The notes beneath the pieces are model-generated. The model had not been told where the DNA came from, ran no database searches, and saw nothing but the letters and a program-made list of their open reading frames with translations. From a virus, in IMG/VR virus record IMGVR_UViG_3300027759_000056, positions 47,977 through 111,976 of that record: a DNA stretch of 64,000 bases, one strand, 5' to 3'. Position numbers and translations under genes: made by a program. Positions 1 through 64,000 of this stretch are shown here, one piece after another; the first letter of the stretch is position 1, and every line of letters begins with the position of its first letter.

Positions 1-79
1 GGTATGACACCTAAAACATGGGTTAGTTTGACTTTGGCAATTATGATTATTATAATTCAAGTAATATTTAATTAAAGTT

Positions 80-259
80 ATGGCATATTGTATTGTAAAA
101 TTGATGAAAACTAATAATGGTGTTGAAATACCTGTTATATTATTGGATAACCACGATGAGGTTTGGGAATTTGATGATGTGGATATTGCCATTAAAATGT
201 CTGAAATTTTAACAAAGAATTCTGATTCGGGATATAGATATTTCGTAAAGAAAGTTTAA
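80..259 (+). CDS. small hypothetical protein (59 aa, MAYCIVKLMK...)
   Basis: ATG 80 to TAA 259 read manually; below the ORF-track cutoff. Confidence 0.6.
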   Translation: MAYCIVKLMKTNNGVEIPVILLDNHDEVWEFDDVDIAIKMSEILTKNSDSGYRYFVKKV

Positions 260-277
260 CTTTGTGAAATAATAAAT

Positions 278-351
278 GCCTTCGTAGCTCAGCTGGATAG
301 AGCAACTGCCTTCTAAGCAGTAGGTCACAGGTTCGAATCCTGTCGGGGGTA
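278..351 (+). tRNA. tRNA-Arg(TCT)
   Basis: cloverleaf; ACTGC-CTTCTAA-GCAGT anticodon arm; GTTCGAATC T-loop; TAACTTTG promoter at 257-264. Confidence 0.95.
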
Positions 352-355
352 CAAA

Positions 356-502
356 ATGAAATTTTGGAATAAAGACGAATGGCAAGGTAGGTCCAAAGAA
401 CAAGTGGAAAGCTATTATAGAAATATTGGTACCGTAACAACAATTGCGGTTTTATCATTTTGTTTGGTAAGTTTTATCATTTCAATATGGCACATCCTTT
501 AA
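356..502 (+). CDS. small putative membrane protein (48 aa)
   Basis: MKFWNKDEWQ... with a hydrophobic C-terminal half; manual translation. Confidence 0.45.
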   Translation: MKFWNKDEWQGRSKEQVESYYRNIGTVTTIAVLSFCLVSFIISIWHIL

Positions 503-840
503 TTCACGCAAAATCTTCTGCTAAAAAGTTTGGTGGAAAATTTGAAGATTACATTCATTTACACGATTGGTTAGATGAAACAAAGGCATGGGTGGGACAT
601 TCAAATCATAGAATGTTTCGTCATCACTCAGAAGGTATTTTTGAGATGGAAAAAATATTTGGTAAATCATTTATTAATAGCGATGGTAAAACAGTTTACA
701 CCAGATATGTTGGTGAACAACACATAAAAGAAGATTGTTTTAATTACATCCCAACAGCAAAAGATTGGATTGATGCTTTACAGGCTGAAAAGAAACCAAT
801 GTGGATGATAAGAACATTGGACCTCAAAGTTGATGATTGA
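487..840 (+). CDS. DUF6915-like His-rich phage protein
   Basis: MAHPLIHAKSSAKKFGG...HRMFRHHSEG...GEQHIKED pattern; ATG at 487 preferred over 460. Confidence 0.65.
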   Translation: MAHPLIHAKSSAKKFGGKFEDYIHLHDWLDETKAWVGHSNHRMFRHHSEGIFEMEKIFGKSFINSDGKTVYTRYVGEQHIKEDCFNYIPTAKDWIDALQAEKKPMWMIRTLDLKVDD

Positions 841-851
841 TATTTATTATT

Positions 852-1526
852 ATGACTCCCAAACAAAAATCAATTTTTGAATTAGTTAGTAAATACGCAT
901 CTTCTCGTGGTTGTGAGTATCTTGAGATGGATGTTGACCCTTGGAATTTCACACCATATAACGGTAGAAATTTTGGTTGTGGAACTGAAAGACATGAAAA
1001 TCCGCAAAAATTACCATTTGACATAAGTGATATGATTACAGAATATGTTGGTGAAAATGCTTCAGATATTGATGAAGATAATTTGAGTGGGTTAAGTTTT
1101 AGATTATATCCCCAAACAAGGACAATTACTATTAGTGGAACTTATCAAGAAGTTGTTGACGGACCTTTAGATGAAACTGAAAAAAGTGAAGAAGATGATG
1201 AAATTCTAAAAGAGATTATGGATTATCTTAAAAACGAAGACATATATCCATTTGCGGAAGTTGAGTTTAGTGGTGCTGGTGATGATGGATATATTGAAGA
1301 TAACTTATATGTTGATGCAGGTTCAAAACCACAAAGAAAAGTAGGTGATGTTCCAGGGTTAGAGGATTATTTATATGACATGTTAAATGTGTATGGTGGT
1401 TGGATGAATGATGAAGGTTCTTTTGGAAATTTCATGATTGACTCAAGAGCGGGTACAATTACATTAAAATTTACTTGGAATGAATATGCGTATGAAGATG
1501 TTGTATTCCATCAAGAAGAATTTTAA
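852..1526 (+). CDS. DUF6878-like acidic protein
   Basis: FSGAGDDG and GWMNDEGSFG motifs; adjacent to the DUF6915-like gene. Confidence 0.5.
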   Translation: MTPKQKSIFELVSKYASSRGCEYLEMDVDPWNFTPYNGRNFGCGTERHENPQKLPFDISDMITEYVGENASDIDEDNLSGLSFRLYPQTRTITISGTYQEVVDGPLDETEKSEEDDEILKEIMDYLKNEDIYPFAEVEFSGAGDDGYIEDNLYVDAGSKPQRKVGDVPGLEDYLYDMLNVYGGWMNDEGSFGNFMIDSRAGTITLKFTWNEYAYEDVVFHQEEF

Positions 1527-1529
1527 CCT

Positions 1530-2156
1530 ATGTCAGTTCTAAACCACAACATACCAAGTTTTAAGGCTTTAGTCCGCAAATCACATTTTACAAAAAACGA
1601 ATCTGATTTTGAAACATTCTTAAATGTTTATTGTTTTGGAATTCAATCTGTTAATGGAAAGATTTTAACTTTTCATGTTATGACAGATGATGGTATGGTA
1701 AGAAGTCGTGTACCAATGTCAGAAATATTCACAAAACCCCCCACCAATGATATTCCTTTTCATTTCAAACAATTATGGGATTGTTTTTCAGAAAATGTTA
1801 GTGTTATAGAATATGATTTTCTTAAGGGTCATAAAGTTCAAGTTGCCTTAAGAGACGGTAATAAAGTTTGGGGGACCTATATGTTTACTGTGGATTGGTA
1901 TAACAATCCGTTTAGTGATGAGCCGTCAGATTATAAGTGTGGACACATCTTCAGTGCTGATGATGGTTACTTGATGTGTCAACCAAATAACAGAATATTT
2001 TGGAAAGATTCAAATTGGGTTACCAAGGGGTTACCTGAAAACCTAAAACAATTCAAAGTAGATACCGAATTACCATCTGTAGAAAATGTTAGTGATAGAT
2101 GGGTGTCTGAAGATTCCGATAGTTTTTATTACGATATTTCTTTGATTAAAGAATAA
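1530..2156 (+). CDS. hypothetical phage protein
   Basis: 208-aa ORF in an operon-like run. Confidence 0.7.
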   Translation: MSVLNHNIPSFKALVRKSHFTKNESDFETFLNVYCFGIQSVNGKILTFHVMTDDGMVRSRVPMSEIFTKPPTNDIPFHFKQLWDCFSENVSVIEYDFLKGHKVQVALRDGNKVWGTYMFTVDWYNNPFSDEPSDYKCGHIFSADDGYLMCQPNNRIFWKDSNWVTKGLPENLKQFKVDTELPSVENVSDRWVSEDSDSFYYDISLIKE

Positions 2157-2175
2157 TCTTCATTACCTTTGCTTT

Positions 2176-2739
2176 ATGAAAGTTATATTTTTGGACCACG
2201 ATGGTGTTATATGTCTATCTGACAATTGGGGTAATCGTTTCAAAAAACAAAAAGAGTGGGGCGGTCGTAAATTATCTATGGGTTTGAATGAAATCCCGTT
2301 GGAGTATCGTTTTGACAATTTTGATAAAAAAGCGATTAAAGTACTTAATGAAATCTTAGAGGAAACAGATGCCGAAATTGTTGTGTCTTCAGATTGGAAG
2401 AAATGGGCAACAGTTGAAGAGATGGGAGAATATTACGAATCACAGGGTATTATCAAAAAACCAATTGCGTTTACTGACTCTATTTTATATGATGACTATG
2501 AGAATTTTCCATGGCATAACAAATGGGAGTCAGAACAAACTCGTAGTTTGGAGATTGCACAATATCTTGGTCAGAATCCTGTAATTACACATTGGGTGGC
2601 AATAGATGATTTGAATATGTCATTGAGAGAGATAGATGATACATCTTGGGGATTGAAGAACTTTGTATTAACTCCTGTAAATAATGAAGGGATTAAACAA
2701 ACGGGTATAAAAGAAAAAGTATTGGAATATTTATTATAA
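2176..2739 (+). CDS. HAD-superfamily phosphatase (HAD_SAK_2 / RNA-repair-associated type)
   Basis: FLDHDGVI motif I, VVSSDW, WVAIDD. Confidence 0.8.
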   Translation: MKVIFLDHDGVICLSDNWGNRFKKQKEWGGRKLSMGLNEIPLEYRFDNFDKKAIKVLNEILEETDAEIVVSSDWKKWATVEEMGEYYESQGIIKKPIAFTDSILYDDYENFPWHNKWESEQTRSLEIAQYLGQNPVITHWVAIDDLNMSLREIDDTSWGLKNFVLTPVNNEGIKQTGIKEKVLEYLL

Positions 2740-3996
2740 ATGAGAAAAGTTTCTAAACAAAACATTAAAGAAGCTGTTGGTGTTCCAGCAAACATTGAAG
2801 TTGCATCACAGAATTTATATAATGACATTGCAAAAAAATTAAAGAATAAAGAAATTGGTCCTGAGGATGTTGTTAAATTCAAATTTATTAACAAAGATGG
2901 TAGATATTCATTTGGAGATTTTAATCCAAATTTTATAACCGCTGAGTTCGGTTTAGGTACTTATTCTGGTGATGCCATAGATAATAGTACCGGAAATAAA
3001 ATAACGGGTGGGTTGGTTCACAGTATGGGATTTTCAAAACAATCAAAATTAAATGATGTATTTGATTTGGTTAGTGTGGATGATGATGGTGGTATTGAAT
3101 TAAATATTGATTATGCTCAACCTAATGATGATGAAGAGTGGTCAGGGAATAAAATTTTGGACACAATGGAAAAAAACAAGTCCAATAGTATATCATCATT
3201 GGGGCATGAATTAAAACATGCTTACGACAACTACAAAAAGCCGGTAGAAAAATTGGTTGATAGAAGCAATTATGCTGGATTTCAAAGGTCAAGGTCAGGA
3301 GTACGACCAATGGACCAATTTATGTTCAATATGTATTTTATAAATCAAATTGAAAATTTGGTTAGACCAACTGAATCATATGTTGAAATGGTTTCTGATG
3401 GTGTTGTAACAAAAGAACAATTCTTAAAGTTTTTGTTAAATTCAAAAACATATAAAACTTTGGTGCAAATACGTGACAGTTCATTTGATAATTTGGTTGA
3501 AGACTTAAAAGGTTACGAAACTGAAATTGATGATTACTTAAATAACACAGTTGATGATTATGATTCATCTTCATTAGACATTGATGATAAGGTAAAATAC
3601 TTTCTAAAAGTATTTGCATTCGTAACAGCACAAAAGGTTCACGAAGTAAGAAAACAAATGGTTTCTCCAAATATTTTTCAAATGTTATTTAGTAGTAGTT
3701 TATTTGGTGGTAATGATGAGGCTGATAAATTTTTAGAAAGTACTTTAGGTGATTTAACCAAAATGATGGACAATCCAAATAAGTTTTACTACACTTCAAT
3801 TGAAAACATGAAAAAAATTGCAATTAAAATGATGAAAAAATTGTCAAAACTATACTCTTTAATTAACAAAGACAAAACAATCACTGTTGAAACAAGAGAC
3901 CCTATGAGTTTTGAGATGGACCAATTGATGAGAAAAACTCAAAAACCAAGAAAGATTGATACCAAGTTGGATGAAAGATTTACCAAAAAAAAATAA
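2740..3996 (+). CDS. hypothetical protein with HExxH zincin motif, possibly virion-associated
   Basis: LGHELKHAYD; N-terminal IKE|A; TATTTAT 5 nt upstream. Confidence 0.6.
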   Translation: MRKVSKQNIKEAVGVPANIEVASQNLYNDIAKKLKNKEIGPEDVVKFKFINKDGRYSFGDFNPNFITAEFGLGTYSGDAIDNSTGNKITGGLVHSMGFSKQSKLNDVFDLVSVDDDGGIELNIDYAQPNDDEEWSGNKILDTMEKNKSNSISSLGHELKHAYDNYKKPVEKLVDRSNYAGFQRSRSGVRPMDQFMFNMYFINQIENLVRPTESYVEMVSDGVVTKEQFLKFLLNSKTYKTLVQIRDSSFDNLVEDLKGYETEIDDYLNNTVDDYDSSSLDIDDKVKYFLKVFAFVTAQKVHEVRKQMVSPNIFQMLFSSSLFGGNDEADKFLESTLGDLTKMMDNPNKFYYTSIENMKKIAIKMMKKLSKLYSLINKDKTITVETRDPMSFEMDQLMRKTQKPRKIDTKLDERFTKKK

Positions 3997-3997
3997 T

Positions 3998-4234
3998 ATG
4001 ATTACAATGGAAGACTTAAAAGATTTTGACTTCACAAATGATAGTAAGGTTGAATTTATGACCAAACCAGGTTTTGTAGAAAAACGTATTCAACAAATGA
4101 TTCAAATTGGTGCGAATGAAGAGTATGAAAAATACAGTGAAGGAATGAGTGATGATGACATTGCAAAATGGAAAGAAGGGTTTGTAGTCGGAGCAAACTG
4201 GTTATTAAAAAATAAAAACGAAAAAAATATTTGA
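3998..4234 (+). CDS. hypothetical protein
   Basis: ATG 3998 directly after the previous stop. Confidence 0.6.
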   Translation: MITMEDLKDFDFTNDSKVEFMTKPGFVEKRIQQMIQIGANEEYEKYSEGMSDDDIAKWKEGFVVGANWLLKNKNEKNI

Positions 4235-4260
4235 CATATCAATAAACTTTTGTATCTTTG
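4230..4260 (+). promoter_or_regulatory. Bacteroidota-type housekeeping promoter (-33 TTTG / -7 TATCTTTG) for tRNA array 1
   Basis: TTTGACA...TATCTTTG (4253-4260). Confidence 0.75.
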
Positions 4261-4283
4261 TACCATATTTAATACTAAACACA

Positions 4284-4379
4284 ATGAAACTCGTAAATAA
4301 ACAAATCGTGAAACATGTCATTCAATTCTGTTCGAATTGGTATCTTCGCGTATTCGTAAGTTCGGGTGTTTTAAGTTAA
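4284..4379 (+). CDS. putative attenuator leader peptide 1 (MKLVNKQIVKHVIQFCSNWYLRVFVSSGVLS)
   Basis: 31-codon ORF between promoter and terminator; codons 10-22 are the 13 amino acids of the downstream tRNAs. Confidence 0.8.
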   Translation: MKLVNKQIVKHVIQFCSNWYLRVFVSSGVLS

Positions 4380-4400
4380 CACATAGTAGCCTTAAAAAGG

Positions 4401-4431
4401 AAACCCGAACTCACAAGGTTCGGGTTTTTTT
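4401..4431 (+). terminator. intrinsic terminator/attenuator upstream of tRNA array 1
   Basis: AAACCCGAAC-TCACAAG-GTTCGGGTTT plus T tract; 5' arm can alternatively pair with AGTTCGGGT (4359-4367). Confidence 0.85.
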
Positions 4432-4437
4432 GTTTTT

Positions 4438-4459
4438 AAGTTCTTTGACATGTTGGTAA
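4438..4459 (+). promoter_or_regulatory. boxA-like antitermination element
   Basis: AAGTTCTTTGACATGTTGGTAA; 20/22 identical to 11690-11711. Confidence 0.6.
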
Positions 4460-4467
4460 TCAAAAAT

Positions 4468-4540
4468 GGGACGGTAGCAAAGATGGTCAATGCGCTGGAC
4501 TGAAAATCCAGTCATGGTGGTTCGAGTCCACCCCGTCCCA
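4468..4540 (+). tRNA. tRNA-Phe(GAA)
   Basis: CTGGA-CTGAAAA-TCCAG. Confidence 0.93.
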
Positions 4541-4548
4541 CAATACAT

Positions 4549-4625
4549 TGGTGATTAGCTCAGTTGGTTAGAGCACTACGCTGATACCGTAGGGGTCACA
4601 GGTTCAAATCCTGTATCACCAACCA
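4549..4625 (+). tRNA. tRNA-Ile(GAT)
   Basis: CTACG-CTGATAC-CGTAG; encoded CCA. Confidence 0.93.
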
Positions 4626-4630
4626 TAAAT

Positions 4631-4701
4631 TACCCTTTCGTCTAACGGCAGGACGAGTGGTTTTGGTCCACTTAGTGGAGGTTCGAATCCTTCAGGGGTA
4701 A
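4631..4701 (+). tRNA. tRNA-Gln(TTG)
   Basis: AGTGG-TTTTGGT-CCACT. Confidence 0.92.
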
Positions 4702-4707
4702 CAATAT

Positions 4708-4781
4708 GACTTCGTAGCTCAATTGGCTAGAGCACCGTGCTTTTAACACGGGGGTTTCGGGTTCAAGTCCCGATGGGGTCA
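4708..4781 (+). tRNA. tRNA-Lys(TTT)
   Basis: CCGTG-CTTTTAA-CACGG. Confidence 0.93.
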
Positions 4782-4787
4782 CAATAT

Positions 4788-4860
4788 CTTTCCTTAGCTC
4801 AGTTGGAAGAGCACTTGGCTTACATCCAAGATGTCGTTGGTTCAAATCCAACAGGAAAGA
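4788..4860 (+). tRNA. tRNA-Val(TAC)
   Basis: CTTGG-CTTACAT-CCAAG. Confidence 0.92.
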
Positions 4861-4867
4861 CAAAAAT

Positions 4868-4949
4868 GCCAGTATCGCATAGCGGCAATTGCGGCGGATT
4901 GTAAACCCGCTCTCATTTGAGTTCGTAGGTTCGAGTCCTACTGCTGGCA
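4868..4949 (+). tRNA. tRNA-Tyr(GTA)
   Basis: loop TTGTAAA; long variable arm. Confidence 0.9.
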
Positions 4950-5011
4950 CAAAACTTATAATCCTCCAAAACTCACTTTTTTTACTAGTTTTGGAGAGTT
5001 ATAGAATATAA

Positions 5012-5085
5012 GTCCATATGCCTGAGAGGTTCAAAGGGACAGTCTGCAAAACTGTTATTCGTTGGTTCGATTCCAACTATGGACT
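5012..5085 (+). tRNA. tRNA-Cys(GCA)
   Basis: ACAGT-CTGCAAA-ACTGT; U73. Confidence 0.9.
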
Positions 5086-5087
5086 CT

Positions 5088-5162
5088 GTGACTGTAGTTC
5101 AGTGGTAGAGCATCGGCTTGTGGTGCCGAGTGTCGTGGGTTCGAATCCCATCAGTCACCCCA
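5088..5162 (+). tRNA. tRNA-His(GTG)
   Basis: TCGGC-TTGTGGT-GCCGA; C73 plus CCA. Confidence 0.93.
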
Positions 5163-5167
5163 AATAC

Positions 5168-5250
5168 GGAAGTGGTCCGAATGGACGAGGACACCGCCTT
5201 GAAAGCGGCTGGCTGTAAAAGGCTTGGGGGTTCGATTCCCTTCTCTTCCG
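5168..5250 (+). tRNA. tRNA-Ser(TGA)
   Basis: CCGC-CTTGAAA-GCGG; long variable arm; G73. Confidence 0.9.
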
Positions 5251-5258
5251 CAAAAAAT

Positions 5259-5333
5259 GGTTCCTTAGTTTAATTGGATAAAACATCTCGCTACGGACGA
5301 GAAGATGTGGGGGTTCGAATCCCTCAGGAATCA
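5259..5333 (+). tRNA. tRNA-Arg(ACG)
   Basis: TCTCG-CTACGGA-CGAGA. Confidence 0.92.
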
Positions 5334-5340
5334 CAACTAC

Positions 5341-5411
5341 GTAAGTGTGGTGTAATGGTAGCATAAAGGTCTCCAAAACTTTTGGCGAGGGTTCGAGTCC
5401 TTCCACTTGCG
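5341..5411 (+). tRNA. tRNA-Trp(CCA)
   Basis: AAGGT-CTCCAAA-ACTTT. Confidence 0.9.
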
Positions 5412-5417
5412 CAAAAT

Positions 5418-5499
5418 ACCAAAGTGGCGTAACGGTAGCCGCATTAGTCTTAGAAACTAATGTCCTAAGGGCGTGTGGGTTCGACTCCCACCTTTGGTA
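5418..5499 (+). tRNA. tRNA-Leu(TAG)
   Basis: TTAGT-CTTAGAA-ACTAA; long variable arm. Confidence 0.92.
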
Positions 5500-5510
5500 C
5501 AAAAATAAAT

Positions 5511-5592
5511 TGGCAGGTAGCCTAGAGGTCAGGCAGCAGACTGTTAATCTGCGACGGAAACGTCTACGTGGGTTCGATTCCCACCCTGTCAG
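5511..5592 (+). tRNA. tRNA-Asn(GTT) with atypical long variable arm
   Basis: GCAGA-CTGTTAA-TCTGC; variable arm GACG-GAAA-CGTC; G73. Confidence 0.88.
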
Positions 5593-5637
5593 CAAAATAT
5601 TTTTTGTAAAGTCAAATATCTGTTGTATATTTGTTGT

Positions 5638-6114
5638 ATGGAAAAGGGGTTTATATCATCTTCAAAAGCAATCAAAGGATATACTGAATCAAAAATTGCC
5701 AAATCTGAAAACAACGATTGTGTTGTTAGAGCAATTGCATCAGCTGCGGATATGGATTATGATTCCGCCCACCAATTCGTTAAAGAAACATTCAATAGAA
5801 AAAATGGTAAAGGTACTTTTGGACTTGGTACTGGTATGAATTTGTTGTCAAAGAATGGTAAACAAATTAACGGTAAAAACATTCAAATTATTTCTGAAGA
5901 ACACAACACCATGTTGTATTATGTGGTAGTTAAAGGTGTAAAAAAATTAAGAGCAACAACAACCGCATCATTCATCAAAAAACACCCTGTTGGTTCTTAT
6001 GTGGTTGTTGTTAAAGGTCATGCGTTTACCATCAAAGATGGTGTTGTTATTGGTAACCCTGATGATGGTAAAAAAATGAAAAAACACATTACAGGGGCTT
6101 GGAAAATTGGATAA
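5638..6114 (+). CDS. hypothetical protein with NDCVVRAI...GHA motif (possible papain-like Cys/His fold)
   Basis: sequence motif; TATATTTG 4 nt upstream. Confidence 0.6.
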   Translation: MEKGFISSSKAIKGYTESKIAKSENNDCVVRAIASAADMDYDSAHQFVKETFNRKNGKGTFGLGTGMNLLSKNGKQINGKNIQIISEEHNTMLYYVVVKGVKKLRATTTASFIKKHPVGSYVVVVKGHAFTIKDGVVIGNPDDGKKMKKHITGAWKIG

Positions 6115-6141
6115 TATGTTTTAACTTTGTATAACAATAAT

Positions 6142-6215
6142 GGTGTGGTAGCTCAGCAGGTAGAGCAGTAGATTGAAACCCTACGTGCCACGTGGTTCGA
6201 TTCCCGTTCACACCA
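6142..6215 (+). tRNA. tRNA-Phe(GAA), second copy
   Basis: GTAG(A)-TTGAAAC-(C)CTAC; imperfect T stem; TAACTTTG promoter 6122-6129. Confidence 0.8.
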
Positions 6216-6221
6216 CAAAAT

Positions 6222-6353
6222 AATTAGATGGGCGTAATGAGGGATGGTACCCGAGTCCCCAAGATTGGAGGTCACCAGTAATAGGTGGCCGTTGCGTCGT
6301 AAGGTTGTCTAATCCGTCCTGAACGGTATTCGGTTCGAGTCCGACTCTAATTA
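6222..6353 (+). ncRNA. tRNA-like RNA (acceptor stem + T-arm) with expanded central domain
   Basis: AATTAGA/TCTAATT acceptor; TCGG-TTCGAGT-CCGA T-arm; internal hairpins. Confidence 0.6.
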
Positions 6354-6431
6354 TGAAAAACTAACCCAGTTTCACAATGAGGGCTGATACCTTCGGAGTG
6401 GGGGTGACGGTCAGGAAAGACTGACAACCAT

Positions 6432-6589
6432 AGTCAGGTGGCGGAATTGGTAGACGATAATGGAGTTATACTATCAAACACAGAGGGTGCGGCGTAGATG
6501 GGAACTACTACATTATCTCTTGGACGCAAGAGAGCAATATAACCCTAACCATTTGGTATAACGTGTAGGTTCGAATCCTACCCTGACTA
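6432..6589 (+). ncRNA. tRNA-Leu-like RNA with ~100-nt insert replacing the anticodon/variable arms
   Basis: AGTCAGG/CCTGACT acceptor; GCGGAATTGGTAGACG D-arm; GTAGG-TTCGAAT-CCTAC T-arm; A73. Confidence 0.7.
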
Positions 6590-6695
6590 CAAAAACATAA
6601 ACTCAAGTACCCACACAGTGGTGAGACGGGCTAAGTAAGATACAATTCCTCGGAACTGGGAGTAGAGAGCTTGAGAGTGTTTTTTAATTAAAAAT

Positions 6696-7379
6696 ATGAA
6701 AAATTTAGTAAAAGCAATTATTTTGGTCATTGTTATAGGAATTTTAGGTTTCATAACAAGTTGGAAAGTTTGGGGTAACAATAAACCAATTGAAGATACC
6801 GTTAAAATTGATACGGTAAAAATTAAACCACAAGACACAATTGTGGATGTTAAAGGAAAATACGTTCTTTTTATTGGTGATTCACATACATCAAATCCTA
6901 ATGGATGGCAAACAATCTTATCCAACAAAACAAAGATGAGAATGAATAACATTTCTGTTGGTGGAAAAACTACAGGTTGGATGTTAGAAAGGGCAAAAGA
7001 ATCAATTCACGAGAATTTAGATTATTGTTTTATCTATGGTGGTGCCAATGATATGTTTAACAGTAAAATTACTATTGAAAGTGCCATAAAGAACATTCAA
7101 AGAATTGTTAATATTTGTAATTCCAAAGGTGTTAAACCAGTTGTGATTACGGGATTTGACCCCCTTACTTGTATTAACACACCAGAAAATCCAAACTATA
7201 AATTTAAGTATTCCAAATTTCAGAATGAATTGATTAAAAAAATTGTTGGTGGAAAGGTGATTAATACTCGTGTGATTACAAAATCGGATTGTTGGGATGG
7301 ACTTTGTCATATGGCACCATCAGGACATAAAAAAATTGGAAATTGTGTTATCAAAGAAATGAAGTTTAAGACATATTAA
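6696..7379 (+). CDS. SGNH/GDSL hydrolase with N-terminal membrane anchor
   Basis: FIGDSHT, GGAND, DGLCHMAPSGH blocks. Confidence 0.85.
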   Translation: MKNLVKAIILVIVIGILGFITSWKVWGNNKPIEDTVKIDTVKIKPQDTIVDVKGKYVLFIGDSHTSNPNGWQTILSNKTKMRMNNISVGGKTTGWMLERAKESIHENLDYCFIYGGANDMFNSKITIESAIKNIQRIVNICNSKGVKPVVITGFDPLTCINTPENPNYKFKYSKFQNELIKKIVGGKVINTRVITKSDCWDGLCHMAPSGHKKIGNCVIKEMKFKTY

Positions 7380-7400
7380 CACATCAGTATATTTATTGAT

Positions 7401-7838
7401 ATGGAAATTACAAAAAGAGACCTTTTAAATGGTTTATCATCAAAATCAAATCCAGCAACTGAAACTGCAGATGTGGTTGATATGATTGCAACATTACTTC
7501 ATTCAAGAAATCAGGCTCATGTTTTTCATTGGCAAACAAAATCACAATCATCATTTGCTGAACATATGGCCTTAGGTACGTATTACGATGAGATTGTTGA
7601 ATTAATTGATAATATTGTTGAAAGTTATCAAGGAAAATACGAAATAATTACTGGTTATAAAACAATTAAAACAGTTGATTATAAATCAACAGAACAAGTA
7701 ATATCTTATTTTAAAGAATTAGATGAAAATATTGAAAAAAATAGAACATCGGTTAAAGAATCCTATATTCAAAATCAAATTGATGGAGTTCAAGAATTGA
7801 TTTACTCAACATTATACAAATTAAGATTCTTAAAATAA
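7401..7838 (+). CDS. ferritin/Dps-like protein (DUF5856 type)
   Basis: QAHVFHWQT...AEHMALGTYYD...ESYQG...TLYKLRFLK. Confidence 0.75.
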   Translation: MEITKRDLLNGLSSKSNPATETADVVDMIATLLHSRNQAHVFHWQTKSQSSFAEHMALGTYYDEIVELIDNIVESYQGKYEIITGYKTIKTVDYKSTEQVISYFKELDENIEKNRTSVKESYIQNQIDGVQELIYSTLYKLRFLK

Positions 7839-7873
7839 TTGACGAATCACGGTTTTAAACATATATTTGCCTC

Positions 7874-8485
7874 ATGGCTAAATACACACTTAATACCTAT
7901 GGATGGTCTTTTGAGGCTATCTGCAAATCTCTAACTGACGAACAAGTCCAAATTATTAAAGACAAAATGGAAGAAGAAGGTTTTTCGGAACTCCATGAAA
8001 TCCGTTTTGATTTGGATGAACTATTGGACCTTGATTTTTGGGACGGTGAAATATTTCACAAAACCGAAGCGTTTGACAATGGTACAATGCACTTTGAACT
8101 TCTTGATGAAGAAGAAAATAAAGTATTAGAGTTTGGTATTGGTGAAACCGCCGACTTATACGAAACAATTGAAGATTTTGAAGAAAAGTATGAGTATAGA
8201 GGTTATAGTCCGATTCCTGAAGAAAAAGGACCAACCAATTTGTATTTAAGCATAGATGAAAACAAAGGTGGGATTTTTACATTCAAACTTGAATCTGATA
8301 CCATACCGACACCATCGGATTTTACTTACTCAACAGGTTCAATAGACACAACTGATGGTGATTATGATTTTATTGACAAAATTTTCTTTAAAGGACAACC
8401 ATTAGAAATTGAAGATTGTTTGGATAATTCAGGGAAATCATCCTCATGTATGATTTATACATTGGATGGTGAAACCATAGAATAA
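7874..8485 (+). CDS. hypothetical acidic protein
   Basis: 203-aa ORF; TATATTTG 4 nt upstream. Confidence 0.7.
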   Translation: MAKYTLNTYGWSFEAICKSLTDEQVQIIKDKMEEEGFSELHEIRFDLDELLDLDFWDGEIFHKTEAFDNGTMHFELLDEEENKVLEFGIGETADLYETIEDFEEKYEYRGYSPIPEEKGPTNLYLSIDENKGGIFTFKLESDTIPTPSDFTYSTGSIDTTDGDYDFIDKIFFKGQPLEIEDCLDNSGKSSSCMIYTLDGETIE

Positions 8486-8489
8486 TTAT

Positions 8490-8563
8490 GGCGAGGTAGC
8501 TCAGTCGGTTAGAGCGCAGGATTCATAACCCTGAGGTGGGGGGTTCAATTCCCTCCCTCGCTA
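8490..8563 (+). tRNA. tRNA-Met(CAT), elongator-like
   Basis: CAGG(A)-TTCATAA-(C)CCTG; GGCGAGG acceptor. Confidence 0.9.
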
Positions 8564-8592
8564 CAAATACATAATTGTGAGTATTTATATAT

Positions 8593-10146
8593 ATGATTTT
8601 ATTTGAAGGTCGTAAGGAAGACTCATTTAAGAAATTCCAAAAAAGTATTGATGGTGAAAGAAAGATGATATCCACTTACATGGATGATGCGTCTGCGTAT
8701 GATTTTTTAATTGGTGAACCTTTTATAAAAGAGACTAATTACAAATATCTTAATGATATTTTGGATTATTATTATACCGTAAATTATTATTCAGGTGAAG
8801 CTGAGCCTTTAGACAAAGACAAAGCAAGAAATCTAATATTTGGAATGAGGAGTGAAATTGACAAGATTGTTGCTTCTTTAGAAACATTTGAAAAACACAA
8901 ATCCAAATTCAAATATCCTGAGTTTAGAAAATACAATACAAATATAGAAGATTTTTTTAAGGAAGCTCAAAAGATTAAAACTGACGTTGAGACCAAACAG
9001 ATTGAAAAATCCGCCAAGAAAGAAATAGATAAAATTTTTGAAAACGATACGTTGTTGGTTATAAAACCAAAATCATTTACAGCATCTTGTTATTATGGTT
9101 CAGGTACAAAATGGTGTACAACAATGAAAGGTAATCCATCGTACTTTAATCAATATAGCTCAAGTGGAAACTTGTATTATTTAATATTAAAAAATGTTGA
9201 TAGAAGTAACAAGTTTTACAAAATGGCTATTCACGCACCAAAGAATAAAAGATTTGATGAAGCTTCAATTTGGTACGATTCAACTGACGAAAGATTAACA
9301 TCAAGAGAAAAAGAATCTGTATTAGCTCATATGCCAAAAGACGCTTATAATGCAATGGTTAATGACTATAAAACTTCATTCCCTGAAGAGAATCCAATAG
9401 ATATTATTTACAAGATAATGCCAAATGTGAACCAAAATGTGGATGATTATGTATATAAATTCAAAGGTGGTGAAATAGAATTGGCAATTGATTCACCTGA
9501 GATTGAAGATACTGACACAAATAGTCTTAGAATTAGTTCTACTTGGGGTATATCGGAACAAAGAAATGGTAAAGAGGTTTATCATGAAGATGGTGCCATT
9601 GATTGTTATTTGGAATCTTATCCAAATCAAGTGTTATTACCAAACTATTACATAGTTAAAATAAGTTATGAGATAATACCATATTCAGATACTAAAATTG
9701 TTGAAAGATATGATGGTACTACAACATTACAACTTGACAACGAAAGAAAAAACGACCCAGAATATGTTAGAATACAACTTAACGGTGCATTAAAACAAAT
9801 ATTTGACGGTTTCCAAAATAAAATGGAGTATAGACTTAGAAATGATGAGGATTTATTAGAGAAATATCCACCAACAAAGTCTAAAGCTTATACCATGTCA
9901 AAATACACCTTCACAGGTAAAGGAGCGTTAACCAAAGCATTTATGGAATATCTTAAAAACATTCCTGAAGGTAAGGTCGGTAATAAGAACGAATTTTTAA
10001 CTCAAATAGGTAGAAGAAGTGGTCCTGGTCAATATAGTAGTTTCTTTTCAGCGTCAAATATGGCAGGTATTAGTGCCAGACAAGGAAAAAGTGGTTTGGT
10101 TAAAGGACCAAACTTTGACAAATTTTACAAGAAAATATTTGAATAA
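8593..10146 (+). CDS. large hypothetical protein (ASCYYGSGTKWC family), probable head-associated; paralog of 18500-20299
   Basis: shared motif; MILFE|GRKED N-terminus; TATTTAT upstream. Confidence 0.7.
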   Translation: MILFEGRKEDSFKKFQKSIDGERKMISTYMDDASAYDFLIGEPFIKETNYKYLNDILDYYYTVNYYSGEAEPLDKDKARNLIFGMRSEIDKIVASLETFEKHKSKFKYPEFRKYNTNIEDFFKEAQKIKTDVETKQIEKSAKKEIDKIFENDTLLVIKPKSFTASCYYGSGTKWCTTMKGNPSYFNQYSSSGNLYYLILKNVDRSNKFYKMAIHAPKNKRFDEASIWYDSTDERLTSREKESVLAHMPKDAYNAMVNDYKTSFPEENPIDIIYKIMPNVNQNVDDYVYKFKGGEIELAIDSPEIEDTDTNSLRISSTWGISEQRNGKEVYHEDGAIDCYLESYPNQVLLPNYYIVKISYEIIPYSDTKIVERYDGTTTLQLDNERKNDPEYVRIQLNGALKQIFDGFQNKMEYRLRNDEDLLEKYPPTKSKAYTMSKYTFTGKGALTKAFMEYLKNIPEGKVGNKNEFLTQIGRRSGPGQYSSFFSASNMAGISARQGKSGLVKGPNFDKFYKKIFE

Positions 10147-10174
10147 TTCTTATTAGTGTCTTATACTTTTGATA

Positions 10175-11443
10175 ATGGAAAAATTATCAAATGTAGGGAA
10201 CAATATTGTGGGCTCTGAAATTATTAAAATCTCACAACAAATCAAAGAAATTGCTAAAACAAAATCAGTATCTAACCTAACCATAGGTGACTTTAATTCC
10301 AAACTATGGCCAATACCCTCAAAATTAAGAGAACACATTCAAGATGCGTATGAGTGGGATTTAACCAACTATCCAAACTCACAAGGAGAACTTGAATTAA
10401 GAGAATCCGTATCCAAACACATTAAACATCAGTTCAATGTTGATTATTCACCTGAAGAAATATTAATTGGTGGTGGAGTTCGTCCATTAATTTATACGGT
10501 TTATAAAGCCACGGTAAATCCAAATGAAGAGGTGATTTATCCTGTACCATCTTGGAATAATAACCACTATTGTTTTTTACATAACGCAAAAAAAGAAGAA
10601 ATTGAATGTACACCTGAAAATTCATTTTTCCCAACCGTTGAAGATGTTGACGGCAGAATAAGTGATAAAACATCATTGGTTTGTATTTGTTCACCGCAAA
10701 ATCCAACAGGTCGTGTAATTGACCCCGAAGTTCTGAAAGGTATTTGTGAGTTGATTGTGAGAGAAAATAAAATCAGGTCAACACAAGTAGGTTCAAGACC
10801 ATTGTATTTGTTCTTTGACCAGATTTATTCTGACATCACCAAAGAAGGTTTGTTTATCCACCCATTAACTTTATGTCCTGAAATCAGAGATTATTTGATT
10901 TGTGCTGATGGTATTTCAAAGTCATTAAACGCAACTGGTGTTCGTGTTGGTTGGTTGTTTGGTCCAAAAGATATTATTGGAAAGATGACCGAAGTTTTGT
11001 CTCACATTGGAGCATGGGCTCCAAAACCTGAACAACGAGCATTGGATGCGTACATCAGAGAAGATTATGAAGATTACATTTCTCACATTAACTATGTAAC
11101 AAAATCGTACGAATTTATATCAGATAAAATATGTGGTAAGTTGGAAGAATTGAAAAACAAAGGTCATAATGTTGATTACCAAAAACCTGATGGTGGAATT
11201 TATATTTCGGTTTATTTGGGTTATGTTCATTCATTTCCAACAACTGAAGAGTATATTTCGTTCTTAATTAATACCTGTGGGTTGGGAATTGTTCCGTTTG
11301 AATATTTTGGTTCAAAGAGTAACAAAGGATGGTTTAGAATATCAATTGGTAATGTTGCCGAGTTAAATTTGGACTCAATTATTAAAACAATTGAAAATTC
11401 TGTACAAAAATCAGTAAGTTATGTAAATTCTTTAGCATTTTAA
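10175..11443 (+). CDS. PLP-dependent aminotransferase class I/II (aspartate aminotransferase-like)
   Basis: SPQNPTG, FDQIY, DGISKSLNATGVRVGW (PLP lysine), WFRIS. Confidence 0.9.
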   Translation: MEKLSNVGNNIVGSEIIKISQQIKEIAKTKSVSNLTIGDFNSKLWPIPSKLREHIQDAYEWDLTNYPNSQGELELRESVSKHIKHQFNVDYSPEEILIGGGVRPLIYTVYKATVNPNEEVIYPVPSWNNNHYCFLHNAKKEEIECTPENSFFPTVEDVDGRISDKTSLVCICSPQNPTGRVIDPEVLKGICELIVRENKIRSTQVGSRPLYLFFDQIYSDITKEGLFIHPLTLCPEIRDYLICADGISKSLNATGVRVGWLFGPKDIIGKMTEVLSHIGAWAPKPEQRALDAYIREDYEDYISHINYVTKSYEFISDKICGKLEELKNKGHNVDYQKPDGGIYISVYLGYVHSFPTTEEYISFLINTCGLGIVPFEYFGSKSNKGWFRISIGNVAELNLDSIIKTIENSVQKSVSYVNSLAF

Positions 11444-11500
11444 TTGACACTTTTCAAAAGTTTGATATATTTAATAAGAAATTAAATAATAATACATTCA

Positions 11501-11569
11501 ATGATTACCATCAACATATTCGGCACACCAGCAACAGAGGCTGATACTTCCAAAGTGGAGATGGGATAA
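11501..11569 (+). CDS. putative attenuator leader peptide 2 (MITINIFGTPATEADTSKVEMG)
   Basis: 22-codon ORF ahead of a terminator; core GTPATEADT matches tRNA array 2. Confidence 0.75.
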   Translation: MITINIFGTPATEADTSKVEMG

Positions 11570-11590
11570 TATTGTAAAAAAATATCTTAC

Positions 11591-11622
11591 AAAAACCCAT
11601 CTCAAAAGGATGGGTTTTTTTT
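11591..11622 (+). terminator. intrinsic terminator/attenuator upstream of tRNA array 2
   Basis: AAAAACCCATC-TCAAAAG-GATGGGTTTTT plus T tract; CCCATCTC can alternatively pair with GAGATGGG (11558-11565). Confidence 0.85.
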
Positions 11623-11653
11623 GTGTTTGTTTGGCAGTATCAAAAAAATGTAT

Positions 11654-11661
11654 TAACTTTG
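11654..11661 (+). promoter_or_regulatory. Bacteroidota-type -7 promoter element
   Basis: TAACTTTG with TTTG ~20 nt upstream. Confidence 0.65.
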
Positions 11662-11689
11662 TAGTGTTGAAAAACACAACAGAACAAAA

Positions 11690-11711
11690 AAGTTCTTTGA
11701 CGTATTGGTAA
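11690..11711 (+). promoter_or_regulatory. boxA-like antitermination element
   Basis: AAGTTCTTTGACGTATTGGTAA. Confidence 0.6.
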
Positions 11712-11720
11712 GAAAAAATT

Positions 11721-11792
11721 GCTCGGTTCATCTATCGGTTAGGATGCTAGGTTTTCATCCTAGAAAGAGGGGTTCGACTCCCCTACCGAGTA
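11721..11792 (+). tRNA. tRNA-Glu(TTC)
   Basis: CTAGG-TTTTCAT-CCTAG. Confidence 0.92.
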
Positions 11793-11801
11793 CAAATAAA
11801 T

Positions 11802-11876
11802 AGCGGGGTGGAGCAGAGGTAGCTTGCGAGGCTCATAACCTTGAGGTCACAGGTTCGAATCCTGTCCCCGCTACCA
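11802..11876 (+). tRNA. tRNA-Met(CAT), initiator-like body with A1-U72 pair
   Basis: AGCGGGGTGGAGCAG...; loop CTCATAA; CCA. Confidence 0.88.
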
Positions 11877-11884
11877 AAATAAAT

Positions 11885-11958
11885 CGCGAGTTGGTGTAAT
11901 GGTAACATAATGGGCTCATAACCCATAGTTCCGAGTTCGAGTCTCGGGTTCGCAACCA
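11885..11958 (+). tRNA. tRNA-fMet(CAT)
   Basis: C1:A72 mismatch; GGG/CCC anticodon stem; CCA. Confidence 0.88.
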
Positions 11959-11961
11959 ATG

Positions 11962-12172
11962 GATGTAACTTGGGTCGTGCCACATTGGCCACTTTTACAT
12001 CAAGAGTCAGAAGGATTAGAGGTGGCCGTGACTACTCTGACTCGAATACAAAGTACCACGATGCTTACCGTAAGAACAGCACAGTGGTAGATAGAGTTAA
12101 CGTGAATAACCCAAGGCATAAGCGTTAACAACCCCCAATAAGACTATTTGGCCAATAGAAACTGTTGGGGTT
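11962..12172 (+). ncRNA. unassigned multi-hairpin, pseudoknotted RNA
   Basis: five hairpins and two loop-loop complementarities (see findings). Confidence 0.6.
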
Positions 12173-12179
12173 ATTAAAA

Positions 12180-12251
12180 GCGAGTGTAGTATAAAGGCTA
12201 TTACTCCAGCCTTCCAAGCTGGATATGCGAGTTCGATTCTCGCCACTCGCT
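12180..12251 (+). tRNA. tRNA-Gly(TCC)
   Basis: CCAGC-CTTCCAA-GCTGG; U73. Confidence 0.92.
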
Positions 12252-12256
12252 CAAAA

Positions 12257-12453
12257 AGAACCTTTTCTTACGGAAGTCCGATTAGCGCGGATGAAAGGAA
12301 CCTTGACTTCACGGGAGTAGCTACCCAATTGAAGCTTGAATGACTCAAGGTACTCTGTAATGGACCCTGCTCTATGGTGCACACATAACAGGTGATGGGG
12401 AACAAACCATCGGTAAAATCTAAACCCACGGTGAGCGTGGAAGGAAAGTTTCT
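12257..12453 (+). ncRNA. unassigned ~200-nt structured RNA
   Basis: closing helix AGAACCTTTTCTT/AAGGAAAGTTTCT; several internal hairpins; no ORF. Confidence 0.55.
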
Positions 12454-12460
12454 TTTTTTT

Positions 12461-12535
12461 GCGGGAGTAGCTCAGGGGTAGAGCTTCAGTTTACCAAACT
12501 GAAAGTCGAAGGTTCGAATCCTTTTTCCCGCTCCA
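12461..12535 (+). tRNA. tRNA-Gly(ACC)
   Basis: TCAGT-TTACCAA-ACTGA; GCGGGAG acceptor; U73 plus CCA. Confidence 0.88.
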
Positions 12536-12603
12536 AATGTAAATCTTAAAAAGGGCCCTTCCGTGTTTATCACGGCTTGTTGGGCCCGGGTTTACTAACT
12601 TAC

Positions 12604-12675
12604 GGTCCTGTAGTTAATCGGCTATAATATTGCCCTGTCACGGCAAAGTGCCGGGTTCGATTCCCGGTGGGACCG
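12604..12675 (+). tRNA. tRNA-Asp(GTC)
   Basis: TTGCC-CTGTCAC-GGCAA; G73. Confidence 0.92.
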
Positions 12676-12686
12676 CAAAAATAAAA

Positions 12687-12756
12687 GGGCCTGATGTCAA
12701 CGGCAGACCGTTTGATTTGCAATCAGAACGTATGGGTTCGATTCCCACAGTGTCCA
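12687..12756 (+). tRNA. tRNA-Ala(TGC)
   Basis: TTGA-TTTGCAA-TCAG; G3.U70; irregular acceptor/D arm. Confidence 0.8.
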
Positions 12757-12765
12757 CAAACAAAT

Positions 12766-12841
12766 AGCGTAGTAGAGGAGTCAGGTTTATCTCATCTGCT
12801 TTGGGAGCAGAGGCACGCTGGTTCGAATCCAGTCTACGCTA
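12766..12841 (+). tRNA. tRNA-Pro(TGG)
   Basis: TCTGC-TTTGGGA-GCAGA. Confidence 0.9.
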
Positions 12842-12874
12842 CTAATTATAAAAAAAATTTACTATCTTTGTAAC

Positions 12875-13162
12875 ATGAAAAACATATTAAAAGACCCCCG
12901 ATTTTATTTTTTCCTATGGATTGTTCTATCTATTATTCTTGCCATTACGTTAGGAGCTTGTAAACAGAAACCTTTGATTGAAAAAGGTGATGTAGTTGAA
13001 AAGTTCGTTATTGATTCAATGGTTCAATTGCCACCTCACAGCACAATTGAACTTGACAGGAAGTACAAGTATTTCATGTCAGACAGCAGTGAGTTTACTT
13101 CTTTGAAGAAATATAACATTGGTGATACAATCACTTATGTTTACAAAAAACAAGGAAAGTAA
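12875..13162 (+). CDS. putative lipoprotein/membrane protein
   Basis: hydrophobic N-terminus ending in LGAC lipobox. Confidence 0.65.
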   Translation: MKNILKDPRFYFFLWIVLSIILAITLGACKQKPLIEKGDVVEKFVIDSMVQLPPHSTIELDRKYKYFMSDSSEFTSLKKYNIGDTITYVYKKQGK

Positions 13163-13181
13163 TATATATTAAAACATAAAT

Positions 13182-13258
13182 GCCTGAATAGCTTTAATTG
13201 GTAGAGCACCTGACTTGTAATCAGGGGGTTGGCGGTTCGAGTCCGTCTTCAGGCTCCA
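13182..13258 (+). tRNA. tRNA-Thr(TGT)
   Basis: CCTGA-CTTGTAA-TCAGG; CCA. Confidence 0.93.
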
Positions 13259-13270
13259 AACACAATAATC

Positions 13271-13456
13271 ATGGACCCCAAGACTCAAATGACGCAGGAA
13301 GATTTTTTAACTGAATTGACTGAATTAAGTCAGTCATTTGGATTGTATGGTGAAAATGACAACTTTGGTGTTGATGGAGTTTACATACATACCCAACCAG
13401 AAATGTACATATGTCCGTGGGATAATACTCAAGGGGATTGTACTCATTTCAACTAA
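13271..13456 (+). CDS. small hypothetical protein
   Basis: MDPKTQMTQEDF..., between two tRNAs. Confidence 0.5.
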   Translation: MDPKTQMTQEDFLTELTELSQSFGLYGENDNFGVDGVYIHTQPEMYICPWDNTQGDCTHFN

Positions 13457-13461
13457 TATTT

Positions 13462-13535
13462 GGACGGGTAGCTCAACAGGTTAGAGCAGGATGCTTATAT
13501 CATCAAGGTTGGGGGTTCAAGTCCCTTCTCGTCTA
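13462..13535 (+). tRNA. tRNA-Ile(TAT)
   Basis: GATG-CTTATAT-CATC; standard D and T arms; A73. Confidence 0.85.
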
Positions 13536-13549
13536 CTAAAAATTTAATT

Positions 13550-14122
13550 ATGAGCAACGAATATAATCAATGGTATTGGAAACTTTATAGATGGTTCAGA
13601 TGGGACGCTAAACATCTTCATCGTGATATTGCACAGGGTTTTAGAAACCTATGGAAATGGTTACCAATAATTTGGAAAGACCGTGATTGGGATGACCATT
13701 TTATTTTTGAAGTTTTGAAATTCAAAATCAAGAATACCGCCAAGTATACAGAAAAAAAACAAAGGTTTGTTGGTTGGGAAAAAGAAGTTAGATATATGAG
13801 AATATGTGAAACTTTAATTGATAGAATTCAAAATGAGTATTATCAGATGGAGTATCAAGATTATCATGATTTTGATATTAGTACGGTACCAACAGAAGAT
13901 GGTTTGTATGAAGTTGTCTTTGATGTTAAACGTGATGATACTGATGAATTTGTTAAAAAATACCCACACGCTCTAAGAAAAGCAAAAAAAGACCCAAGAT
14001 TTAAGAGTTATTTTAAGAATGAAAGAAATGGTTATCTTGCTGTGGGTATGATTAGACACGAAAAAGCAAGAAAACTGTTATTCAAAATTTTGGAACAAAG
14101 AATTGAGCGTTGGTGGGATTGA
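13550..14122 (+). CDS. hypothetical Trp-rich phage protein
   Basis: WLPIIWKDRDWD...IERWWD. Confidence 0.75.
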   Translation: MSNEYNQWYWKLYRWFRWDAKHLHRDIAQGFRNLWKWLPIIWKDRDWDDHFIFEVLKFKIKNTAKYTEKKQRFVGWEKEVRYMRICETLIDRIQNEYYQMEYQDYHDFDISTVPTEDGLYEVVFDVKRDDTDEFVKKYPHALRKAKKDPRFKSYFKNERNGYLAVGMIRHEKARKLLFKILEQRIERWWD

Positions 14123-14150
14123 TTTTTTTCACTATATTTGTATAACAAAT

Positions 14151-14224
14151 GGACCTTTAGCTCAGTTGGTCAGAGCGGCTGACTCATAATCAGTAGGTCG
14201 TAGGTTCAAGCCCTACAGGGTCCA
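14151..14224 (+). tRNA. tRNA(CAT), probably Ile2 (lysidine type)
   Basis: GCTGA-CTCATAA-TCAGT; GGACCTT acceptor resembles Ile2 bodies. Confidence 0.8.
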
Positions 14225-14227
14225 CAA

Positions 14228-14413
14228 ATGAAACAAAAAATGTATAGACCAAAAATTGACCGAGTTATTGGTGGAGTATGTTCTGGTATTGCATACCACG
14301 TAGACATTGACCCAATTTTTGTTCGAGTATTATTCTCAATATTAATTTTTAGTCCACTCCCAATTATCTTTGCTTATTTATTATTTTGGTTTTTTACACC
14401 AGGTGGTGAATAA
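14228..14413 (+). CDS. pspC: PspC-domain membrane protein
   Basis: DRVIGGVCSGIAYHVDIDPIFVRVLF signature. Confidence 0.85.
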   Translation: MKQKMYRPKIDRVIGGVCSGIAYHVDIDPIFVRVLFSILIFSPLPIIFAYLLFWFFTPGGE

Positions 14414-14480
14414 AAAGTTTTAATACCTGATTTATATCAGTTTTTTTTGTATTTATTTAGTAAATAACACTTTTTTACTA

Positions 14481-15107
14481 ATGGAATGGGCTGATATTCT
14501 TAAAACATTAATAACCGCTGTATCATCAATTGTTGTTGCATTGGTTGCTGCAGGGTATTTTAGAAAAAATTCTGAAAAAAACAAAGAAGAAAAAAGCCGT
14601 GGTAAATTAATGGAACAAATTCAACGTGATGAATTGGTTCATTTTACATTAAGAGAAATTAGAAGAAAATTTAATTCAGATAGAGTTTATATTATTCAAT
14701 TTCATAATGGTGGAAGTTTTTATACTCAAACACCAATGCAAAAAGCATCCATTACATATGAAAGATGTTCAGATGGATTAGAAAAATTTTCAGAAAGATT
14801 TCAAAATATTTTAATTTCAAATCATAATTGGTATTTTACCGAAATTATTAACAATCGTTGTTTTTTTTCAGACATTGAAACACAGGTCAAAGATTTACCT
14901 GAAAAAAGTTTATTAAAAAATTATGGTAATTACGCACATGCTGGAGTACCAATTTATGATGTTGAAAAAAGATTAATTGGTGTTATGTGTTTATCTTGGG
15001 TATTTTCTGATTTACAAATAAATGATATACATGATGGTAAATTCAATGATGAGTTCAAAAAACAACTTTATGATGATGCCAATTCTTTAAGACCATATCT
15101 TGTATGA
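14481..15107 (+). CDS. putative holin (T4 T-like: one TM plus GAF-like domain)
   Basis: N-terminal TM; RVYIIQFHNG; GVPIY..LIGVMCL GAF-like strands; near an M23 peptidase. Confidence 0.55.
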   Translation: MEWADILKTLITAVSSIVVALVAAGYFRKNSEKNKEEKSRGKLMEQIQRDELVHFTLREIRRKFNSDRVYIIQFHNGGSFYTQTPMQKASITYERCSDGLEKFSERFQNILISNHNWYFTEIINNRCFFSDIETQVKDLPEKSLLKNYGNYAHAGVPIYDVEKRLIGVMCLSWVFSDLQINDIHDGKFNDEFKKQLYDDANSLRPYLV

Positions 15108-15385
15108 TTGAATTTTGGGACATAGATTTTGATGACGAATTAGATTTAGAGGTTGAAGATTTTGTTGAAGGTTTATTAAAATTAGGATTCAAAAGAAAAA
15201 ACAAAGACATTTTTGTTAAATCAGTAATTAATCATAATGGTGATAAAGTTGATGACGGATTATTTTACCATCTAAACGAACAACTTTTGGTTTATTATCC
15301 TGAACCTAATAGTGGAATAACAATCAAAGGTGTAGGTGATGACATCAATAAAATTGATGAATTTATCCGAAAGAATATAATGTAA
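15104..15385 (+). CDS. hypothetical protein
   Basis: overlaps the stop of the upstream gene. Confidence 0.6.
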   Translation: MIEFWDIDFDDELDLEVEDFVEGLLKLGFKRKNKDIFVKSVINHNGDKVDDGLFYHLNEQLLVYYPEPNSGITIKGVGDDINKIDEFIRKNIM

Positions 15386-15396
15386 TATTTATTGTT

Positions 15397-16062
15397 ATGG
15401 AAATGACTTATCCCGTAGCCGGAGAAACCTTTAATAGTAACTCATCATTTGGTATGAGAGGAACTGGTACACACAAAGGAATTGACCTTAAAGCCGATTC
15501 TGGTGACCGTGTAGTTGCCGCTTTACCAGGTACTGTAATAAAATCAGACGATAATACTGACCCACAAGGTTATGGTGGACAAATATTAATTAAACACAAT
15601 ATTGACGGTGATATTTTTTATACTCGTTATGCTCACTTAAGAAAAAGATATGTTCAAGTAAATGAGAACGTTTCTCAGGGTGAAAAAATTGGAGAATCAG
15701 GTGGTGGTGAAGGTGATGCAAATAGAGGTAGAGCAACTGGTCCACATTTACATTTTGAATTATTAGATTACGGTCAAAAAGCAATTGACCCTGAACCATA
15801 CTTAAAAGGTGCTTTAGCGGTTGGAGCTGCGGGTCTTGTTGCTGGAGGAACAAATAGTGGAAGTACAAGTTCATCAGGCTCAACTCTTAATACCGACGCT
15901 GCTGGAAAAGCGGTTGATAAAATTATGGCTGGGTTTATGAAAGGATATTCACCTATAGGTTATTTATCATCACTAAAAGGATTGTCTGAACCAAAAAAAG
16001 AATCGGAAATTTCAAAACCAATACTTGAAGATATAGAACGAATTAAACAACTCTTAAAATAA
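15397..16062 (+). CDS. M23 family metallopeptidase (peptidoglycan hydrolase)
   Basis: HKGIDL, TRYAHL, TGPHLHFE. Confidence 0.9.
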   Translation: MEMTYPVAGETFNSNSSFGMRGTGTHKGIDLKADSGDRVVAALPGTVIKSDDNTDPQGYGGQILIKHNIDGDIFYTRYAHLRKRYVQVNENVSQGEKIGESGGGEGDANRGRATGPHLHFELLDYGQKAIDPEPYLKGALAVGAAGLVAGGTNSGSTSSSGSTLNTDAAGKAVDKIMAGFMKGYSPIGYLSSLKGLSEPKKESEISKPILEDIERIKQLLK

Positions 16063-16089
16063 AAAAACCCCTCGATTGAGGGGTTTTTT
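16063..16089. terminator. bidirectional intrinsic terminator
   Basis: A-tract, CCCTC/GAGGG hairpin, T-tract between convergent genes. Confidence 0.8.
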
Positions 16090-16109
16090 GTTAATGATTA
16101 CGGTGTTGA

Positions 16110-16286
16110 TTATTTCTTCTCAACTACAACTGAATCAGCTTTAACTGAATCTTTAGCAACTACCATAGTAGAATCACACTTAAGTGAATCTGCACAAGTT
16201 GAATCGCATTTAGTTGTTTCGGTTTCTTGGCTTGAACAAGCAACCAACGCAGTCATCATTACTAAACCTAAAATGTACTTTTTCAT
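16110..16286 (-). CDS. small lipoprotein (MKKYILGLVMMTALVAC...)
   Basis: signal peptide with LVAC lipobox; DS-rich tail; 58 aa, below the ORF-track cutoff. Confidence 0.7.
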   Translation of the reverse strand: MKKYILGLVMMTALVACSSQETETTKCDSTCADSLKCDSTMVVAKDSVKADSVVVEKK

Positions 16287-16393
16287 AATTTGTTTTTGAT
16301 TATTTTATCTTTGAATTTTAATTATAGTCAATAAATATACCTATGACAATAGAAGGACTAATTTTTTTTCTATTATTAAGGTATTTATACATT

Positions 16394-16708
16394 ATGAAAG
16401 ATATTAAAACACTTATCAGAGAAGGTCTGAACAACTATATCAACGAAGCCGAAGGTAAAAGTACTAAGGAGCAAGAAATTCCATTACCAAAAGGATGTTT
16501 TGGTGGACCAAAAAGTGAATTAGGAGCATTGATATCTTTGGTTGAATTACTATTAAAAGAAAAAGGTGATGGTGGTCATGGTCAAAGAGCTGTTGATGAT
16601 TTGAAACAATTTTTAAAAGGTACTAAGAAAATCAATGCTGAACATGTTGCTGGGATTTTAAGAAAACACCACAAGACTCAATTTATTCATTGGGTTGGTT
16701 GTTTATAA
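16394..16708 (+). CDS. hypothetical protein, probable head-packaged
   Basis: MKDIKTLIRE...INE|AEG; TATTTAT 5 nt upstream. Confidence 0.65.
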   Translation: MKDIKTLIREGLNNYINEAEGKSTKEQEIPLPKGCFGGPKSELGALISLVELLLKEKGDGGHGQRAVDDLKQFLKGTKKINAEHVAGILRKHHKTQFIHWVGCL

Positions 16709-16771
16709 AAAAATTTTATAAAAAAATATTAAATTAAAGTGGTCTAAATTGACCACTTTAATTGTTTTTAG

Positions 16772-17152
16772 TGGAGATGGAGGGTATCGAACCCTCGTCC
16801 AGACTACCTCAACCGATAGATACTACACGTTTAGGTCAGTGTTTGCCAACACTCCGAAATTCACAATTCCCTTATTTTATAGTGGTTCGGTTTACTGAGA
16901 ACTAATCCTCCACTTGTTTCTTTTTAGATAGAAACCACACCTCTAAAGACTTCTGTTCTTAGGTTAATGTCTCCCGACCTGTTTTGTAATAGCGATTAGG
17001 CTACTACAGAAGCGTTTTCACGGATTAATCCGATAGTCGCCATTTTGTCTAAAACGTTGCCGTCTAATTTTTCGAACCAGTTTTTAATGAGTTATTTCAG
17101 CTCATACGTGCATCCATCAATCAACAATACCTGTCGATTCCATGTCATCCCC
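16772..17152 (-). ncRNA. ssrA: tmRNA
   Basis: 5' GGGGATGACATGGAATCGAC; 3' GAGGGTTCGATACCCTCCATCTCCA; G3.U70; tag ORF GNVLDKMATIGLIRENASVVA*. Confidence 0.92.
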
Positions 17153-17224
17153 ATAAATCAAAGAACTTTCTACAAATATAAATATACTTTTTTAACAATA
17201 CAACTATTTATAATGAAAATAACT

Positions 17225-17962
17225 ATGAAAAAATCAATTTTATTGAATGAAGACGAAAAGAGTAGAATTTTGAATCTTCACGAGACGGCAAAAAATTTAT
17301 ATGAAAATAAAAAACCTGTATCTTCAATAAAAGAAGATAAATCAAAAAAAGAAAATATGAAAAAAGTAATCAAATTAACTGAATCTGATTTAGAAAAAAT
17401 CGTAAGACGTGTTATTGAAGAACAATACATGGGTGTTGCCTTTGGTGGTGAACAAAATGGTTTACAAATCAAAAAAATGGAAACTAAGGAACAAATGGAA
17501 CAACCTGCTGTTACGGGTGGTGCTCCTGTAGACAAAAAACAAATTTACAACCAATTAATTTCAAAAATAAATCAATTTTTACCTGTTGATACAACACAAT
17601 TCAAACCTATTTTTGCGTTAATTAAATCAGGTCAAGATAATATGAAAACATTTAATCAATATCAAAATGTTATTAAACAAGTCCAAGATGATGTTCTCCC
17701 TAAATTTAATCCACAGGGTGCTAGAGAATTGGCTAACTCAAATGCTGAAAGATATACATCAGTAACTGGTTTAGGTAGTGCCGCTCAAAGTTATAAAGGA
17801 GCTTTGAATCTTACTTTACAAGATATTCTAAATTTAAAAATGGGGTTATCTTATTTGGCTGGAGTTAAAGCTGGTGTTATGAATCCAAAACCGGCTTGGG
17901 TAAAAAGTCAAAACGAAATGGAAATGTTAAAGAAAATTGGTAATCAAATTGGATTAGCATAA
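17225..17962 (+). CDS. hypothetical head-associated protein
   Basis: LNEDEKSRILNLHE and KKVIKLTESDLEKIVRRVIEEQ motifs. Confidence 0.7.
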   Translation: MKKSILLNEDEKSRILNLHETAKNLYENKKPVSSIKEDKSKKENMKKVIKLTESDLEKIVRRVIEEQYMGVAFGGEQNGLQIKKMETKEQMEQPAVTGGAPVDKKQIYNQLISKINQFLPVDTTQFKPIFALIKSGQDNMKTFNQYQNVIKQVQDDVLPKFNPQGARELANSNAERYTSVTGLGSAAQSYKGALNLTLQDILNLKMGLSYLAGVKAGVMNPKPAWVKSQNEMEMLKKIGNQIGLA

Positions 17963-18008
17963 TTAAAATTCTATATAAATGAAAAAGGGGGTTAATAACC
18001 CCCTTTTT

Positions 18009-18434
18009 TTATTCTACAATTACACTCTGCCAACCTTCGTATTCTTTGAACTCATTAACCCAAACACACAACACTTGAACTTCATCAGGGGTGTTTTGGA
18101 AGATGGTGAAAATTACATCTTTACCTTTGTAGTTTACGATGTACAAATCAGTGTTCTCACCCAAAACTTCTTTTTTCTTGATGAAGTATTTGCTTACTTT
18201 ACCATTCTCAATGTCATTCAAACTCATGATGCGAGATGCTGTATCAATAGTCAAAACCACATCACCACGAGAACTCGGAAGTTTAGTTTCCAAATCATTG
18301 TTCAAAGCGTACATAGTATTGTACTTAGCGTTGTGGGTAAATCCGTAAAAAGCATTCATCTTGTAAGATACTGATTGTGCTTGAGCGGTGATTGTCAAGA
18401 TGAACATTGCGATGGTGGTGATGATGTTTTTCAT
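18009..18434 (-). CDS. secreted hypothetical protein
   Basis: MKNIITTIAMFILTITAQA|Q signal peptide with Gln at +1; TATATTTG upstream. Confidence 0.7.
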   Translation of the reverse strand: MKNIITTIAMFILTITAQAQSVSYKMNAFYGFTHNAKYNTMYALNNDLETKLPSSRGDVVLTIDTASRIMSLNDIENGKVSKYFIKKKEVLGENTDLYIVNYKGKDVIFTIFQNTPDEVQVLCVWVNEFKEYEGWQSVIVE

Positions 18435-18499
18435 AGTTTGTCTTCCTTTCTTATACAAATATACAACCATTTTTCAATCTACACAACTATTTATAAGAA

Positions 18500-20299
18500 A
18501 TGTACAAAATATTTTTACAAGAAGGTAAGAAAGAAGATGCCATCCAAAAGGTAAAAGAAATGTTTTCATCTCCTGAGGATGCTGAGATGATTAACAAAAT
18601 TTTTGATGCTACGTCAAGTTTGGGAACCAAGTTTATTCCGTTTGTTGAGAACGAAACCAAAAGATATTTGATTGACCAAAATACAGATATTAATGATTTT
18701 ATTAATCTACTTATAAGTAGACTTAGGTCATTTATCAAAAACAATGCTAAAATTACATCTGAAGTCATTGGTACAACCAAAGAATTGTGGGATAGTATTG
18801 AATCAAGAGCATTTCCAAAGTTAGACGTTGTATTAAACGCACCAAAAGATATTAATTCGTATAATATTGATTCATTGGGTTATTTGACACAAGCTCTTTC
18901 AATGATTTCATCCAAAAGAGAAAAAGAACGTGAGGCGAAAAAAGAGGCTGAAAGAGTATTTGAAGATGGTGATGTGATAGGAATTAGAGCCATCACACAT
19001 AATGCTTCTTGTTATTATGGTTCAGGTACACGTTGGTGTACTGCGGGACAACAGCCCGATTATTTTAACAAATACACCAGAGATGGTAAACTTTATTACT
19101 TTATTGACAAATCAAATAGAAGACAAAAGATTGCTTTATATATTAAAGACGGTGACCCAACTGTGTATGATGCTGCGGACACTGGACATGATGTGGATTT
19201 TCTATACCATGTTTATCCTGAGGTTGAGAATTTTGTTATTGAAAAATTATTGGGTGGTGGAAAAGTAAAAGCAGGATTTGAAAGAATTAAAGACGGAACC
19301 ATTTCAAGTTGGAATGCTGATAGGGTGGACCCATTAATCACCAGTTACAATAGAGATAATGAGGATAATGTCACTTTAAATTTAGATTTTAACGGAAGAG
19401 ATAACGATTATTTTGATTTATTTGAGTGGAACGAAGGTGACGGTGATAGAATGTACTTAGATATTTCATTATCTAGTTACGGTACAGGTGACATTTTTGA
19501 TAGTTATTATGGTGAAGAAGAATGGAAAGATGGATATATGTATTCTTATTTTGATGACGAACAAATGAAAAGACTTCAAACGTATATGAAGATTATTAAT
19601 CCAAAATTATATGAATGTACGTTGGGATTAAAAGAATATGGTAATGATGACTGTAAAATTAAAGTTTCCGAATTCTTATCAAAGACATTTGAAAATGCCG
19701 TTGATAACATAACCAGTGAATATACTTATGACATGAATGCTGATACCGAACGAGGTATTAAAGAATATTTGGAAAGAGATTATTCAAATATGTTTGCCGA
19801 ATATGGATTACCAATGACGGGTACTTTTTATAAAAAAACTGTCAAATTAGACGACCTTATAAAAACATATCAAAAATACAATCCAAAGTTTAATATTGGA
19901 ATTTATGGATTATTAAGAAGAATTATTAATCTTGAAAATATTGACCCCCCAAGTATTGCAGATAGTGTATATGAGTTTAGAACTGGTAATTATGAATATA
20001 GTAGTACCAACAGTGCCATAGAAAAATTATTGGACACTATGGAAGAAACTATCAATGAAAATGAAAATATAACAGGTGATTATGTTGACCATTATGATTT
20101 TATCAAAAAATTGGGTGGTTTTGATGAGTGGATTGATATGCCTGGTGACAAAAGATACATGTTAAAAATCACCGATTTGGACATGGAAGATGATAGGGTA
20201 ACGTTTGCACTACAAAATAGGGAGACAAGGGATTTCAAAAAAATGAGATTACCGTTTGAAAAATTCAAAGATTTTATTTATAATCTGCAACTTTTTTGA
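18500..20299 (+). CDS. large hypothetical protein (ASCYYGSGTRWC family), paralog of 8593-10146
   Basis: shared motif; FLQE|GKKED N-terminus. Confidence 0.7.
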   Translation: MYKIFLQEGKKEDAIQKVKEMFSSPEDAEMINKIFDATSSLGTKFIPFVENETKRYLIDQNTDINDFINLLISRLRSFIKNNAKITSEVIGTTKELWDSIESRAFPKLDVVLNAPKDINSYNIDSLGYLTQALSMISSKREKEREAKKEAERVFEDGDVIGIRAITHNASCYYGSGTRWCTAGQQPDYFNKYTRDGKLYYFIDKSNRRQKIALYIKDGDPTVYDAADTGHDVDFLYHVYPEVENFVIEKLLGGGKVKAGFERIKDGTISSWNADRVDPLITSYNRDNEDNVTLNLDFNGRDNDYFDLFEWNEGDGDRMYLDISLSSYGTGDIFDSYYGEEEWKDGYMYSYFDDEQMKRLQTYMKIINPKLYECTLGLKEYGNDDCKIKVSEFLSKTFENAVDNITSEYTYDMNADTERGIKEYLERDYSNMFAEYGLPMTGTFYKKTVKLDDLIKTYQKYNPKFNIGIYGLLRRIINLENIDPPSIADSVYEFRTGNYEYSSTNSAIEKLLDTMEETINENENITGDYVDHYDFIKKLGGFDEWIDMPGDKRYMLKITDLDMEDDRVTFALQNRETRDFKKMRLPFEKFKDFIYNLQLF

Positions 20300-20332
20300 T
20301 AATTCATAATTTTGTTGTATCTTTGTGGTAAG

Positions 20333-21157
20333 ATGAACAGATTAGATTTATTAGAAAAAGTCCTTAGCGTCCCAACAGCTACGTATCATGAAGAGTATAT
20401 GGTGGAATTTATTTCCAACTGGCTTAAGGAAAACAACATTCCATACGTAGTGGACGAAATGATGAACATTTATGCAACCAAAACAAGTGAAGGTTTTGAA
20501 GGAAAACTTTATCCATGTATGGTTGCCCATACCGACACTGTTCACGGAATGAACGAGATTGTTGTTCACACGGAAACTTTACCTGACTATGAAGGAAACC
20601 TTAAAGTTTGTCTTAAGGGTTACACACCTGAAGGAAAAGAAACAGGTATTGGTGGTGATGACAAGTGTGGTGTGTTCGGAGCAATGTCGGCTCTGTTGGA
20701 TTTACCACACGTAAAAGCGGCGTTCTTTGTTAGTGAAGAAACAGGATGTTGGGGTTCTCGTAAAGCTGACCCAAATTTCTTTGTTGATGTAGCTTACGCA
20801 ATTCAGTTGGACGCACCGTTGAACTACATGGTTACTGAAGTTTGTTCTGGTGTACGTTTATTTGACCGTGAGAGTGAATTCTTCACCATTGTTGATAAGG
20901 TATTAGATGAATATATGCCAACACGTCAATACATGGTTCACCCATACACAGACGTTTCTCAGTTAAAGATGAAGTTTGATTTCTCATGTATCAACATTTC
21001 TTGTGGGTATTACAATTACCACAGACCAAGTGAGTATGTTGTAATTGATGATTTGGATAACTCAATCAAGACCGCTTATGCGATGATTGATAAACTTGGA
21101 TATAAAAAATATGAGTTCTTATTTGATAAGGAACTCATGAGGAATGGTTGGTATTAA
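20333..21157 (+). CDS. M20/M28 family zinc peptidase
   Basis: AHTDTVH, GGDDKCG, SEETG, YTDV, GYYNYH. Confidence 0.85.
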   Translation: MNRLDLLEKVLSVPTATYHEEYMVEFISNWLKENNIPYVVDEMMNIYATKTSEGFEGKLYPCMVAHTDTVHGMNEIVVHTETLPDYEGNLKVCLKGYTPEGKETGIGGDDKCGVFGAMSALLDLPHVKAAFFVSEETGCWGSRKADPNFFVDVAYAIQLDAPLNYMVTEVCSGVRLFDRESEFFTIVDKVLDEYMPTRQYMVHPYTDVSQLKMKFDFSCINISCGYYNYHRPSEYVVIDDLDNSIKTAYAMIDKLGYKKYEFLFDKELMRNGWY

Positions 21158-21257
21158 TATAAAAGGGTCTTAACGACCCTTTTTTTATGCTTATAACTTA
21201 ACAAAAAAAATGGGGTCAATGACCCCACTTTTATTACCGATAAGGAATATTATTCAC

Positions 21258-23252
21258 TTATTTGATGATTACCTTATCAGATTTTACCGATAGGGAATAT
21301 TGTTTACCCTCAACCACGTTCCCGTTCAAAACTTCTTCTGACACCAAATCTTCCACTTGGTCCTGAATGGCCCTTTTGATATGACGAGCTCCATATGTAT
21401 CATCAAAACCAACCTTGGAGATGTGAGATACCAATTTATCGTCAAACTTGAATACAAGTTTCAATTCACCCAAACGTTTAATCAATTTTCCCAATTCAAT
21501 ATTAACAATTTGTTTGATTGATTCTTCATTCAAAGAGTTGAATACGATTGTATCATCAATACGGTTCAAGAACTCAGGAGAGAAATAATTCTTCATTTCT
21601 TTCTTCAGGATATCTTTCTTCTGTTCTTCATTTGAATATGAATTGCTTGAGAAACCAATACCAGCACCAAAGTCTTGTAGTTTCTTAACCCCAATGTTTG
21701 ATGTCATAATAATCAAACAATTTTTGAAGTTAATCTTTCTACCCAAAGAATCTGTAAGGTGACCTTCATCCAACATCTGAAGAAGTGTGTGGAAGATTTC
21801 TTTGTTTGCCTTTTCCACTTCATCAAACAAGATTACAGAATAAGGTTTGTTCTTAACTTGTTCAGTCAATTGTCCACCTTCTTCATAACCCACGTAACCT
21901 GGAGGGGAACCAATCAAACGAGAGATGGAATGTTTCTCTTGGTACTCACTCATGTCCACACGGATAAGATTATCCACCGAACCAAAGATTTGTTTTGCGA
22001 GTTGTTTAGCCAAGTGAGTTTTACCAACACCAGTTGAACCCAAGAAAATGAATGAACCAATTGGTTTGTTTGGGTCTTTAATACCCAAACGGTTTCTACG
22101 GATTGCTTTAGCAATTTTGGTAACCGCTTCTTCTTGTCCAATAACGTCTTTTTGGAGAGATTTTTCCAAATCAATCAAGGATGTTTTATCGTCAGTTGAC
22201 AATTTGTTTACTGGAATTTTGGTCATTGAAGATACAACCGTCAAAACCAATTCAGGGTCAATTTCCTTACGGTTGGCAGCTTGTTCATCTTCAAACTTTT
22301 TCTTTTCAAGTTCCAAACGTTCCAACAATTTCTTTTCTTTATCACGAATTGCCGCCGCTTCTTCAAATTGTTGAGATTTAACAACATTAATTTTTTGTTG
22401 TTGAAGTTCTTTTGCTTTTTGACGCAAAATCTCAATTGACTCAGGAGTTTTAACATCCACTTGAGAACGAGCACCCACTTCATCCAAGATGTCAAATGCT
22501 TTATCAGGGAACTCACGGTCCGTGATGTAACGGTCCGCCAAGTTTACACACATTTCCAATACCTCAGGTGTGTATGTTACTTTGTGATATTCTTCGTACT
22601 TGTCTTTTACGTTGGTGATGATTTTCAAGGTTTCTTCCTTGTTTGGTGAATCAACCACAACTTTTTGGAAACGACGCTCAAGTGCTCCGTCTTTTTCAAA
22701 GTTGGTTCTATATTCATCCAAAGTTGTTGCTCCGATACATTGGATTTCACCACGAGCAAGTGCTGGTTTGAAGATGTTGGAACCGTCCATTGAACCTGAT
22801 GAGTTACCAGCCCCCACCAATGTGTGGATTTCATCGATGAAAATAATGATGTCAGGGTTTTCACTCAACTCTTCAATAATCACTTTCATACGTTCTTCAA
22901 ATTGTCCACGGTATTTTGTACCTGCAACAATTGATGTTAAGTCCAAAAGAACAATACGTTTATCTTTTAGATTACGAGGACATTCCCCGTTAAAGATTTT
23001 CATGGCAAGACCTTCCACAATCGCAGTTTTACCACAACCTGGCTCACCTATAATGATGGGGTTGTTTTTCTTCCTACGTGAAAGAATCTGTGCAATACGA
23101 TTAATCTCCATTTCTCTGCCAATCACAGGGTCTAATTTACCCTCCGAGGCCATTTTAATTAGGTCTTTTGAGAAGTTGTCCAAAACAGGTGTTCCACCTG
23201 ATTTACGTTTTGACTTCTGTGAACCTTCGTTGTTATCAATAGAATCTATCAT
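21258..23252 (-). CDS. clpC: ClpC-like AAA+ ATPase lacking the N-terminal domain
   Basis: GEPGCGKT and GSTGVGKT Walker A motifs; UVR-type middle domain; GIGF ClpP-binding loop. Confidence 0.9.
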   Translation of the reverse strand: MIDSIDNNEGSQKSKRKSGGTPVLDNFSKDLIKMASEGKLDPVIGREMEINRIAQILSRRKKNNPIIIGEPGCGKTAIVEGLAMKIFNGECPRNLKDKRIVLLDLTSIVAGTKYRGQFEERMKVIIEELSENPDIIIFIDEIHTLVGAGNSSGSMDGSNIFKPALARGEIQCIGATTLDEYRTNFEKDGALERRFQKVVVDSPNKEETLKIITNVKDKYEEYHKVTYTPEVLEMCVNLADRYITDREFPDKAFDILDEVGARSQVDVKTPESIEILRQKAKELQQQKINVVKSQQFEEAAAIRDKEKKLLERLELEKKKFEDEQAANRKEIDPELVLTVVSSMTKIPVNKLSTDDKTSLIDLEKSLQKDVIGQEEAVTKIAKAIRRNRLGIKDPNKPIGSFIFLGSTGVGKTHLAKQLAKQIFGSVDNLIRVDMSEYQEKHSISRLIGSPPGYVGYEEGGQLTEQVKNKPYSVILFDEVEKANKEIFHTLLQMLDEGHLTDSLGRKINFKNCLIIMTSNIGVKKLQDFGAGIGFSSNSYSNEEQKKDILKKEMKNYFSPEFLNRIDDTIVFNSLNEESIKQIVNIELGKLIKRLGELKLVFKFDDKLVSHISKVGFDDTYGARHIKRAIQDQVEDLVSEEVLNGNVVEGKQYSLSVKSDKVIIK

Positions 23253-23307
23253 AGTCGTTTTTATTTCTGTTACAAATATACAATATCTTTTCCAAAAAAA
23301 CCAATAC

Positions 23308-23341
23308 TGACAAATTGTCATATTTACCTGACATTATGTCA
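23308..23341. promoter_or_regulatory. tandem palindromic operator TGACA-N3-TGTCA x2
   Basis: TGACAAATTGTCA (23308) and TGACATTATGTCA (23329), 21 bp apart. Confidence 0.65.
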
Positions 23342-23414
23342 TAATCATTGATTTGGCATTTTTTTTATTGTATACTGTACAAAGATAAACTAAAAAAGTG
23401 TAATTATAAAAGAT

Positions 23415-23867
23415 ATGTTTAATTTATTTGGAAGAAATCACGGAAAGTCATTAAAACAACTAATGGACGAACTAAACGAAATGATGAATGACGACTGGTC
23501 CTCATTCACCCGTATGGACATAAACGAATTAAAAGGTACTGACGAATTGGGTGAATTTGAAACCGAAACGTTTGAATCTCCTGATGGTTCTATGAAATAT
23601 ACAATTAGAACCTATAAGATTGGTGGTTCACCTAAACCCAACAAAGAAGAACGTGGTTCATTGGAATCATTGAAAAAACAACTTGATACCGCAGTTAAAA
23701 AAGAAGATTATCAACTCGCAATTTACCTTAGAGACAAAATTAAAAATTTTGAAAAAGACCAAGAAGAAATTAAAAAGATTGAAGATGAGTTAAAAGCTTG
23801 TGTTGAAGCTCAAGAGTTTGAAAAGGCGATTGAACTACGAAACCAATTACGAAAAATGAAACCCTAA
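23415..23867 (+). CDS. protein with two UVR (UvrB/UvrC) coiled-coil motifs
   Basis: LDTAVKKEDYQLAIYLRDKI; LKACVEAQEFEKAIELRNQL. Confidence 0.8.
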   Translation: MFNLFGRNHGKSLKQLMDELNEMMNDDWSSFTRMDINELKGTDELGEFETETFESPDGSMKYTIRTYKIGGSPKPNKEERGSLESLKKQLDTAVKKEDYQLAIYLRDKIKNFEKDQEEIKKIEDELKACVEAQEFEKAIELRNQLRKMKP

Positions 23868-23920
23868 CTTAACAACCCTCACTTTACAGTGGGGGTTTTT
23901 TATTTATACTATTTATTATT

Positions 23921-24166
23921 ATGGGAGTTAAACATCAAAAAATCGAAGGTACCAAAATCATCAATGAGATTGATTCTACCAACATAGTAAAAACAACTTA
24001 CGATACTGCAGATAATTCGTTAATTGCGGAGTTCAAAAACGGAACAAAATATGAGTACGAACAAGTTCCACACAATGTATATGCGGAATTTAGATTATCA
24101 GAATCACAAGGAAAATACTTTAATTCAAAAATTTCTAAGGTATATAAATACAAAAAATTACCTTAA
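23921..24166 (+). CDS. KTSC domain protein
   Basis: STNI...YD...L.AEFKNG.KYEY.QVP...SESQGKYFN. Confidence 0.85.
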   Translation: MGVKHQKIEGTKIINEIDSTNIVKTTYDTADNSLIAEFKNGTKYEYEQVPHNVYAEFRLSESQGKYFNSKISKVYKYKKLP

Positions 24167-24190
24167 TGAATTTCGTGGTATTTATTTAAG

Positions 24191-24943
24191 ATGGATAAAT
24201 ACTACGAAATATTATCTTCGTTTGGAACACATGATACATTAGACCCAAAAATATGGGACGATGTTGATGGTGATACACCAAAATTAAAACCACAAATCAG
24301 AAAAGCATTATTGATGATTGCCGGAGAATTCTTGGAATTTTTGGGTGAAAATATATTTGTGGACGATGTAAGATTTACGGGTTCCTTAGCCAATTATAAT
24401 TGGTCAAAATTTTCTGACGTTGATTTACACTTATATGTGGACTTTAATCAATTTGATGAAGAAGATAAAGAAGTCTATAAAGAACTATTCCAATTAAAGA
24501 AAACTTTATTTAATACAACACATAATATTACCGTTAAGGGTTATGAAGTTGAATTATATGCCGAAGATGTAAACGAAGAACATTTCTCAACAGGTGTGTA
24601 TTCTGTTTTGTTTGACGAGTGGGTTGAACAACCTGTTAAAGAAGATGTGAAGATTGATAAACAAATGTTGAAAAACAAAGCTCAATCAATGATGGATAAA
24701 ATTGATACTGTTTTAGATGGGGCCAAAAAGGAAAATTACGATGAAGCCGTTAAACACATTGACAGTTTCAAAGAAAAATTAAAAAAATATAGAAGTGCTG
24801 GATTGGAGAAAGAAGGTGAGTTTTCTTACGAGAATTTGGTCTTTAAGGTAATGAGAAGAAACGGTTATATCGACAAATTATTTGATTTCAAAAATAAACT
24901 TATGGATAAAGAATTATCTATAGAAACTAAGAATACAGAATAA
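24191..24943 (+). CDS. nucleotidyltransferase-like protein (Pol-beta fold)
   Basis: TGSLANYNWSKFSDVDLH (GS..DxD) and VELYAED. Confidence 0.7.
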   Translation: MDKYYEILSSFGTHDTLDPKIWDDVDGDTPKLKPQIRKALLMIAGEFLEFLGENIFVDDVRFTGSLANYNWSKFSDVDLHLYVDFNQFDEEDKEVYKELFQLKKTLFNTTHNITVKGYEVELYAEDVNEEHFSTGVYSVLFDEWVEQPVKEDVKIDKQMLKNKAQSMMDKIDTVLDGAKKENYDEAVKHIDSFKEKLKKYRSAGLEKEGEFSYENLVFKVMRRNGYIDKLFDFKNKLMDKELSIETKNTE

Positions 24944-24986
24944 TTCAACAATTTAGTATTATTCGTATATTTATATAGTAAAAATT

Positions 24987-25931
24987 ATGGCATTAGTAAC
25001 ATATTTAATAGCACCTTGTGAAGGACCAGCGGCAATTAACGTTGATTTTGATAGTAGTTCACTTCCCGTAGTTGGAGGTAATTACTATTTAACATTTGTT
25101 GGGTCAACAGATAGTGGATGTTATGAAATTGTTGACACTGCAGAGCCTGGTGTAGGTATTGATGTGGTCGCAACCAAATCAACAAATTATGGTGATTGTG
25201 CAACATGTCAAGGTGCCTCAACACCAACACCAACACCAAGTGTTACCGCAACTGTTACACCAACTGTAACTAAAACACCTACAGTAACACCAACAAAAAC
25301 AGTTACACCAAGTGTTACGACAACTACAACACCAACCGTAACACCTACTAAAACTGTAACACCGAGTGTGACACCGACCAAAACTGTAACACCTTCGGTA
25401 ACACCCACAAATACTATTACACCAACAGTTACGGCAACTAAAACGCCAACACCAAGTGTGACTAGAACACAAACACCAAGTGTGACTCCAAGTGTTACGG
25501 CAACTAAAACGCCAACACCAAGTGTGACTAGAACACAAACACCAAGTGTGACTCCAAGTGTTACGGCAACTAATACTCAAACACCAACGGTTACTCCAAC
25601 AAAAACAGTAACTCCAAGTGTTACGGCAACTGTAACAAAAACACCAACAGTAACTCCAACAAAAACAGTTACACCAAGTGTTACGGCAACTGTAACAATA
25701 ACACCTACAAAAACGGCAACACCAACACCAACACTTACACAAACACCAACACCAACACCGAGTATGTTTGCATTATCGGCTGGTACTGAGTATTTTGAAT
25801 GTAGATGGTGTCCAGGTGAAACACCAACAATTGAAGCTGTTCCACACGCAGTTTATTCAAACGCTCAAGGAAGAAGTGTTATCCAAGAAAATTCTGTAGC
25901 ATTAGGTGGATTTAACGGACTAAACTCATAA
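24987..25931 (+). CDS. Thr/Pro-rich low-complexity protein with Cys-containing termini
   Basis: about 180 aa of TPTVTPTK/TPSVT repeats. Confidence 0.8.
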   Translation: MALVTYLIAPCEGPAAINVDFDSSSLPVVGGNYYLTFVGSTDSGCYEIVDTAEPGVGIDVVATKSTNYGDCATCQGASTPTPTPSVTATVTPTVTKTPTVTPTKTVTPSVTTTTTPTVTPTKTVTPSVTPTKTVTPSVTPTNTITPTVTATKTPTPSVTRTQTPSVTPSVTATKTPTPSVTRTQTPSVTPSVTATNTQTPTVTPTKTVTPSVTATVTKTPTVTPTKTVTPSVTATVTITPTKTATPTPTLTQTPTPTPSMFALSAGTEYFECRWCPGETPTIEAVPHAVYSNAQGRSVIQENSVALGGFNGLNS

Positions 25932-25952
25932 CAACATAAAAATAATATAAAA

Positions 25953-27410
25953 ATGGCTGACTTAAAACCAATAGGAAGTGAAAAACTTCAAGGACAAGAC
26001 AAGATAAACAGAATTCTTGAAATCGCAAGATACAAAGAGAATACTCCATCATCATTAAATGAAACTTCAAGAGTTGAGTTTGAAAGAGTATTAGCTGACG
26101 GAAACAATTACGAGATTGTAAAAGAAAAATCTGGATACGTAATAAAGAAAAAGGTTAACGAATCTTTGGAGTACATTGAACCAATGAAAAATAGAAAACA
26201 TTATGGTTCATATAGTGCCGCTCTTAAAAGACTTAACTTAATTGCCGGTGAGGTAAACAGACTTACTGAAAATGAAGAAGAAGTTTCTATGTTCAATTTA
26301 GGTGAGCAAAAAAAATTCACATTAAAAACTCCTAAACCAGCGATGCCGGCACCAACACCTGAATTACCAACACCTCCAGCAGCACCTGAGGTAGGGTCAA
26401 TGGACGCACCATTAGATGATGCATCTCTTGATACACCTGAAGGTGGTGAGGAATTGGATTTTGAAATGGATGCCGAATCACCTGAAGGTGGTGAGGAATT
26501 GGATTTTGAAATGGATGCTGATGAAGAACCAATGGGTGGTGAGGAAGAAGAAGTTACTTTCAAAACAATCCAAAAGTTAACAGGTAAATTGGGTCAGAAA
26601 ATCAGAATGATGAATGATTCAGTTGGTATGACTTCTGAAGATGTTAAGTATGTTATAAATTCATTATTGTCAGCTTTGGATTTAAGCAAACTTGACGAAG
26701 AAGACCAAGAGGATATCATGGCTAAATTTGAAGAAGATGCTGAATCGGATTATGATTCAGATATGGATTTTGGTTCTATGGGTGATGATGAGGAAGAAGA
26801 TGTTGATATGGATATTGAAGAACCAGTAGATGGTGAAATGGGTGAAGGTATGTATGGTTCATTTAAAAACGATGAATGGTACGATGAAAATGATAGACCA
26901 TATACAGGTGATTTTGACTTTGATTTTGATGAAGAAGAGTTTGACGAACTTGAACCAATGATGAAAAAACATGGTGATAGTAGATGGTTTCAAAAAGGAC
27001 CTGCTGGTGAAAGAATGTTTAACATGTACAAAGAAAAACACGGTCCAATGAAAGTTAGAACAAGAAAAATGGGTGATGAAATGTCTGAAGAAGATAAAAT
27101 CAACTCACACGTTTCTAGTGTAATGGATGAAATTTTCAGTGAATCTAAAATAGATAAAGTTTTATCTTCATATTTTGAAATTACAGAATCTGAAAAGAAA
27201 GAAAAAAAACAAAAGTTAAATGAAAGTAAGAAAGTTGCAGTAAGTTCGATTAAAAGACTTTCAGAAACTATTGAACAAGAATTAGCGGCAGAATTTATCG
27301 TAAGAGAAAATTCAAACTATAAACTCGTTGGTAAAACAAACAAGAGTAACTTGGTGTTTGAACACAACGGAGAACAAATCAGAGTAACTCCAAAAGGAGA
27401 AGTTCTATGA
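25953..27410 (+). CDS. acidic head-module hypothetical protein
   Basis: many (L/I)xE sites; duplicated PEGGEELDFEMDA. Confidence 0.75.
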   Translation: MADLKPIGSEKLQGQDKINRILEIARYKENTPSSLNETSRVEFERVLADGNNYEIVKEKSGYVIKKKVNESLEYIEPMKNRKHYGSYSAALKRLNLIAGEVNRLTENEEEVSMFNLGEQKKFTLKTPKPAMPAPTPELPTPPAAPEVGSMDAPLDDASLDTPEGGEELDFEMDAESPEGGEELDFEMDADEEPMGGEEEEVTFKTIQKLTGKLGQKIRMMNDSVGMTSEDVKYVINSLLSALDLSKLDEEDQEDIMAKFEEDAESDYDSDMDFGSMGDDEEEDVDMDIEEPVDGEMGEGMYGSFKNDEWYDENDRPYTGDFDFDFDEEEFDELEPMMKKHGDSRWFQKGPAGERMFNMYKEKHGPMKVRTRKMGDEMSEEDKINSHVSSVMDEIFSESKIDKVLSSYFEITESEKKEKKQKLNESKKVAVSSIKRLSETIEQELAAEFIVRENSNYKLVGKTNKSNLVFEHNGEQIRVTPKGEVL

Positions 27411-27805
27411 GTCATCTAATCTATATTAATGGACTTGGTCCAAACTATAGAGGAGATAACATGTATGAATTTATCTTTAGTGATGAACTCGATGTTTGGG
27501 GAGATGATTGGGACTCAAAACCAGCACATGGTTACCCACAACCACCTGAACTAAAATATATAAAAACGGTTGGTACGTTGAAAAAAACAACAATCCAATT
27601 AGAACTTATACAAGACTCCGATTTTATGGGAGTAACAGACGCGATGGAAGATATCATCGCGTTAGCCTGGGAGAAAGATGAAAGTTGTGAAGATGAGACT
27701 CGTCTTGTTTTCCGTTTCGGAGACTCCGTAGATAAAGTAAAAGATAAACTGTACGAAAGAGACCTCATCTTAGATTTTGATAAAGAAGTCGTTTATGAAA
27801 AATAA
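27407..27805 (+). CDS. hypothetical protein
   Basis: translationally coupled ORF. Confidence 0.7.
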   Translation: MSHLIYINGLGPNYRGDNMYEFIFSDELDVWGDDWDSKPAHGYPQPPELKYIKTVGTLKKTTIQLELIQDSDFMGVTDAMEDIIALAWEKDESCEDETRLVFRFGDSVDKVKDKLYERDLILDFDKEVVYEK

Positions 27806-28847
27806 AATACAACAATTAATTAGAGTTGGATTATCCAAAGAATTATTAAAGAATTTGTCTGAAGGACAAGTTAATCAATTGCACCGCAGAATGATTTCTG
27901 AACAAGTGGTACCTTTACCATCAAAACCATCGTATAAAGTGGGTCCTGAAGGTGGAGAATTACCTAAGTCAGAAAAGGGATATGCCATTAAGAAAAATCA
28001 AGATAATTCTATTACCGCAACTCCAATGGAAAGTGAGATTGATGAAAATCTTGGTACGGATTATCAATCAGGTTATAACGCAGATGAATTTGGTGGTAAT
28101 TTACCCGTTAATTATAATAACCCTGAAGATGATAGTGAACCAGATGTAATGGGTAAAAATGATGGTATGCCGACAGAAGGTGAAGTAGGTGAAGGAAAAA
28201 AGAAAAAATCTAAATACAATCCTTGGGCTATTTGTACATCATCTGTTGGTAGAGAAGACAACGATAAATTTGAAAGATGTGTTAAAGATGTTAAAAGAAA
28301 TGTTAGAGAAGGTAAAAACCCACATCAAGTAATTGTTGAAATGGCTTTAGAAAAAATGGTTGAAAAACACATTTCTCCAAGAATGACTAAGGGTGATTTA
28401 ATTAAAACTTTATCAGAACAGGGAATTATCCGTAGACCGATGTCAAATATGAGAATTGGTTTTGTTGATGAAGGAATGGACAAACCAACAAAAAAATCTT
28501 ATTCTTCTAAAAAAGAAGATATGGAACAACAAACAAAAGAGGCTCCAACAAGAGTAAAACCTGGTACTAAGGAAAAAGAAAAACCAGGAAAAATGGACCC
28601 ATTTAAGAATCCAAAACATCAACCAAAGCCAAAGGCTAAAAAAGATATTGAGGAACAAGTTACTAAAACAGCCCCTCCTGTGGTTAAACCAGGTACAAAA
28701 GAAAAACCAAAAACTTCTGACCCGTTTAAGAACCCAAAACACCAACCAAAACCAAAGGCTTCAACAAAAGCACCAAAAATGGGTACGGTTGAGATACCAG
28801 ATTATTTAACTTTTGACCAATTAAAAATTAATTTCAAAGACCAATAA
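27795..28847 (+). CDS. hypothetical head-module protein with duplicated KPGTKEK...DPFKNPKHQPKPKA repeat
   Basis: ORF with an internal repeat. Confidence 0.7.
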   Translation: MKNKIQQLIRVGLSKELLKNLSEGQVNQLHRRMISEQVVPLPSKPSYKVGPEGGELPKSEKGYAIKKNQDNSITATPMESEIDENLGTDYQSGYNADEFGGNLPVNYNNPEDDSEPDVMGKNDGMPTEGEVGEGKKKKSKYNPWAICTSSVGREDNDKFERCVKDVKRNVREGKNPHQVIVEMALEKMVEKHISPRMTKGDLIKTLSEQGIIRRPMSNMRIGFVDEGMDKPTKKSYSSKKEDMEQQTKEAPTRVKPGTKEKEKPGKMDPFKNPKHQPKPKAKKDIEEQVTKTAPPVVKPGTKEKPKTSDPFKNPKHQPKPKASTKAPKMGTVEIPDYLTFDQLKINFKDQ

Positions 28848-30133
28848 TGGCTAAAAAGAATAGAATACACGAAGCTCCAATTGATTATGGAGATAGACCT
28901 GAAAGAATGTCACCAGATGTTGAGGGTAAAATTAATAGAGGTGAAACTCCATTATCTAAAAACCCTGCGTTTCCTGATATTCAAGGTGGTCAAGTACCAC
29001 AAACTTTTGAACAACTTATTGCATCTAAAAGATTCAAAGATGTTGTTGATAAAGTAAAAAGATATACTGGACAAGAAAACATTTCAGGTCAAAATGCTTT
29101 AATGCAACTCCAAATGGCAATGATGAGAGGGGTTCAAGATTTATTCGCCATCCAAAGAAACAATAAAGAATATTTGGAAAATTTGGCTGTTGATTTAGTT
29201 AGAAAAGAAATGGGTGTTAGACCAGACCAACTACAGTATGATGCAAAACTTGTTGGTATGGGTGAAATTGATATGGAAGGATTTTCTAAAGAAGGTGAAG
29301 AACCTGAAGAAGAAGATATTGAACAAAATTTCCAACAACAAGAAGAAGATATTGAAGACTTCATTACAGCATTTGAAAGATTTGATATTGAAAAGGCGAA
29401 AAGAAGATTTATTAACGCTTTAATTCAAGGTTCATCTAAAAAAGGACATTACATGTTTGAATTAGTGAGAGATGAACTTGATAGAATTGACCCAAGATTG
29501 TTAAATCTATACGGTGTTGTTATGTCTATTAATGACTTAATGTATTGGGTATTACCTGACCAAATGATGGATATGATGATGAGTCAAAGTGGTGTTGGTG
29601 GAAAAGAAGAGGTTGATATTGAAACTGACCCCCCAACAGTAAAGGCTCGTGGTTTATTTTTTCCTATTTTGGTTCATGAGTTAATTAAAGGTACAATGGA
29701 AGTATTAGGTACTCAAGGACTTCCTGATGACCCAAAACAAGCCGAAATGGTAATGGCATCTACAGACACTTTATCAAATGAAATTTGGGATTTAAGATTA
29801 GGACCTGTATTATGGGAAAAATTCTTAACAGCATATCCTGAAAGATTATTTGAAGAAGATAAAAAATTCATACAAAGCTACCTATTTGCAAGATTTTCAG
29901 CATTATCCGCTGATGAGTTTTTCAAACTAGCAAAAATGATTTTAAGAGGTGATGCAAAAGCAACATCTATCTTAGACAGAATGGTTACTGAAATTGTTAA
30001 TCATCTTAATGAAATTCACAGTGATGATGAAGAAGAATCTTCAGATTACGGTAATGAAGATGATGACATTGACCCAGATGATTTAAGTGATTTAGATGAT
30101 TTCTTAGGTAGTTTAGGTATCGACAGGTCCTAA
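28847..30133 (+). CDS. hypothetical protein upstream of terminase
   Basis: 428-aa ORF; IHE|A N-terminus. Confidence 0.75.
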   Translation: MAKKNRIHEAPIDYGDRPERMSPDVEGKINRGETPLSKNPAFPDIQGGQVPQTFEQLIASKRFKDVVDKVKRYTGQENISGQNALMQLQMAMMRGVQDLFAIQRNNKEYLENLAVDLVRKEMGVRPDQLQYDAKLVGMGEIDMEGFSKEGEEPEEEDIEQNFQQQEEDIEDFITAFERFDIEKAKRRFINALIQGSSKKGHYMFELVRDELDRIDPRLLNLYGVVMSINDLMYWVLPDQMMDMMMSQSGVGGKEEVDIETDPPTVKARGLFFPILVHELIKGTMEVLGTQGLPDDPKQAEMVMASTDTLSNEIWDLRLGPVLWEKFLTAYPERLFEEDKKFIQSYLFARFSALSADEFFKLAKMILRGDAKATSILDRMVTEIVNHLNEIHSDDEEESSDYGNEDDDIDPDDLSDLDDFLGSLGIDRS

Positions 30134-30145
30134 CACTAACCTTTT

Positions 30146-31915
30146 ATGGGTTTCACCAAAGAACAATTATTATTAGAATATTCAAGATGTATTAAAAATA
30201 CACCATACGCTCTTAAGACGTATCTTCAGACTTATGATAACACTCAGTCAAGATACGTCCCTTTAGAGTTATTTCCCGACCAAGTAAATTTGGTTGAGGA
30301 CTATGAAAATTACAACGAAAACATTGCGTTAAAATATCGTCAGGCAGGTGTGTCTACGGTAACTGCTGCTTGGGCTAGTAAAAGACTTGTATTTGCATCT
30401 AAACAAAGACCTGAAAAGGTTTTGATTATTGCAAACAAATTGGATACTGCTGTGGAAATGGCAAACAAAATTCGTGGTTTTACAGAACAATGGCCAGCTT
30501 GGGTTGGTGTTGGGTTTTCACCAGACAAAAACGCGGCGAGACACTTTAAGTTAACTAATGGTTGTGAGGTAAAAGCGGTTGCAACATCAAAAGATGCACT
30601 TCGTGGTTATACCCCCACTATGTTGATATTTGACGAAGCTGCGTATATTGAAGCCGATGGTGATTTCTGGGCTGCCTGTATGGCTTCGTTATCTACGGGT
30701 GGTAAAGTTGTTGTTGTATCAACACCAAACGGATACGACCCGATTTACTATGAAATTTACGAACAAGCCAATCGTGGAATGAACGATTTCAAAATTACAG
30801 AAATGTTTTGGTATCGTGACCCTCGTTATACAAAAGATTTATATTTGGTTAAAACGGATGAGATTATTCATTACTTGTTAAACCGTGAGGAATATACTGC
30901 AGATAAAGTTATTGATTTTTCAGGTCGTGACCCTTACGAAAGAAATTACGATGAGTTAAAGGCATATTTTGAATTGGGTTATAGACCATGTTCGTCTTGG
31001 TTTGAAGCGATGGTTAAAAAACTTAAGTATGACAAACGTAAAGTTTCTCAGGAATTGGAATGCAACTTCTTGGGTTCGGGTGATAACGTGTTTGATTCTA
31101 ACTTAATTAAAAACATTACTGACAACATGATTAAAGAACCTATCAATAAAATGATGGGTGGTGGACTTTGGATATGGAAAGAACCTGAAATGGGACACAG
31201 ATACATTATGGGTGTGGACGTTTCTCGTGGGGATTCTGAGGATTATTCAACATTCCAAATTTACGACTTTGATGTTAAGGAACAAGTTGCTGAATATGTT
31301 GGTAAACTTCCCCCTGATGTATTGGCAGAGATTGCTTACAAATGGGGAAATATGTACAATTGTTTTATCGTAATTGATATCACGGGTGGTATGGGTGTTG
31401 CAACGGCAAGAAAACTACAAGAACTTGGATACAAAGATTTGTATGTTGATGGTGTTGATTTTGGAAACAAATGGAAATATGACCCAAAGGCTGCTGAAAA
31501 AATACCTGGTATTAACTTTAACAACAAAAGGGTTCAAATTATTGCGGCACTTGAAGAAAGTTTAAGACACGGATTAATAGTTCATTCATCAAGAATGTTG
31601 AATGAAATGAATACATTTGTTTATATCAATGGACGACCAGACCACATGAAAGGACAACATGATGATTTAATTATGTCTTTGGCTATGGCTGTTTATGTAT
31701 CTGACTCATCTTTTTCACAACTTACAAAGGTTACACAACAAGCCAAAACAATGTTGGAATCTTGGACGGTTCAATCTTATGACCCACCAAAAGAACAGTA
31801 TTTTAATCCAGCAATTCCAAATAATAATTTAAAAGATAACCCGGCATATAGAAATCAACCTTCAAAAAAAGATTATGAACAGTATTTATGGGTATTCGGC
31901 GGAATGAAGCGTTGA
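30146..31915 (+). CDS. terL: terminase large subunit (T4 gp17-like)
   Basis: KYRQAGVST Walker A; LIFDEAAY Walker B; STPNG; GVDVSRG nuclease; HDDLIMS. Confidence 0.95.
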   Translation: MGFTKEQLLLEYSRCIKNTPYALKTYLQTYDNTQSRYVPLELFPDQVNLVEDYENYNENIALKYRQAGVSTVTAAWASKRLVFASKQRPEKVLIIANKLDTAVEMANKIRGFTEQWPAWVGVGFSPDKNAARHFKLTNGCEVKAVATSKDALRGYTPTMLIFDEAAYIEADGDFWAACMASLSTGGKVVVVSTPNGYDPIYYEIYEQANRGMNDFKITEMFWYRDPRYTKDLYLVKTDEIIHYLLNREEYTADKVIDFSGRDPYERNYDELKAYFELGYRPCSSWFEAMVKKLKYDKRKVSQELECNFLGSGDNVFDSNLIKNITDNMIKEPINKMMGGGLWIWKEPEMGHRYIMGVDVSRGDSEDYSTFQIYDFDVKEQVAEYVGKLPPDVLAEIAYKWGNMYNCFIVIDITGGMGVATARKLQELGYKDLYVDGVDFGNKWKYDPKAAEKIPGINFNNKRVQIIAALEESLRHGLIVHSSRMLNEMNTFVYINGRPDHMKGQHDDLIMSLAMAVYVSDSSFSQLTKVTQQAKTMLESWTVQSYDPPKEQYFNPAIPNNNLKDNPAYRNQPSKKDYEQYLWVFGGMKR

Positions 31916-31945
31916 TAAAAAAATAATATAATATAGATTTTTAAT

Positions 31946-33769
31946 ATGGAGCAAAAAAACTTGACAATATGGCAAAGATTATCCCAAGAGTTAGGACCTA
32001 ATTCTTTGATGGGTCAAGATATACCCACATTTAAGTTTGATAAAAAAGAACTTTTAAGAACTCAAGATAAGGCCGAGTACGAAAAACAAAAATTACAAGC
32101 ACAACAAACTTTTTATATTACAAGCCAATGGGCTAAAATTGAAAACAATCTTTATAGTCAAGCGGTATATTATGAACCAACTCGTTTGGCATCTTATTAT
32201 GATTACGAATCAATGGAATATACTCCTGAGATTTCTGCTGCGTTGGATACATACGCTGAAGAATCTACAACTGTAGATGAAGATGGTTACATGTTACAAA
32301 TATATTGTGATTCACCAAGAATCAAAGCAGTATTGGGGGATTTATTCAACAATGCTTTAGATATCAATACAAACTTACCAATGTGGACTCGTAATACCTC
32401 TAAATATGGTGATAACTTTGTTTTCTTAAAGTTGGACCCTGAAAAAGGTGTTGTGGGTTGTTTACAATTACCAAACATTGAGGTAGAACGTATTGAAGTT
32501 GGTATGAAAGGTAGAGCCACTTCAGGTTATGGTGGACCAACAGCGTCAAACGCTGGTGTTAAGAGTCTTACATTTACTTGGAAAAACAAACAACTTGAAT
32601 TTAACAGTTGGGAAATTGCCCACTTTAGATTATTGGGTGACGATAGAAAACTTCCTTACGGTACATCAATGTTGGAAAAAGCAAGACGTACTTGGAAACA
32701 GTTGGTATTGGCTGAAGACGCCATGTTGGTTTACAGAACATCAAGAGCACCTGAAAGACGTGTGTTCAAAGTGTTTGTTGGTAACATGGATGATGCGGAT
32801 ATTCAACCATATGTTCAAAGATTCGCACAACAGTTTAAGAAAGACCAAGTTGTTGACCCTCAATCAGGAAACGTGGATATGAGATTCAACCAAATGGCGG
32901 TTGACCAAGATTTCTTTGTTCCTGTTCGTGACCCGTCAGCACCAAACCCAATCGATACTTTGCCAGGAGCACAAAACTTATCAGAAATTGCTGATATTGA
33001 ATATATCCAAAAGAAACTTTTAACAGCGTTAAGAATTCCAAAAGCATTTTTAGGATTTGAAGAAGTTGTTGGTGATGGTAGAAACTTGTCATTACAAGAT
33101 ATTCGTTTCGCTCGTACAATTAACAGAATTCAAAAATCTATGGTTGCTGAACTTAACAAGATTGCAATCATTCACTTATTCTTATTAGGATTTGAAGATG
33201 AATTGGGTTCATTTCAATTAAGTTTAACTAACCCATCTAAACAAGCTGACTTACTTACCATTGACGTATGGAAAGAGAAAATGTTGTTATATAAAGATGC
33301 TGTCGCACCTGTTGAAGGTATTGCTCCAACATCACAAACTTGGGCTAAGAAACATATTCTTGGATTCTCTGATGAAGAAATTAAGTTGGATTTACAACAA
33401 CAAAGATTGGAAAAAGCGGTTTCACTTGAAATACAAAATACTGGTAATGTTATTACCAAGACAGGTATTTTTGATAACATGGATAGACTGTATGGTAATG
33501 GTTCATCATCAGGAGCCACAGCAACACCACCAGCTGAAGGTGGAGGTGATATGGGTGGATTTGGTTCTGATTTAGGTGGAGGAGCTACACCACCGGCAGA
33601 GGCACCACCAGCAGGAGGTGAAACTGCGGTTACACCAGAATCAGTTAAAAAAGATATGAATATGATTTTGGAACGTGATAATGTCTATGGTGTTGATGAT
33701 ATTGATTTAGAAAAAGGTAGTCGTTCTTTGGGGGTTATTGAAGAATCTCTTAGAAAACTGATAGATTGA
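31946..33769 (+). CDS. portal protein (T4 gp20-like)
   Basis: LAEDAMLVYRTSRAPERRVFKVFVGN; IDTLPGAQNL; ALRIP. Confidence 0.95.
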   Translation: MEQKNLTIWQRLSQELGPNSLMGQDIPTFKFDKKELLRTQDKAEYEKQKLQAQQTFYITSQWAKIENNLYSQAVYYEPTRLASYYDYESMEYTPEISAALDTYAEESTTVDEDGYMLQIYCDSPRIKAVLGDLFNNALDINTNLPMWTRNTSKYGDNFVFLKLDPEKGVVGCLQLPNIEVERIEVGMKGRATSGYGGPTASNAGVKSLTFTWKNKQLEFNSWEIAHFRLLGDDRKLPYGTSMLEKARRTWKQLVLAEDAMLVYRTSRAPERRVFKVFVGNMDDADIQPYVQRFAQQFKKDQVVDPQSGNVDMRFNQMAVDQDFFVPVRDPSAPNPIDTLPGAQNLSEIADIEYIQKKLLTALRIPKAFLGFEEVVGDGRNLSLQDIRFARTINRIQKSMVAELNKIAIIHLFLLGFEDELGSFQLSLTNPSKQADLLTIDVWKEKMLLYKDAVAPVEGIAPTSQTWAKKHILGFSDEEIKLDLQQQRLEKAVSLEIQNTGNVITKTGIFDNMDRLYGNGSSSGATATPPAEGGGDMGGFGSDLGGGATPPAEAPPAGGETAVTPESVKKDMNMILERDNVYGVDDIDLEKGSRSLGVIEESLRKLID

Positions 33770-33792
33770 TATATTTATTAATAAAACCTATT

Positions 33793-34494
33793 ATGAAATT
33801 TGGACAATTAATGAGCAAAATAGAAGAGTTATTGGTTAACTCTTATATTACAGAAACCGCTAAAATGGAGTTAAAGAACTTCAAAAGCTTGGTATTGGAA
33901 AATAAAAACGCCAGTACAATGTTTTATATTTACACTGAATTGTCTAAGAAAAAAGGTTATGATAAAGAAATTGCTGAAGCATATATCAATGAATCTTTGA
34001 AACACATCGAAAAATTTTTACCAAAATTAAATACACAAAAGATTGAATATTGGGTTAAAGATGTAGTGTGTGAAAATAACTACAAAGATATCGACAATAT
34101 CGTTTACGGTACACCAGACAAAATTATTGAAACGGTTACTAGCAAAAAAACGTTAATAAAATTATTAGGTGAATCAACTGAGGTTAAATCTCACATTAAT
34201 TTACCAATAGAAACTTTATTAAACATAGCCAACAAATCAATCAAAGGATACATCGAAAATTTAGATGAAGATTCTAAGAAAGATTTGTCTAAAGTATTAA
34301 TGACAGAAGATGTGGAACTCTCGAAAGAATTTGATGACTTAAAATCAAAGACTATTGGTAAATTGGGTAACATCAGAGAATCTTTAGATGACGTAACTAG
34401 TAAGAAATTACAGGAAACTATCGAACAGATTCAGTCAGATACTTTTTCAAAAATCAATTATGTGAGATTATATAATCTCCACAACAATTTATAA
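33793..34494 (+). CDS. hypothetical head-module protein
   Basis: ORF after portal; TATTTAT upstream. Confidence 0.7.
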   Translation: MKFGQLMSKIEELLVNSYITETAKMELKNFKSLVLENKNASTMFYIYTELSKKKGYDKEIAEAYINESLKHIEKFLPKLNTQKIEYWVKDVVCENNYKDIDNIVYGTPDKIIETVTSKKTLIKLLGESTEVKSHINLPIETLLNIANKSIKGYIENLDEDSKKDLSKVLMTEDVELSKEFDDLKSKTIGKLGNIRESLDDVTSKKLQETIEQIQSDTFSKINYVRLYNLHNNL

Positions 34495-34683
34495 ATTATC
34501 TTTATCTTTTTGGGACTGAACGTATTTGGCTTTCAGTTTCTGATTTCTTTTCAAAACACTTTGTTTTTCGTACTGTAATCTCTCACGTAACTTTTCATTT
34601 TGTTTTGTTTTGATTACTTTTCCTTTCAGAACTTTCAAAGCTTTCTCCAAATTCTGACCATTTTCTATTTTTACTTTTAACAT
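34489..34683 (-). CDS. rpsU: ribosomal protein bS21
   Basis: ENGQNLEKALKVLK...LRERLQYEKQSVLKR...KAKYVQ; 64 aa, basic. Confidence 0.85.
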   Translation of the reverse strand: MLKVKIENGQNLEKALKVLKGKVIKTKQNEKLRERLQYEKQSVLKRNQKLKAKYVQSQKDKDNL

Positions 34684-34780
34684 ATCCTATTAAATAACCC
34701 AAAGATACAAAAAAGTTTGACATGGTAATTAAATTTGATTAAATTTTATCAACAAATAAATCTAATTAAAATGATTATTA

Positions 34781-35224
34781 ATGAAAAAAGGGAAAACGGC
34801 ACGAATCATTGGGTTCAATGATTCAAAGGTGAGTTATGGTACAGTTGATTCAAAAAATTTCAAATCACTATACTTAAACTTACAAAGTTGGGTATCACCA
34901 AAAGAAAGTTATGAGAAGTGGGAAAGAATTGTAGGAAATTTTAGCAGAAGCATAAAACATACAGTTTACGAAATTGCTGATAAAGACACATTCAAAGAAA
35001 CAAATATTGTTGATTTAGATTTACGAACAAGTGGAATTTATTATGGAAAAAAGAGTTTTATGAATTTGGAAATAACTCTTTTTCTAAATGAAAACACGGA
35101 TTTCAAAGACCCCCAACTCAAAGAAAAACTTAAGAAAATTGCCAAAGCTATTTACGTAGATAATTTTAAGAATAACGACTATTTTGATTTTACTGTCTCA
35201 AAGAAAGTAAAAGATACAATTTGA
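34781..35224 (+). CDS. hypothetical protein
   Basis: 147-aa ORF. Confidence 0.7.
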   Translation: MKKGKTARIIGFNDSKVSYGTVDSKNFKSLYLNLQSWVSPKESYEKWERIVGNFSRSIKHTVYEIADKDTFKETNIVDLDLRTSGIYYGKKSFMNLEITLFLNENTDFKDPQLKEKLKKIAKAIYVDNFKNNDYFDFTVSKKVKDTI

Positions 35225-35249
35225 TGGTATTTATTATTAAAATGTTTTT

Positions 35250-35978
35250 ATGAAAATATTAGGACCACAAGATACAGGTAAAGGAATATTGGTTGAAATG
35301 GATGCGGGATATATTTCCCCAAACGAAACTCACAATAAGAATTTATTAGAGCAAGCCAACAAAAACATGTTGGACTATTCAAAACCATTTGAATTCTATG
35401 CCGTACTGCAAAAATACAATACACCAAACCGTAACGGTAGAGTGTATCCTGAAAAGATTCTCAAAAGAGAAGCTGACAACTATAAGAAGATGATTGCCAA
35501 AGGTACATCATTGTCTGAATTAAACCACCCTGAATCATCGTTAATTGACCTTGACAGAGTATCTCACCTTATCAATGACGTATGGTGGGACGGACACATC
35601 CTTATGGGTAAATTAAAGCTTCTAACGTCACCTGGGTTCCACGAAAGAGGAATTGTATCTACCAAGGGTGACCAAGCGGCAAACTTACTAAGACAGGGGG
35701 TTACATTAGGTATATCATCACGTGGTGTTGGTTCACTTAAAAAGGTTGGTGAACAGAATGAAGTACAAGGAGATTTTGAATTAATTTGTTTTGACTTAGT
35801 ATCATCACCATCTACACCTGGTGCATACTTGTTTACTAATGTTGAAGATAGAAATAAATTTGAGGAAAATTTGGAAGAAGAGAAGGTTTCAAGAACACCC
35901 GAAATTGGAGTAAGTGAAAAAGGAATGAACCGCTCTATTGACTTATTGAAAAAATTAAATCATTATTTGGACAAATAA
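35250..35978 (+). CDS. prohead core protease (T4 gp21-like)
   Basis: NRNGRVYP, ELNHP, GISSRGVGS, FDLVSSPSTPGA. Confidence 0.95.
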   Translation: MKILGPQDTGKGILVEMDAGYISPNETHNKNLLEQANKNMLDYSKPFEFYAVLQKYNTPNRNGRVYPEKILKREADNYKKMIAKGTSLSELNHPESSLIDLDRVSHLINDVWWDGHILMGKLKLLTSPGFHERGIVSTKGDQAANLLRQGVTLGISSRGVGSLKKVGEQNEVQGDFELICFDLVSSPSTPGAYLFTNVEDRNKFEENLEEEKVSRTPEIGVSEKGMNRSIDLLKKLNHYLDK

Positions 35979-35988
35979 TATTAAAAAC

Positions 35989-36201
35989 ATGGACGAAAAA
36001 TATTTTGTAGCAAAAGTACAGTACGAACTACCTGATGAAAATACAGGTAAATTGAAGAAAATTAGAGAAGAGAAATTGGTGAAAGGTTACTCAGTAACCG
36101 ATGTAGAAGCCAAGGTTACTTCACGATACCAAGGGTTCCAACATGATTGGCGAATCACGGCAGTATCAGAGAGTAAAATTGACGAAGTTATTGAAGATTA
36201 A
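35989..36201 (+). CDS. DUF4494-like small protein
   Basis: KIREEKLV...SVTDVEAKV...ITAVSESKIDEV. Confidence 0.6.
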   Translation: MDEKYFVAKVQYELPDENTGKLKKIREEKLVKGYSVTDVEAKVTSRYQGFQHDWRITAVSESKIDEVIED

Positions 36202-36315
36202 TAAAAACCCCTCCTAACCGAGGGGTTTTTTTATTTATTTTGGGTTTCTGCCAACCCAACACCAACTTTTTTTAAGTTGGGGCATATTTATTATGTAAAT
36301 TATTCTAAAATTTAT

Positions 36316-37893
36316 ATGGCAGACAAAAAGTCATTAGTCGAGGAAGCATTACTTCAAATGAAAAATTTGGAAGAAGTAGTGGCTGAAAATGCAAAAGGAA
36401 TACTTGCTTCAACAATGAAGGGAGAAATCGCAGAATTAGTAAAAGAGTCTTTGAAAAAAGAGACTGACGAACAAGAAGAAGACGAGATGGGTATTGAAAT
36501 GGATTCTATGGATGACATGGGAGACGAAGATGAAATGGAAATCGACATGGATATGGACGATGAAGATGACATGGACGTTGAAGACATGGAAGATGACATG
36601 GAAATGGATTTCGATATGGACTCGGAAGATGAACAACCAATTGACCTTACAAACGCTTCAGATGAAGAAATCTTAAAGGTTTTCAAATCTATGGGTGATG
36701 AAGATGGTATTATCGTTAAAAAAGACGACAACCAAATCACTTTGGAAGATGAAGACGAAGATGCTGAATATATTATTCAGTTAGAAAGCGACATGGAAGA
36801 AGACACTATTGAAGAAATGGATGATGTTGAAATGGACGAGTATGAAATGGAAGAATCTGAATTATCTAACAAACAGTTAGATGATATGATGGCTGACATT
36901 TTTGGTTCTGAAATGGGAGAGTCTGATATGGAAGAAGAGTGGAACGAATCTGATTTAGAAGAAGACGATGATGTTGTTTACGAAATAACTATGGATGATG
37001 ACGATGAAGAAGAAGAGGAAGAAGAAGAATCCGTAAACGAAAATAAATTTACAGTTAAACCAAAAATGGGAACATTGAAAAAATCATCATTAACTACTAA
37101 AGCAGAAACTAAAGAAGGTTCAATGATGTCAAAACCTGTAGTTGGTAAAGGTGTAAAAACAGGTACAGCTAAATTTGAATATAAAGGAGGTAAAAAAATG
37201 GAAACAAAAGAAGCTTCTATCGAACCAAAAGGTAAAGCTAAAGGTGTCGGTATGAATTTATCTCCAAAGAAATTCGAATACAAAGAGGGTGAAATGGAAG
37301 AAAACTATGGTTCTAAAAAACACGAATACAGACGTAAGGATGTTGATGGTGTTGAAAAGAAAGCTGGTGAAAAAGGTGGTCATTACAAAGATTACGAAAA
37401 AGAGGAAACTAAAGAAGCTGCTAGAACTTTATCTAACGGTACAAGAAACTACCCAATGAGAAAAGGATTACCTAAAATGAAAGTTAAACCTAATTCAGCT
37501 CTTTCTGAAGAAGTAGTACGTTTGAGAGAAAAGAACGAAGAGTATAGAAAAGCTTTGAATGTATTCAGAGAAAAATTAAATGAAGTTGCGGTGTTCAACT
37601 CAAACTTAGCTTACGCTACAAGATTGTTTACTGAACATACAACAACTAAACAAGAAAAAATCAACATCTTAAGAAGATTTGATGACGTTGAATCATTGAA
37701 AGAATCTAAGTCTTTGTACGGCTCAATCAAAAACGAATTAACAAATAATAATCAAAGTGTTGTAACTGAATCTATGTCTAAGATTGAAAAATCTCCATCA
37801 TCAGGTTCGGCTCAAAACTTAATTGAATCTAAGACATACGAAAATCCACAATTCTTAAGAATGAAGGATATCATGTCTAAAATAGTAAAATAA
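36316..37893 (+). CDS. prohead scaffold/core protein (gp22-like)
   Basis: very acidic, coiled-coil C-terminus; between protease and MCP. Confidence 0.75.
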   Translation: MADKKSLVEEALLQMKNLEEVVAENAKGILASTMKGEIAELVKESLKKETDEQEEDEMGIEMDSMDDMGDEDEMEIDMDMDDEDDMDVEDMEDDMEMDFDMDSEDEQPIDLTNASDEEILKVFKSMGDEDGIIVKKDDNQITLEDEDEDAEYIIQLESDMEEDTIEEMDDVEMDEYEMEESELSNKQLDDMMADIFGSEMGESDMEEEWNESDLEEDDDVVYEITMDDDDEEEEEEEESVNENKFTVKPKMGTLKKSSLTTKAETKEGSMMSKPVVGKGVKTGTAKFEYKGGKKMETKEASIEPKGKAKGVGMNLSPKKFEYKEGEMEENYGSKKHEYRRKDVDGVEKKAGEKGGHYKDYEKEETKEAARTLSNGTRNYPMRKGLPKMKVKPNSALSEEVVRLREKNEEYRKALNVFREKLNEVAVFNSNLAYATRLFTEHTTTKQEKINILRRFDDVESLKESKSLYGSIKNELTNNNQSVVTESMSKIEKSPSSGSAQNLIESKTYENPQFLRMKDIMSKIVK

Positions 37894-37929
37894 AAATAAA
37901 CATAAAACTAAAAAAAAAATAAAATTAAA

Positions 37930-39822
37930 ATGGGTGCATTATTAGAAAGCGGTCTAGTTGGTAACATTGGGTTGAAACACTTAAAAGTTATCAAAGAAGA
38001 CACAATTAACAAATGGGATAAACTTGGCTTTTTGGAAGGTTTGAAAGGTCACATGAAAGAAAACGTAGCTCAGTTGTACGAAAACCAAGCTTCACACTTA
38101 ATCAATGAGGCTTCTTCAACTTCTGACTCTGGTTCTTTTGAAACAGTTGTTTTCCCAATCGTGAGAAGAGTATTCTCTAAATTATTAGCTAACGACATCG
38201 TGTCAGTACAAGCAATGAACTTACCAATCGGTAAATTGTTCTACTTCGTACCTAAAATTCAAGGTTACTCTGGTGGTACTTCTACTAACGGATACTTTGG
38301 TGATAGTGGTTCACACTACGCTCCAATAGGTTCTCCAGGAAACTATCAAGGTAATCCTAATCTTGGTTATACTGAGGTAAATGCTGGTTCTGGTACCTAC
38401 AATCCTATCTTTAACAAAGATTTGTATGACTTATTCTACGAAGGTAACGAACCAAACTTGGACCCACCAGGATTGTTTGATTACTCTAAAGGTCAGTGGA
38501 CAGCTGTAACAGCTACAACTGTAACTTACGCATGGGATGCAGCTGGTTATTTATTACCATCAGCATATAACACAAGTACACCTATCCCTAATAACACAAC
38601 TTCTAATTTCAGAAAAGTAATCATCGTTATGAGTGGATTCTCTAGTGCGGGTGCTGGTCAATTGATTGGTCCAAATGGTAATACTATGGACACTGAAGAA
38701 TTCTTGTCTGGTTTGAACATTTTTGGTGTTTCTGGTAACCAATACACTTCAGGTAACACACAAGCTCCTTACTTATTCAGAGTAGTAACTCAAAGATATG
38801 GTAAAGGTATTGTTCAATACGGTAGTAACGTTAATGTTAACTTCCCTAGTGGTCCTGGTACTTACAACGCTAACTCAGGTGGTTCTTTCTACAACGTATG
38901 TGACGCACAAGGTTTCATTTTCTTAGAAATCGATTTACAAACACCTGTTTGTATTTCTTGTGGTGACACATCTCCTGATGGTTACACAGGTTCAACATTC
39001 TCTTCATCAACAGTTGCAAACAACGCATTCATTGCAGTTTACAGATTGTATAAAGAGTTGGAATTTGAAGACCAAATCGGTGAAGTTTCTTTCGACCTTG
39101 AATCAGTTACTGTTTCAGTTACAGAAAGAAAATTAAGAGCTCAATGGTCTCCTGAATTGGCTCAAGACGTTGCAGCGTTCCACAACATTGATGCTGAAGC
39201 TGAATTAACAGCTTTATTGTCAGAACAAGTTGCGGCTGAAATCGACAGAGAAATCTTACGTGATTTGAGAAAAGGTGCGGCATGGAACTTGAGATGGGAT
39301 TACAACGGTTGGAAGAGATTAGCTTCTTCTGGAACTACACCATACACTCAAAAAGATTGGAACCAAACTTTGATTACTGCTATCAACCAATTGTCAGCTC
39401 AAATCCACAAATCAACATTGAGAGGTGGAGCTAACTGGATTGTTGTATCTTCTGAAGTTTCAGCTATCTTTGATGATTTGGAATACTTCCACGTATCAAA
39501 CGCAGCTCCTGACCAAGACCAATACAACATGGGTATCGAAAGAATCGGTACATTGTCAGGAAGATACCAAGTGTATCGTGACCCTTACTTCCCAGCTAAC
39601 CAAGTGTTAATCGGACACAAAGGTACAAGCTTGTTGGATACTGGTTACATCTACGCTCCATATGTTCCTTTACAGTTGACTCCAACTATGTATAACCCAT
39701 TCAACTTCACACCTATCAAGGGTATCATGACAAGATACGCTAAGAAAATGGTTAACAACCGTTTCTATGGTAGAGTAACAGTTGATGGTGTAAGAACATT
39801 CAACTTACAAGAATTGAGATAA
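37930..39822 (+). CDS. major capsid protein (T4 gp23-like)
   Basis: RKLRAQWSPELAQDVAAFHNIDAEAEL; YAPYVPL; GIMTRYA. Confidence 0.97.
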   Translation: MGALLESGLVGNIGLKHLKVIKEDTINKWDKLGFLEGLKGHMKENVAQLYENQASHLINEASSTSDSGSFETVVFPIVRRVFSKLLANDIVSVQAMNLPIGKLFYFVPKIQGYSGGTSTNGYFGDSGSHYAPIGSPGNYQGNPNLGYTEVNAGSGTYNPIFNKDLYDLFYEGNEPNLDPPGLFDYSKGQWTAVTATTVTYAWDAAGYLLPSAYNTSTPIPNNTTSNFRKVIIVMSGFSSAGAGQLIGPNGNTMDTEEFLSGLNIFGVSGNQYTSGNTQAPYLFRVVTQRYGKGIVQYGSNVNVNFPSGPGTYNANSGGSFYNVCDAQGFIFLEIDLQTPVCISCGDTSPDGYTGSTFSSSTVANNAFIAVYRLYKELEFEDQIGEVSFDLESVTVSVTERKLRAQWSPELAQDVAAFHNIDAEAELTALLSEQVAAEIDREILRDLRKGAAWNLRWDYNGWKRLASSGTTPYTQKDWNQTLITAINQLSAQIHKSTLRGGANWIVVSSEVSAIFDDLEYFHVSNAAPDQDQYNMGIERIGTLSGRYQVYRDPYFPANQVLIGHKGTSLLDTGYIYAPYVPLQLTPTMYNPFNFTPIKGIMTRYAKKMVNNRFYGRVTVDGVRTFNLQELR

Positions 39823-39842
39823 TCTCAAAAATTCATAAAAAG

Positions 39843-39870
39843 AAAAGGGGACCAAAAGTCCCCTTTTTTT
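39843..39870. terminator. bidirectional terminator after MCP
   Basis: AAAAGGGGAC-CAAAA-GTCCCCTTTT. Confidence 0.8.
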
Positions 39871-40108
39871 ATTTACTAAAAACTATTCTTAATGATTTAG
39901 AAATTGCTTCAGATTCTTGCAAATCAAACAACCCTTTAACAAAAGCATAATTTAATGACTCCTTAATACAATATATTGCTTGGTCTTCAGTCATACTATC
40001 TAAGAAGAGATTTAACTGTTCTTGTGAAGTATAATGTAATGATTCAAAAAGAACTCCAATAACTTCTTTTTTTTCGGTTATTTTTTCGTTATTGTCAGTA
40101 TTTTCCAT
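39869..40108 (-). CDS. hypothetical protein
   Basis: 79-aa ORF. Confidence 0.6.
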   Translation of the reverse strand: MENTDNNEKITEKKEVIGVLFESLHYTSQEQLNLFLDSMTEDQAIYCIKESLNYAFVKGLFDLQESEAISKSLRIVFSK

Positions 40109-40176
40109 ATTTTTTTATATTTATCTGTGGTTATTTTTTATAATCAAATAATAAGAAAATTTTACGTAAAAAACAA

Positions 40177-40758
40177 ATGAAAAACCCAAACAAATCAAAC
40201 AATGTTAATCTTGTATTGAAAGAAGATTTAGCTGTTTGGTTTGGAACAAAAAAGAAACCAAAAGGTAGTAAACAACCAAAAGGTCCATGGGTTAATATTT
40301 GTCGTAAAGATGAGAATGGTAAACATCCATCATGTGGAAGACCTGACACATCTAAAGGCGGATATCCAAAATGTAGAGCCGCTGGAGTTGCGGGTAAAAT
40401 GTCTGATTCTCAAAAAAGAGCAGCTTGTTCACAAAAAAGAACCGCTGAAAAAAAAGATACTCAAACAGGAAAAGGTCAAAAACCTGTAATGACATCGTAT
40501 AAACCAAAAAAATCTAAAAATGAAGGTATGAGACAAACAATTAAGTCCATCCTCCAAGAACAAGTTAGAAAAAGTAACATGCTAGAACTTGGAACTTTAT
40601 TCGAATCAAGAGAAGTTGGAAATATTAAAGAAGCAAAGAAAATTGCTCAACAACACTTGAACGAAAATCCAAGATATTATTGTGTCTTACATAGAATAGG
40701 ACTTATTGAAGGAGCGGATGCAAGTAACTTAGCAAACAAAACTTGCCCATCAAGTTAA
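40177..40758 (+). CDS. basic Cys-containing hypothetical protein
   Basis: LKE|DLAVWF...WVNIC...CGR...YPKCR. Confidence 0.65.
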   Translation: MKNPNKSNNVNLVLKEDLAVWFGTKKKPKGSKQPKGPWVNICRKDENGKHPSCGRPDTSKGGYPKCRAAGVAGKMSDSQKRAACSQKRTAEKKDTQTGKGQKPVMTSYKPKKSKNEGMRQTIKSILQEQVRKSNMLELGTLFESREVGNIKEAKKIAQQHLNENPRYYCVLHRIGLIEGADASNLANKTCPSS

Positions 40759-41157
40759 AGTATGTAAAATATTTTTTAATGAGTGTTTGATGTTTGAAGT
40801 AATTTCTTCTTCCATCTTTAATCTTTGATTTTCTAAAACCTCATTAAAATAGTTAAGAATTTCTTCTTTAGATTTGTCTTGAATTGATACCGTATAAGAA
40901 TATTTGTGATTAATCACATTTACCGTATTACCCTCAATAGTAATAAAAATAGAATTTTCAGGGTTATGAATGTATTTTTTGTTTGACAATGGTGTCATCA
41001 ATAATTGAGTTTCAGGTTTATCAATGAGTTTTTTACAAATTGAAATACAATCCATTTCGTATTTTGTTCGTTGACCTCTTTGATAGTCCATCTTTCTCGC
41101 AGAATCAATATACATTCTTTGAATCCATCTTCTAAATGCGTGTTTATACTCTTTCAT
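40750..41157 (-). CDS. hypothetical protein
   Basis: 135-aa ORF; TATATTTG upstream. Confidence 0.65.
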   Translation of the reverse strand: MKEYKHAFRRWIQRMYIDSARKMDYQRGQRTKYEMDCISICKKLIDKPETQLLMTPLSNKKYIHNPENSIFITIEGNTVNVINHKYSYTVSIQDKSKEEILNYFNEVLENQRLKMEEEITSNIKHSLKNILHTLT

Positions 41158-41194
41158 AGTGTTTAGGATACAAATATACTAATGTTTTTTGATA

Positions 41195-41671
41195 TTAACA
41201 ATAGGAACCTGAACAATGTTTCTTACCGTCTAAACCTTTGATTTTACCTTTACATACCTGAACCGCATATCCGTTAGCATATGCTGATGGATAAACATCA
41301 AACTTTGATTTAGCCGCTGATTTACCACGAGCACAAAGTTTAGTACCTGTTTTTTTCTTACCTTCTTGCATTTGCATTTCGTCCCCCATTGAATCATCGG
41401 TAATGTGGTCTGTATTAATTTGATTCATCATAAAATCAAACACTTGGTCAATGTTTTCTTTCGCTACGGCTACGTGGTCTTGAGCCCAATCGTGACCTTG
41501 TTCTAAAATACTAACTACAGCGTCCTCACCCAATTCAAGTAGGATTGCGGTTTGTCTGTGTAATTGTTCTAAATTACTGAAGAACATGTATCTTTCATTT
41601 TCTTGTTCAGCTAAAACCTTTTTAACTAAGGCGTTAATATCTGATTCTTTAAGTCTAACTATTTTTTTCAT
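41195..41671 (-). CDS. head-associated hypothetical protein
   Basis: MKKIVRLKESDINALVKKVLAEQ; C-terminal YPSAYANG Cys module. Confidence 0.7.
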   Translation of the reverse strand: MKKIVRLKESDINALVKKVLAEQENERYMFFSNLEQLHRQTAILLELGEDAVVSILEQGHDWAQDHVAVAKENIDQVFDFMMNQINTDHITDDSMGDEMQMQEGKKKTGTKLCARGKSAAKSKFDVYPSAYANGYAVQVCKGKIKGLDGKKHCSGSYC

Positions 41672-43152
41672 TTTTTGTTTACAATTTGGAACATTAATTC
41701 TCTTTGATAAGTATCTCTTTCTCCGCTAGTATTCACACGGATATCTACATAATATTGATTTGGAATTTTATCTCTTGTGTCAAACATGAAATAATATTCA
41801 TTTGGTGTTCTGTTTATTGGAGTCCAATCTTGAACTTGAACTTCGGTATTACCTTCTCTCACATAAACACGATAGAACGCTTCAATATCGTTCAACACTA
41901 CTTGACTTGTATATGCTTGTTTGATGGTCACCATGACCTTCCTAATGTCTGTATTAAGTATTTTTTCGTTTTGTTTAATACCACTAAAATCAAATCCGTA
42001 TAGTATTGGGTCTTTTGATTGATAACCAATTTGATACACAGATGATTGACTTAATAATACAAACTCATTTTCCACATTACTTAATGTTACACCATTTTTT
42101 ACCAAATCAGACCATTGGTCAGTAAATTGACATGGAGTTGAGTATCCCGTAATTGGTGGAATTGTAACTTCATAAACTCCCTTTGTCTTCAAACATGTTG
42201 TAAGTGCTGACATACCAGGTACAATTTCGCCATTTGAGTCTAAAATCGCGACTGTTGGGTCATTATCTAAGTTCATAAAGTCACCACTTGAATATACGTA
42301 TAGATATAAGTGATTTGTTCTGCCAGCAGGGAATTGGTTTCTATCATCTTTGATAATATCATCATAAGTTGTTTGAAGATACGGTTCATAGAATGTTTGA
42401 GTGTGTTTTGTAAAGAACCCGACTGAATATGTTTCAGTCAGTCCTGTAATATTTTCAATTTCAGGTACGTAGGCAATACCCCATCCAGTCACACCTGTAA
42501 TTGTTCCTTGTAAAACACCATTAATTTCGTTTGACATATCAAATGAAATATCTTCATTACCCAATTCAAAATGTTGTCTGTCAACGATAGTAAGGGCTGA
42601 GTAGTTAAGACCCGAATAATTACCAACAATTGTGTTTGTATTGTTATATAAACCAGGGTAAGACCAATTGTTTAATGTTGTTCCCTGAAACCAATTTGAT
42701 GGTCGAGTACTAAATGCTTGGTTATTTGAATATTCGGCAACTGCTGGTTGATAAACATAATCAAAACCAACACCTTCATCCCATTCTTGAGCAATACCCG
42801 TAGAACCTGAATATTCAGGTATTCTAAATAAAATTAAATCAAATGATGTTGCTCTTCTTGAACCTTCAGATGTTGTACCATTTAATAATTCAATATCAAA
42901 TGATGCGGTGTTTATCATATTAAGAACGTGAGTCATTCCTGATGTACATCCTGTTGAAATAATACCTGAGGCGATTTGTTCTTCTAAATAAGTTAAATCC
43001 AAATCAAATATAAATCTTGTAAATCCTCTTGGGGCGTAAGTTGCTAAATCACCACCAAAATATAATTGGGTTACAGGGTTTCTACCAGTGTTGGTATAAC
43101 TGTTGTATTCAAGTGTGTTGTTCTTGCTAAAATATGACTTTAATATAGACAT
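41668..43152 (-). CDS. structural protein, probable baseplate/tail
   Basis: 494 aa, beta-rich; adjacent to the gp5-like gene. Confidence 0.6.
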   Translation of the reverse strand: MSILKSYFSKNNTLEYNSYTNTGRNPVTQLYFGGDLATYAPRGFTRFIFDLDLTYLEEQIASGIISTGCTSGMTHVLNMINTASFDIELLNGTTSEGSRRATSFDLILFRIPEYSGSTGIAQEWDEGVGFDYVYQPAVAEYSNNQAFSTRPSNWFQGTTLNNWSYPGLYNNTNTIVGNYSGLNYSALTIVDRQHFELGNEDISFDMSNEINGVLQGTITGVTGWGIAYVPEIENITGLTETYSVGFFTKHTQTFYEPYLQTTYDDIIKDDRNQFPAGRTNHLYLYVYSSGDFMNLDNDPTVAILDSNGEIVPGMSALTTCLKTKGVYEVTIPPITGYSTPCQFTDQWSDLVKNGVTLSNVENEFVLLSQSSVYQIGYQSKDPILYGFDFSGIKQNEKILNTDIRKVMVTIKQAYTSQVVLNDIEAFYRVYVREGNTEVQVQDWTPINRTPNEYYFMFDTRDKIPNQYYVDIRVNTSGERDTYQRELMFQIVNKK

Positions 43153-43173
43153 TGATACTTTAGTATATAAATA

Positions 43174-44661
43174 TCAATTAACTCTAATATGTGGATTCAA
43201 AATTGTATTTTGAGCATTTTGGAGTTGAGAAAGTATATTATTTGCCGATGTACCATCAGTTCCAACAGGTACTGCAGGTGCTCCTGGTATTGCGTGAACG
43301 TGAGATAATAAGAATTGTACGATAACATTTAGTAATTGAATTAACTCCTCACCACGTACCATAGACGAAGTACTTGGTAATATTTTTTCAGTTAAATCAT
43401 TTTGACTAATACCGTATAAAGTACCTTCCAAATTAACTGGTTTGTTTGATAAATAAGATAATAAAAATAAAGTATCGGCACCCATACCCCCAAATGTTCC
43501 GTATGTTGATTCAATATCTTTTGGGATATAATCTTGAATATCTACTTTGTATGGTTTACCCACTTGATTTTTTTCTCTAACAATAGCAAATCTATAACTT
43601 TCAATCCCCAAACCTGAATTTAATGTAACATTACTTGCAAATTTGGTAACATTTGAAAACACAATTGGATTAATTGTCAAATCTGTTGATGTTAATATTT
43701 TTCGATTTGGTGTTGATGGACGATATGCGAATGGAAATTGGTTTTCAACTTTTGGACCATTATGAATTTGACCTTCATTTACACCTTTGATAAAGTCATT
43801 AATTAATTTTACGGTCCTTTCAAATGAATAACCAATAAACGGTTGATAATATTCTAAAAATTTAACATCTTCTAAATCAGAATCAAAATTAATATTATCA
43901 CTCAATGTTTTATTAACTGGTTTCAAACTATACAATCTAATTGCACCAGTAAAAGCATTTTGTTCATTTTCTAAATTTTGAATATCCCATTCAACAAGTT
44001 TTAATACTTGTTGGTTAACACTATTAATACCCAAAAATGTCTTTTTTGGTTTTGTTACAGTTTTTGTGGTAAAGTTTGAAAGTTGTAAAAAGGCTCTATT
44101 TGGATTTCCAACAGGTTGTTGATTTGCTTCCAACCTTTTTGTTTTACCAGCACGTAACATAATTGTGTCGGGTTTAACAATCATATCAGCAGCACCCCTA
44201 CCCATGATAGCGTTATCACCTGGTTCAGGGAAAATACCGTCAGTAGAACCTGAAAAATAAGTACCATTAAGGTTTTTTAATTTTAATGTTTTGGCAACTC
44301 TATCACCTTGTGCTGTAAATGCGTTTGCTTGTTGTATTTGTTCATATGGTAAACTCATTGGAGATGAGAATCCACCCTGAACATAATATTGGTCTTGGTA
44401 TGGATAAAAACTATTTTGATAAATAATATTAACTCTTTCATGGAGTAATGGTACCTGAGCAAAGAACATTGGTAACAATGGTGTTTGTACAAATGGGTCT
44501 TTTGGTCCCCACTTATCTTTTGTTGGGTCAAATTCAAAGGCTTCTAACGCAGCTCTAATTGTTTGGTCAACAGGATACGCACGAATTCTCCCCAAAACCC
44601 AAGGGTCTTGGTTATCAACTACTTCAGCTGGGAATAATATCCTTTTATAACTTTTGTCCAT
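43174..44661 (-). CDS. baseplate hub/spike protein (gp5/VgrG-like)
   Basis: AEVVDNQDPWVLGRIRA OB-fold start; C-terminal HVH. Confidence 0.7.
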   Translation of the reverse strand: MDKSYKRILFPAEVVDNQDPWVLGRIRAYPVDQTIRAALEAFEFDPTKDKWGPKDPFVQTPLLPMFFAQVPLLHERVNIIYQNSFYPYQDQYYVQGGFSSPMSLPYEQIQQANAFTAQGDRVAKTLKLKNLNGTYFSGSTDGIFPEPGDNAIMGRGAADMIVKPDTIMLRAGKTKRLEANQQPVGNPNRAFLQLSNFTTKTVTKPKKTFLGINSVNQQVLKLVEWDIQNLENEQNAFTGAIRLYSLKPVNKTLSDNINFDSDLEDVKFLEYYQPFIGYSFERTVKLINDFIKGVNEGQIHNGPKVENQFPFAYRPSTPNRKILTSTDLTINPIVFSNVTKFASNVTLNSGLGIESYRFAIVREKNQVGKPYKVDIQDYIPKDIESTYGTFGGMGADTLFLLSYLSNKPVNLEGTLYGISQNDLTEKILPSTSSMVRGEELIQLLNVIVQFLLSHVHAIPGAPAVPVGTDGTSANNILSQLQNAQNTILNPHIRVN

Positions 44662-44872
44662 GTAATCTTGTTTCGTGTTCTTTTAATAACTTATTATAAA
44701 GCTCTTCAATATTATCTAAATGTTTTGTAAGGCTAAGAATCATTTCTTTGGTTTCTTCAAAGTCTTCACTTAAAAAATCCATGACTTTTGTTAAATCAGT
44801 ATTGCTTTTATTTTTGATATCGGCAATAATCTCATTAAATTCTTCAATTGATATTTTGTTTGATGTAATCAT
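44645..44872 (-). CDS. small coiled-coil protein
   Basis: coupled ORF. Confidence 0.65.
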   Translation of the reverse strand: MITSNKISIEEFNEIIADIKNKSNTDLTKVMDFLSEDFEETKEMILSLTKHLDNIEELYNKLLKEHETRLHGQKL

Positions 44873-46818
44873 AATGGTATTCCTGTAAACGGTACTGGTA
44901 TTGTAATACCTATTGGTAAAACAATTTGTTGTGGTGTCATACCAGCAATTTTTGAATTTTTATCCCTTTCGGATTCAACACCTGTTATTGCGGCTTGTTG
45001 AGCAATCATAAATTGATTTGGACTTCCATCTGGCATTGGACCTGTTGGTATCCCCAAAGCTTGGAAATTTTGTATTACCTGTAAAGACGCTCGTACTGAA
45101 TTAAATCCTGAACGTAATGATGCTAATGGTAGTAAAAATGGTGGTATTTGTATACTAGTTCCTCGTAAGGCAAATTCAATAATGTTTAATATATCACCAA
45201 TAACACTTTTACATTTTCTATAATCATCAACTAATTGAGTTATTAAAATTGTTAATTCAATTAATTGTGTAATTATAGCGTATTTTTTAGTTACCGCACT
45301 TTTTTGTAAATCTTTTGTTACTACTTGTAAAAGTTTTCTAACATCTCTTACAATAATATTTCTTAATATTTTGACAAACTCAGCACCAATTTTGGACATA
45401 ATCTGAATGTTCATTTTCTTAAAGACATTTATGAATGTTTTTAAGTTATAAACTTGATTTACCGCTGAAGTTGTTGTACTTACCAACGCACTTTCTAACG
45501 CTTTAAACATTACCATAAATGGTAGTAAAACTTTTGGTGACAAAACGGCAGTATATAGGGCTTTTGGTAATGATTTTACAATTTCATTATCAATTTTAAT
45601 TCCTATTGAATCAATTTGGGGCCAACCAGTATTACCTTTAACAGAATTTACTGTTTGGTTTAATAATGCTATTGTTTTGGCTGAATCATTTTCATCAAAA
45701 TCTAATATTTGTAATAAATTATTAAAAATTGCTTGGGTATCAACAGGTAATTTAACATTTGTACAATCTTGATATTCAATTACACCTCTTTGTATGTTAG
45801 ATAATTTTGATTCAATTTCTCTTAAATCAATATCCGTTAACTCAAAGAAACTTTCATCGACACCATCTAAAGGAGCCACTTTGGCATTTCCACTTACATC
45901 TATTTCACTTCTATCATCAAAACACAATCCTAAAATTCTTGTTAAAATTTTTTGAAAATATTCACCATCTTCAACTTGGCCAACACCCATCTTTAAGTCA
46001 ATTGAAACGGCTCCAAATAAATTTTGAAATAATTGTAGGAAAATATTTTTGGTGTTAACTATTTCAATTGAGTTAAAATAGTCAGTCATAAACTGACTAA
46101 TTAAATTTAAGTTATCGGCTCTATTTTTTAAATCAACTTTGAAAAAGTTACCATTATTTCCATTTCCATCTTTTGTTACATACACAATATCAAATAATGA
46201 TTGATTAGATGACCCTAAATAATCTTGACCATAACTATCACTGTATGAAACATTTTCATTTTGAACTCGTTCATAAAGTTCTTTATTCATTGAAAACGGA
46301 GCGTCTTGAATTGTGATTTTTGGTGATTCGTAAGTCAATTTTCCTACAGTAGTATCCGGTGATAACTTTAATGTACCAAATAAATCAACACTCTCAACCG
46401 GAATATAAAATGATAAAGAATTATATGTTTGTTCTTGAGAACAACCTAATTGATTCATCATTTCATCAACAATAATTTGAGGTATTCTTGATTTAATTCG
46501 ATTTAATGATTCAGTAAATTGATTTTTAATTAAACTTGCAGTTGAACTAACTGTCTGTCCTGACACACGGTTATTTGGTAATAACGTATTTAAGTCAAGT
46601 AATTTATCTAATTGTGATGTTACTTGTCTTTGAAATCTTTTTTGTTGTTCTTGTAATTGTGATAATTGTGAGGCAGTATTTGTTGTGTCTTGTTCAAAAG
46701 ACGATTGTTGTTGTGAAAGAAGTTGTTGTGTACCTTGGGTTACTTGATTGTAAGTATCAAGGGACTTAATTCGTTCACTAGTTTTTGCATATTCCTCATT
46801 TAGGTCAAGTCCTGGCAT
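44869..46818 (-). CDS. large structural hypothetical protein
   Basis: 649-aa ORF. Confidence 0.7.
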   Translation of the reverse strand: MPGLDLNEEYAKTSERIKSLDTYNQVTQGTQQLLSQQQSSFEQDTTNTASQLSQLQEQQKRFQRQVTSQLDKLLDLNTLLPNNRVSGQTVSSTASLIKNQFTESLNRIKSRIPQIIVDEMMNQLGCSQEQTYNSLSFYIPVESVDLFGTLKLSPDTTVGKLTYESPKITIQDAPFSMNKELYERVQNENVSYSDSYGQDYLGSSNQSLFDIVYVTKDGNGNNGNFFKVDLKNRADNLNLISQFMTDYFNSIEIVNTKNIFLQLFQNLFGAVSIDLKMGVGQVEDGEYFQKILTRILGLCFDDRSEIDVSGNAKVAPLDGVDESFFELTDIDLREIESKLSNIQRGVIEYQDCTNVKLPVDTQAIFNNLLQILDFDENDSAKTIALLNQTVNSVKGNTGWPQIDSIGIKIDNEIVKSLPKALYTAVLSPKVLLPFMVMFKALESALVSTTTSAVNQVYNLKTFINVFKKMNIQIMSKIGAEFVKILRNIIVRDVRKLLQVVTKDLQKSAVTKKYAIITQLIELTILITQLVDDYRKCKSVIGDILNIIEFALRGTSIQIPPFLLPLASLRSGFNSVRASLQVIQNFQALGIPTGPMPDGSPNQFMIAQQAAITGVESERDKNSKIAGMTPQQIVLPIGITIPVPFTGIPL

Positions 46819-46824
46819 TTACAA

Positions 46825-47196
46825 TTATTTAAGTTTGTATGGCTTATCCGCCATACTTTCAATATCTTTATGTATTAAAGATTGTAACATATCATCATCA
46901 ATATCGCTTAATGACATATTATCGTCTTCTTTGTTATTTGATTTTTCCCAAATTGTAGATTGTAATTTGGCAAGTGTTAATTTTTTCTCAACAACATCAT
47001 TAATAATTTTTTGTTGTTTTTCCAATACAGGACCAATAACAGTCATGTCTTCAGGGTCTTTTAACAAAGCCAACATTTTATTTTGAACTCTAATCGCTGT
47101 TGACCTTTGTTCCACTAATTCATTATATATCTCTTGTAATAGAGATAATACAGAATCTTTACTAAGATTTATTTCTTTTTTCTTTGGTCTAGACAT
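46825..47196 (-). CDS. hypothetical protein
   Basis: 123-aa ORF; TATTTAT 4 nt upstream. Confidence 0.7.
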   Translation of the reverse strand: MSRPKKKEINLSKDSVLSLLQEIYNELVEQRSTAIRVQNKMLALLKDPEDMTVIGPVLEKQQKIINDVVEKKLTLAKLQSTIWEKSNNKEDDNMSLSDIDDDMLQSLIHKDIESMADKPYKLK

Positions 47197-47221
47197 ACTG
47201 ATAAATATTATTTTTTATGTT

Positions 47222-47962
47222 TTATTCAATTATGCCATTAAGAACCACATAATATAACTTCTTAAATCTTTTCATTGCTGTTCTAATTTCTTTGGTTGAA
47301 AGGTTTGTCATTTCCCTTATCGATAATAAAATAATGTTTTTATTAAACTTGTTATTATCACTACCTAAGAAAATAGTTTTGTAATTTTCAAATAACTCTA
47401 ACAATGCAATTCCTAATTTTGTTTCATTGTCGGTTAGTTGTTCATTTTCCAAATATCTTTTTAATTCATCTAAAAATCCTTGAATTACATCATCAGCTTC
47501 TGTTTTTTCAAATTCCATATAATAAACCATGTCCGGTCTATTTTCTAAATTTGAAGAAATATCTTCATACGAAACTTTTCTGTTTGTATCTTTTTGGTCT
47601 TTAATAATTTGACCCATTAAATAATTCTTACAAATTGTACCAAAATAAGAATACGCTTTTTTGTTTTTTGACGGTTTGAATTTATCAACTTTAGTCATTA
47701 AAAACGAATGAGTATCTGTGTGAATATCGATAAAATTCATATCTTTACGATATAATTTATACCTTCTAATGATTGACGAAATCATCTTATCCAACGGACC
47801 TCTTAAAAATTCATTGTAGATTTGATTCTTTTCTTCAAAAGTTTCTGCCGTGAGATACATTCTCACGGCATTCTCTTCTACAACATCAAAATAGTTTGTG
47901 TTCGTTGCTTTCCTACCTCTTTTTTTGGAAGTAGTTGTTGTCGTTGTTTCTGATGAAAACAT
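47222..47962 (-). CDS. putative phage late sigma factor (gp55-like)
   Basis: NYFD...KVDKFKP...KAYSYFGTICKNYL resembles sigma region 2; C-terminal HTH-like segment. Confidence 0.6.
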   Translation of the reverse strand: MFSSETTTTTTSKKRGRKATNTNYFDVVEENAVRMYLTAETFEEKNQIYNEFLRGPLDKMISSIIRRYKLYRKDMNFIDIHTDTHSFLMTKVDKFKPSKNKKAYSYFGTICKNYLMGQIIKDQKDTNRKVSYEDISSNLENRPDMVYYMEFEKTEADDVIQGFLDELKRYLENEQLTDNETKLGIALLELFENYKTIFLGSDNNKFNKNIILLSIREMTNLSTKEIRTAMKRFKKLYYVVLNGIIE

Positions 47963-48768
47963 TAAACACTTTGGGCGTCATATTTTATATTTCTGTCATC
48001 AACAAAGAAGTATTCTTTTTTTGCTGTGGAAATCCAAAACTTAACTTCACTTTCAGTCATAACGTTTTCACCGTTTTTGTAATTCCAAAAAATTGAACCT
48101 TCTCTCATACTAGTGTGTTTGTATCCAAGTTTTGGAATTGTCATAACACGAGCTGTAAAGTAAGTCAATCTTAATAAGAATTCGTAAACAAATGTTAACT
48201 TCATTGATGATTTCATTGGACCAATCTCATCCAATTTAGATTTTTTAACAACCATACCAGCGGTTTGGAAGTTTTGATAATCTAATAAAGTGTCATTGTT
48301 CAAATATCCCATTTCTTGAGTAAAATTAGCGGCAAATGTTGCTTCATTTGTAAATCCAGCAAACACATCTTTAGAATCAACATCAACAACAATTGGTAAA
48401 AATGCGTCTACATCAGGATATATTTCAGTGTATTTCAATACATTGTCAAACCAAATATTTGCATATTCGTCATCAAATTCAAAGAATGAAACCCATTCAC
48501 TTGAAACATTTTCAATACCTAAATTGATTTGTGATTGGTAATTAGCCTCACCCTCAAAACGAATCAATTTAACATTTAAAGATTCAAAATCATAATTTTT
48601 TAATTTTTCAACTAGTTGTTCTTCAACTGTATGTACAATTAGTAATTCGTTGAATGGTACTTTTTGTACTTTAAGTGATTTAATACACTTATCAAAATAT
48701 TCATCAAAATCTCTTACAACAGCAGATTTTAAAGGTAAAATAACGGATAGATTTAATTTTTTTTCCAT
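47962..48768 (-). CDS. glycosyltransferase family 2
   Basis: LSVILP; WVSFFEFDDEY. Confidence 0.8.
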   Translation of the reverse strand: MEKKLNLSVILPLKSAVVRDFDEYFDKCIKSLKVQKVPFNELLIVHTVEEQLVEKLKNYDFESLNVKLIRFEGEANYQSQINLGIENVSSEWVSFFEFDDEYANIWFDNVLKYTEIYPDVDAFLPIVVDVDSKDVFAGFTNEATFAANFTQEMGYLNNDTLLDYQNFQTAGMVVKKSKLDEIGPMKSSMKLTFVYEFLLRLTYFTARVMTIPKLGYKHTSMREGSIFWNYKNGENVMTESEVKFWISTAKKEYFFVDDRNIKYDAQSV

Positions 48769-48774
48769 AATATA

Positions 48775-49818
48775 TTATTCAGCAATTTGAGCTTCAAAAG
48801 CTTCTTTACGTTTATTAATAAAGGTGTTGATTTTCTCAATCACCTCTGTGTTAAATTTTTCAACATCTGTGAACTTACTAGCAGTTTCCGCAGCTTCAGT
48901 ATAAAGTTCAGGTTTCAAATTGTCTTCTAACCATGTCTGACAAATATCAGCAATTACATCTGGTAATTGAATAACATTATCAATCCAAACTCCGTTTGTT
49001 TCGGTCATCCATGAAGGTGTTAAATTTGGTATTTTTCCAACAACAGGAACTCCTGATTTCATACACTCTAATGGGAATGTTCCAAATGATGATGTTGGGT
49101 CCACCCAAACACCTAAGAAACATTCTTTAATTGAGTTAGCAAATTCTTCTTGAGACATACCTCTCAAATCTCTAAATGTGAAGAATCTGTACTGTGGGTA
49201 TTTTACATAAAATTCTTTGATTACATTAAGACCTTCTCTTTGTTCTCTTGAGAAAATACCAATAATTGGTTTTGGTGGGAATTGTTGTTTTTCAAACACG
49301 TCAGCAATTACAGGTTCAATCACATCAACAGAAACATTTTTCATTGTTCTTTGGATATGTTCTTTTTGTAACTCAGATGTTGTAATACACTTCATAAAAC
49401 CAAATTGTTGCCAAGTAGCACCAGGTGTTAAAGTTTCAAACATGTGGTCATATGCCTGACAAAGAACGATTTTACCACAAGGTAAGTTTTTAACTTGTTC
49501 CATAATAAAACCAAAAATTTCAGGAATAATCAATGTGTCTTCAGGAGAAATTGCCAAATTAGTACCTTCCAAACATTGGTGTGGAATTTCATCGTATGGG
49601 CCACTTAACCAAGATGTTACTGGTGTGAATTCTTTTTTCTCATAAAGCATAATTACGTTATGACCATCATTTTTTAAGGTCAATGCCATATCGTAAAGAT
49701 ATTTGATAGAGGCTTTTGCGTTACCCCTTGTATCTTGTACAAAGAAGTAAATTCTGTTTAATTTAAATTCAATGTTTGCAATTGAACCTTTGATTTTTTC
49801 AATCATTTCTTGTTCCAT
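48775..49818 (-). CDS. GT-B glycosyltransferase (GT4-like)
   Basis: SSFGTFPLECMKSGVPVVG. Confidence 0.75.
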   Translation of the reverse strand: MEQEMIEKIKGSIANIEFKLNRIYFFVQDTRGNAKASIKYLYDMALTLKNDGHNVIMLYEKKEFTPVTSWLSGPYDEIPHQCLEGTNLAISPEDTLIIPEIFGFIMEQVKNLPCGKIVLCQAYDHMFETLTPGATWQQFGFMKCITTSELQKEHIQRTMKNVSVDVIEPVIADVFEKQQFPPKPIIGIFSREQREGLNVIKEFYVKYPQYRFFTFRDLRGMSQEEFANSIKECFLGVWVDPTSSFGTFPLECMKSGVPVVGKIPNLTPSWMTETNGVWIDNVIQLPDVIADICQTWLEDNLKPELYTEAAETASKFTDVEKFNTEVIEKINTFINKRKEAFEAQIAE

Positions 49819-49826
49819 ATTCTATA

Positions 49827-50102
49827 TTAAAATTTTTCAATAAATTTATTAAATAACATTGTATTCCAAGCCAATTTGAATGGGATAGTTACTTGAGAGG
49901 AGGATTTAGAACCCAACTTTTCATCAATATCTTCAGTCTCGCTCATAATAACATCAGTCATTATTTTAATCATTTCGTATTTCACGAATGCAATTTTTTC
50001 TTCACCTTCAGTTATTCCTGATGTTGGCGTATTTGAAACATTGACAAACTTATCTATGTTTTCTAAGTTCAAATAGTAGTGTTCTCCAAATAATTGTAAC
50101 AT
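49827..50102 (-). CDS. hypothetical protein
   Basis: 91-aa ORF in operon. Confidence 0.65.
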   Translation of the reverse strand: MLQLFGEHYYLNLENIDKFVNVSNTPTSGITEGEEKIAFVKYEMIKIMTDVIMSETEDIDEKLGSKSSSQVTIPFKLAWNTMLFNKFIEKF

Positions 50103-50103
50103 G

Positions 50104-50694
50104 TTATTCTATTAATTTTTCAATTTGTTCATCCAAATCTTTTAAACTTTTAATTGATAATTCAGATGTGGTATTTGAATTATATGATGTTTCATATTTA
50201 ATTAAAGTTTTATTATGATTTTGGTTCAATAATTCAGGGTTTGCCGTCAATAAAATATCAAATTCATCCCAAATTTTGTTTTCAGTTAATTTATTATAAA
50301 AAACAACCTTATCAATCTCACATCCAAATTTTGAAATAAAAAATAAAGTAGCTGGTTTTGTTTTTCCAATTTGTTTTGATATTAACATGAAATCAACCTT
50401 GTTTTTATATTTTTGATAGATTTCTGCCAATACGTGAAAAGTAGACATTTCGGATGACGGAGCGTGACCAAAAATCTGCATTGTAAATTCTTCGTATAAA
50501 AATGAAAAAAATTCTTCCTCATTTTTGAACATGAAGTGATTTTGATAATCTGGTGTGTTATACGGGGTTTTAATTTCAAACTTAAAATCTTCATCAACCA
50601 ACTCCAACTCATCAATAAAAAACTTTTGATAAGTCTGTTCAATCTTTAAGAACGTGTCTCTTAAAACACCATCAATGTCAATTGCTAATTTCAT
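50104..50694 (-). CDS. HAD 5'(3')-deoxyribonucleotidase-like protein
   Basis: AIDIDGVLRD. Confidence 0.7.
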   Translation of the reverse strand: MKLAIDIDGVLRDTFLKIEQTYQKFFIDELELVDEDFKFEIKTPYNTPDYQNHFMFKNEEEFFSFLYEEFTMQIFGHAPSSEMSTFHVLAEIYQKYKNKVDFMLISKQIGKTKPATLFFISKFGCEIDKVVFYNKLTENKIWDEFDILLTANPELLNQNHNKTLIKYETSYNSNTTSELSIKSLKDLDEQIEKLIE

Positions 50695-51425
50695 GTATTG
50701 TATTTCTTAAGAATTTGTGTGATTAATGGGTTTCTAACAATATCATCTTCATTAAATTCAAAAACTCCGATATCATTCATATTTTTGAATTTTTCAATTG
50801 CGTCCCACAATCCTGTTTGTCTTTTATCCTTGTATCTATCGGTCTGTTCCAAATCGCCTGAAATAAAAAACTTACTGTTAAAACCAATACGGGTTAACAA
50901 CAATTTCATTTGATTCGGTGTACTATTCTGAGCTTCTTCGAATATTAAAATAGTGTTATCGATATTCCAACCTCTGATATATGCCAAAGCTTGAACTTCA
51001 ATAAACTCAGATTGTATTAATCTTTCACGATTTTCCTTACCAATTAATTTATTCAAAAGGTAATATGATGGACTGATATATGGGTCCAACTTTTCTTCCA
51101 AGTTACCTGGTAATGAACCAAGTTTTTCTTCAGCTTCAACCGCAGGTCTTACAATCATAATTTTTTCGTAAGCGTTATTTTTATCGGATAGTAAATCAAC
51201 AGCTGCTTTCATCGCGATATATGATTTACCAACACCGGCAGGACCTGAACATATTGTAATCTGATTTGATTTTAATATATCATAATAGGTTCTTTGGTTT
51301 TCAGTTAAAAATTTTTCTTTAGTTGGTTTTTGGATTATTTGAGAAATGATGTCCTTTTTTGTTCTAGGTTCTGGTTTCGTTGTACCACTCAAAGGAGCGG
51401 GTTTACGTCTTGGTTTTTTTTCCAT
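50691..51425 (-). CDS. phoH: PhoH family ATPase
   Basis: GPAGVGKS; RPAVEAEEKLGSLPG; EEAQN; GDLEQTD. Confidence 0.95.
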   Translation of the reverse strand: MEKKPRRKPAPLSGTTKPEPRTKKDIISQIIQKPTKEKFLTENQRTYYDILKSNQITICSGPAGVGKSYIAMKAAVDLLSDKNNAYEKIMIVRPAVEAEEKLGSLPGNLEEKLDPYISPSYYLLNKLIGKENRERLIQSEFIEVQALAYIRGWNIDNTILIFEEAQNSTPNQMKLLLTRIGFNSKFFISGDLEQTDRYKDKRQTGLWDAIEKFKNMNDIGVFEFNEDDIVRNPLITQILKKYNT

Positions 51426-51462
51426 TTATTATATATTAAATCATTTAATCATAAAAGAAACA

Positions 51463-52533
51463 TTAAAGAGTAATGTATATCCCTTTAGGCGATGTTCCTC
51501 GTTTGAAGAACTTAACATTACCGTTGAAATCATTAATCAATTCCTTTGGTAACTTTGATTCTCTTATGAATTTTTCACTTTCAATAATATGAACAGTATA
51601 ACCATCCCTTAGTAAGTCATAAACAAGATTTAACTTGGATGATTCTACGTTGGCCTCTGTATTGTCTTTATACCCCAAACCATCAATGATAAATGGTTCT
51701 GACTTATCCTCATTTAATTTGGTAAAATGTTTTCTTAAAAACTGATTGTGTTGGACATTAAAATCTTCAACAACATAAGGTAAAATAAACTCTAATTTAT
51801 TACGGTTACAAAACTCACCAAATACTCTGTTATCTGCAGGAAGATATGGTCCCCCAAAACCAAAACCGTAATCAAAGTTTTTCTCACCAATTACACTATG
51901 TTTTGATAGTGTATCCATAACCAATTTAATTTCATCAGTCAAATCATAATTGGTTAATAACTCACCCATCATGTTGGCAAAGTTGATTTTATATGCCGTG
52001 TAAGAATTTAGAGCTAGTTTACACAACTCAGCACTTTTACTGGTCATGGAAACAATGGTTGTTGGTTTTTTCTGAAAATCAGATATTAAAGTTCCCACAA
52101 TATTTACGGTGTATGGGTCAATACTACCCACAATAATTTTCTCTTGTGATTGTAATGAATCTATGTAGTTATCACTTGATAAAGTAAGGGGTAAATAACA
52201 TACTCGTAAATTCATGGGAGTTAAGATGTCACTAATCTCTTTTGTATCACCAGGGTTCATTGTAGAACACAATACAACAATCTTATCCACCAATGGTACT
52301 TCTTCCTCAAACGCTACCCCAAAGTCCTCCACAACGTCCATTACGTTCTTAATATTGTATATGTTTGATGGAAGTATTTCCGTATTTACACAACAAAAGA
52401 TAATATCGGAGTTTTTAATAACTTCATAGTTATCACCATCAACATCTGAAACATAAATTTCATGTTGTTGTTCAGCGAAACAACTTAATAAATTTAGACC
52501 TAAATTACCAAGTCCTATAATACCAATTTTCAT
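51463..52533 (-). CDS. UDP-glucose/GDP-mannose dehydrogenase family protein (catalytic Cys replaced)
   Basis: GIIGLGNLG; AELCKLALN; GFGGPYLPAD; GLGYKDNT. Confidence 0.8.
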   Translation of the reverse strand: MKIGIIGLGNLGLNLLSCFAEQQHEIYVSDVDGDNYEVIKNSDIIFCCVNTEILPSNIYNIKNVMDVVEDFGVAFEEEVPLVDKIVVLCSTMNPGDTKEISDILTPMNLRVCYLPLTLSSDNYIDSLQSQEKIIVGSIDPYTVNIVGTLISDFQKKPTTIVSMTSKSAELCKLALNSYTAYKINFANMMGELLTNYDLTDEIKLVMDTLSKHSVIGEKNFDYGFGFGGPYLPADNRVFGEFCNRNKLEFILPYVVEDFNVQHNQFLRKHFTKLNEDKSEPFIIDGLGYKDNTEANVESSKLNLVYDLLRDGYTVHIIESEKFIRESKLPKELINDFNGNVKFFKRGTSPKGIYITL

Positions 52534-53153
52534 GTTAGTAGTTTGTCAAATGTTTCCATTTCATTAGATTGTACATAATGAAATGTAAAAACGTCTTTAA
52601 TTTTACTATTTTCCATTTTGTAATATTTTGGTGCCTGTGAATGAAATTCGTCAAAATTTTTATTTTCAATCCCCATTTCTCTAATACACAACCCAAGTGT
52701 TACATCTGAGTATCCTGAATCTCCTGATTTTATATTTTTTGATATTTTTTCTAATAAAGTTTTATGTATTAAATAACCAGCACCACCAGAACAATAGTTC
52801 AAATCTCTATCTCTACCCCAAGTTCCTTCAAGAACACTACCGTTAATTTTATCTTTATCAAAAATTTCAAAATTGCTTTCCAAATTTTTTGTGTTAACAA
52901 ATGTGTCGTCATCACAAAAGAAAAACCATTCATACTGATAATCATTTTCAATCAAATATTTTATAACATTAACATGTTTTGGTTCATTTGATGAATATGT
53001 AAAATCATCTGAAACTTTAATAATCTTTTTTTCTTCGTTGTCACAATCTGCGTAGAATATATAATCTACGTCTTTACCCCAACTATTAACAATACCGTCA
53101 TGTCTATCGGGTCTTGTACAGGTGTGGAGAATTACATATAATATTTTTTTCAT
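52530..53153 (-). CDS. Fringe-like/GT31 glycosyltransferase
   Basis: WFFFCDDDTFV; SGGAGYLI; SDVTLGLC; TFHYV. Confidence 0.8.
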   Translation of the reverse strand: MKKILYVILHTCTRPDRHDGIVNSWGKDVDYIFYADCDNEEKKIIKVSDDFTYSSNEPKHVNVIKYLIENDYQYEWFFFCDDDTFVNTKNLESNFEIFDKDKINGSVLEGTWGRDRDLNYCSGGAGYLIHKTLLEKISKNIKSGDSGYSDVTLGLCIREMGIENKNFDEFHSQAPKYYKMENSKIKDVFTFHYVQSNEMETFDKLLT

Positions 53154-53812
53154 AATACTGCCAAGTGGTCTGTCCCAACTGGTGTATCATTGTGGTCAAT
53201 ACGACTTCCAATAAATTCACCAGGATTTCTCTTGATAGGGAAGGGTTTATTTTCAAAGAATTCATCGTGAGTACATCTGTCATCTTGGAAAATGGAATAA
53301 ATTGTTTTTAAGAACGTTTGGTCATTACCATATTGAAGTTCTTTTGATTTTGGAAATCTTTTGATTAGGTCGGTAAGGGGTATGATACCTGATTTAATAC
53401 CCCACATTCCACCTAAGATACCCAAACCAGAATTTCCATAAGGAATCCTATGTGCTGGGTGGTCTCTCATTACATGGATTGATTTTCCACTATTAATCCA
53501 TTCATCAACTGCTAATTTTTCTCGTTCAGTTAAACGAGCGTCGGCATCTCTGAATATGGAATATTGACAATCAGATTCATCGTGAGCAAAAAACCTCCAA
53601 AACATACCATAAATGTCGGTACCTGTCATATCTTTTACTACCACATCCAATTCTTTTAGTTTGTCAATTGTTTCAGAAGGTACTGTGTTATCGTAATAAA
53701 CAATCATTTTCCAATCAGGGTAGATTGTTTTCATAAGTTCAGCATTTCTGATTGCACCAACATTATATATTGGTTGATTTCCCCACAAACTAAAACTTAC
53801 GTAATTTGTCAT
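53150..53812 (-). CDS. putative glycosyltransferase
   Basis: SFSLWG...MFWRF...FRDAD...MRDHPAH...GGMWG...DQTFL. Confidence 0.6.
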   Translation of the reverse strand: MTNYVSFSLWGNQPIYNVGAIRNAELMKTIYPDWKMIVYYDNTVPSETIDKLKELDVVVKDMTGTDIYGMFWRFFAHDESDCQYSIFRDADARLTEREKLAVDEWINSGKSIHVMRDHPAHRIPYGNSGLGILGGMWGIKSGIIPLTDLIKRFPKSKELQYGNDQTFLKTIYSIFQDDRCTHDEFFENKPFPIKRNPGEFIGSRIDHNDTPVGTDHLAVL

Positions 53813-55239
53813 TGTACTTTATTCTCAAGTAATCCATTAATGGATGCTTTATCGTCAACAAAATGTCCTTGTGTTTTATGTGAGTCCATTTGATAATGTT
53901 TTAAGAAACCATTGGTTAGAATTAATTTTTTATTTTTTATTGATGCGAAAATGGTGATTGACCTTTCATGTAAGTGACCTGCATTTGGGTCAACTTTAAT
54001 TTCATCAACCATTGGTAACATCCAATTCATATATTGGTCAAATACACTTTTTCTAAATGTTGTGTTTGATGTTGATGACCAATAAGCCATCTTACCTTCA
54101 TTAATTGCGTTCATTAACAATCGTTGAATATCTACATGATATGTTTTCCTAATTGTTTTGAATAATGTCTCAATAAAGGGTGGGTGTTGAATAAACATTT
54201 GATGTGGTGCTGGGAATGGAATATACCCAATCATATCTTGTTTATCGTATATCATTTTTGAAATTTGTGGTAAAAAGTCAGGAACATAATTAACATCATA
54301 CTCAAATAAATTTACATATTCAGTATCAATTAATTTGTGTTTCCAAAGTGTATACCAACCACTAAATGATGTTAATTTTGGATAATCTTCTAAATGACCA
54401 TCATAATTACGAGATATGATTACATTTGGTAAATTTTCAACTTTATCAACAGGTCTATTACCAACAAACACGTATGTGTAGTCATTAAAACCTTTGAATT
54501 TACCGTTTTCTTCAAATAATTCAATCAAATCTTGGTCGTGTACAAAGATAAATGTCTTTAATTTTTTATCCGTTACGGTAATATCGACAGGTAAAACATC
54601 TTCAAATTTTTTGGAAAACTCAACTCTATTTGCCTCCCATTGTTCGTTAGTTTGACCAATAGATAAGTGTGTTACACGAATATCGGTACATATTCCAACT
54701 TTAACACCTTCAAGGTAATTTTGGAATGAGAATGTCACATCATAAAAGTGAAATCCTTTAACTGTTTCATCAAAATTCTTTTTAATTCTTTGTTTATGAA
54801 CGGAAAAGAATAATCCATCGACCATTAATGTAGGTTCAATTTTATTTCCAATTTCTTTTGAATACTTAGATTCCCATTTTTTACCTTCATGTTCGTGGTT
54901 TACGATACCATACATTGTTGGTTGTACTTCCCACCACATACCAGACTTTGGCATGTATTTGGAACCCGCTAAACCAATAATTCCGTATTCAGGATTTTTC
55001 TCAAAATGAGTTTTTATCTTATATACCCATCCACCAGTGTCAAATTTTAAGTCATCATGACATAAAACAACAATATCATTTTCAGCTTGTTCTAAAATTT
55101 TATTATAAACTTCTGACAATGAAAATTCACCATTATTTTCAATTGGGATTATTTGAACACTTTTATTACCACAACTTTTTTCTAATTGTGTGATATAATT
55201 TTCGTCAATTTTTCTTGTACTAAATCCTATTGTAATCAT
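53809..55239 (-). CDS. two-domain glycosyltransferase (GT2-like)
   Basis: VVLCHDD; GFHFYD; second domain LFEYD...HLHER. Confidence 0.75.
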   Translation of the reverse strand: MITIGFSTRKIDENYITQLEKSCGNKSVQIIPIENNGEFSLSEVYNKILEQAENDIVVLCHDDLKFDTGGWVYKIKTHFEKNPEYGIIGLAGSKYMPKSGMWWEVQPTMYGIVNHEHEGKKWESKYSKEIGNKIEPTLMVDGLFFSVHKQRIKKNFDETVKGFHFYDVTFSFQNYLEGVKVGICTDIRVTHLSIGQTNEQWEANRVEFSKKFEDVLPVDITVTDKKLKTFIFVHDQDLIELFEENGKFKGFNDYTYVFVGNRPVDKVENLPNVIISRNYDGHLEDYPKLTSFSGWYTLWKHKLIDTEYVNLFEYDVNYVPDFLPQISKMIYDKQDMIGYIPFPAPHQMFIQHPPFIETLFKTIRKTYHVDIQRLLMNAINEGKMAYWSSTSNTTFRKSVFDQYMNWMLPMVDEIKVDPNAGHLHERSITIFASIKNKKLILTNGFLKHYQMDSHKTQGHFVDDKASINGLLENKVQ

Positions 55240-55829
55240 ATTCCTGTTGAACCAAATCCATTACCGCCTCTATCTTTTCCATTAATTTCTGACACTTCTT
55301 TTGTCTCAATCCATTTGCCATTTACTACAGGACAAATACATGCCTGAGCAATTTTTTGACCTTTTTCTATATAAACAGTATCGTGTGATGTATTATAAAG
55401 AATTACTTTAACTTCTCCATCATATCCAGAATCAACTGTACCAGGTGTATTCAAAACTGTTAATCCTTGCTTCAACGCTAAACCACTTTTAGGTCTTACT
55501 TGCATTTCAAAACCGTCTTTGATGTTAAATTTCAAACCAGTACCAACAATCATTCTTGATTGTGGTGATATCCCAACACTTTCAGTTGAGTGTAAATCAA
55601 ATCCTGAATCAGTTGGGTAATTATATTTGGGGCTTACAGCATCTTGATGTATTTTAATAAACTCTAAAGTCATTTTAGGTTGTTTGTTGTCGAATGCTTC
55701 TTGTAATTCTTTCAAATTTACACCATGTATTTCTTCAACTTCAAATTCTGAAGTTCCTTCAGTTTCCTCTTGAATTTGTTTCAAGATTTTACTTAACTCG
55801 TCTCTTAATAAATCAATTTCGTTTTCCAT
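55236..55829 (-). CDS. dut: dUTPase
   Basis: SGFDL, PKSGL, GTVDSGYDGE, RGGNGFGSTG. Confidence 0.95.
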   Translation of the reverse strand: MENEIDLLRDELSKILKQIQEETEGTSEFEVEEIHGVNLKELQEAFDNKQPKMTLEFIKIHQDAVSPKYNYPTDSGFDLHSTESVGISPQSRMIVGTGLKFNIKDGFEMQVRPKSGLALKQGLTVLNTPGTVDSGYDGEVKVILYNTSHDTVYIEKGQKIAQACICPVVNGKWIETKEVSEINGKDRGGNGFGSTGI

Positions 55830-55830
55830 A

Positions 55831-56532
55831 TTATTGTAATTCTTTTAATTTTTTTATAATATCAATCAATACCATTACGTCTCTTTCACAATACTCAACA
55901 ATTAAATCAAGTTGGTTAAAATCGTAATACGCTTCATGTACACGGTTACCTGTCACTTCACCTTCTTTTGGTGATTTAACACCCATAGCCGCGCACATAA
56001 GTTCCAAGGATGATAATGCAAAGTTATTACCCATTTTCCATACATCCATAGTATCAATGGCTTTTATTTCCCACGGTTTTGTATCATATGATGGTAATAA
56101 TGGTGATGGTTTTATTCCATTAATAACCATACGTTTACTTAATACGGGTATATCAAAATTTTTGATGTTATGTCCACACAACCAAAAATCTAATTTGAAT
56201 ACTTTGGTTAAAAGTCCATTAATACCCAATAAAACTTCTTTTTCGTTATCACCTGAAAAAGTTTGTGCGTGTGTTTTTCCATCAGGTCCAACAAACGCAA
56301 AACTAGCACATACAATTTTTGAAAATTCAGGTACCAATGCGGCCCTGTTTACAAAAACCTCACCAGGAGTTAATCCTTGGTCTTCAGGGAACCTTTTCAA
56401 GAACCAATCAAAATAATTGTGAAATTGCTTGGTTAAAGCTGGGTATTTTTCTTCAAGTTCGGGAAAATCCTTTGTTATTCCGACAGTTTCAATGTCAAAG
56501 AATAATACTTTGTTTATAGCTGGTTGTATCAT
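55831..56532 (-). CDS. DnaQ/PolB-like 3'-5' exonuclease
   Basis: FFDIET, GHNIKNFDIP, YCERDV. Confidence 0.9.
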   Translation of the reverse strand: MIQPAINKVLFFDIETVGITKDFPELEEKYPALTKQFHNYFDWFLKRFPEDQGLTPGEVFVNRAALVPEFSKIVCASFAFVGPDGKTHAQTFSGDNEKEVLLGINGLLTKVFKLDFWLCGHNIKNFDIPVLSKRMVINGIKPSPLLPSYDTKPWEIKAIDTMDVWKMGNNFALSSLELMCAAMGVKSPKEGEVTGNRVHEAYYDFNQLDLIVEYCERDVMVLIDIIKKLKELQ

Positions 56533-57740
56533 AATAGTGATTTATAAAATTCTGCTCTTGTGTGTGTAACAACATTCAAATCATATTTGTCTTTAACGGT
56601 TTCATATAATCTTTCACCTAAATCTTCAGCCCATGTTGGGTTGTCAATTAATTTTTTAACGTATTTGAACCAATCACTATGATTTCTACCCTCATCAACT
56701 AAAAGAGCGTTACCATCAACAAAGTTACCATGATTAAGAGAGTGTTTTAAATCGATTGAATATGGTCCAAAATCACTTGCAATTAAAGCTTTTTTGTAGA
56801 AACCCGCTTCAATTACTTTTAATTGTGATTTTACTTTATTAAAAATGTGATTTTTCAATGGTGCCAAAGATACATCAAATTTAGCATAGTTTTTAGCATA
56901 AGTTTGCACAGGTCTTGTCCATACTCTATGATAAAACTCATCTTTGAATTTTGAATCGTCCATTTCTTTGAACTTTTCCAAGAACTCTCTATACTCAGGA
57001 CTAATCAATTTGAATTTATCAGTAAAGATGTTTTCAAATTGATACCATACGGTTTCGTGAGGTTTAATATCTCTTCTAGTTTGTTCTTTGGTTTCTGAAT
57101 TGATTTCAGTAACGGTACCTCTAATATCAAATCCACAAAGATAAACTTGCGATTTGTCTTTATACGGTTCCATTCTTTGGAACAAATCATTTAGAATGGT
57201 TAAATCATGTAAGTGTGATGAACCACCTAACCAACCAAATCTTAATTTGTCAGATTTTTCAGTTTTTTCACAAAATTGTGGTTCTTTAGGATTGATAGCA
57301 TTTGGAAATACAACAACATTTTTATTTAATTTACGAATTTCATCCGCAAAAACTGTTGTTGTTGTTATAACATACTTGGCAACTTTTAAGTTTGCCATAA
57401 TTTTTTCGTGAATTTTATTCACGACAACTAAATCATGAATTGGGTGGTCTTTTGTTGGTAACCAATAGTCATCCAAGTCCATAACCGTAATAATTCCCAT
57501 ATCATTTAATTTTTCAATAAATGATTTTGATTTATCATAATCTAAACCAATAGTTCTGTGGAAATGTACAATTGGATAATCTTTCCAAAAGTTCATGTCT
57601 TCCATTGGAGGGTCATAAACAATATCAACGTGAAAATCGTTAGGGTATAAATTCTGTAAGAAAATGTGTGGGTCAATTGAACGGAATTTACCAACTCCTG
57701 TTCTGTCTGACGGTAATACTAATACTTTAATTTTAGACAT
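56529..57740 (-). CDS. GT-B glycosyltransferase (GT4-like)
   Basis: MDLDDYW; GWLGGSSH; FNKVKSQLKVIEAG. Confidence 0.8.
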   Translation of the reverse strand: MSKIKVLVLPSDRTGVGKFRSIDPHIFLQNLYPNDFHVDIVYDPPMEDMNFWKDYPIVHFHRTIGLDYDKSKSFIEKLNDMGIITVMDLDDYWLPTKDHPIHDLVVVNKIHEKIMANLKVAKYVITTTTVFADEIRKLNKNVVVFPNAINPKEPQFCEKTEKSDKLRFGWLGGSSHLHDLTILNDLFQRMEPYKDKSQVYLCGFDIRGTVTEINSETKEQTRRDIKPHETVWYQFENIFTDKFKLISPEYREFLEKFKEMDDSKFKDEFYHRVWTRPVQTYAKNYAKFDVSLAPLKNHIFNKVKSQLKVIEAGFYKKALIASDFGPYSIDLKHSLNHGNFVDGNALLVDEGRNHSDWFKYVKKLIDNPTWAEDLGERLYETVKDKYDLNVVTHTRAEFYKSLL

Positions 57741-57789
57741 AGATAAACTTTTACTGAAATATAGTAAGTTTATCACATAAAAAAAAGTA

Positions 57790-58380
57790 TTATTTCATCT
57801 TTTTAATTTTTGTTACAACTCCTTCAAATACATGTTGACCAACTCTAAAACTAATTTGTTCTTTTGTCTTAGATGAACTTTCAGCAACTAAACCTTTTTC
57901 AGTTAAAACCTCGGTAATAGTGTCCCTGATAATTGACTTTAATAAACTATAATCAATTCCTGAAGTATTTTGTGGTTGATACTGTACTTGAGGTTGTCTT
58001 GGTGTATTTGATTCTTGTATATTACCTCTAGCATCTGTTTTCATTAATCTTGCTGCGGCTTCCACAATATCATTAGATAATGTTGGACCACCAAAACCAG
58101 CAGGTTGTTCAATTGGATGTTCCATCATTAATTGTTTAATCTCATTTGGTAATTTTGAATTTAATATTTTGTCTCTTGTTGGTAATTGGTTTGTTGTTTG
58201 AGCAACTGGTTTTTGAGTTTCAGACAAATATTCTTGTGGTATGTTATAATTTGCTGGTGGCGCATTATATGTCTCTAATTCTGGCATTGAGATGTTTCTT
58301 GCACCTCCTCTTGGGGTATCTTTTGTAGCATCCATAATTTTTTTGGCTACTACTAATTTTTGCATAAATTCGTTATTCAT
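57790..58380 (-). CDS. hypothetical protein
   Basis: 196-aa ORF. Confidence 0.7.
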   Translation of the reverse strand: MNNEFMQKLVVAKKIMDATKDTPRGGARNISMPELETYNAPPANYNIPQEYLSETQKPVAQTTNQLPTRDKILNSKLPNEIKQLMMEHPIEQPAGFGGPTLSNDIVEAAARLMKTDARGNIQESNTPRQPQVQYQPQNTSGIDYSLLKSIIRDTITEVLTEKGLVAESSSKTKEQISFRVGQHVFEGVVTKIKKMK

Positions 58381-58777
58381 TGTATTCTGTTTGTGTTGGA
58401 AATTTAGCGATAACTATAACTTGTGTCATACTTCTATCACCGTTAAAGTTATAGCCAGGTTTAGGTTCTGTAAAGATATCACGTAAAGGTTTATACATAG
58501 TTATTTTATCAATACGAAATAACCTCCATGATGGGAGTGGTTGTTCTCCCTTATAAGCGGTGTGAGAAGAACCTTCTCTGTCCCATCCTCTTAGTACTAA
58601 GTTACCCGCTTTAGAACGACCTAAAGCAACTGGTTCAATTTCTCTTAAACCTCTACCACCTGGTTCATCACCTTCATAATAAATGGAGCACACTTGTCTT
58701 TGTTCAATTGATTTTCTAATATCATCAATTGACGCTGCTTCAGTTAGTAATGATTTTAATGAACCTAATAATTTCAT
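58373..58777 (-). CDS. stand-alone WYL domain protein
   Basis: IYYEG...REIEPVALG...LRGW...WRLFRIDKI. Confidence 0.8.
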   Translation of the reverse strand: MKLLGSLKSLLTEAASIDDIRKSIEQRQVCSIYYEGDEPGGRGLREIEPVALGRSKAGNLVLRGWDREGSSHTAYKGEQPLPSWRLFRIDKITMYKPLRDIFTEPKPGYNFNGDRSMTQVIVIAKFPTQTEYNE

Positions 58778-58778
58778 T

Positions 58779-59069
58779 TTATCCTTCTACCTTGTATGGT
58801 TTGTTAGGTTGGTATTTATTTATTTTGATTTCGTTTTTTCTTTCAGTAATATCTACTGAAGTTCCAGCTAAACCATTGTAAACATCTAAAAACGAACCAG
58901 TACCACGACCTAATACATCACCATCACCCATGGCATCAGGGTTTGTTGATGAATAAAGGTTTCCTTGTTGGTTATAATCGTTTTTAACTAGATTCTTTTT
59001 TCTTTCTACGTCAGCAATTGCTGTTAATTTATTTGCTGGTTGTGAAAAATCTAAAGGTAATTTTTCCAT
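58779..59069 (-). CDS. hypothetical protein
   Basis: coupled ORF. Confidence 0.65.
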   Translation of the reverse strand: MEKLPLDFSQPANKLTAIADVERKKNLVKNDYNQQGNLYSSTNPDAMGDGDVLGRGTGSFLDVYNGLAGTSVDITERKNEIKINKYQPNKPYKVEG

Positions 59070-59070
59070 A

Positions 59071-59541
59071 TTATAAAAGTTTTGTTATTAAATCATTTAT
59101 CCTTTTAAGGCTTTCAGTAACTTGTAAATCATATTTTTCAATTGTACTTTTATTGGCTGTATCTTGTGAAATATTCAAATTCACATTTGGGTCTGCCAAC
59201 TCAGGTTTGCTACCATCCATACCTGTATTATTTCTAATTTCTTTTGATGTTGAAAGGGATTGTCTAGCTCCTGATAAAATAGAATTTACAAAATCTTTCA
59301 TTTTATTTTCACCATTTAAGATAAACGGTGCGTCTTGTGGGTTACCTTTGTGACTATCAAAAAAATTTTTAATTCTTTTTAACTCAGGGTACCCAACTTG
59401 ATTTGCCAATTGTAATCTTCTATTACGATTATATCCTTCAACATTAGCATCCGCATTTTTAACCTTAGCAAAACATATTTTCATATGTTGTTGCATATGT
59501 TGAGGAAACTGCCAAACTTTACCGTAAAGTTGATTATTCAC
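59071..59541 (-). CDS. hypothetical protein
   Basis: C-terminal VTESLKRINDLI. Confidence 0.65.
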   Translation of the reverse strand: MNNQLYGKVWQFPQHMQQHMKICFAKVKNADANVEGYNRNRRLQLANQVGYPELKRIKNFFDSHKGNPQDAPFILNGENKMKDFVNSILSGARQSLSTSKEIRNNTGMDGSKPELADPNVNLNISQDTANKSTIEKYDLQVTESLKRINDLITKLL

Positions 59542-60340
59542 TTTTCATTAATTTTATAATATCTGAATTACTTAAACCTTCTTTATCCGCCATTTTTTTC
59601 AAAGCCTTAAGATTTTTTATAAGTAATTTAGATGCGTTTATTTCTTTTGACTGAACATCAGTTTCTTTACTTTTTTTAGTTAAGATGTCTTCAAGAACTT
59701 TAATCATTTTTTCTCTCTCCAATGTTAAAATTCTCATGTCAGAACCTTTTTTCTTTTTCTTATTAAATTTTGGGTCTTTACCAAATTCCAAAGCTCTTCC
59801 TTCAGGGTCTTCAACTCCCATATCAGCCAAAACCTCAATTGTTTCATCTGGTGGTAAATCTTTAGTTTCTTCATATCCAAAGGCTTTTGACATATCTTCT
59901 TCTCTCTGAACACTTTCACCATAATAAACCCTATAACCACGAGTCAATGGATTTCCAGCTTGAGTTGTGGCAAATACTGTTTGGTCCATTGTTTTTGTTG
60001 GAGATAATTTAGGATTATGAATTGGAATTTTTGAGTTGTTTAATGTACCATCAAAATCAATTAGTTCATCAATCTCTTCTTTTTCTTCTTTTTCAGGTGA
60101 AATCTTTTTAATTAAATTTCTAATATCTGATTTAGAAAATTTCTTTTTAGATTTTATAACTTTTTCAACTAATCTTTTAATATTAGTTTCGGCACTTAAC
60201 GGTACAGATATAAGTTCGTCAATGTCTCTTGCTTCAGTTAAAGTATTTCCAACTGAGAAATAAACATCAATATTTTTTGCTCTTTTCTTTAGAAAGAAGT
60301 AGTTGTTGTCTGAATAATATTCTTTACCAAAATCAATCAT
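59534..60340 (-). CDS. hypothetical protein
   Basis: 268-aa ORF; TATTTAT upstream. Confidence 0.65.
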   Translation of the reverse strand: MIDFGKEYYSDNNYFFLKKRAKNIDVYFSVGNTLTEARDIDELISVPLSAETNIKRLVEKVIKSKKKFSKSDIRNLIKKISPEKEEKEEIDELIDFDGTLNNSKIPIHNPKLSPTKTMDQTVFATTQAGNPLTRGYRVYYGESVQREEDMSKAFGYEETKDLPPDETIEVLADMGVEDPEGRALEFGKDPKFNKKKKKGSDMRILTLEREKMIKVLEDILTKKSKETDVQSKEINASKLLIKNLKALKKMADKEGLSNSDIIKLMKSE

Positions 60341-60386
60341 GATTATTTTTTTACTATAAATACTGCGTCAAAGGTATTTATCTTAT

Positions 60387-62540
60387 ATGGCTTATCAGAA
60401 CATTAATCAATATGTCTATAATAAATGGTATTTACAACCCGTGCAACAGGTTGAAGACCTTTCATTATCTAATGATGAACGTGAATATAACGAAGAAGTT
60501 GTGTTCTCACCTTTGATTATTGGTTCCAATAATGGAAATATTTTACCTGTAAAAATGGACTTAAATAGTTCAGGTTCAAGTGAGGGTTATATATTAGATT
60601 ATGGTGAATATGTTCCTGAGAACATAATTATTTCTGAAAATTATTATAATGATTTACAACTTGATTTAAGTTGTTTTTCATCAAAAACAATTTGTGATAT
60701 TGGATTAACTGGCACGGATAACGGATTGGTAACTCAAATGACTGGAGAAACCATAACATTTACAAATGGTTTATTACCCAACATTGATAAATTTGATAGA
60801 AAAAAATTCGATAGAAGATTAAAATTACACCAAGTAACAGGTTATACTTGGAATCCAAACCATAGATTTTCAGGTGTGACTGCCGGTACAATGTATGAAG
60901 TAGTATCGTATAACGCTTCTGATGTTGGAATTTACCATGAACTATATGGTGGTTTTTATCAAGGGTTTTATGAATTATTTGGTTATGATTATCAAATTTT
61001 ACCTGAAAGATATCCAAAAGGTTGGACCGTTGAAATGACGTTAAAACCAAGACTTATCAATGAGTACGTCCCACAATCAGGACAAACAACATTAAATGAG
61101 TACTACCCAAATAATTCGGGAATATTCTTTTACATGGGAACAAGAGCCGAAAACAAATATTGGCACCACGCAAACGGACCAAATTCAGGATACACCGCAT
61201 ATACTCGTGTGACCGAAACTTTAACAGGTGAAACAACTTGTATGTGTAATGACTTAAACCCAGGTTACACATCATCATCAACAACATATTTTAATATGAC
61301 AGAAGTTAGTGGGTTATTACTAATCAGTCCAAATTTATCATGGGAAGCTGGTGATGAAATTTTGGTGTATCACGATTTTGAAAACTATGTTTTAGGTAAT
61401 GTAACTGGTTATACCGCATCCACAGGTTATATTGGTTTTACAGTAACCGAAAGAGTTCATCCAACAGATTTTAAATTTTGGTTAATTGATAAACCCGACT
61501 TTTTAGAATATGCCGTTTCAAACTGTTATAGTGTTTACCCCCCAACAGGGACGACAAATTATCATTATACAAACACACCATGTTGTACGGGACCTCAAGA
61601 TTGGGTTGACGATTTAAATACATGGTACGACTCAATGTCAAACGCATTGGCAATAAGATTTAGTGGTGACCCCCACAATCCAAAGATTTGTGTAAGAACA
61701 TTAACATTTACAGGGGATTGTATTTTCACAGGAGCATGTGAAACTTTAGGAAGAGAATCGGTAACAGGTTATTCAATTAACAACTATTGTTCTACCAAAG
61801 GAATTTATGATGATTGTAGTGGAACAACATATGACCAACAAGAACATTGGGTGTTGATAGATGCGGTGTTTGAAAGATATACTTGGTTTGATACTTGTGA
61901 TTTAGTTTATCGTGGTGGATTGGGTGTGATTACATCGGTTCCATATACGGCATCTACGGACCAAAATTCTGTATCATTAATTTCACCACCAACAACACAC
62001 TATCAATTAATACCACCAGTGATTGAGTTGGTTGAATTAAATAACAATTGGTTATTGGAAAAAGATTACCGTAAGGGTAAATTTAAGATTTATGTAAATG
62101 GAAAACATTTTACAACATTTGAGAATGTTGAAGAAATTATTCCTCGTGGATTATACGGACCAAAAGAAACTCAAGTGGGTGTACCATTTAATATTTCTTG
62201 GGGTGGTGGAACACAAGGATTACATGAGAATTTAGTGTTCAGTGCAATGCCGACAAGTTTTATTAATCAGTATATTCAAGACCCTGAATTATTCCCACCA
62301 AATATTTTGAGTGGAACAAGTTTAAGTGCTTTGACAACAAACATATTGATTGAAGAAAATTTTGGGGGAACTTTTGATGGTGGAATTTCAATGTTTAACA
62401 TGTATGCGAAACCATTGTCGGTTCCTGAAATACAACATAATGCTCGAGTTCTAAAAAATAGATATAAACTTTTGAACCCATATTGTAAAGATTGTGAAGT
62501 CAATGTAGATGGGGACTTCTATTACGAATATATTTATTAA
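60387..62540 (+). CDS. virion protein with LamG/concanavalin-like domain
   Basis: GWTVEMTL...KIYVNG...FDGGISMFNMYAKPLSVPEIQHN. Confidence 0.7.
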   Translation: MAYQNINQYVYNKWYLQPVQQVEDLSLSNDEREYNEEVVFSPLIIGSNNGNILPVKMDLNSSGSSEGYILDYGEYVPENIIISENYYNDLQLDLSCFSSKTICDIGLTGTDNGLVTQMTGETITFTNGLLPNIDKFDRKKFDRRLKLHQVTGYTWNPNHRFSGVTAGTMYEVVSYNASDVGIYHELYGGFYQGFYELFGYDYQILPERYPKGWTVEMTLKPRLINEYVPQSGQTTLNEYYPNNSGIFFYMGTRAENKYWHHANGPNSGYTAYTRVTETLTGETTCMCNDLNPGYTSSSTTYFNMTEVSGLLLISPNLSWEAGDEILVYHDFENYVLGNVTGYTASTGYIGFTVTERVHPTDFKFWLIDKPDFLEYAVSNCYSVYPPTGTTNYHYTNTPCCTGPQDWVDDLNTWYDSMSNALAIRFSGDPHNPKICVRTLTFTGDCIFTGACETLGRESVTGYSINNYCSTKGIYDDCSGTTYDQQEHWVLIDAVFERYTWFDTCDLVYRGGLGVITSVPYTASTDQNSVSLISPPTTHYQLIPPVIELVELNNNWLLEKDYRKGKFKIYVNGKHFTTFENVEEIIPRGLYGPKETQVGVPFNISWGGGTQGLHENLVFSAMPTSFINQYIQDPELFPPNILSGTSLSALTTNILIEENFGGTFDGGISMFNMYAKPLSVPEIQHNARVLKNRYKLLNPYCKDCEVNVDGDFYYEYIY

Positions 62541-62542
62541 AG

Positions 62543-64000
62543 ATGGCTTGTGGTATTTTTGTTTCGAGTGTAAAATTTTCAGGGCAGACATGTCAAGTTA
62601 CTTTCTTAGAGGATGGTACTAATCAAACATATCTTTTGGGTGATGAAACTATTCCGTTTACTTTTTTTCCTTCTGATGGAACACCACAGGGAACATATTT
62701 CATTTATTTCTCAGGGACTGACACAACATATCCTTTGGTTGTAAGTGGGGCTTGTCCGACACCTACGCCAACGTTAACACAAACAAATACACCAACACCT
62801 ACAGTTACGACTGGACTTACACCAACGGCAACTCAAACACCAACTTTAACACCAACACCAACAATAACAAAAACTTCGGGAATTTATAACGCATTATTCA
62901 CTACTGGTAGTACAATATATAATTCATGTTATTCTAACAATACGGTTAGATTGTATTTTGATGTACCATTTTATACTCCGTTCCAAAATGCATATCTTAA
63001 CTCAAATTTCACAACATTTGCACCTGTAGGATATTACACAAATTCTGGTGTTGTGTATAGTTACAATGGTTTTGATTTGGAAAGTCAGGGAGCGTGTCCG
63101 TCAGTAACACCTACAGCTACGTTGACACCAACACCAACTGTCACAACTGGATTAACACCAACTGCCACCGCAACATTAACAGTAACACCAACAGTAACCG
63201 CAACTAACACTGTAACACCTACAGTTACTCCAACGGTTACAAAAACACCAACACAAACAATAACAACAACTCCAAGTGTTACATCAACTAAAACACCTAC
63301 AGTTACACCAACGGCAACAAAAACACCAACACCTTCAGTTACTAACACACCAACTGTAACACCAACTAAAAACTTTGAAGGTTGTGAATATTATATGTTG
63401 GTTAATGAATCTGATATGGGTAGTGTTATCTATTCATATATTAATTGTAATGGTTCATTGGTTACGGGTAATGTTTTACCACCAAATCCTAATGTTTATT
63501 TATGTGCTAAGAAAAATAGTGTAGTTAGAACGGGTGGTGTGGATTCATTGGTAATAACTGATTTGGGATTATGCCCGACACCAACTCAAACACCAACTCA
63601 GACACCCACAAATACACTTACACAGACAGTAACTCAAACTAATACACCAACAAACACTCAAACTCCAACACTAACTCCAACAAATACACAAACATCAACT
63701 TTAACACCAACACCAACTAAAACGCCAGCACCGTCAAATAATTTGACATATTCTTCAATACCTAACGATGATTTATTATATACCAACATTCCGGCAAATA
63801 ATATAAATTCTTTAGATATTCCAAATGATGATTTAATTTATACCAACATTCCCGCAAATAATATAAATTCTTTAGATATTCCAAATGATGATTTAATTTA
63901 TGGTAATATTCCCGCAAATAATATAAATTCTTTAGATATTCCAAATGATGATTTAATTTATGGTAATATTCCCGCAAATAACGTAAATGCCTCAGATATT
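62543..64000 (+). CDS. Thr/Pro-rich virion/fiber protein (partial, runs off the window)
   Basis: ATG 62543 (MACGIFVSS...); CPTPTP repeats; frame read as open to the window end. Confidence 0.75.
   Translation, partial: MACGIFVSSVKFSGQTCQVTFLEDGTNQTYLLGDETIPFTFFPSDGTPQGTYFIYFSGTDTTYPLVVSGACPTPTPTLTQTNTPTPTVTTGLTPTATQTPTLTPTPTITKTSGIYNALFTTGSTIYNSCYSNNTVRLYFDVPFYTPFQNAYLNSNFTTFAPVGYYTNSGVVYSYNGFDLESQGACPSVTPTATLTPTPTVTTGLTPTATATLTVTPTVTATNTVTPTVTPTVTKTPTQTITTTPSVTSTKTPTVTPTATKTPTPSVTNTPTVTPTKNFEGCEYYMLVNESDMGSVIYSYINCNGSLVTGNVLPPNPNVYLCAKKNSVVRTGGVDSLVITDLGLCPTPTQTPTQTPTNTLTQTVTQTNTPTNTQTPTLTPTNTQTSTLTPTPTKTPAPSNNLTYSSIPNDDLLYTNIPANNINSLDIPNDDLIYTNIPANNINSLDIPNDDLIYGNIPANNINSLDIPNDDLIYGNIPANNVNASDI
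63764..64000 (+). repeat. 60-bp tandem repeat (NDDLIYTNIPANNINSLDIP), about 4 copies visible
   Basis: near-identical consecutive 60-nt lines. Confidence 0.9.

Follow-up and report, generated by a model that had tools for sequence, protein, structure and literature searches.

To our knowledge, essentially nothing has been established about when and in what amounts phages express the tRNA genes that they carry, and we know of no case in which tRNA genes in general are controlled by leader-peptide attenuation. The question is raised by an array of 13 tRNA genes in the 64,000-nt stretch of viral DNA analysed here (the window), which is preceded by a promoter, a short open reading frame and an intrinsic terminator. 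Most likely, this cassette controls the phage tRNA operon as a ribosome-mediated (leader-peptide) transcription attenuator, in which the control codons form a roster of the downstream tRNAs. What is observed directly is the anatomy of the cassette, the match between codons and tRNAs, the alternative pairings and the co-variation of these features across phages.

The leader of cassette 1 and its tRNA array

Cassette 1 lies on the plus strand. Its promoter (4231–4260; 10/12 match) comprises TTGACA at 4231–4236, a 16-nt spacer and TATCTTTG at 4253–4260, with a −7 element, TAnnTTTG, that we take to be of the Bacteroidota type. The window contains 20 occurrences of the promoter motif TAnnTTTGTA, compared with 8.4 expected, and promoter 1 is unchanged in the relatives L101 and L115. 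A leader ORF of 31 codons (4284–4379) starts 24 nt after the −7 element and is followed by terminator 1 (4397–4431; 15 pairs and a T-run, −18.6 kcal/mol), by a boxA-like element (4438–4459) placed 8 nt before the first tRNA, and by array 1 (4468–5593), in which ARAGORN and Rfam identify 13 tRNAs. The order given by ARAGORN is Phe, Ile, Gln, Lys, Val, Tyr, Cys, His, Ser-TGA, Arg-ACG, Trp, Leu-TAG and Asn, with intergenic gaps of 1–10 nt except for one 61-nt hairpin spacer.

Codons 10–22 of the leader (4311–4349) encode K-H-V-I-Q-F-C-S-N-W-Y-L-R, in which every amino acid of array 1 (13 in all) appears exactly once, with one codon for each tRNA isotype. Calculated from the phage's own amino-acid frequencies, the probability that a given 13-residue segment is a permutation of the array-1 set is 2.8e-9, and 6e-4 such segments are expected by chance in the six frames of the whole 112-kb record. 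Moreover, 29 of the 30 residues after the start fall within the array-1 set (p = 1.3e-5, with phage amino-acid frequencies), and A, D, E, P and T are absent. The correspondence extends to the codon boxes. TTA accounts for 52% of the Leu codons in this phage and AGA for 65% of the Arg codons; despite this preference, leader 1 uses CGC (2% of Arg), TCG (4% of Ser), and CTT and CTC (15% and 1% of Leu), which are the boxes read by the Arg-ACG, Ser-UGA and Leu-UAG tRNAs of array 1. The original prediction, made from the DNA letters alone, had described the promoter, ORF, terminator, boxA-like site and 13 tRNAs, the single occurrence of each array amino acid in codons 10–22, the fit of the codon boxes to the isoacceptors and the five missing amino acids. 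Each element was recovered where it had been placed, and the remaining claims are borne out by the counts given above.

A caveat attaches to this arrangement. Each roster codon occurs once, and a single scarce tRNA therefore gives one pause site; classical attenuators use codon runs.

Alternative pairings at the end of the leader

The segment AGTTCGGGT (4359–4367), in codons 26–28, is an exact 9-nt complement of ACCCGAACT (4403–4411), the 5′ arm of terminator 1, and a nested 7-nt helix can be drawn between TTTTAAG (4369–4375) and CTTAAAA (4391–4397), both as originally predicted. The 5′ arm at 4403–4411 is common to the antiterminator and the terminator, and the 5′ strand of the antiterminator (region 2; 4359–4375) lies inside leader codons 26–31. 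Only 1 of 1000 shuffles matched the antiterminator complementarity of cassette 1. Folding of both conformers, which had been proposed as a check, gave a consistent picture: in folds of the nascent transcript the antiterminator forms first, at −17.2 kcal/mol, and with a ribosome masked at the stop codon the terminator alone remains. Without any ribosome, read-through is the default.

A second cassette with the complementary tRNA set

A further cassette is found at 11444–11711, also on the plus strand. Its promoter (11444–11471) is an 11/12 match with TG before the second hexamer, and its leader ORF of 22 codons (11501–11569) is rich in G, T, P, A, E, D and M and has one ATA codon. The antiterminator strand (11558–11565) occupies the last three leader codons and is the complement of CCCATCTC at 11596–11603; in the nascent fold this antiterminator forms at −14.7 kcal/mol. 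Terminator 2 (11591–11622; 12 pairs and a T-run) and a second copy of the boxA-like element (11690–11711) precede array 2 (11721–13536; ARAGORN), which consists of Glu, Met, Met, Gly-TCC, Gly-ACC, Asp, an Ala-UGC-like tRNA (12687–12756) and Pro, and then Thr and Ile-TAT. The array is broken up by structured spacers and two small ORFs. The Ala-like tRNA, with anticodon UGC and a G3:U70 pair, scores 29.5 bits in Rfam against a gathering score of 29.

All 8 of the 8 array-2 amino acids are contained in leader 2, and the set is complementary to that of cassette 1. A Fisher test of leaders 1 and 2 against amino-acid sets 1 and 2 gives p = 4.8e-6. A candidate internal promoter, TAACTTTGTA (11654–11663), lies between terminator 2 and the boxA-like element on the same strand and is conserved in the relative L043; if used, it would supply array 2 independently of the attenuator. 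We conclude that cassette 2 probably does for the complementary tRNA set what cassette 1 does, with an extra constitutive promoter. That array 2 probably has its own promoter 3′ of the attenuator remains a caveat for the attenuator reading.

Leaders and arrays in related phages

About 25 related IMG/VR phage contigs share this layout with different leaders, terminators and arrays. The count is 34 cassettes in 27 phage sequences, including the window's own record, and the homologous leader ORFs are open in all relatives. A blastn search of a phage GenBank collection returned tRNA-to-tRNA matches only and no annotated relative of the leader region.

For 23 non-redundant leader–array pairs, and with progressively wider gaps permitted between tRNAs, the array isotypes present in their own leader numbered 80 of 81, 113 of 114 and 173 of 175. 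Shuffled pairings averaged 64, 89 and 138, and none of 20,000 shuffles reached the observed value. The cassettes fall into two deep leader types, each a homologous family, and so do not all represent independent events; the match persists when the test is restricted to the larger type (n = 18, p <= 1.5e-4). Codon boxes matched in 52 of 53 cases with the isoacceptor in the array, compared with 90 of 179 without it, and the choice of CGN or AGR for Arg was correct in 12 of 12 arrays with an Arg tRNA.

The pairing potential changes along with the leaders. Leaders from different families cannot be aligned with one another, and complementarity to own and to swapped arms was therefore used in place of alignment covariation. 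A Watson–Crick run of at least 6 nt between the 3′ end of the ORF and its own terminator arm was present in 19 of 23 cases, compared with 13 of 420 for swapped, non-homologous arms (Mann–Whitney p = 2e-13), and the antiterminator co-changes with the terminator over more than 10 different arm sequences.

Individual relatives are informative as to how the roster follows the array. Codon 17 is TCG in the window and CAG in L101, L115, L240, L245 and L247. The arrays of L101, L115 and L240 differ from that of the window exactly by the missing tRNA-Ser, and the rest of the 5′ leader is identical; L245 has no tRNA-Ser either, but its leader and array differ from those of the window elsewhere too. L243 has neither a Tyr codon nor a tRNA-Tyr. 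The fit between leader and array is not exact throughout, which counts against a strict roster. Leaders are mostly supersets of their arrays, with a precision of 0.24–0.51 that is low partly because loci are truncated. L246 keeps the full roster of 12 amino acids with an array reduced to Phe, Ile and Gln, after which other genes follow, and L051 and L087 have near-identical leaders and different arrays.

The co-variation of leader codons with array content and the joint change of antiterminator and terminator had both been put forward as tests of the original prediction. The first holds across the 23 non-redundant cassettes at the levels of amino acid and codon box, the second over the arm sequences described above, and the attenuation interpretation is supported by these comparative data, by the second, complementary cassette and by the coincidence of the TCG/CAG change with tRNA-Ser.

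Some of these observations could also be accommodated by a real attenuator that gauges overall translation capacity, that is, ribosome availability or general elongation speed, with the roster as a weak or historical correlate. With codons present once each, delays would add along the roster rather than act singly, and the default read-through in ribosome-free folds, the amino acids in leaders that lie outside the array and the roster retained by L246 after array reduction are all in keeping with this. Such a device would, however, have no need for isoacceptor-matched codon boxes (52/53), for two complementary rosters in one genome or for a Ser codon that appears together with a tRNA-Ser gene, and we regard it as unlikely.

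The boxA-like element and the promoters of the arrays

The element located 3′ of both terminators, GTTCTTTGAC-T-TTGGTA, is present in 2 copies in the window compared with 0.05 expected. It is the motif that lies ~30–80 nt before 23S rRNA, and also before 16S rRNA, in Bacteroidota genomes. In a bacterial genome collection the 19-nt boxA pattern gave 124 matches, mostly in Bacteroidota, with 28 before 23S and 3 before 16S; 15 further matches to the pattern in this collection are at contig ends. In L175 the order, confirmed with Rfam, is 16S, two tRNAs, the boxA motif and 23S. Judged by its sequence, the phage element meets the criterion for an rrn-type boxA; binding of NusB/NusE and terminator-resistant elongation are inferred. 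The likeness to boxA/Nus antitermination of rRNA operons resides in the shared motif, whereas the phage element precedes arrays made up only of tRNAs and follows a leader-peptide attenuator.

Among viral contigs in which the boxA motif heads an array and does not follow another tRNA, all but one have an ORF-plus-terminator call, the exception, L108, having an ORF and a weaker hairpin. This bears on the possibility that the small ORF is a stand-alone micropeptide, or spurious, with its own terminator, and that the arrays are transcribed from other promoters. Single tRNAs at 6142 and 14151 do have direct promoters, and the motif at 11654–11663, 3′ of terminator 2 and before array 2, is a good one. 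Terminator 1 is nevertheless separated from the first tRNA by just 36 nt without a promoter motif, boxA-headed viral arrays nearly all carry an ORF and terminator, and both the codon/tRNA match and the complementarity of the ORF end to the terminator arm would be left unexplained. We consider transcription by this route alone very unlikely.

Proposed mechanism

The attenuator is best read as gauging decoding speed on behalf of the tRNA block, and the tRNAs are probably made only when the roster codons are read slowly. Transcription would begin at the Bacteroidota-type promoter and a ribosome would load on the 31-codon leader. On reaching the stop codon, the ribosome would cover the antiterminator strand (4359–4375), the terminator (4397–4431) would form, and the polymerase would stop before the tRNAs. 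Should the ribosome lag in the roster, through scarcity of a charged tRNA of the set or slow decoding overall, or should there be no ribosome, 4359–4375 would pair with 4391–4411. No terminator would then form, and the polymerase could proceed through the boxA-like element into the 13 tRNA genes. The new tRNAs would speed translation of the leader and turn the operon off, giving a negative-feedback gauge of tRNA supply. There are no expression, ribosome-profiling or 3′-end data, and it is by inference that the leader is translated, that the switch runs in this direction, that stalling gives read-through, and that the feedback and Nus-type antitermination at boxA operate.

In every cassette the stop codon precedes the terminator stem by 19–34 nt, so that a terminating ribosome covers the antiterminator strand and not the terminator core, which is the geometry of trp- and his-type attenuators; a switch of reverse polarity, in which completed leader translation permits read-through and tRNA synthesis is confined to periods of healthy translation, is left standing by the lack of direct data on direction alone and seems to us scarcely tenable.

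An extension of the decoding-gauge reading, which we offer tentatively and which may well not hold, is that the cassettes form a phage-borne, self-updating surveillance circuit. Destruction of any rostered tRNA, whether through host anticodon nucleases or through the phage's shut-off of its host, would turn on the corresponding block within a single round of leader translation, and the roster would be rewritten at each gain or loss of a tRNA gene. If true, tRNA-targeting immunity would be sensed directly at the level of transcription, and the circuit would amount to a general tRNA homeostat of a kind not known in cells. To name anticodon nucleases (PrrC, RloC, PARIS) as the natural trigger is speculation.

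Relation to known systems

The closest parallels are the attenuators of amino-acid operons (thr, ilvGMEDA, trpL, hisL, pheL, leuL), which likewise have a short ORF with diagnostic codons, an intrinsic terminator and a maskable antiterminator at the end of the ORF, and in which read-through occurs when decoding lags. The thr leader senses Thr and Ile and the ilvGMEDA leader Ile, Leu and Val. These systems regulate biosynthetic enzymes, whereas the phage cassette regulates tRNAs; their leaders have runs of one to three amino acids, compared with up to 13, once each, in the phage. The phage cassette differs further in that its product, tRNA, would act directly on the sensor, in being phage-borne and in being followed by boxA. 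The Rfam Thr_leader model (RF00506) scores 27.8 bits at 4362–4434 and 26.1 bits at 11494–11624, below its gathering score of 55.

T-box riboswitches similarly make the expression of genes for translation supply depend on the condition of one particular tRNA. In a T-box, uncharged tRNA is bound directly via a specifier codon and no ribosome is needed, whereas the phage cassette is proposed to sense via the translating ribosome. No T-box match was obtained with Rfam at E <= 1 in 3500–15000.

The trn operon of Anabaena sp. PCC 7120 is a long tRNA array that is induced under translational stress (PMC8421152, PMC10272220), and resembles the phage arrays in being an accessory set kept off and induced when translation is impaired. 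It was rejected as an attenuator precedent; its control is by the repressor TrcR on direct repeats overlapping the promoter, and the terms "leader peptide" and "attenuation" are absent from both papers (PMC8421152, PMC10272220). Phage tRNAs have been found to replace host tRNAs lost in infection, countering PARIS AriB and retron effectors (PMC11464382, PMC11555353); the abstracts of these studies deal with the tRNAs themselves and mention no sensing circuit by which the tRNA genes are turned on.

Our literature searches found no paper on leader-peptide attenuation of tRNA genes, with PMC3082878 mentioning a tRNA operon in passing only, and in the original prediction, too, no described multi-codon attenuator over a phage tRNA array was known. 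The mechanism, trp-operon-style attenuation, is known; the new part, with no publication found, is control of tRNA genes. The roster leader would be the first attenuator that senses its operon's own product and the most multivalent described, with 13 amino acids compared with 2–3 in thr and ilv. It would provide a testable link from tRNA depletion, whether by host shut-off, codon-usage mismatch or tRNA-cleaving defence, to synthesis of replacement tRNAs. The cassette also gives a signature by which operon boundaries within phage tRNA islands can be recognised from sequence, and the leader could serve as a compact sensor part for decoding speed at chosen codons.

Further observations on the locus

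A third leader candidate just upstream of the window (G000 47527–47637, minus strand) has an ORF and a terminator. It is not counted in the system because two promoter motifs and an HNH gene intervene before tRNA-Leu-UAA. A recent origin of the tRNA-Ser-UGA of array 1 by copying of the other Ser-UGA gene in this phage was discarded, the best global alignment of the 85- and 89-nt genes having 61 identical positions, no better than with Ser-GCT. A point against the weight of the TCG/CAG change at codon 17 of the leader is that it falls in a hairpin loop, where the sequence is least constrained.

Organisation of cassette 1

The source record (111,976 bp, estimated to be 37% complete, 32% G+C), of which the window is the 3′ 64 kb, carries 29 tRNA genes, 26 of them within the window. 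On the plus strand, a promoter (TTGACA at 4231–4236, then 16 nt, then TATCTTTG at 4253–4260) is followed by a leader ORF of 31 codons (4284–4379), an intrinsic terminator of 15 pairs and a T-run (4397–4431), a 22-nt motif (4438–4459) and an array of 13 tightly packed tRNA genes (4468–5593), the first of which begins 8 nt past the motif. We refer to this unit as cassette 1. Codons 10–22 of its leader (4311–4349) read K-H-V-I-Q-F-C-S-N-W-Y-L-R, naming each amino acid of the 13 array tRNAs once; such a stretch is termed here a roster. The coordinates and pairings in the original prediction of a codon-matched attenuator were all verified on the sequence, and the observation of a roster leader before a tRNA array is confirmed. 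With residue frequencies taken from 90 long ORFs of the phage, the probability that a 13-residue window is a permutation of the 13-amino-acid set is 2.8 × 10−9, and 6 × 10−4 such permutations are expected across the six frames of the whole record. Excluding the start codon, 29 of the 30 residues of leader 1 belong to the set (p = 1.3 × 10−5).

The roster Arg, Ser and Leu codons are CGC, TCG and CTT, and an additional Leu codon, CTC, lies ahead of the roster at leader codon 3. In phage genes these make up 2%, 4%, 15% and 1% of their codon families, with AGA (65% of Arg) and TTA (52% of Leu) dominant. Despite this rarity they fall, as predicted, within the codon boxes of the array tRNAs Arg-ACG, Ser-UGA and Leu-UAG. 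No promoter motif was found in the 36 nt from terminator 1 to the first tRNA, which leaves array 1 dependent on read-through.

A second cassette in the same genome

The second tRNA block of the window is preceded by an identical layout on the plus strand: promoter (11444–11471), leader ORF of 22 codons (11501–11569), terminator (11591–11622) and a further copy of the 22-nt motif (11690–11711), which thus occurs twice in the window against 0.05 expected. The tRNAs of this cassette 2 (array 2, 11721–13536) are, in order, Glu, Met, Met, Gly, Gly, Asp, Ala-UGC-like, Pro, Thr and Ile-UAU; the Ala-UGC-like tRNA scores 29.5 bits in Rfam (gathering score 29) and carries G3:U70. Leader 2 holds 8/8 of the array-2 amino acids, including one ATA codon, and nine successive codons specify only G, T, P, A, E or D. 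Leader 1 has none of A, D, E, P or T and a single G; a 2 × 2 test of the two leaders against the two amino-acid sets gives p = 4.8 × 10−6. The last three codons of leader 2 (11558–11565) are complementary to the 5′ arm of terminator 2 (11596–11603). A good TAnnTTTGTA motif (11654–11663) lies between terminator 2 and the boxA-like element; it is conserved in L043, a locus on a related IMG/VR contig, and the type-2 relatives L081 and L092 are without this insert. Since the motif sits past terminator 2, array 2 probably has an additional, constitutive input.

Array 2 includes two unusual isoacceptors, tRNA-Gly ACC (12461–12535) and tRNA-Ile UAU (13462–13536), near the last of four CAU tRNAs (14151–14225); leader 2 contains the matching GGC and ATA codons. 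At 47527–47637 of the source record, some 340 nt ahead of the window, the minus strand has a 36-codon ORF with a hairpin and T9 behind it; further downstream lie two promoter motifs, an HNH endonuclease ORF and tRNA-Leu-UAA. The arrangement could be a third attenuator, though one with no tRNA immediately attached.

Leader content follows array content in related phages

Scanning IMG/VR with a 19-nt core of the 22-nt motif returned 110 loci, in 28 of which the motif lies 24–34 nt upstream of a tRNA array. A detector requiring an ATG ORF of 12–50 codons, a terminator at most 75 nt beyond the ORF end and a tRNA within 320 nt after the terminator yielded 34 cassettes. Their leaders comprise 29 distinct sequences, of which 23 are non-redundant at 70% identity. 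Most leaders start M-K; leaders, terminator sequences and arrays are otherwise widely divergent. Searching IMG/VR again, this time for the antiterminator/terminator pair of the window, brought in further and closer relatives, including one on a contig of 294,914 bp.

The predicted co-variation of leader and array is borne out at the levels of amino acid, codon box and close relatives. With Met excluded, the array isotypes present in their own leader number 80/81, 113/114 and 173/175 as the allowed gap between tRNAs rises from 160 to 1000 nt; shuffled leader–array pairings average 64, 89 and 138, and the observed count was equalled in none of 20,000 shuffles. Restricting the comparison to the larger leader type leaves the match intact (n = 18, p ≤ 1.5 × 10−4), the smaller (n = 5) being below the size needed for the test. 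For the split boxes (Leu TTR/CTN, Arg CGN/AGR, Ser TCN/AGY, Ile ATY/ATA), the box codon is in the leader in 52/53 cases with the isoacceptor in the array, compared with 90/179 without it, and the Arg box is correct in 12/12 arrays carrying an Arg tRNA.

Among close relatives, the arrays of L101, L115 and L240 are array 1 minus only tRNA-Ser-UGA (a 3-nt His–Arg gap against His–Ser–Arg in the window), and their leaders have CAG at codon 17 against TCG in the window, the DNA from promoter through codon 16 being identical. L247 agrees with these as far as the locus extends; L245 has CAG and no tRNA-Ser, with leader and array differing elsewhere also, and L243 has W-F in place of W-Y and no tRNA-Tyr. 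The TCG/CAG site is the loop of a conserved hairpin, its third base alone paired, and taken by itself the apparent correspondence is modest evidence. Leaders are mostly supersets of their arrays, in part owing to the many truncated loci. L246 retains a 12-amino-acid roster ahead of an array cut to Phe, Ile and Gln, and L051 and L087 have a common leader and different arrays.

Across the 23 non-redundant leaders (L010–L115), G-ending codons are favoured in U34-read boxes (CCG in 12/20 Pro, TCG in 13/35 TCN and GAG in 11/19 Glu codons); in the genes of this phage, TCG accounts for just 4% of Ser codons. The bias may come from selection for wobble codons that are decoded slowly, or from a constraint of structure.

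The proposed RNA switch

The 5′ strand of the antiterminator, the end-of-ORF strand that pairs with the terminator 5′ arm, lies at 4359–4375 in cassette 1, where 4359–4367 is complementary to the arm at 4403–4411. In 19/23 non-redundant cassettes, the ORF end (its last 40 nt plus 12 nt) contains a perfect Watson–Crick run of 6–11 nt to its own arm; with arms swapped from non-homologous cassettes a run was found in 13/420 (Mann–Whitney p = 2 × 10−13), and the pairing was additionally checked by per-locus shuffles. Because these pairings span more than 10 unrelated arm sequences, both strands must have changed in concert, the compensatory change that the original prediction called for. The stop codon lies 19–34 nt upstream of the terminator stem in every cassette.

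Both predicted conformers were recovered on folding. Folded to the terminator loop, the transcript gives the antiterminator (−17.2 kcal/mol in cassette 1, −14.7 in cassette 2), alike with a ribosome stalled in the roster and with none; with a ribosome footprint masked at the stop codon, only the terminator forms (−18.6 and −14.7 kcal/mol). As modelled, the folds and spacing have the geometry of classical attenuation. Translation of the leader to its stop would lead to termination, and a lagging ribosome, or none, would permit read-through into the tRNA array. The reading as a codon-matched leader-peptide attenuator is supported, because the cassette repeats within the genome and roster and RNA switch co-vary comparatively; leader translation and stalling-driven read-through are inferred, as is the natural trigger, be it tRNA-cleaving defence, host shut-off or codon demand.

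Relation to known systems

The mechanism is that of the trp-, his-, thr- and ilv-type leader-peptide attenuators, here proposed to act on a phage tRNA array. Three features set it apart from the classical systems: tRNA genes are what is controlled, the leader spells up to 13 amino acids once each in place of runs of 1–3, and the gene product would itself act back on the sensor. Rfam Thr_leader scores 27.8 and 26.1 bits at terminators 1 and 2, far under the threshold of 55, and no T-box was matched in Rfam at E ≤ 1 across 3500–15000. A full-text literature search found no description of leader-peptide control of tRNA genes. In function, the Anabaena trn array comes closest; it is induced under translational stress and, unlike the phage cassettes, is controlled by a repressor at its promoter (PMC8421152, PMC10272220). 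Work on phage tRNAs acting against PARIS and retron effectors makes a sensor of tRNA depletion plausible in that context, but a circuit of this kind is not mentioned there (PMC11464382, PMC11555353).

The boxA-like motif and the host

The core of the 22-nt motif resembles the boxA consensus of E. coli and Bacillus. In a bacterial genome collection, its matches were mostly from Bacteroidota among the titles listed. Of 124 matches in 120 bacterial loci, 28 precede a 23S 5′ end (median 78 nt), 3 precede 16S and 15 are at contig ends; in a Chitinophagales genome, Rfam places the motif between the spacer tRNAs and 23S. The window has 20 TAnnTTTG promoters against 8.4 expected. Together, the rRNA-operon motif and these promoters support a Bacteroidota host, and the motif suggests, by inference, Nus-type protection of the untranslated array transcript.

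One tRNA lies between attenuator terminator and boxA in L010, L045/L047 and L096, and in L027, L040, L063 and L074 the motif recurs within arrays, after other tRNAs; the link between boxA and the attenuator is therefore not a strict one. A TAnnTTTGTA motif lies about 10 nt upstream of each of the single tRNAs Phe (6142) and Met (14151), at 6122–6131 and 14133–14142, and neither tRNA has a leader. Attenuator control does not cover all of this phage's tRNAs.

Structured spacers and tRNA-like RNAs

In array 1, the 61-nt tRNA-Tyr/tRNA-Cys spacer (4951–5011) folds into a strong hairpin (−16 kcal/mol, z = −4.9, 0/200 shuffles), and a spacer of equal length is kept in L101, L115 and L240. Since it has no T-run, this spacer is unlikely to be a terminator, and it could instead serve as a signal for processing. 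In array 2, the 208-nt spacer between tRNA-Gly-TCC and tRNA-Gly-ACC (12253–12460) carries an Rfam match for freshwater-1 RNA (RF02979) at 12356–12418 (73.8 bits, gathering score 72), and a long helix closes the fold of the entire spacer (z = −1.9); in L043 the tRNA-Gly genes are 4 nt apart, without this spacer. The G+C-richer 221-nt spacer between tRNA-Met and tRNA-Gly-TCC (11959–12179; −61.4 kcal/mol, z = −3.0, 1/200 shuffles as good) matches no Rfam family, and the corresponding gap in L043 is 92 nt; it may be an unknown structured RNA freed by tRNA processing. Finally, the G+C-rich stretch at 6216–6700, after tRNA-Phe (6142–6216), has tRNA-like T-arms. An Rfam tRNA match of 30.5 bits across 158 nt (6432–6589) suggests either a tRNA interrupted by an insertion or intron, or RNAs of another tRNA-like kind; at the corresponding place in relatives, ARAGORN makes odd calls.

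Follow-up and report, generated by a model that had tools for sequence, protein, structure and literature searches.

How a phage might adjust the output of the tRNA genes that it carries is the question raised by a 64,000-nucleotide stretch of viral DNA (the window, in which positions are counted below). The record represents an uncultured giant phage with two main tRNA blocks, each located behind its own leader ORF and terminator. A preliminary description of this DNA had proposed that each leader is an attenuator-like sensor mirroring its own array, and this proposal is borne out by the codon match seen here and in relatives. Two ribosome-mediated (leader-peptide) transcription attenuators likely stand ahead of the phage tRNA arrays, and the arrangement is best read as trp/ilv-style ribosome-mediated attenuation applied to tRNA genes. 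Unless noted otherwise, the features described are on the plus strand.

Upstream of array 1, promoter P1 (4231-4260) has the form TTG-N19-TATCTTTG, or TTGACA-N16-TATCTT in an alternative reading, and is kept in the relatives L001, L003, L015 and L036. The ATATTTAATA motif (4265-4274) is positioned just past its −7 box, near the predicted transcription start, and is followed by leader ORF 1 (4284-4379) with 31 codons (MKLVNKQIVKHVIQFCSNWYLRVFVSSGVLS) and its stop codon at 4377. A conserved hairpin within this ORF (4304-4354, core at 4322-4340), showing compensatory changes in L036, L142 and L070, might act as a pause site for RNA polymerase or as a synchronising hairpin. It is followed by an antiterminator arm ('region 2', 4356-4367, AAGTTCGGG) complementary to the 5' arm (4403-4414) of intrinsic terminator 1 (4397-4434), whose CCCGAAC/GTTCGGG stem precedes a T tract. 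A ribosome halted at the stop codon would mask the antiterminator arm. A GTTCTTTGAC motif (4440-4449) sits 18 nt ahead of the first tRNA and recurs ahead of array 2 and of the tmRNA, and there is no promoter box between terminator 1 and the first tRNA of array 1.

The second unit is built from the same elements. Its P1 (11444-11473) reads TTG-N19-TATATTTA or TTGACA-N16-TATATT and has the ATATTTAATA motif (11467-11476) overlapping the −7/−10 box, while leader ORF 2 (11501-11569) has 22 codons (MITINIFGTPATEADTSKVEMG) with its stop codon at 11567. Antiterminator arm 2 (11558-11565, GAGATGGG) ends one base 5' of this stop codon and is complementary to 11596-11603 in intrinsic terminator 2 (11591-11627; stem CCCATC/GATGGG, then a T tract). 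A second promoter P2 (11631-11661, TTG-N20-TAACTTTG) follows 3' of the attenuator and 5' of array 2, with the GTTCTTTGAC motif at 11692-11701 ahead of the array. Further promoters occur upstream of the distal array 2 genes, the last CAT tRNA having its own (14110-14140). Given that P2 is canonical and placed after the terminator, and that distal promoters exist as well, array 2 is not strictly gated; where an array has a promoter after its terminator, the predicted attenuator could do no more than supplement basal expression. Both leader ORFs were found where the preliminary description had put them (with products of 31 and 22 aa), and both start without a Shine-Dalgarno sequence in an A-rich leader. 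That TTGACA (4231, 11444) and ATATTTAATA (4265, 11467) are shared by both leaders also holds, but not in the same register (34 vs 23 nt); judged by their sequence, these shared motifs are Bacteroidota-type promoter elements (TTG-N19-TAnnTTTG/A).

ARAGORN and Rfam agree on the contents of both arrays as previously listed, except for an Ala tRNA seen by Rfam alone. Array 1 (4468-5593) encodes, in order, Phe, Ile(gat), Gln, Lys, Val, Tyr, Cys, His, Ser(tga), Arg(acg), Trp, Leu(tag) and Asn. Array 2 (11721-14225) has a proximal part (11721-12842) with Glu, Met, an initiator-like Met (C1xA72, anticodon stem GGG/CCC), Gly(tcc), a freshwater-1 RNA, Gly(acc), Asp, the Ala-like gene and Pro, and a distal part (13182-14225) in which Thr, Ile(tat) and a further CAT tRNA are interleaved with ORFs. 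The atypical tRNA-Ala(TGC)-like gene (12687-12756) scored 29.5 bits (cut-off, 29); inspected by eye, it has the anticodon TGC within a loop of 7 nt and pairs G3 with U70, but its D arm is odd, and it is the weak point of 20-amino-acid coverage. Provided that it is accepted, both arrays together cover all 20 amino acids with Ile as the sole overlap, as had been claimed. Additional tRNA genes are found elsewhere in the record, namely Arg(tct) at 278, Phe at 6142 and CAT at 8490, plus upstream minus-strand genes for Leu(taa), Ser(tga) and Ser(gct), and at least five tRNA genes of the record have a plain TAnnTTTG promoter without a leader.

The coding content of each leader follows the array behind it. 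Codons 2-22 of leader 1 specify all 13 array-1 amino acids at least once each and no others, the only foreign residue, Gly28, being located in a blind tail that encodes the antiterminator arm. Array-1 anticodons read 18 of these 21 window codons under strict wobble rules, a number that rises to 21 once U34 is allowed to decode four-fold boxes. The match extends to isoacceptors: the Leu codons (CTC/CTT) and the Arg codon (CGC) of leader 1 correspond to Leu(tag) and Arg(acg) inside array 1 but not to Leu(taa) and Arg(tct), both of which are located outside it. The codons in question are rare in the phage: in its long ORFs, CTN accounts for 23% of all Leu codons and CGT/CGC/CGA for 26% of all Arg codons, with CTC and CGC themselves at ~1% each. 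When all six frames of the 112-kb record were scanned for 21-residue windows holding only, and all of, the 13 array-1 amino acids (composition-based chance ~3e-5 per window), the six that were found overlap one another and are all inside leader 1. Array 2 is mirrored by codons 8-16 of leader 2, GTPATEADT, one of three sites in the record with a 9-residue window restricted to {E,M,G,D,A,P,T} and holding at least 6 of them (chance ~5e-7 per window). Leader 2 also has four early codons for which array 2 offers no tRNA, namely att (codon 2), atc (codon 4), aac (codon 5) and ttc (codon 7).

The two units thus place a short ORF with matching codons between promoter and genes, followed by a terminator and a mutually exclusive antiterminator, the features of a leader-peptide attenuator. 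Terminator strength is −13 to −17 kcal/mol in both units, and the terminator 3' arm is duplicated at the ORF end, so that an antiterminator can form. In folds representing a stalled ribosome, an antiterminator of 9-11 bp (−10 to −17 kcal/mol) was obtained for both leaders, while the terminator alone remained in folds mimicking a ribosome at the stop codon. Folding still predicts the antiterminator without any ribosome; codons 2-3 can form 5 bp with the antiterminator arm, which could block this ribosome-free structure, and no covariation was seen in that pairing. Across units, the arm pairs far better with its own than with foreign terminators (−10.3 vs −6.4 kcal/mol, Wilcoxon p = 2e-11). Its own pairing ranks among the top 10% for 33 of 44 units, and most units have the arm no more than ~20 nt away from the stop codon. 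All three segments covary, as in L015, for example, where CCCATC/GATGGG/GATGGG is replaced by CCCACC/GGTGGG/GGTGGG. Among Rfam leader families, Thr_leader (RF00506) gave 27.8 and 26.1 bits, below its cut-off of 55, and no other leader family appeared at E-values up to 1.

We then turn to 46 unique leader/array units collected from 41 syntenic loci and unrelated contigs in IMG/VR; because the leader-finding script requires an ORF adjoining the terminator, leaderless arrays cannot be counted in this sample. Leader ORFs are retained in all relatives, and a homologous leader is absent from GenBank phage records. The amino acids of an array were found in its own leader in ~95% of cases vs 72% after array shuffling (z ~8), and 46% of leader codons were read by the own array vs 30% after shuffling (z ~10). 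The association of leader and array amino acid sets is therefore far above that of shuffled sets: none of 5000 shuffles reached the observed value in either test, which also holds with one unit per leader cluster. The codon match is confined to the reading frame, with 0.45 in frame vs 0.25 and 0.24 out of frame (p ~1e-8 to 1e-9). Three independent cases appear striking in their leader/array match. The L152 leader LSLHSSLSYLLSYH stands ahead of Tyr, Ser, Tyr, His, His, Ser and three Leu tRNAs, and its codons tta/ctg/ttg and tca/tcg/agt match every isoacceptor; the L050 leader TTGTTYQPKQYTQGGKP precedes Pro, Gln, Tyr, Thr, Gly and Lys, and the L147 leader LLHTLLLDRQGLLRRL precedes Leu, Arg and Leu.

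We also looked in relatives for tRNAs redistributed between arrays with leaders left unchanged, the outcome that the preliminary description had named as refuting its idea, and found that the leaders differ to match instead. Leu, Glu, Pro and Trp/Tyr tRNAs reside in different arrays among relatives, with leaders differing accordingly. Of 122 (amino acid, genome) pairs taken from 7 genomes, 116 have the amino acid enriched in the leader that precedes the array encoding the cognate tRNA. In L004/L012/L014, Leu and Asn are grouped with G,D,T,A,P, and Glu and Met with the large array, with leaders to match. L014 has a third array that begins with Pro, and there P occurs three times in leader C and not at all in leader A; array 2 of L015 has no Pro and its leader no P. 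Likewise, the window codon is tcg in G000 and L036, both of which encode Ser(tga), and cag in L001, L003 and L015, which lack this tRNA. Mismatches were seen as well: the L017 leader keeps N, T, L and A with no such tRNAs found by ARAGORN (Rfam adds three weak tRNA-like matches), leader C of L014 still has K and N, the L059 terminator is not accompanied by an ORF, and short ORFs in L116 and L153 match large arrays in part (9 of 14-15 amino acids).

From these arrangements we infer translation of the ORFs, stalling-dependent read-through and its physiological trigger as follows. Host RNA polymerase would start at P1 and make the short ORF, which a ribosome would translate at once. If all sensing codons are decoded fast, the ribosome would reach the stop codon and cover the antiterminator arm at the ORF end, allowing the terminator hairpin to form and transcription to end before the tRNAs. 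By contrast, a scarce charged tRNA would stall the ribosome at any matching sensing codon and leave the antiterminator arm free to pair with the terminator 5' arm, and polymerase would read through into the array. Because each leader lists the amino acids of its own array, largely by codon families, this would amount to an OR-gate feedback in which shortage of any member tops up the whole set. The shortage could stem from tRNA cleavage by host defences, from host shut-off or from a codon-usage mismatch. With a leader spelled in the amino acids of the array and wired to a switchable stop, the phage probably steps up tRNA production when the supply to ribosomes becomes scarce.

The preliminary description had gone further and seen a circuit with two channels designed to partition the entire code, the split being forced by the limited number of codons able to gate an antiterminator. 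Coverage of all 20 amino acids with an overlap in Ile alone agrees with such a design, and L004 also covers 20 amino acids with two leaders, its arrays being P,N,G,D,T,A,L,R and V,E,F,H,S,I,K,C,W,Y,Q,R,M. A limited codon window is compatible with the geometry as well: the antiterminator arm begins at least ~10 nt past the last of the sensed codons, leaders of larger arrays are no longer than those of smaller ones (17-44 codons overall, mostly 22-36; Spearman 0.03), and the largest fully mirrored sets comprise 13 amino acids. However, amino acids partition automatically once a non-redundant, near-complete tRNA set is placed in two clusters, and relatives divide the set otherwise, into two or three gated arrays (L014 has three leaders). 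Moreover, several tRNAs remain outside any channel on plain promoters, array 2 has its own promoters, and the L051 leader fits 15 of 17 amino acids into 28 codons. The two-way split of the 20 amino acids is real but incidental, and we regard a whole-code design as unlikely.

The link between leader and array has itself to be weighed against two readings that do without it or without the ribosome. The terminators may just end a small upstream unit (a peptide gene or sRNA), with the tRNAs made from promoters or 5' elements of their own such as P2 and GTTCTTTGAC. The location of P2 fits this, as do the solitary tRNAs on plain promoters, a TAnnTTTG box after the terminator in 20 of the 46 units, and the presence of a GTTCTTTGAY motif also ahead of the tmRNA, which must have its own promoter. 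Such uncoupling would nevertheless leave unexplained why leaders track tRNAs in frame and at the isoacceptor level across dozens of divergent units, and why a copy of the terminator 3' arm at the ORF end covaries with the terminator; in addition, the stretch from terminator to first tRNA is free of promoter boxes in 26 of the 46 units, array 1 among them. We consider it improbable. Even less credible is a translation-independent sensor, in which leader RNA would bind tRNAs via codon-like triplets in a T-box manner. Uncharged tRNA is a known ligand of RNA switches (T-box riboswitches), and T-box leaders use a similar terminator/antiterminator alternative, but no T-box or other riboswitch was matched within 4200-14300 at E-values up to 1, the triplet match is limited to the frame of the conserved ATG and ends at the stop codon beside the antiterminator arm, and up to 13 specifiers in 60 nt would be without structural precedent.

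Ribosome-mediated attenuation, as preferred here, has its closest counterparts in enterobacteria, while a full-text literature search found no published account of leader-peptide control of tRNA genes. Enterobacterial multivalent leaders include those of ilvGMEDA (Ile/Leu/Val) and thr (Thr/Ile), beside the trp, his, phe and leu leaders. They share with the phage units a promoter-proximal short ORF with regulatory codons, a hairpin in the leader, a terminator and an overlapping antiterminator that, as predicted for the phage, depends on the ribosome position, and in the multivalent ones a stall at any of several amino acids leads to read-through, as proposed here. The phage leaders differ in that the genes controlled would be tRNA genes rather than biosynthetic enzymes, that as many as 13 amino acids are represented by one or two codons apiece, where the enterobacterial leaders have runs of one to three amino acids, and that codon choice follows the isoacceptors of the array. 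They are also phage-borne, use Bacteroidota-type promoters without a Shine-Dalgarno sequence, and show no evident classical 1:2 anti-antiterminator. Attenuation of pheST (through the pheM leader) and T-box riboswitches control aminoacyl-tRNA synthetase genes, and similarly tie a gene of the translation apparatus to charged tRNA supply by a terminator/antiterminator switch, the kind of control proposed here. However, those systems serve synthetases for one amino acid each, and the T-box, for which the phage leaders gave no match, binds tRNA directly without a ribosome.

An accessory tRNA array held low and turned on when translation is impaired, as we propose for the phage, is known from the trn operon of Anabaena sp. 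PCC 7120, a long tRNA array induced under translational stress (PMC8421152). That array is cellular, and its control relies on the repressor TrcR, which targets direct repeats spanning the −10 box and the start site, with no mention of a leader peptide or attenuation in the two papers (PMC8421152, PMC10272220). Finally, excerpts of two reports describe phage tRNAs as replacing host tRNAs that are depleted or cleaved by tRNA-cleaving defences (PMC10264068, PMC11464382). Those excerpts address the function of phage tRNAs, whereas the subject here is the control of their genes; on their account, countering host tRNA-cleaving defences is a likely biological reason for a phage to sense tRNA shortage.

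Both tRNA arrays are preceded by the same order of elements, namely a promoter, a short ORF, a strong intrinsic terminator and then the tRNA genes (leader 1 at 4284-4379, 31 codons, terminator at 4397-4434, array at 4468-5593; leader 2 at 11501-11569, 22 codons, terminator at 11591-11627, array at 11721-14225). The leader ORFs, as well as the TTGACA and ATATTTAATA motifs, were found where the preliminary description had placed them, and the tRNA content that it had read in both arrays was confirmed by ARAGORN and Rfam. The Ala tRNA of array 2 (12687-12756) was detected by Rfam only, with a score of 29.5 bits (cut-off 29), and this Ala-like gene possesses a TGC anticodon, a G3:U70 pair and an atypical D arm. 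If it is accepted, the two arrays jointly account for all 20 amino acids, with Ile as the sole overlap. The proposed two-channel partition of the whole code holds for this phage, but it is a consequence of a tRNA set that is complete, non-redundant and placed in two clusters. It is not general, as relatives differ in both the partition and the number of channels.

Codons 2-22 of leader 1 (K L V N K Q I V K H V I Q F C S N W Y L R) spell all 13 array-1 amino acids and nothing else, a property shared by no other 21-residue window in the six frames of the 112-kb record. The composition-based chance of this property is about 3e-5 per window, and it is no smaller because the AT-rich genome favours the array-1 amino acids. 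For leader 2, the block GTPATEADT has a chance of about 5e-7 per window, with three such places in the record, and four early codons of this leader are not read by array 2. The Leu codons of leader 1 are CTC and CTT and its Arg codon is CGC, whereas TTA/TTG make up 77% of Leu codons and AGA/AGG 75% of Arg codons in the long ORFs of the phage. Given that Leu(tag) and Arg(acg) reside inside array 1, and that Leu(taa) and Arg(tct) are located outside it and have plain promoters, leader 1 tracks the isoacceptors of its array and not the codon usage of the genome.

A copy of the terminator 3' arm is located at the 3' end of each ORF (AAGTTCGGG at 4356-4367 in leader 1 and GAGATGGG at 11558-11565 in leader 2). 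Folding was computed for the RNA exposed while the polymerase sits at the terminator loop. With a simulated stall at any codon up to R22 (leader 1) or T16 (leader 2), this arm paired with the terminator 5' arm at -10 to -17 kcal/mol, while a simulated ribosome at the stop codon covered the arm and only the terminator could form. The sensing window of leader 1 defined by this geometry coincides exactly with the 13-amino-acid list, and the blind tail holds the foreign residues Gly28 (leader 1) and S17, K18 and V19 (leader 2). Leader 1 also contains an internal hairpin (4304-4354) that is conserved, shows compensatory changes and may be a pause element.

Relatives were retrieved via a class I/II aminotransferase gene (10169-11443, plus strand, Pfam E = 1e-38) that lies immediately 5' of leader 2 and keeps this position across the whole phage group, in 41 syntenic loci with 51-98% identity. 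Further, unrelated contigs were retrieved via the 5' motif of the arrays; its pattern GTTCTTTGAMNTNTTGG is loose and matched at least 114 stretches, mostly by chance, and only loci with at least 2-3 tRNAs were kept. Searching with the 418-aa protein encoded 5' of leader 1 gave no matches, and no leader 1 homologues were found in GenBank phage records. A unit was defined by a terminator of -11 kcal/mol or stronger, a tRNA within 250 nt downstream and an upstream ORF of 15-50 codons, and the script yielded 46 unique leader/array units. The apparent leader in locus L012 (MKILKK...) was rejected because this ORF lies out of frame within the 3' end of a protein gene, beside the terminator of that gene. 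Among the 46 units, about 95% of array amino acids were present in their own leader compared with 72% when arrays were shuffled among leaders, and 46% of leader codons were read by their own array under strict wobble compared with 30% after shuffling. None of 5000 shuffles reached the observed value in either the amino-acid or the codon test; the result persisted with one unit per leader cluster, and the match was limited to the reading frame of the ORF. In four units (L152, L050, L147 and L095) it is evident without statistics. The antiterminator arm paired much better with its own terminator 5' arm, at -10.3 kcal/mol versus -6.4 kcal/mol with unrelated ones (Wilcoxon p = 2e-11, 44 unique units). 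More than 10 different core sequences occur among these 44 units. Three-way changes of arm and terminator were also seen, as in locus L015.

The refuting condition of the preliminary description, a redistribution of tRNAs between arrays with unchanged leaders, was checked in relatives and the outcome favoured leader sensing. The placement of tRNAs in arrays varies among these phages, and the leaders vary with it. In L004, L012 and L014, Leu and Asn are grouped with G, D, T, A and P, while Glu and Met are in the large array, and the leaders match. Pro is the first gene of the third array in L014, where one leader lacks P and the other has it, and leader B of the same locus lost Trp, Tyr and Lys together with their tRNAs. 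On a finer scale, codon 17 is tcg where array 1 includes Ser(tga) and cag where it does not. Overall, 116 of 122 (amino acid, genome) cases, drawn from 7 genomes that each have two or three gated arrays, and not phylogenetically independent, were in agreement. Exceptions were seen in L017, whose leader retains N, T, L and A without ARAGORN-detected tRNAs and where Rfam gives three more weak tRNA-like matches, and leader C of L014, in which K and N are retained.

Taken together, these comparisons of sequence strongly support the idea that each leader responds to the availability of the tRNAs of the array that follows it. A possible explanation, that the code may be split because a ribosome can gate an antiterminator only from a limited window of codons, fits the geometry and the constant leader length. 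A broader reading, to which we would give an even chance, is that modular surveillance of charged tRNAs operates in many tRNA-rich phages, probably of Bacteroidota, with the roster-like leader of each cassette evolving along with its content. Depletion of a single species, for example by a host anticodon nuclease, would then lead to transcription of exactly the cassette that replaces it, and the gated cassettes of this phage would watch all 20 amino acids.

Not all tRNA genes are behind such a gate. A canonical promoter (11631-11661) lies between the terminator and the first gene of array 2, and a TAnnTTTG box occurs between terminator and first tRNA in 20 of 46 units versus about 2 expected by chance; array 1 is without one. 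As background, the E. coli tRNA-Phe gene pheV has tandem promoters. Arrays with a post-terminator box would combine a basal level with regulated read-through, and the distal genes of array 2 are interspersed with ORFs and promoters. Solitary tRNAs with a TAnnTTTG box 12-20 nt upstream and no leader were also observed (Arg-tct at 278, a second Phe-gaa at 6142 and a CAT tRNA at 14151 in the window, as well as Ser-tga and Leu-taa on the minus strand at 35500-35588 and 46837-46922 in coordinates of the whole record, C1), indicating that gated and ungated tRNA genes coexist, including duplicates of gated Phe and Ser-tga. A further CAT tRNA is found at window position 8490; it and the one at 14151 are candidates for tRNA-Ile2 (lysidine).

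Several other RNAs accompany these genes. A freshwater-1 RNA (RF02979, 73.8 bits) is located at 12356-12418 between tRNA-Gly(tcc) and tRNA-Gly(acc) of array 2, with another at the matching place in L003 (12823-12885). L001 has a flanking aminotransferase of 98% identity and only 4 nt between its two Gly genes, so the element must have been either inserted or deleted; its co-transcription with the tRNAs, and excision along with them, is probable. A GC-rich 221-nt spacer (11959-12179) separates an initiator-like tRNA-Met from tRNA-Gly(tcc) and has a CCCCAAT...GTTGGGG hairpin at its end. It is missing from L001 and gave no match to any Rfam family, and may be another structured RNA within the array. 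Two tRNA-like stretches follow the second tRNA-Phe within 6216-6589. One (6216-6420) carries a GGTTCGAGTCC T-arm, and ARAGORN reports a '???' tRNA at the corresponding position of L001. The second stretch (6432-6589) has a 30.5-bit Rfam tRNA match, and the spread of this match over 158 nt suggests an interrupted or intron-bearing tRNA. A phage tmRNA (16769-17152, minus strand, 112 bits) is conserved in L004, L012 and L025. Its 5' side (upstream to 17190) contains TATATTTG followed by GTTCTTTGAT, the same 5' motif as before the arrays (4440 and 11692), which in this phage group apparently labels the 5' leaders of transcripts for stable RNAs. Finally, a tRNA with anticodon CTA, labelled 'Pyl' by ARAGORN, occurs in some related arrays (L003 at 6634-6706, L054 and L057); such a tRNA would suppress amber codons, a hint that some of the phages recode stop codons.

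The 112-kb IMG/VR virus record, of which the window spans positions 47977-111976, has an estimated completeness of 37%, and terminase, portal protein and major head protein are encoded in the window. Promoter-like sites of the Bacteroidota form (TTG-N18-20-TAnnTTTG) stand directly 5' of genes, solitary tRNAs and leader 1, and start codons lack Shine-Dalgarno sequences; on these grounds the host is probably a member of the Bacteroidota. A sigma-70 reading of the promoters was discarded because TTG-N19-TAnnTTTG fits better and recurs 5' of genes and solitary tRNAs. Judged by its terminase, the closest relative in culture is the myovirus Flavobacterium phage immuto (27% identity), which has four tRNAs only; it was rejected as a model because the small ORF before three of its tRNAs has neither terminator nor codon match. 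A HAD_SAK_2 domain protein ('HAD domain in Swiss Army Knife RNA repair proteins', E = 3e-20) is encoded at 2176-2739 on the plus strand, 1.5 kb 5' of leader 1, and hints at RNA or tRNA repair functions adjoining the arrays.

The reason why phages carry tRNA genes, and the use made of them, has been debated for some fifty years, and to our knowledge the regulation of these genes is almost unexplored. If leader sensing is true, this would be the first case of attenuation at tRNA genes, and a leader that lists 13 amino acids would exceed every known attenuator in multivalency. The phage would gauge decoding speed codon by codon and supply tRNAs on demand, providing a direct and testable link between phage tRNAs and tRNA depletion by host shut-off or tRNA-cleaving defence systems. 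It would also represent a natural sensor design for simultaneous read-out of the availability of many tRNAs, and an annotation rule by which a leader predicts array content, including atypical tRNAs that gene finders miss, as exemplified by the two Ala codons in leader 2 that match the Ala-like gene.

The phage leaders belong to no Rfam leader family, and full-text literature searches turned up no account of tRNA genes controlled by leader peptides. In their proposed mechanism they resemble the ilv and thr leader-peptide attenuators, which are likewise multivalent, but they differ from these in target (tRNA genes), in degree of multivalency and in host. The nearest published regulated tRNA array is the trn operon of Anabaena, which is controlled by a repressor (PMC8421152, PMC10272220), in contrast to the leader-peptide attenuation proposed for the phage arrays.

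Follow-up and report, generated by a model that had tools for sequence, protein, structure and literature searches.

A putative leader-peptide attenuator ahead of a tRNA array in a giant freshwater phage

How can a phage that carries a full set of tRNA genes avoid making tRNAs that are not needed? In bacteria, tRNA genes are generally regarded as promoter-controlled, together with rRNA genes. The question is raised by a locus in a giant freshwater phage (IMG/VR record IMGVR_UViG_3300027759_000056), of which a stretch of 64,000 nt, hereafter the window, was analysed. From 11444 to 11711 come, in this order, a promoter, an ORF of 22 codons, an antiterminator paired with a terminator, another promoter and a boxA; tRNA array 2 comes next. 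An earlier note on this DNA had read the arrangement as a ribosome-dependent attenuator that lists the amino acids of its array. Our analysis supports this view, and we give a probability of about 70% to the reading that a ribosome-mediated (leader-peptide) transcription attenuator gates transcription from the first promoter and from the upstream genes into array 2. Judged from these sequence features, the phage probably makes more array 2 tRNAs when ribosomes read the matching codons slowly.

Elements of the locus

The features are as follows.

11444-11471, plus strand: promoter P1 (TTGACA, 16 nt, TG, TATATT), beginning directly 3′ of the aminotransferase stop codon
11501-11569, plus strand: leader ORF with ATG start, 22 aa; stop codon at 11567-11569
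11522-11548, plus strand: roster core, codons 8-16 (Gly, Thr, Pro, Ala, Thr, Glu, Ala, Asp, Thr), the proposed sensing zone
11558-11565, plus strand: 5′ strand of the antiterminator, GAGATGGG, within the last three sense codons and ending 1 nt ahead of the stop codon
11572-11592, plus strand: A/U-rich hairpin nested within the antiterminator (TTGTAA 11572-11577, TTACAA 11587-11592)
11591-11622, plus strand: intrinsic terminator, stem 11591-11619, T run to 11622
11630-11661, plus strand: promoter P2 of Bacteroidota type (TTTG 11630-11633; TAACTTTG 11654-11661), downstream of the terminator
11692-11711, plus strand: boxA, an rrn-type site for Nus-factor antitermination
11721-12842, plus strand: tRNA array 2, with Glu(UUC), Met, fMet-like, Gly(UCC), Gly(ACC), Asp(GUC), Ala(UGC)-like and Pro(UGG)
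11959-12179 and 12253-12460: structured inserts of about 210 nt in array 2, the second holding a freshwater-1 RNA (12356-12418)
13182-13258, plus strand: outlying Thr(UGU) tRNA
13462-13536, plus strand: outlying Ile(UAU) tRNA
14151-14225, plus strand: outlying CAU tRNA, presumably of the lysidine Ile2 type

P1 is the best sigma-70-type match in 13 kb in a promoter scan, its second element runs on into TATATTTA, which nearly matches the -7 motif of Bacteroidota, and it is conserved in four relatives (L112, L114, L126 and L147). The ORF behind P1, whose codons match the tRNAs to be regulated here and in 24 non-redundant leaders of the family described below, is presumably translated; it is preceded by an A-rich stretch without a Shine-Dalgarno sequence, as is usual for Bacteroidota. 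The residues of its core are limited to G, T, P, A, E and D, and an ATA codon lies ahead of it at 11516-11518. How exceptional is such a core? Runs of nine residues from the set G, T, P, A, E, D and M occur 11 times in 128,000 six-frame residues, and the roster core is the sole one inside a small ORF; all of E, G, D, A, P and T are present in just three of 258 small ORFs (≤25 aa). It counts against the model that five of the 21 post-start residues (N, F, S, K, V), as well as ATT and ATC codons, belong to the set of array 1, the other tRNA array of the window. A minus-strand ORF over the same region (11498-11731, 77 aa) was rejected as a gene, as it overlaps tRNA-Glu and its stop-free length falls to 41-51 codons in two relatives, L126 and L147.

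GAGATGGG is complementary to CCCATCTC (11596-11603) in the terminator 5′ arm, and folding of 11501-11607 pairs the two (-20.6 kcal/mol, z -2.7). In the full-length fold (MFE -29.7 kcal/mol, z -3.05) the terminator is formed, with a 5′ arm including 11596-11603, a loop at about 11603-11607, a 3′ arm at 11608-11614 and then eight T. The antiterminator would thus exclude the terminator, and its upstream strand would lie beneath a ribosome positioned at the stop codon. The nested hairpin, which has comparable counterparts in relatives, may act as a pause or helix-closing element. A trp-style 1:2 pairing is represented only by a weak 5-bp CCAUC:GAUGG helix in the MFE fold, weaker in L112 by eye, and since there is no convincing pause or anti-antiterminator (1:2) hairpin, synchrony between ribosome and polymerase is assumed in the model.

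The boxA is followed by a stable-RNA unit, and its sequence matches those of the host clade: exact matches to its 17-nt core occur in Bacteroidota genomes, and of the 81 genome matches 45-49 lie between tRNA-Ala and 23S rRNA. By this match it is the boxA of the Bacteroidota 16S-23S spacer. Placement ahead of 16S rRNA was considered and rejected, as in bacterial genomes no 16S 5′ end lies downstream of the motif, which precedes 23S. The same family of 20-mers is found 24-31 nt ahead of the first tRNA in dozens of phage arrays.

The tRNA genes were called with ARAGORN and Rfam, which gave Glu, Met, a second Met with the look of an initiator, Gly(UCC), Gly(ACC), Asp, Pro, Thr, Ile(UAU) and the CAU tRNA. 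The Ala tRNA (12687-12756) is marginal (29.5 bits in Rfam for a cut-off of 29, without an ARAGORN call); its UGC anticodon loop is clean, and its acceptor stem and D arm are irregular. The irregular Ala tRNA of this phage lineage counts against the model, as does the position of the outlying tRNAs, Thr and Ile(UAU) 340-620 nt and CAU about 1300 nt beyond the last array tRNA, behind small ORFs and another promoter-like TAnnTTTG site at 12862-12869. The Thr tRNA lies within the array in L114, L126 and L147.

Most of the earlier description of the locus holds against the sequence: the coordinates of the leader ORF and of its core with the preceding Ile codon, the pairing of ORF end and terminator with its nested helix, the terminator itself, the near-identical loops of the two attenuators in the window (TCAAAAG here, TCACAAG in attenuator 1), the boxA-like site, and the caveat that a promoter lies downstream of the terminator, which is moreover conserved in relatives. 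Two points had to be adjusted. The further TAnnTTTG promoter placed at 12863 is present one nucleotide earlier, and in the list of tRNAs only the Ala gene stands as marginal.

The proposed switch

How would these elements control the array? RNA polymerase and a ribosome would move along the leader together, the one transcribing and the other translating it. With fast decoding, the ribosome would reach the stop codon and cover GAGATGGG, so that the terminator could form and transcription would end ahead of the array. If a charged tRNA is scarce, the ribosome would stall at a roster codon that needs it (the roster spans codons 2-16, for the most part Gly, Thr, Pro, Ala, Glu, Asp and ATA-Ile), and the free GAGATGGG would pair with the terminator 5′ arm, which would let the polymerase proceed across boxA. 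Binding of NusB/NusE to an rrn boxA confers resistance to termination; if Nus factors bind the phage site likewise, the polymerase would probably be made termination-resistant as on rRNA operons and continue through the tRNA genes. The antiterminator would also be expected when no ribosome is present, e.g., when initiator tRNA is short. The net effect would be a negative feedback on the supply of the array-encoded tRNAs.

P2, lying downstream of the terminator, bypasses the attenuator and would provide an unattenuated baseline. Thus, with a conserved P2 between terminator and boxA, control at array 2 can at most be partial, and the attenuator can modulate only part of the array transcription. 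Four lake metatranscriptome runs were compared with positions 4000-14400 as assembled contigs, which cannot show RNA starts, ends or levels. One contig of 100% identity covers 11542-11793, i.e., the leader tail, terminator, P2 and boxA up to the end of tRNA-Glu, and another (4285-4470) crosses attenuator 1; both are compatible with read-through RNA, and also with DNA carry-over. A high library depth over 11634-11980, which probably includes tRNAs of other organisms, was left out of the analysis.

Relatives, the cassette family and other readings

Relatives of the cassette were drawn from IMG/VR; blastn against GenBank phages gave tRNA-sized matches only and no relative of the locus. In L114 and L147 a core Ala is replaced by Gly, a substitution which stays inside the amino-acid set of the array. 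In L126, whose aminotransferase is 67% identical, the core is reordered and has no Pro codon, and a Pro tRNA was not found in the 2.6 kb after the array. Its terminator stem is CCCACC/GGTGGG and its ORF-tail strand GGGTGGG, a compensatory pair of changes. The cassette is present in all eight loci where an array follows the aminotransferase and absent where protein genes come next, a distribution by which it travels with the tRNA array and not with the upstream gene.

A wider family is found ahead of tRNA arrays in IMG/VR phages: 37 cassettes with 31 distinct leaders, 24 of them non-redundant. Wherever a terminator lies no more than about 100 nt upstream of a boxA-headed array, it is preceded by an ATG ORF of 22-39 codons that ends 16-38 nt ahead of it; this ORF is open in all 31 distinct cassettes and keeps its position relative to the terminator, and an intrinsic terminator lies between leader and array in all cassettes. 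Many divergent phages keep the ORF, the terminator and, upstream, a copy of the terminator 3′ arm in front of their tRNA arrays. In nascent-transcript folds the 5′ arm pairs upstream in 22 of 24 cases, mostly with the ORF tail, and in most leaders the antiterminator strand ends 0-20 nt ahead of the stop codon. The duplex of the ORF tail is stronger with its own terminator arm (mean -10.5 kcal/mol) than with arms of other classes (-6.9; p=4e-9, with about eight unrelated stem sequences), although this p-value and those given below, as family statistics from related sequences, overstate independence.

Does the leader follow the array? The share of array amino acids found in the own leader is 0.98, vs 0.78 for permuted pairs (0 of 20,000 permutations), and when arrays are extended across gaps one amino acid is missing in 20 leaders. 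A mid-zone codon is found for 174 of 188 amino acids in the array vs 42 of 192 absent from it (odds ratio 44). The codon boxes of Leu, Ser and Arg go with the anticodons of the array as well: the leader has a codon for 22 of 22 boxes with an array tRNA, and for seven of 18 sibling boxes without one (p=1.4e-5). The codon match is highest in the mid zone, at 84%, with 55% at codons 2-6 and 59% where the tail encodes the antiterminator (p=1.6e-12). This fits the attenuation model, in which a ribosome stalled in the mid zone would leave the antiterminator free. The comparative alignment proposed in the earlier note thus bears out its reading: the design is kept while the sequence drifts, leader composition and codon boxes change with the array, and stems covary, as in L126. 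Its claim of complementary sets is borne out as well, array 1 having 13 amino acids and array 2 the other seven, with Ile in both.

In the his and phe leaders regulatory codons come in runs. Here each roster tRNA gets one or two scattered leader codons and no run, so sensitivity to the shortage of a single tRNA may be low. It might be that the switch senses how translation fares in general, the antiterminator being freed whenever ribosomes slow down or are missing, through ribosome shortage, inhibitors or host shut-off, and that the roster is secondary. Single scattered codons would be poor sensors of one tRNA, the ribosome-free default is predicted to be read-through, and a tRNA operon of Anabaena is induced by general translational stress (PMC8421152). 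We consider this unlikely, as it leaves unexplained why leader codons, down to the Leu, Ser and Arg boxes, track each array and why two leaders of one genome hold complementary sets.

Still less probable is that the hairpin is a constitutive terminator or insulator of the aminotransferase operon, that the small ORF is non-regulatory and that P2 alone drives the array. The terminator is strong, P2 is a consensus Bacteroidota promoter, conserved and downstream of it, and a TAnnTTTG motif occurs in the spacer of most cassettes with spacers of at least 58 nt. However, the terminator is separated from the aminotransferase stop codon by P1, no cassette follows the aminotransferase where the array is absent, and the ORF, the roster and the covarying strand are kept in unrelated contexts, including cassettes without P2 and with only 1-18 nt from terminator to boxA. 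The least probable of all is a product with a function in trans, be it the peptide of 22 aa or the leader RNA left by termination (about 150 nt), in which case the correspondence with the array would be incidental or secondary: the N-terminal part of the leader is often conserved and attenuator-derived peptides and small RNAs acting in trans have precedent, e.g., peTrpL and rnTrpL of Sinorhizobium (PMC7968998, PMC6614838), but between classes the peptide sequence varies and only its composition follows the array, and a role in trans would supplement attenuation, not substitute for it.

Known systems and what the attenuator would mean

Leader peptides of enterobacteria are the closest counterparts to the proposed attenuator; thr reads Thr and Ile, ilvGMEDA reads Ile, Leu and Val, and others are known for trp, his, phe and leu. 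On the proposed model both have a short translated ORF with regulatory codons and an intrinsic terminator ahead of the regulated genes, an exclusive antiterminator whose 5′ strand is masked by the finishing ribosome, and leaders that can read several amino acids. Unlike those, the phage element, found in phages of a Bacteroidota host clade, would regulate tRNA genes and not biosynthetic enzymes, its leaders name up to 13 amino acids, most of them a single time, where the enterobacterial ones have runs for one to three, and it lacks a clear 1:2 pause hairpin and has a boxA after the terminator. It is not a member of the Rfam leader families, with 26.1 bits for Thr_leader (RF00506; gathering 55), 18.1 for Trp_leader (41) and 19-30 for Phe_leader (55). 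The T-box, in which tRNA status also decides between terminator and antiterminator upstream of translation-related genes, binds one uncharged tRNA directly via a specifier codon and requires no ribosome, whereas the phage element is a presumably translated ORF; Rfam gave no T-box match in the window at gathering scores, nor in 11400-12470 at E up to 1. As in rRNA operons, a boxA (here the Bacteroidota spacer variant) heads an untranslated stable-RNA operon, but the phage boxA comes directly after a terminator that would be regulated, and only read-through or P2 transcripts would gain it.

The trn operon of Anabaena PCC 7120 is a long, stress-induced tRNA array repressed by TrcR (PMC8421152, PMC10272220). 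It would resemble array 2 as a supernumerary, horizontally mobile array that is kept low and turned on when translation is impaired, but there a ribbon-helix-helix repressor acts on direct repeats of the promoter, and leader peptides, terminator switches and codon rosters go unmentioned in both papers. Phages with large tRNA repertoires are described as using them for counter-defence or codon compensation, by which host tRNAs lost to anticodon nucleases or shut-off can be replaced (PMC10264068, PMC11555353, PMC11464382). Those studies concern the roles of the tRNAs, while the phage cassette is a proposed demand-sensing control of their synthesis; PMC10264068 mentions no leader, attenuator, terminator or promoter. 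No published account of leader-peptide attenuation of tRNA genes was found.

What would follow if the attenuator works as proposed? These would be the first tRNA genes under leader-peptide attenuation, and the leader a natural multi-codon sensor of translation speed. A cis sensor that reads how specific codons are decoded and acts back on the matching tRNA genes would bring a new logic to tRNA homeostasis; it would account for the way in which phages with full tRNA sets avoid needless synthesis, and it could answer host immunity that targets tRNAs. A broader idea, which we hold only tentatively and at somewhat less than an even chance, is that giant Bacteroidota phages run closed-loop homeostats, one per array, each block turned on when ribosomes stall on its own codons, with the 20 amino acids split, in this genome, over two independently sensed arrays. 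Such a phage would detect the loss of particular host tRNAs, through anticodon nucleases, shut-off or codon mismatch, and replace exactly those. The leaders are candidates for compact natural sensors of up to 13 codon types, and their natural variants are a ready mutational series. The leader ORFs of 22-39 codons escape gene callers, yet they predict the content of the next array.

Layout and folding of the proposed attenuator 2

The source record comprises 111,976 bases, and its completeness of 37% (CheckV) implies a phage genome of roughly 300 kb. The window carries 26 tRNA genes (ARAGORN), a tmRNA gene and a freshwater-1 RNA. Every feature that the earlier note had assigned to 11444-14224 was recovered at its position, a tRNA-Ala call alone being marginal. 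The elements of attenuator 2, which would gate tRNA array 2, and its counterpart ahead of array 1 are as follows (window positions, + strand).

Features of the two proposed attenuators and array 2
10169-11443, +: aminotransferase gene, class I/II, directly 5' of promoter P1
11444-11471, +: promoter P1 (TTGACA-16-TG-TATATT), starting right after the aminotransferase stop codon
11501-11569, +: leader ORF of 22 codons with an ATG start
11558-11565, +: antiterminator strand GAGATGGG, complement of CCCATCTC at 11596-11603
11572-11592, +: nested A/U-rich hairpin
11591-11622, +: intrinsic terminator
11654-11661, +: motif TAACTTTG of promoter P2, with TTTG at 11630-11633
11692-11711, +: boxA-like 20-mer
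from 11721, +: array 2 tRNAs Glu, Met, initiator-like Met, Gly(UCC), Gly(ACC), Asp, Pro
further 3', +: outlying tRNAs Thr, Ile(UAU) and a CAU tRNA
4284-4379 and 4397-4431, +: ORF and terminator of attenuator 1

P1 is the top sigma-70-type match within the 13 kb scanned. Attenuators 1 and 2 share their layout, with different stems and near-identical loops, and the two arrays are indeed complementary as had been proposed: array 1 serves 13 amino acids and array 2 the other seven, Ile being common to both. The nine-residue core of the leader (codons 8-16) is drawn solely from array 2 amino acids. The six frames (128,000 residues) contain only 11 core-like runs; apart from the core itself, all ten are low-complexity stretches of long frames. 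Of the 258 small ORFs (25 aa or less), just 3 have every one of E, G, D, A, P and T. The pairing postulated by the earlier note also appears in the computed folds: in the transcript up to the terminator loop, 11558-11565 pairs with 11596-11603 and encloses the nested hairpin (-20.6 kcal/mol, z -2.7), and the full-length transcript forms the terminator (-29.7 kcal/mol, z -3.05). A pause hairpin of the 1:2 type was looked for in the folds of the leader, and none was evident.

Leaders and arrays among relatives

Could the hairpin simply be the terminator of the aminotransferase gene, which it follows? GenBank phages gave tRNA matches only and nothing else of the locus, and in IMG/VR the aminotransferase was found at 41 loci (51-98% identity) and the boxA 20-mer on more than 109 contigs. 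At the eight loci where a tRNA array comes after the aminotransferase, the whole cassette (leader ORF, antiterminator/terminator pair and boxA) is found in all, and it is absent where protein genes come after it. Thus, the hairpin is not simply an aminotransferase terminator.

Sequence drift in the closest diverged relatives leaves the logic of the leader intact. The leaders of loci L114 (7326-7394) and L147 (7325-7393) have one core Ala changed to Gly, which is still within the set of the array. At L126 (leader 7323-7394; aminotransferase 67% identical) the core is reordered to G-T-E-T-G-A-D-T and has no Pro codon, and the array there, Glu, Thr, Met, Gly, Gly, Asp and Ala, has no Pro tRNA in the next 2.6 kb. 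The L126 terminator stem is now CCCACC/GGTGGG and the strand in the ORF tail GGGTGGG, a compensatory change. At L147, an ORF of about 300 codons is inserted between boxA and the first array tRNA (7560-8520), so that the attenuator would also gate a protein gene.

A scan of all fetched loci for the boxA core yielded 79 sites, 37 of which are cassettes, defined by a terminator at most about 100 nt 5' of boxA and an array starting 24-31 nt 3' of it. Among them are 31 distinct leaders (24 when collapsed at 70% identity), and every cassette has an ATG ORF of 22-39 codons, with its end 16-38 nt 5' of the terminator. The fraction of array amino acids found in the own leader is 0.98 vs 0.78 when pairs are permuted (0 of 20000 permutations; these and the other leader-array statistics rest on related sequences, so that the p-values overstate independence). 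Still, relatedness by itself does not explain why a peptide should mirror a tRNA gene set. If arrays are extended over inserted ORFs and RNAs, one amino acid is missing among 20 leaders. The correspondence reaches the level of codon boxes for Leu, Ser and Arg: all 22 boxes with an array tRNA have a leader codon, as do 7 of the 18 sibling boxes without one (p=1.4e-5), and 35 codons fall in the matched box vs 11 in the other. The tRNAs for Pro, Thr, Leu, Lys and Arg(UCU) are located in different arrays in different phages, and the leaders follow.

Fit to an attenuation mechanism and known systems

The terminator stems vary by class, with at least eight unrelated 5'-arm cores, and the ORF tail of each class holds the matching complement. 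The duplex energy averages -10.5 kcal/mol with the own terminator arm vs -6.9 with arms of other classes (Mann-Whitney p=4e-9). In folds of nascent transcripts, the terminator 5' arm pairs upstream in 22 of 24 cases, mostly with the ORF tail, and in most leaders the antiterminator strand ends 0-20 nt 5' of the stop codon. The footprint of a ribosome whose A site holds the stop codon reaches about 15 nt upstream, and therefore such a ribosome would mask the antiterminator strand. One stalled with its A site at least 12 nt 5' of the strand would leave it free. Leaders were divided by this footprint into codons 2-6, a "free" mid zone and the antiterminator-coding tail, and residues match the array at 84% in the mid zone, 55% in codons 2-6 and 59% in the tail (p=1.6e-12). 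Mid-zone codons were positive in 174 of 188 cases if the array had the tRNA and in 42 of 192 if it did not (odds ratio 44). In the window's leader, the non-matching S, K and V correspond precisely to the three codons at which the strand would already lie under a stalled ribosome, and E, M and G are the antiterminator strand itself.

The first reading, an attenuator with a leader matched to its array, is supported across the cassettes by the leader-array match, the codon boxes, the covarying stems and the zone positions. Demand-sensing attenuation of tRNA array 2 is the most likely function, to which we give a probability of 0.7.

The multivalent thr and ilvGMEDA leaders have the same working layout as attenuator 2, which is no member of the curated leader families searched in Rfam (Thr_leader, 26.1 bits vs a gathering threshold of 55), and the Rfam T-box model gave no match. 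In full-text literature searches, no publication describing tRNA genes under leader-peptide attenuation came up. The closest published case, the trn operon of Anabaena, is induced under translational stress, and the repressor TrcR controls it through repeats in the promoter (PMC8421152, PMC10272220), unlike the leader-peptide layout of attenuator 2. A text search of an article on phage tRNAs as counter-defence found no mention of leader, attenuator, terminator or promoter (PMC10264068).

boxA, promoters and neighbouring elements

Exact genome matches to the 17-nt boxA core are mainly in Bacteroidota (Pedobacter, Mucilaginibacter, Chitinophaga, Flavobacteriales, Bacteroidales), and 45-49 of the 81 lie 270-880 nt after the 16S 3' end, past tRNA-Ile and tRNA-Ala and 58-236 nt before 23S. 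By this placement the motif at 11692-11711 is identified as an rrn spacer boxA. Along with promoter motifs of the TAnnTTTG type, this points to a host in the Bacteroidota; it also suggests, by analogy, that array transcripts are made termination-resistant like rRNA transcripts. Over all 112 kb of the record there are only two copies of the full motif, each ahead of one main array. A boxA-like core, GTTCTTTGA (17150-17166, - strand), lies a few bases 5' of the phage tmRNA gene (16769-17152); the phage may put Nus-type sites ahead of several stable RNAs.

It had been cautioned that a promoter downstream of the terminator probably also feeds the array. A consensus promoter of the Bacteroidota is present 3' of the terminator, made up of TAACTTTG at 11654 and TTTG at 11630-11633. 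Therefore, attenuator 2 would govern only the input from P1 and upstream genes, above a P2 baseline. TAnnTTTG is present in most cassettes whose terminator-boxA spacer is at least 58 nt, and those with spacers of 1-18 nt, attenuator 1 among them, are without it. Lake metatranscriptome runs contain parts of the phage as assembled contigs only. An identical contig covers 11542-11793, crossing the terminator, and another covers 4285-4470; such terminator-spanning contigs are compatible with read-through RNA and carry no evidence on regulation.

As for the marginal tRNA-Ala, Rfam scores 12687-12756 (+) at 29.5 bits vs a cut-off of 29, and ARAGORN is silent. In this Ala(UGC)-like tRNA the T arm and the UGC anticodon loop are clean, but the acceptor stem and the D arm are irregular. 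L114 and L126 have a canonical Ala tRNA in the same place of the array, from which the window's copy has diverged, and it may be non-canonical or in decay. The tRNA-Gly at 12461-12535 (+) has the anticodon ACC, where L114, L126 and L147 have GCC. A Gly tRNA with A34 is unusual. Variants of the anticodon loop have been discussed as evasion of anticodon nucleases (PMC10264068), and by analogy tRNA-Gly(ACC) may be of this kind.

The freshwater-1 RNA (12356-12418, +; Rfam 73.8 bits, gathering 72) lies in an insert (12253-12460) between the two tRNA-Gly genes and is presumably co-transcribed and excised with the tRNAs. A 221-nt non-tRNA insert (11959-12179, +), between the initiator-like tRNA and tRNA-Gly(UCC), matches no Rfam family, and one RNA-library contig is a variant of it minus 129 nt (joint 12046 to 12176). 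Small ORFs at 12875-13162, 13229-13456 and 13550-14122 (+) alternate with the outlying tRNAs Thr, Ile(UAU) and CAU. A Pfam scan of the first and third gave no match, and the first has its own promoter motif, TATCTTTG, at 12862-12869. A third set of promoter, short ORF (31-36 codons) and terminator (G000:C1:47527-47637, - strand), about 340-450 nt before the window's start, precedes a 163-aa ORF and tRNA-Leu(UAA), with another stem design and without boxA.

Two short motifs recur around the leaders. CATAT/ACATAT is found at codons 5-8 of most (L012, L022, L050, L051, L091, L097 and others; 11513-11518 in the window), often reading His-Ile or His-Met, although its frame differs in the leader of the window, and it has the look of a signal at the nucleotide level. 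Just 5' of the leader ORFs, 15-30 nt before many of the ATGs (11466-11475 in the window), there is a conserved (C/T)ATATTTAAT element, which is present even if a TAnnTTTG promoter motif stands separately further upstream; it could be the true -7 element or a 5'-leader signal.

Follow-up and report, generated by a model that had tools for sequence, protein, structure and literature searches.

In the 64,000-nt stretch of viral DNA analysed here (the window), a 210-base stretch on the tRNA strand of the second tRNA array, between tRNA-Met and tRNA-Gly(TCC), consists of two separate small structured RNA genes, each of which recurs independently in other phage tRNA arrays. These genes, designated modules A and B, are best explained as members of the tRNA operon that would be co-transcribed with it and released as stable RNAs by tRNA-processing enzymes, a reading to which we assign a probability of about 0.7.

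The source record, IMGVR_UViG_3300027759_000056, is 112 kb in length and is rated 37% complete in IMG/VR. Close relatives of the window phage are near-complete at 269-295 kb. The relatives' size, together with the terminase, portal and major head protein encoded in the window and its 26 tRNAs and one tmRNA (ARAGORN; Rfam), indicates that the source is an uncultured giant tailed phage. The sequencing runs that hold the 210-base stretch are freshwater and lake metagenomes. The two flanking tRNAs, the two modules and the hairpins and loop segments located in the sequence are as follows.

11885..11958, + strand: upstream tRNA-Met (CAT), ending in CCA (ARAGORN; Rfam tRNA model, 55.3 bits)
11959..12048, + strand: module A, a two-hairpin RNA of ~90 nt in a tRNA-sized slot (covariance model R1, 98.6 bits, E 7e-24)
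11962..12001, + strand: hairpin 1 (P1 of module A), GATGTAA 11962-68 / TTACATC 11995-12001, with a 26-nt loop; 8 of 8 model pairs change on both sides
12004..12043, + strand: hairpin 2 (P2 of module A), GAGTCAGA 12004-11 / TCTGACTC 12036-43, with a 24-nt loop; 8 of 8 pairs change on both sides
12050..12182, + strand: module B, a three-hairpin RNA of ~130 nt (covariance model R2, 134.6 bits, E 5.6e-29)
12054..12089, + strand: hairpin 3 (P1 of module B), outer stem TACCAC 12054-59 / GTGGTA 12084-89, inner stem 12062-65/12078-81; from covariation and separate folding
12069..12074, + strand: C-GUAA-G tetraloop at the apex of P1 of module B, the ACCGUAAGA apex being nearly invariant
12096..12129, + strand: hairpin 4 (P2 of module B), GTTAACG 12096-102 / CGTTAAC 12123-29, stem 12096-103/12122-129; 8 of 8 pairs change on both sides
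12130..12172, + strand: hairpin 5 (P3 of module B), AACCCCCAATA 12130-40 / TGTTGGGGTT 12163-72, outer stem 12133-40/12163-70, inner stem 12144-48/12154-58; from covariation and separate folding
11987..11992, + strand: GGCCAC, complementary to GTGGCC 12022-27 (loop complementarity 1)
11969..11975, + strand: CTTGGGT, complementary to ACCCAAG 12109-15 (loop complementarity 2)
12180..12252, + strand: downstream tRNA-Gly (TCC) (ARAGORN; Rfam tRNA model, 66 bits)

A preliminary description of this DNA had read the stretch as one RNA of about 210 nt, with five hairpins and two pseudoknots. The five hairpins are present where it placed them, and in the homologues collected all of their stems covary, with compensatory changes backing each. 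Its proposal of a structured non-coding RNA on the tRNA strand is likewise borne out, both by this covariation and by recurrent G-U pairs, one pair of module B P3 being U-G in as many as 38 of 52 rows; such pairs are compatible with the tRNA strand only, and the RNA strand is therefore that of the tRNAs. The 210-base stretch folds better than its shuffles on either strand (z about -3). In the minimum-energy fold of the whole stretch, long-range pairs replace three of the local hairpins; folded separately, modules A and B give exactly the hairpins backed by covariation (module B z = -3.55).

The single ~210-nt molecule did not survive a survey of relatives, some gathered by means of a neighbouring protein and others by means of the freshwater-1 core. 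A query with the whole stretch splits, positions 2-85 matching one set of loci and positions 84-220 another, which points to modularity. Patterns of 14-15 nt in viral contigs gave mostly chance hits among the matches listed, and longer gapped patterns, used instead, yielded about 100 loci of module A and 72 of module B. Placement was surveyed in 81 distinct contexts of the two modules. The order tRNA-Met, A, B, tRNA-Gly, with A and B 10 nt apart, occurs in the window's lineage only (18 loci), and among close relatives the arrangement is tRNA-A-tRNA in L237 and tRNA-Met-B-tRNA-Gly in L192 and L332. Whole-record covariance-model searches found module A without B in genomes rated 98, 92 and 100% complete, and module B without A in genomes rated 100 and 96% complete, and in the positive controls both models scored where expected. 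Near-complete genomes with one module alone, together with working controls, show that the modules are independent. Hairpins 1-2 and 3-5 thus belong to separate families.

Module A is the sole match of the R1 model in the window. Its homologues number 68, of which 67 are distinct, and they lie a few nucleotides from tRNAs on each side, the neighbours being tRNAs for Met, Thr, Asp, Ser, Glu, Gly and Ala; in the window, the 3' end of tRNA-Met is 3 nt ahead of the module. Each of the 16 pairs in P1 and P2 changes on both sides across the 67 distinct sequences, and these pairs rank top in an unbiased mutual-information list; in P2, 94% of cells are paired. The stems vary freely, and the two loops of ~25 nt are nearly invariant, with ~30 unpaired bases nearly unchanged among the 67 distinct sequences, an invariance partly imposed by the exact-match collecting patterns, which under-sample variation and of which different parts were freed in two later scans. 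The ends of the module are not paired with each other, and there is no closing stem. L534 has a second, diverged copy of module A (L534:4519-4610), flanked by tRNA-Asp and tRNA-Ala, in the array that also holds the A-B pair of that locus; the loop-loop helix of this copy is changed compensatorily, to ACCAC with GUGGU.

Module A appears, from the pattern searches, to be confined to viral and metagenome contigs, since in 185,579 species genomes the pattern matched nothing but GC-rich coding sequence by chance. These matches, in five bacterial MAG contigs, were set aside; they lie in long GC-rich open frames with no tRNAs, two of them are the same gene, and their model scores are low.

The preliminary description had joined hairpins 1 and 2 by pairing GGCCAC (11987-92) with GTGGCC (12022-27). 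A loop-loop helix between these hairpins is upheld, with a different 5' partner, namely the GCCAC that lies 8 nt upstream of the segment originally proposed.

11979..11983, + strand: GCCAC, 5' strand of the kissing helix, pairing with 12022-26
12022..12026, + strand: GUGGC, 3' strand of the kissing helix, pairing with 11979-83
11974..11976, + strand: GUC, candidate 3-bp extension of the kissing helix with GAC 12030-32, invariant in all homologues

The helix 11979-83/12022-26 is 100% paired in 67 distinct sequences, with compensatory double changes at four of its five pairs (GC>AU, CG>UA, AU>GC and CG>GC/UA). The alternative partner at 11987-92 keeps its pairing in only 80.6% of cells and is broken in the variant sequences. 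As the initial patterns fixed the loop motifs, a scan was run with GCCAC and GUGGC left free; it returned 15 new variants, in all of which the changes are compensatory. The following combinations were recorded.

5' GCCGC with 3' GCGGC
5' GCCAG with 3' CUGGC
5' GCUAC with 3' GUAGC
5' GCCAU with 3' AUGGC
5' GCCGU with 3' ACGGC
5' ACCAC with 3' GUGGU

Covariation thus supports the loop-loop kissing helix of module A. The helix may possibly be extended by pairing of GUC 11974-76 with GAC 12030-32. When these bases were left free in a later scan they were still invariant, the one new variant found not touching them, and on this 3-bp extension covariation is therefore uninformative.

Module B is similarly defined by covariation. 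In a plain MAFFT alignment RNAalifold recovered only parts of P1 and P3 owing to indels, and the sequences were realigned to the R2 covariance model. In the 52 distinct rows 95.4% of cells are paired, against 32-44% in slid controls, and 24 of the 31 pairs change on both sides. The P1 hairpin also occurs alone in other loci, with other partners. P2 carries a conserved GAA / AUAA internal loop and a variable tip: in the window the tip is a mini-hairpin, CC-CAA-GG (12110-16), which contains the ACCCAAG of the preliminary description, and in relatives it is absent, a mini-hairpin of a few nucleotides or a hairpin of ~50 nt. The P3 hairpin has two tiers and conserves GUAAG and AGAAACUG. The P3 interior and the P1 apex are nearly invariant, and the stems vary freely. 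As with module A, the ends of module B are not paired with each other and form no closing stem. A tRNA or other hairpins precede the module, and it either closes its array or has a tRNA 1-5 nt downstream.

Module B ranges from 124 to 178 nt in length, and its length differences are not multiples of three, which argues that it is non-coding. Two open reading frames of 43 and 52 aa that overlap the stretch were rejected as genes; where A stands alone the downstream sequence is unconserved, and the indels are not multiples of three. A second R2 match on the opposite strand (16056-16154) is weak and driven by a terminator-like hairpin, and was dropped.

Other lineages carry extra 5' hairpins on module B. 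One conserved hairpin, CCCC-CUGUGG...CUGCAGG, lies about 30 nt 5' of B in L322, L337, L362, L330, L012 and L329; it is found ahead of B in many lineages, shows apparent compensatory changes and is absent from the window. Still further upstream is a hairpin CYAUAG-UGAUACUGUUG-CUAUGG, also absent from the window. Long tRNA-like genes (115-126 nt) were observed directly 3' of B at L134:1953-2067 and L334:694-819; according to ARAGORN, the L134 gene is a tRNA-Phe whose 43-nt intron lies at position 37.

The second proposed pseudoknot, CUUGGGU with ACCCAAG, was not sustained: it links two independent modules, most relatives lack it, and its occurrence does not exceed chance. When the loops are shuffled, 13% of the shuffles show a complementarity of at least 7 nt between some two of the five, and the stretch holds an additional match of 8 nt, joining loops 1 and 5, which the preliminary description did not list; loop matches alone therefore prove nothing. 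A narrower proposal is that, at least in the window's lineage, A and B dock through CUUGGGU (11969-75) and ACCCAAG (12109-15) into one double-pseudoknotted particle of ~210 nt. The 7-nt complementarity is indeed perfect, it is used in the minimum-energy fold of the whole stretch, and both the A-B order and the two segments are constant in 18 of 18 loci of the lineage; moreover, most A copies elsewhere have CUAGGGU, and the CUUGGGU of the lineage perfects the match. However, CUUGGGU is also present in A copies without B (L237, L542, L476, L463 and L517), and ACCCAAGG in B copies without A (L192 and L332). The B segment forms the local mini-hairpin described above, which in relatives is replaced by other inserts or by nothing, and the 7-nt pairing competes both with that mini-hairpin and with the invariant GUC 11974-76. 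Neither segment varies within the lineage, leaving no covariation in support of docking, and a match of this length is within chance. A lineage-specific docking of A and B is thus possible but unlikely, and the single particle as a whole is given little credence.

No Rfam family accounts for either module; the preliminary description, too, had been unable to assign the stretch. With Rfam 15 (4227 models) nothing was found over 11959-12179 at gathering score or at E up to 10, and no family overlaps the A and B homologues either, as searched at gathering score in 18 loci and at E up to 1 in 10. Neither ARAGORN nor the Rfam tRNA model calls a tRNA or tRNA-like gene in 11959-12179. A blastn search of 11880-12470 against 50,697 phage records matched tRNAs only, and the literature consulted on freshwater-1, on RNAs in phage tRNA arrays and on T4-type stable RNAs held nothing on the A or B families.

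The architecture of module A, two helices with a tertiary loop-loop helix and a large invariant core, is a pattern typical of ribozymes and aptamers. It could accordingly be asked whether A, and perhaps B too, acts as a catalyst or binds a ligand, as would a new self-cleaving ribozyme or an orphan aptamer; in module B, the GNRA tetraloop and the conserved internal loop might act as tetraloop and receptor. However, Rfam searches relaxed to E up to 10 match no ribozyme or riboswitch model, a switch would lack both a downstream gene and an expression platform, and tRNA-processing enzymes would already explain release of the RNAs. This possibility is considered very improbable.

The best promoter-like site upstream of the array is the following.

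11444..11471, + strand: TTGACA, 16 nt, TATATT, with TG (consensus pattern match only, 11/12)

A consensus promoter scan of the + strand over 11700-12840 gave no comparable site. A terminator-like hairpin with a U-run was observed at 11591-11619, between the promoter-like site and the first tRNA of the array. Six metatranscriptomes contain the 210-base stretch. In metatranscriptomes from four studies, contigs are continuous over tRNA, A, B and tRNA, although these are assembled contigs, blind to RNA ends and strand, that may include DNA; stretches that some RNA-library contigs do not cover carry no meaning. The continuous contigs are consistent with a polycistronic transcript. One metatranscriptome contig, of run X18, joins 11793 to 11877 and omits one of the two tRNA-Met genes; this junction probably reflects a strain without that tRNA-Met copy.

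In the preferred reading, transcription of a polycistronic RNA carrying the tRNAs, A and B would likely start at the promoter-like site near 11444. RNase P cleavage at the 5' end of the downstream tRNA-Gly would set the 3' end of module B, and trimming of the 3' end of the upstream tRNA would free the adjoining module, such that A and B would come out as stable small RNAs. Conservation alone, in the many invariant unpaired bases, suggests a specific fold for each RNA, which may serve to bind a protein or some other partner during infection.

Alternatively, the hairpins could be cis-acting parts of the tRNA operon, serving as processing platforms, as spacers against misfolding or, for hairpin 5, as a leaky terminator or attenuator. 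Both modules do lie exactly between tRNAs. Further, at least five T residues follow the P3 stem of module B in 30 of 44 distinct homologues, often at the array end; the other 14 are the window's lineage, where tRNA-Gly follows and the U-run is interrupted (the tail in the window is UUAUUAAAA, with the tRNA 7 nt downstream, and a terminator scan does not call P3). However, the ~30 unpaired bases of A, the P1 apex of B and the P3 interior of B are nearly invariant, which is needless for a spacer or a terminator. In many lineages a tRNA begins 1-5 nt past the U-run, and most gaps between tRNAs in the same arrays are 2-10 nt long and have no such RNA element. A purely cis-acting role is therefore judged improbable, and release of A and B as stable RNAs is retained as the best explanation.

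Two further observations concern tRNAs of this array. The tRNA-Gly at 12461-12535 has an unusual anticodon, ACC, where GCC occurs at the equivalent place in L192 and L510. Between tRNA-Asp and tRNA-Pro, positions 12687-12756 give a weak Rfam tRNA match, at 29.5 bits barely reaching the threshold, with no corresponding ARAGORN call; L192 and other relatives have a tRNA-Ala at the equivalent place.

The spacer that follows the downstream tRNA-Gly holds an RNA of a known family.

12356..12418: freshwater-1 RNA (RF02979), in the next spacer, 180 nt downstream (Rfam, 73.8 bits)

Freshwater-1 is a small structured RNA of unknown function from freshwater metagenomes, and relatives carry it in arrays that also hold A and B; in some lineages it immediately precedes module B. 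It differs from both in fold and sequence, and its model does not match the 210-base stretch. In the window it is enclosed in a separate stem-closed unit with a tRNA-Gly gene on either side, whereas A and B are flanked directly by tRNAs and have no closing stem. The spacer 12253-12460 folds as one unit with a closing stem of ~17 bp (AAAAAGAA.CCUUUUCUU with GGAAGGAAAG.UUUCUUUUU), and the freshwater-1 motif is one of its several inner hairpins. Here the motif may be only part of an RNA of ~200 nt, as the predicted fold suggests.

The large RNAs GOLLD and ROOL are several hundred nucleotides long and have many more helices. Their genes are often found close to tRNAs and in phages (PMC5737381). 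Their likeness to A and B, which are separate RNAs of ~90 and ~130 nt, is one of location only, and Rfam gave no match to either in the window.

Phage tRNA clusters have long been known to harbour stable non-tRNA RNAs. In T4 the tRNA cluster ends with tRNA-Arg, rnaD (119 nt) and rnaC (139 nt), separated by 1 and 6 nt. These RNAs, species 2 (rnaD) and species 1 (rnaC), resemble A and B in being tandem non-tRNA small RNAs encoded directly after a tRNA, on the tRNA strand, in a phage cluster; they are the last in the cluster, as are many module B loci. There is, however, no homology between the two pairs: with filters off, R1 and R2 run over T4 68000-76000 found no match on rnaC or rnaD. Further, T4 rnaC ends, in our reading, in a tRNA-like T-arm, and neither A nor B has a T-arm. 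The T4 record lists no function for rnaC or rnaD, and to our knowledge their function is still unexplained.

Modules A and B would add two well-defined families to the class of stable non-tRNA RNAs in phage tRNA clusters, and with dozens of distinct variants each, clear covariation and, in module A, a proven tertiary contact there is enough to propose both as new RNA families. A more far-reaching and tentative reading, which we hold to be rather unlikely, is that A is a new compact kissing-loop fold of uncultured giant phages with a role in host takeover, acting for example as a decoy or inhibitor of a tRNA-acting host enzyme or defence protein, or as a ribozyme, and that B is a second such RNA. 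If this were true, tRNA operons would be a general launch pad for effector RNAs of giant phages. Modules A and B, freshwater-1 and further hairpins are shuffled among the inter-tRNA slots of different phages, which suggests that in giant phages the tRNA operons serve to produce and set free a whole repertoire of small RNAs. Identification of the binding partner of even one such RNA would open up the question of what this repertoire does.
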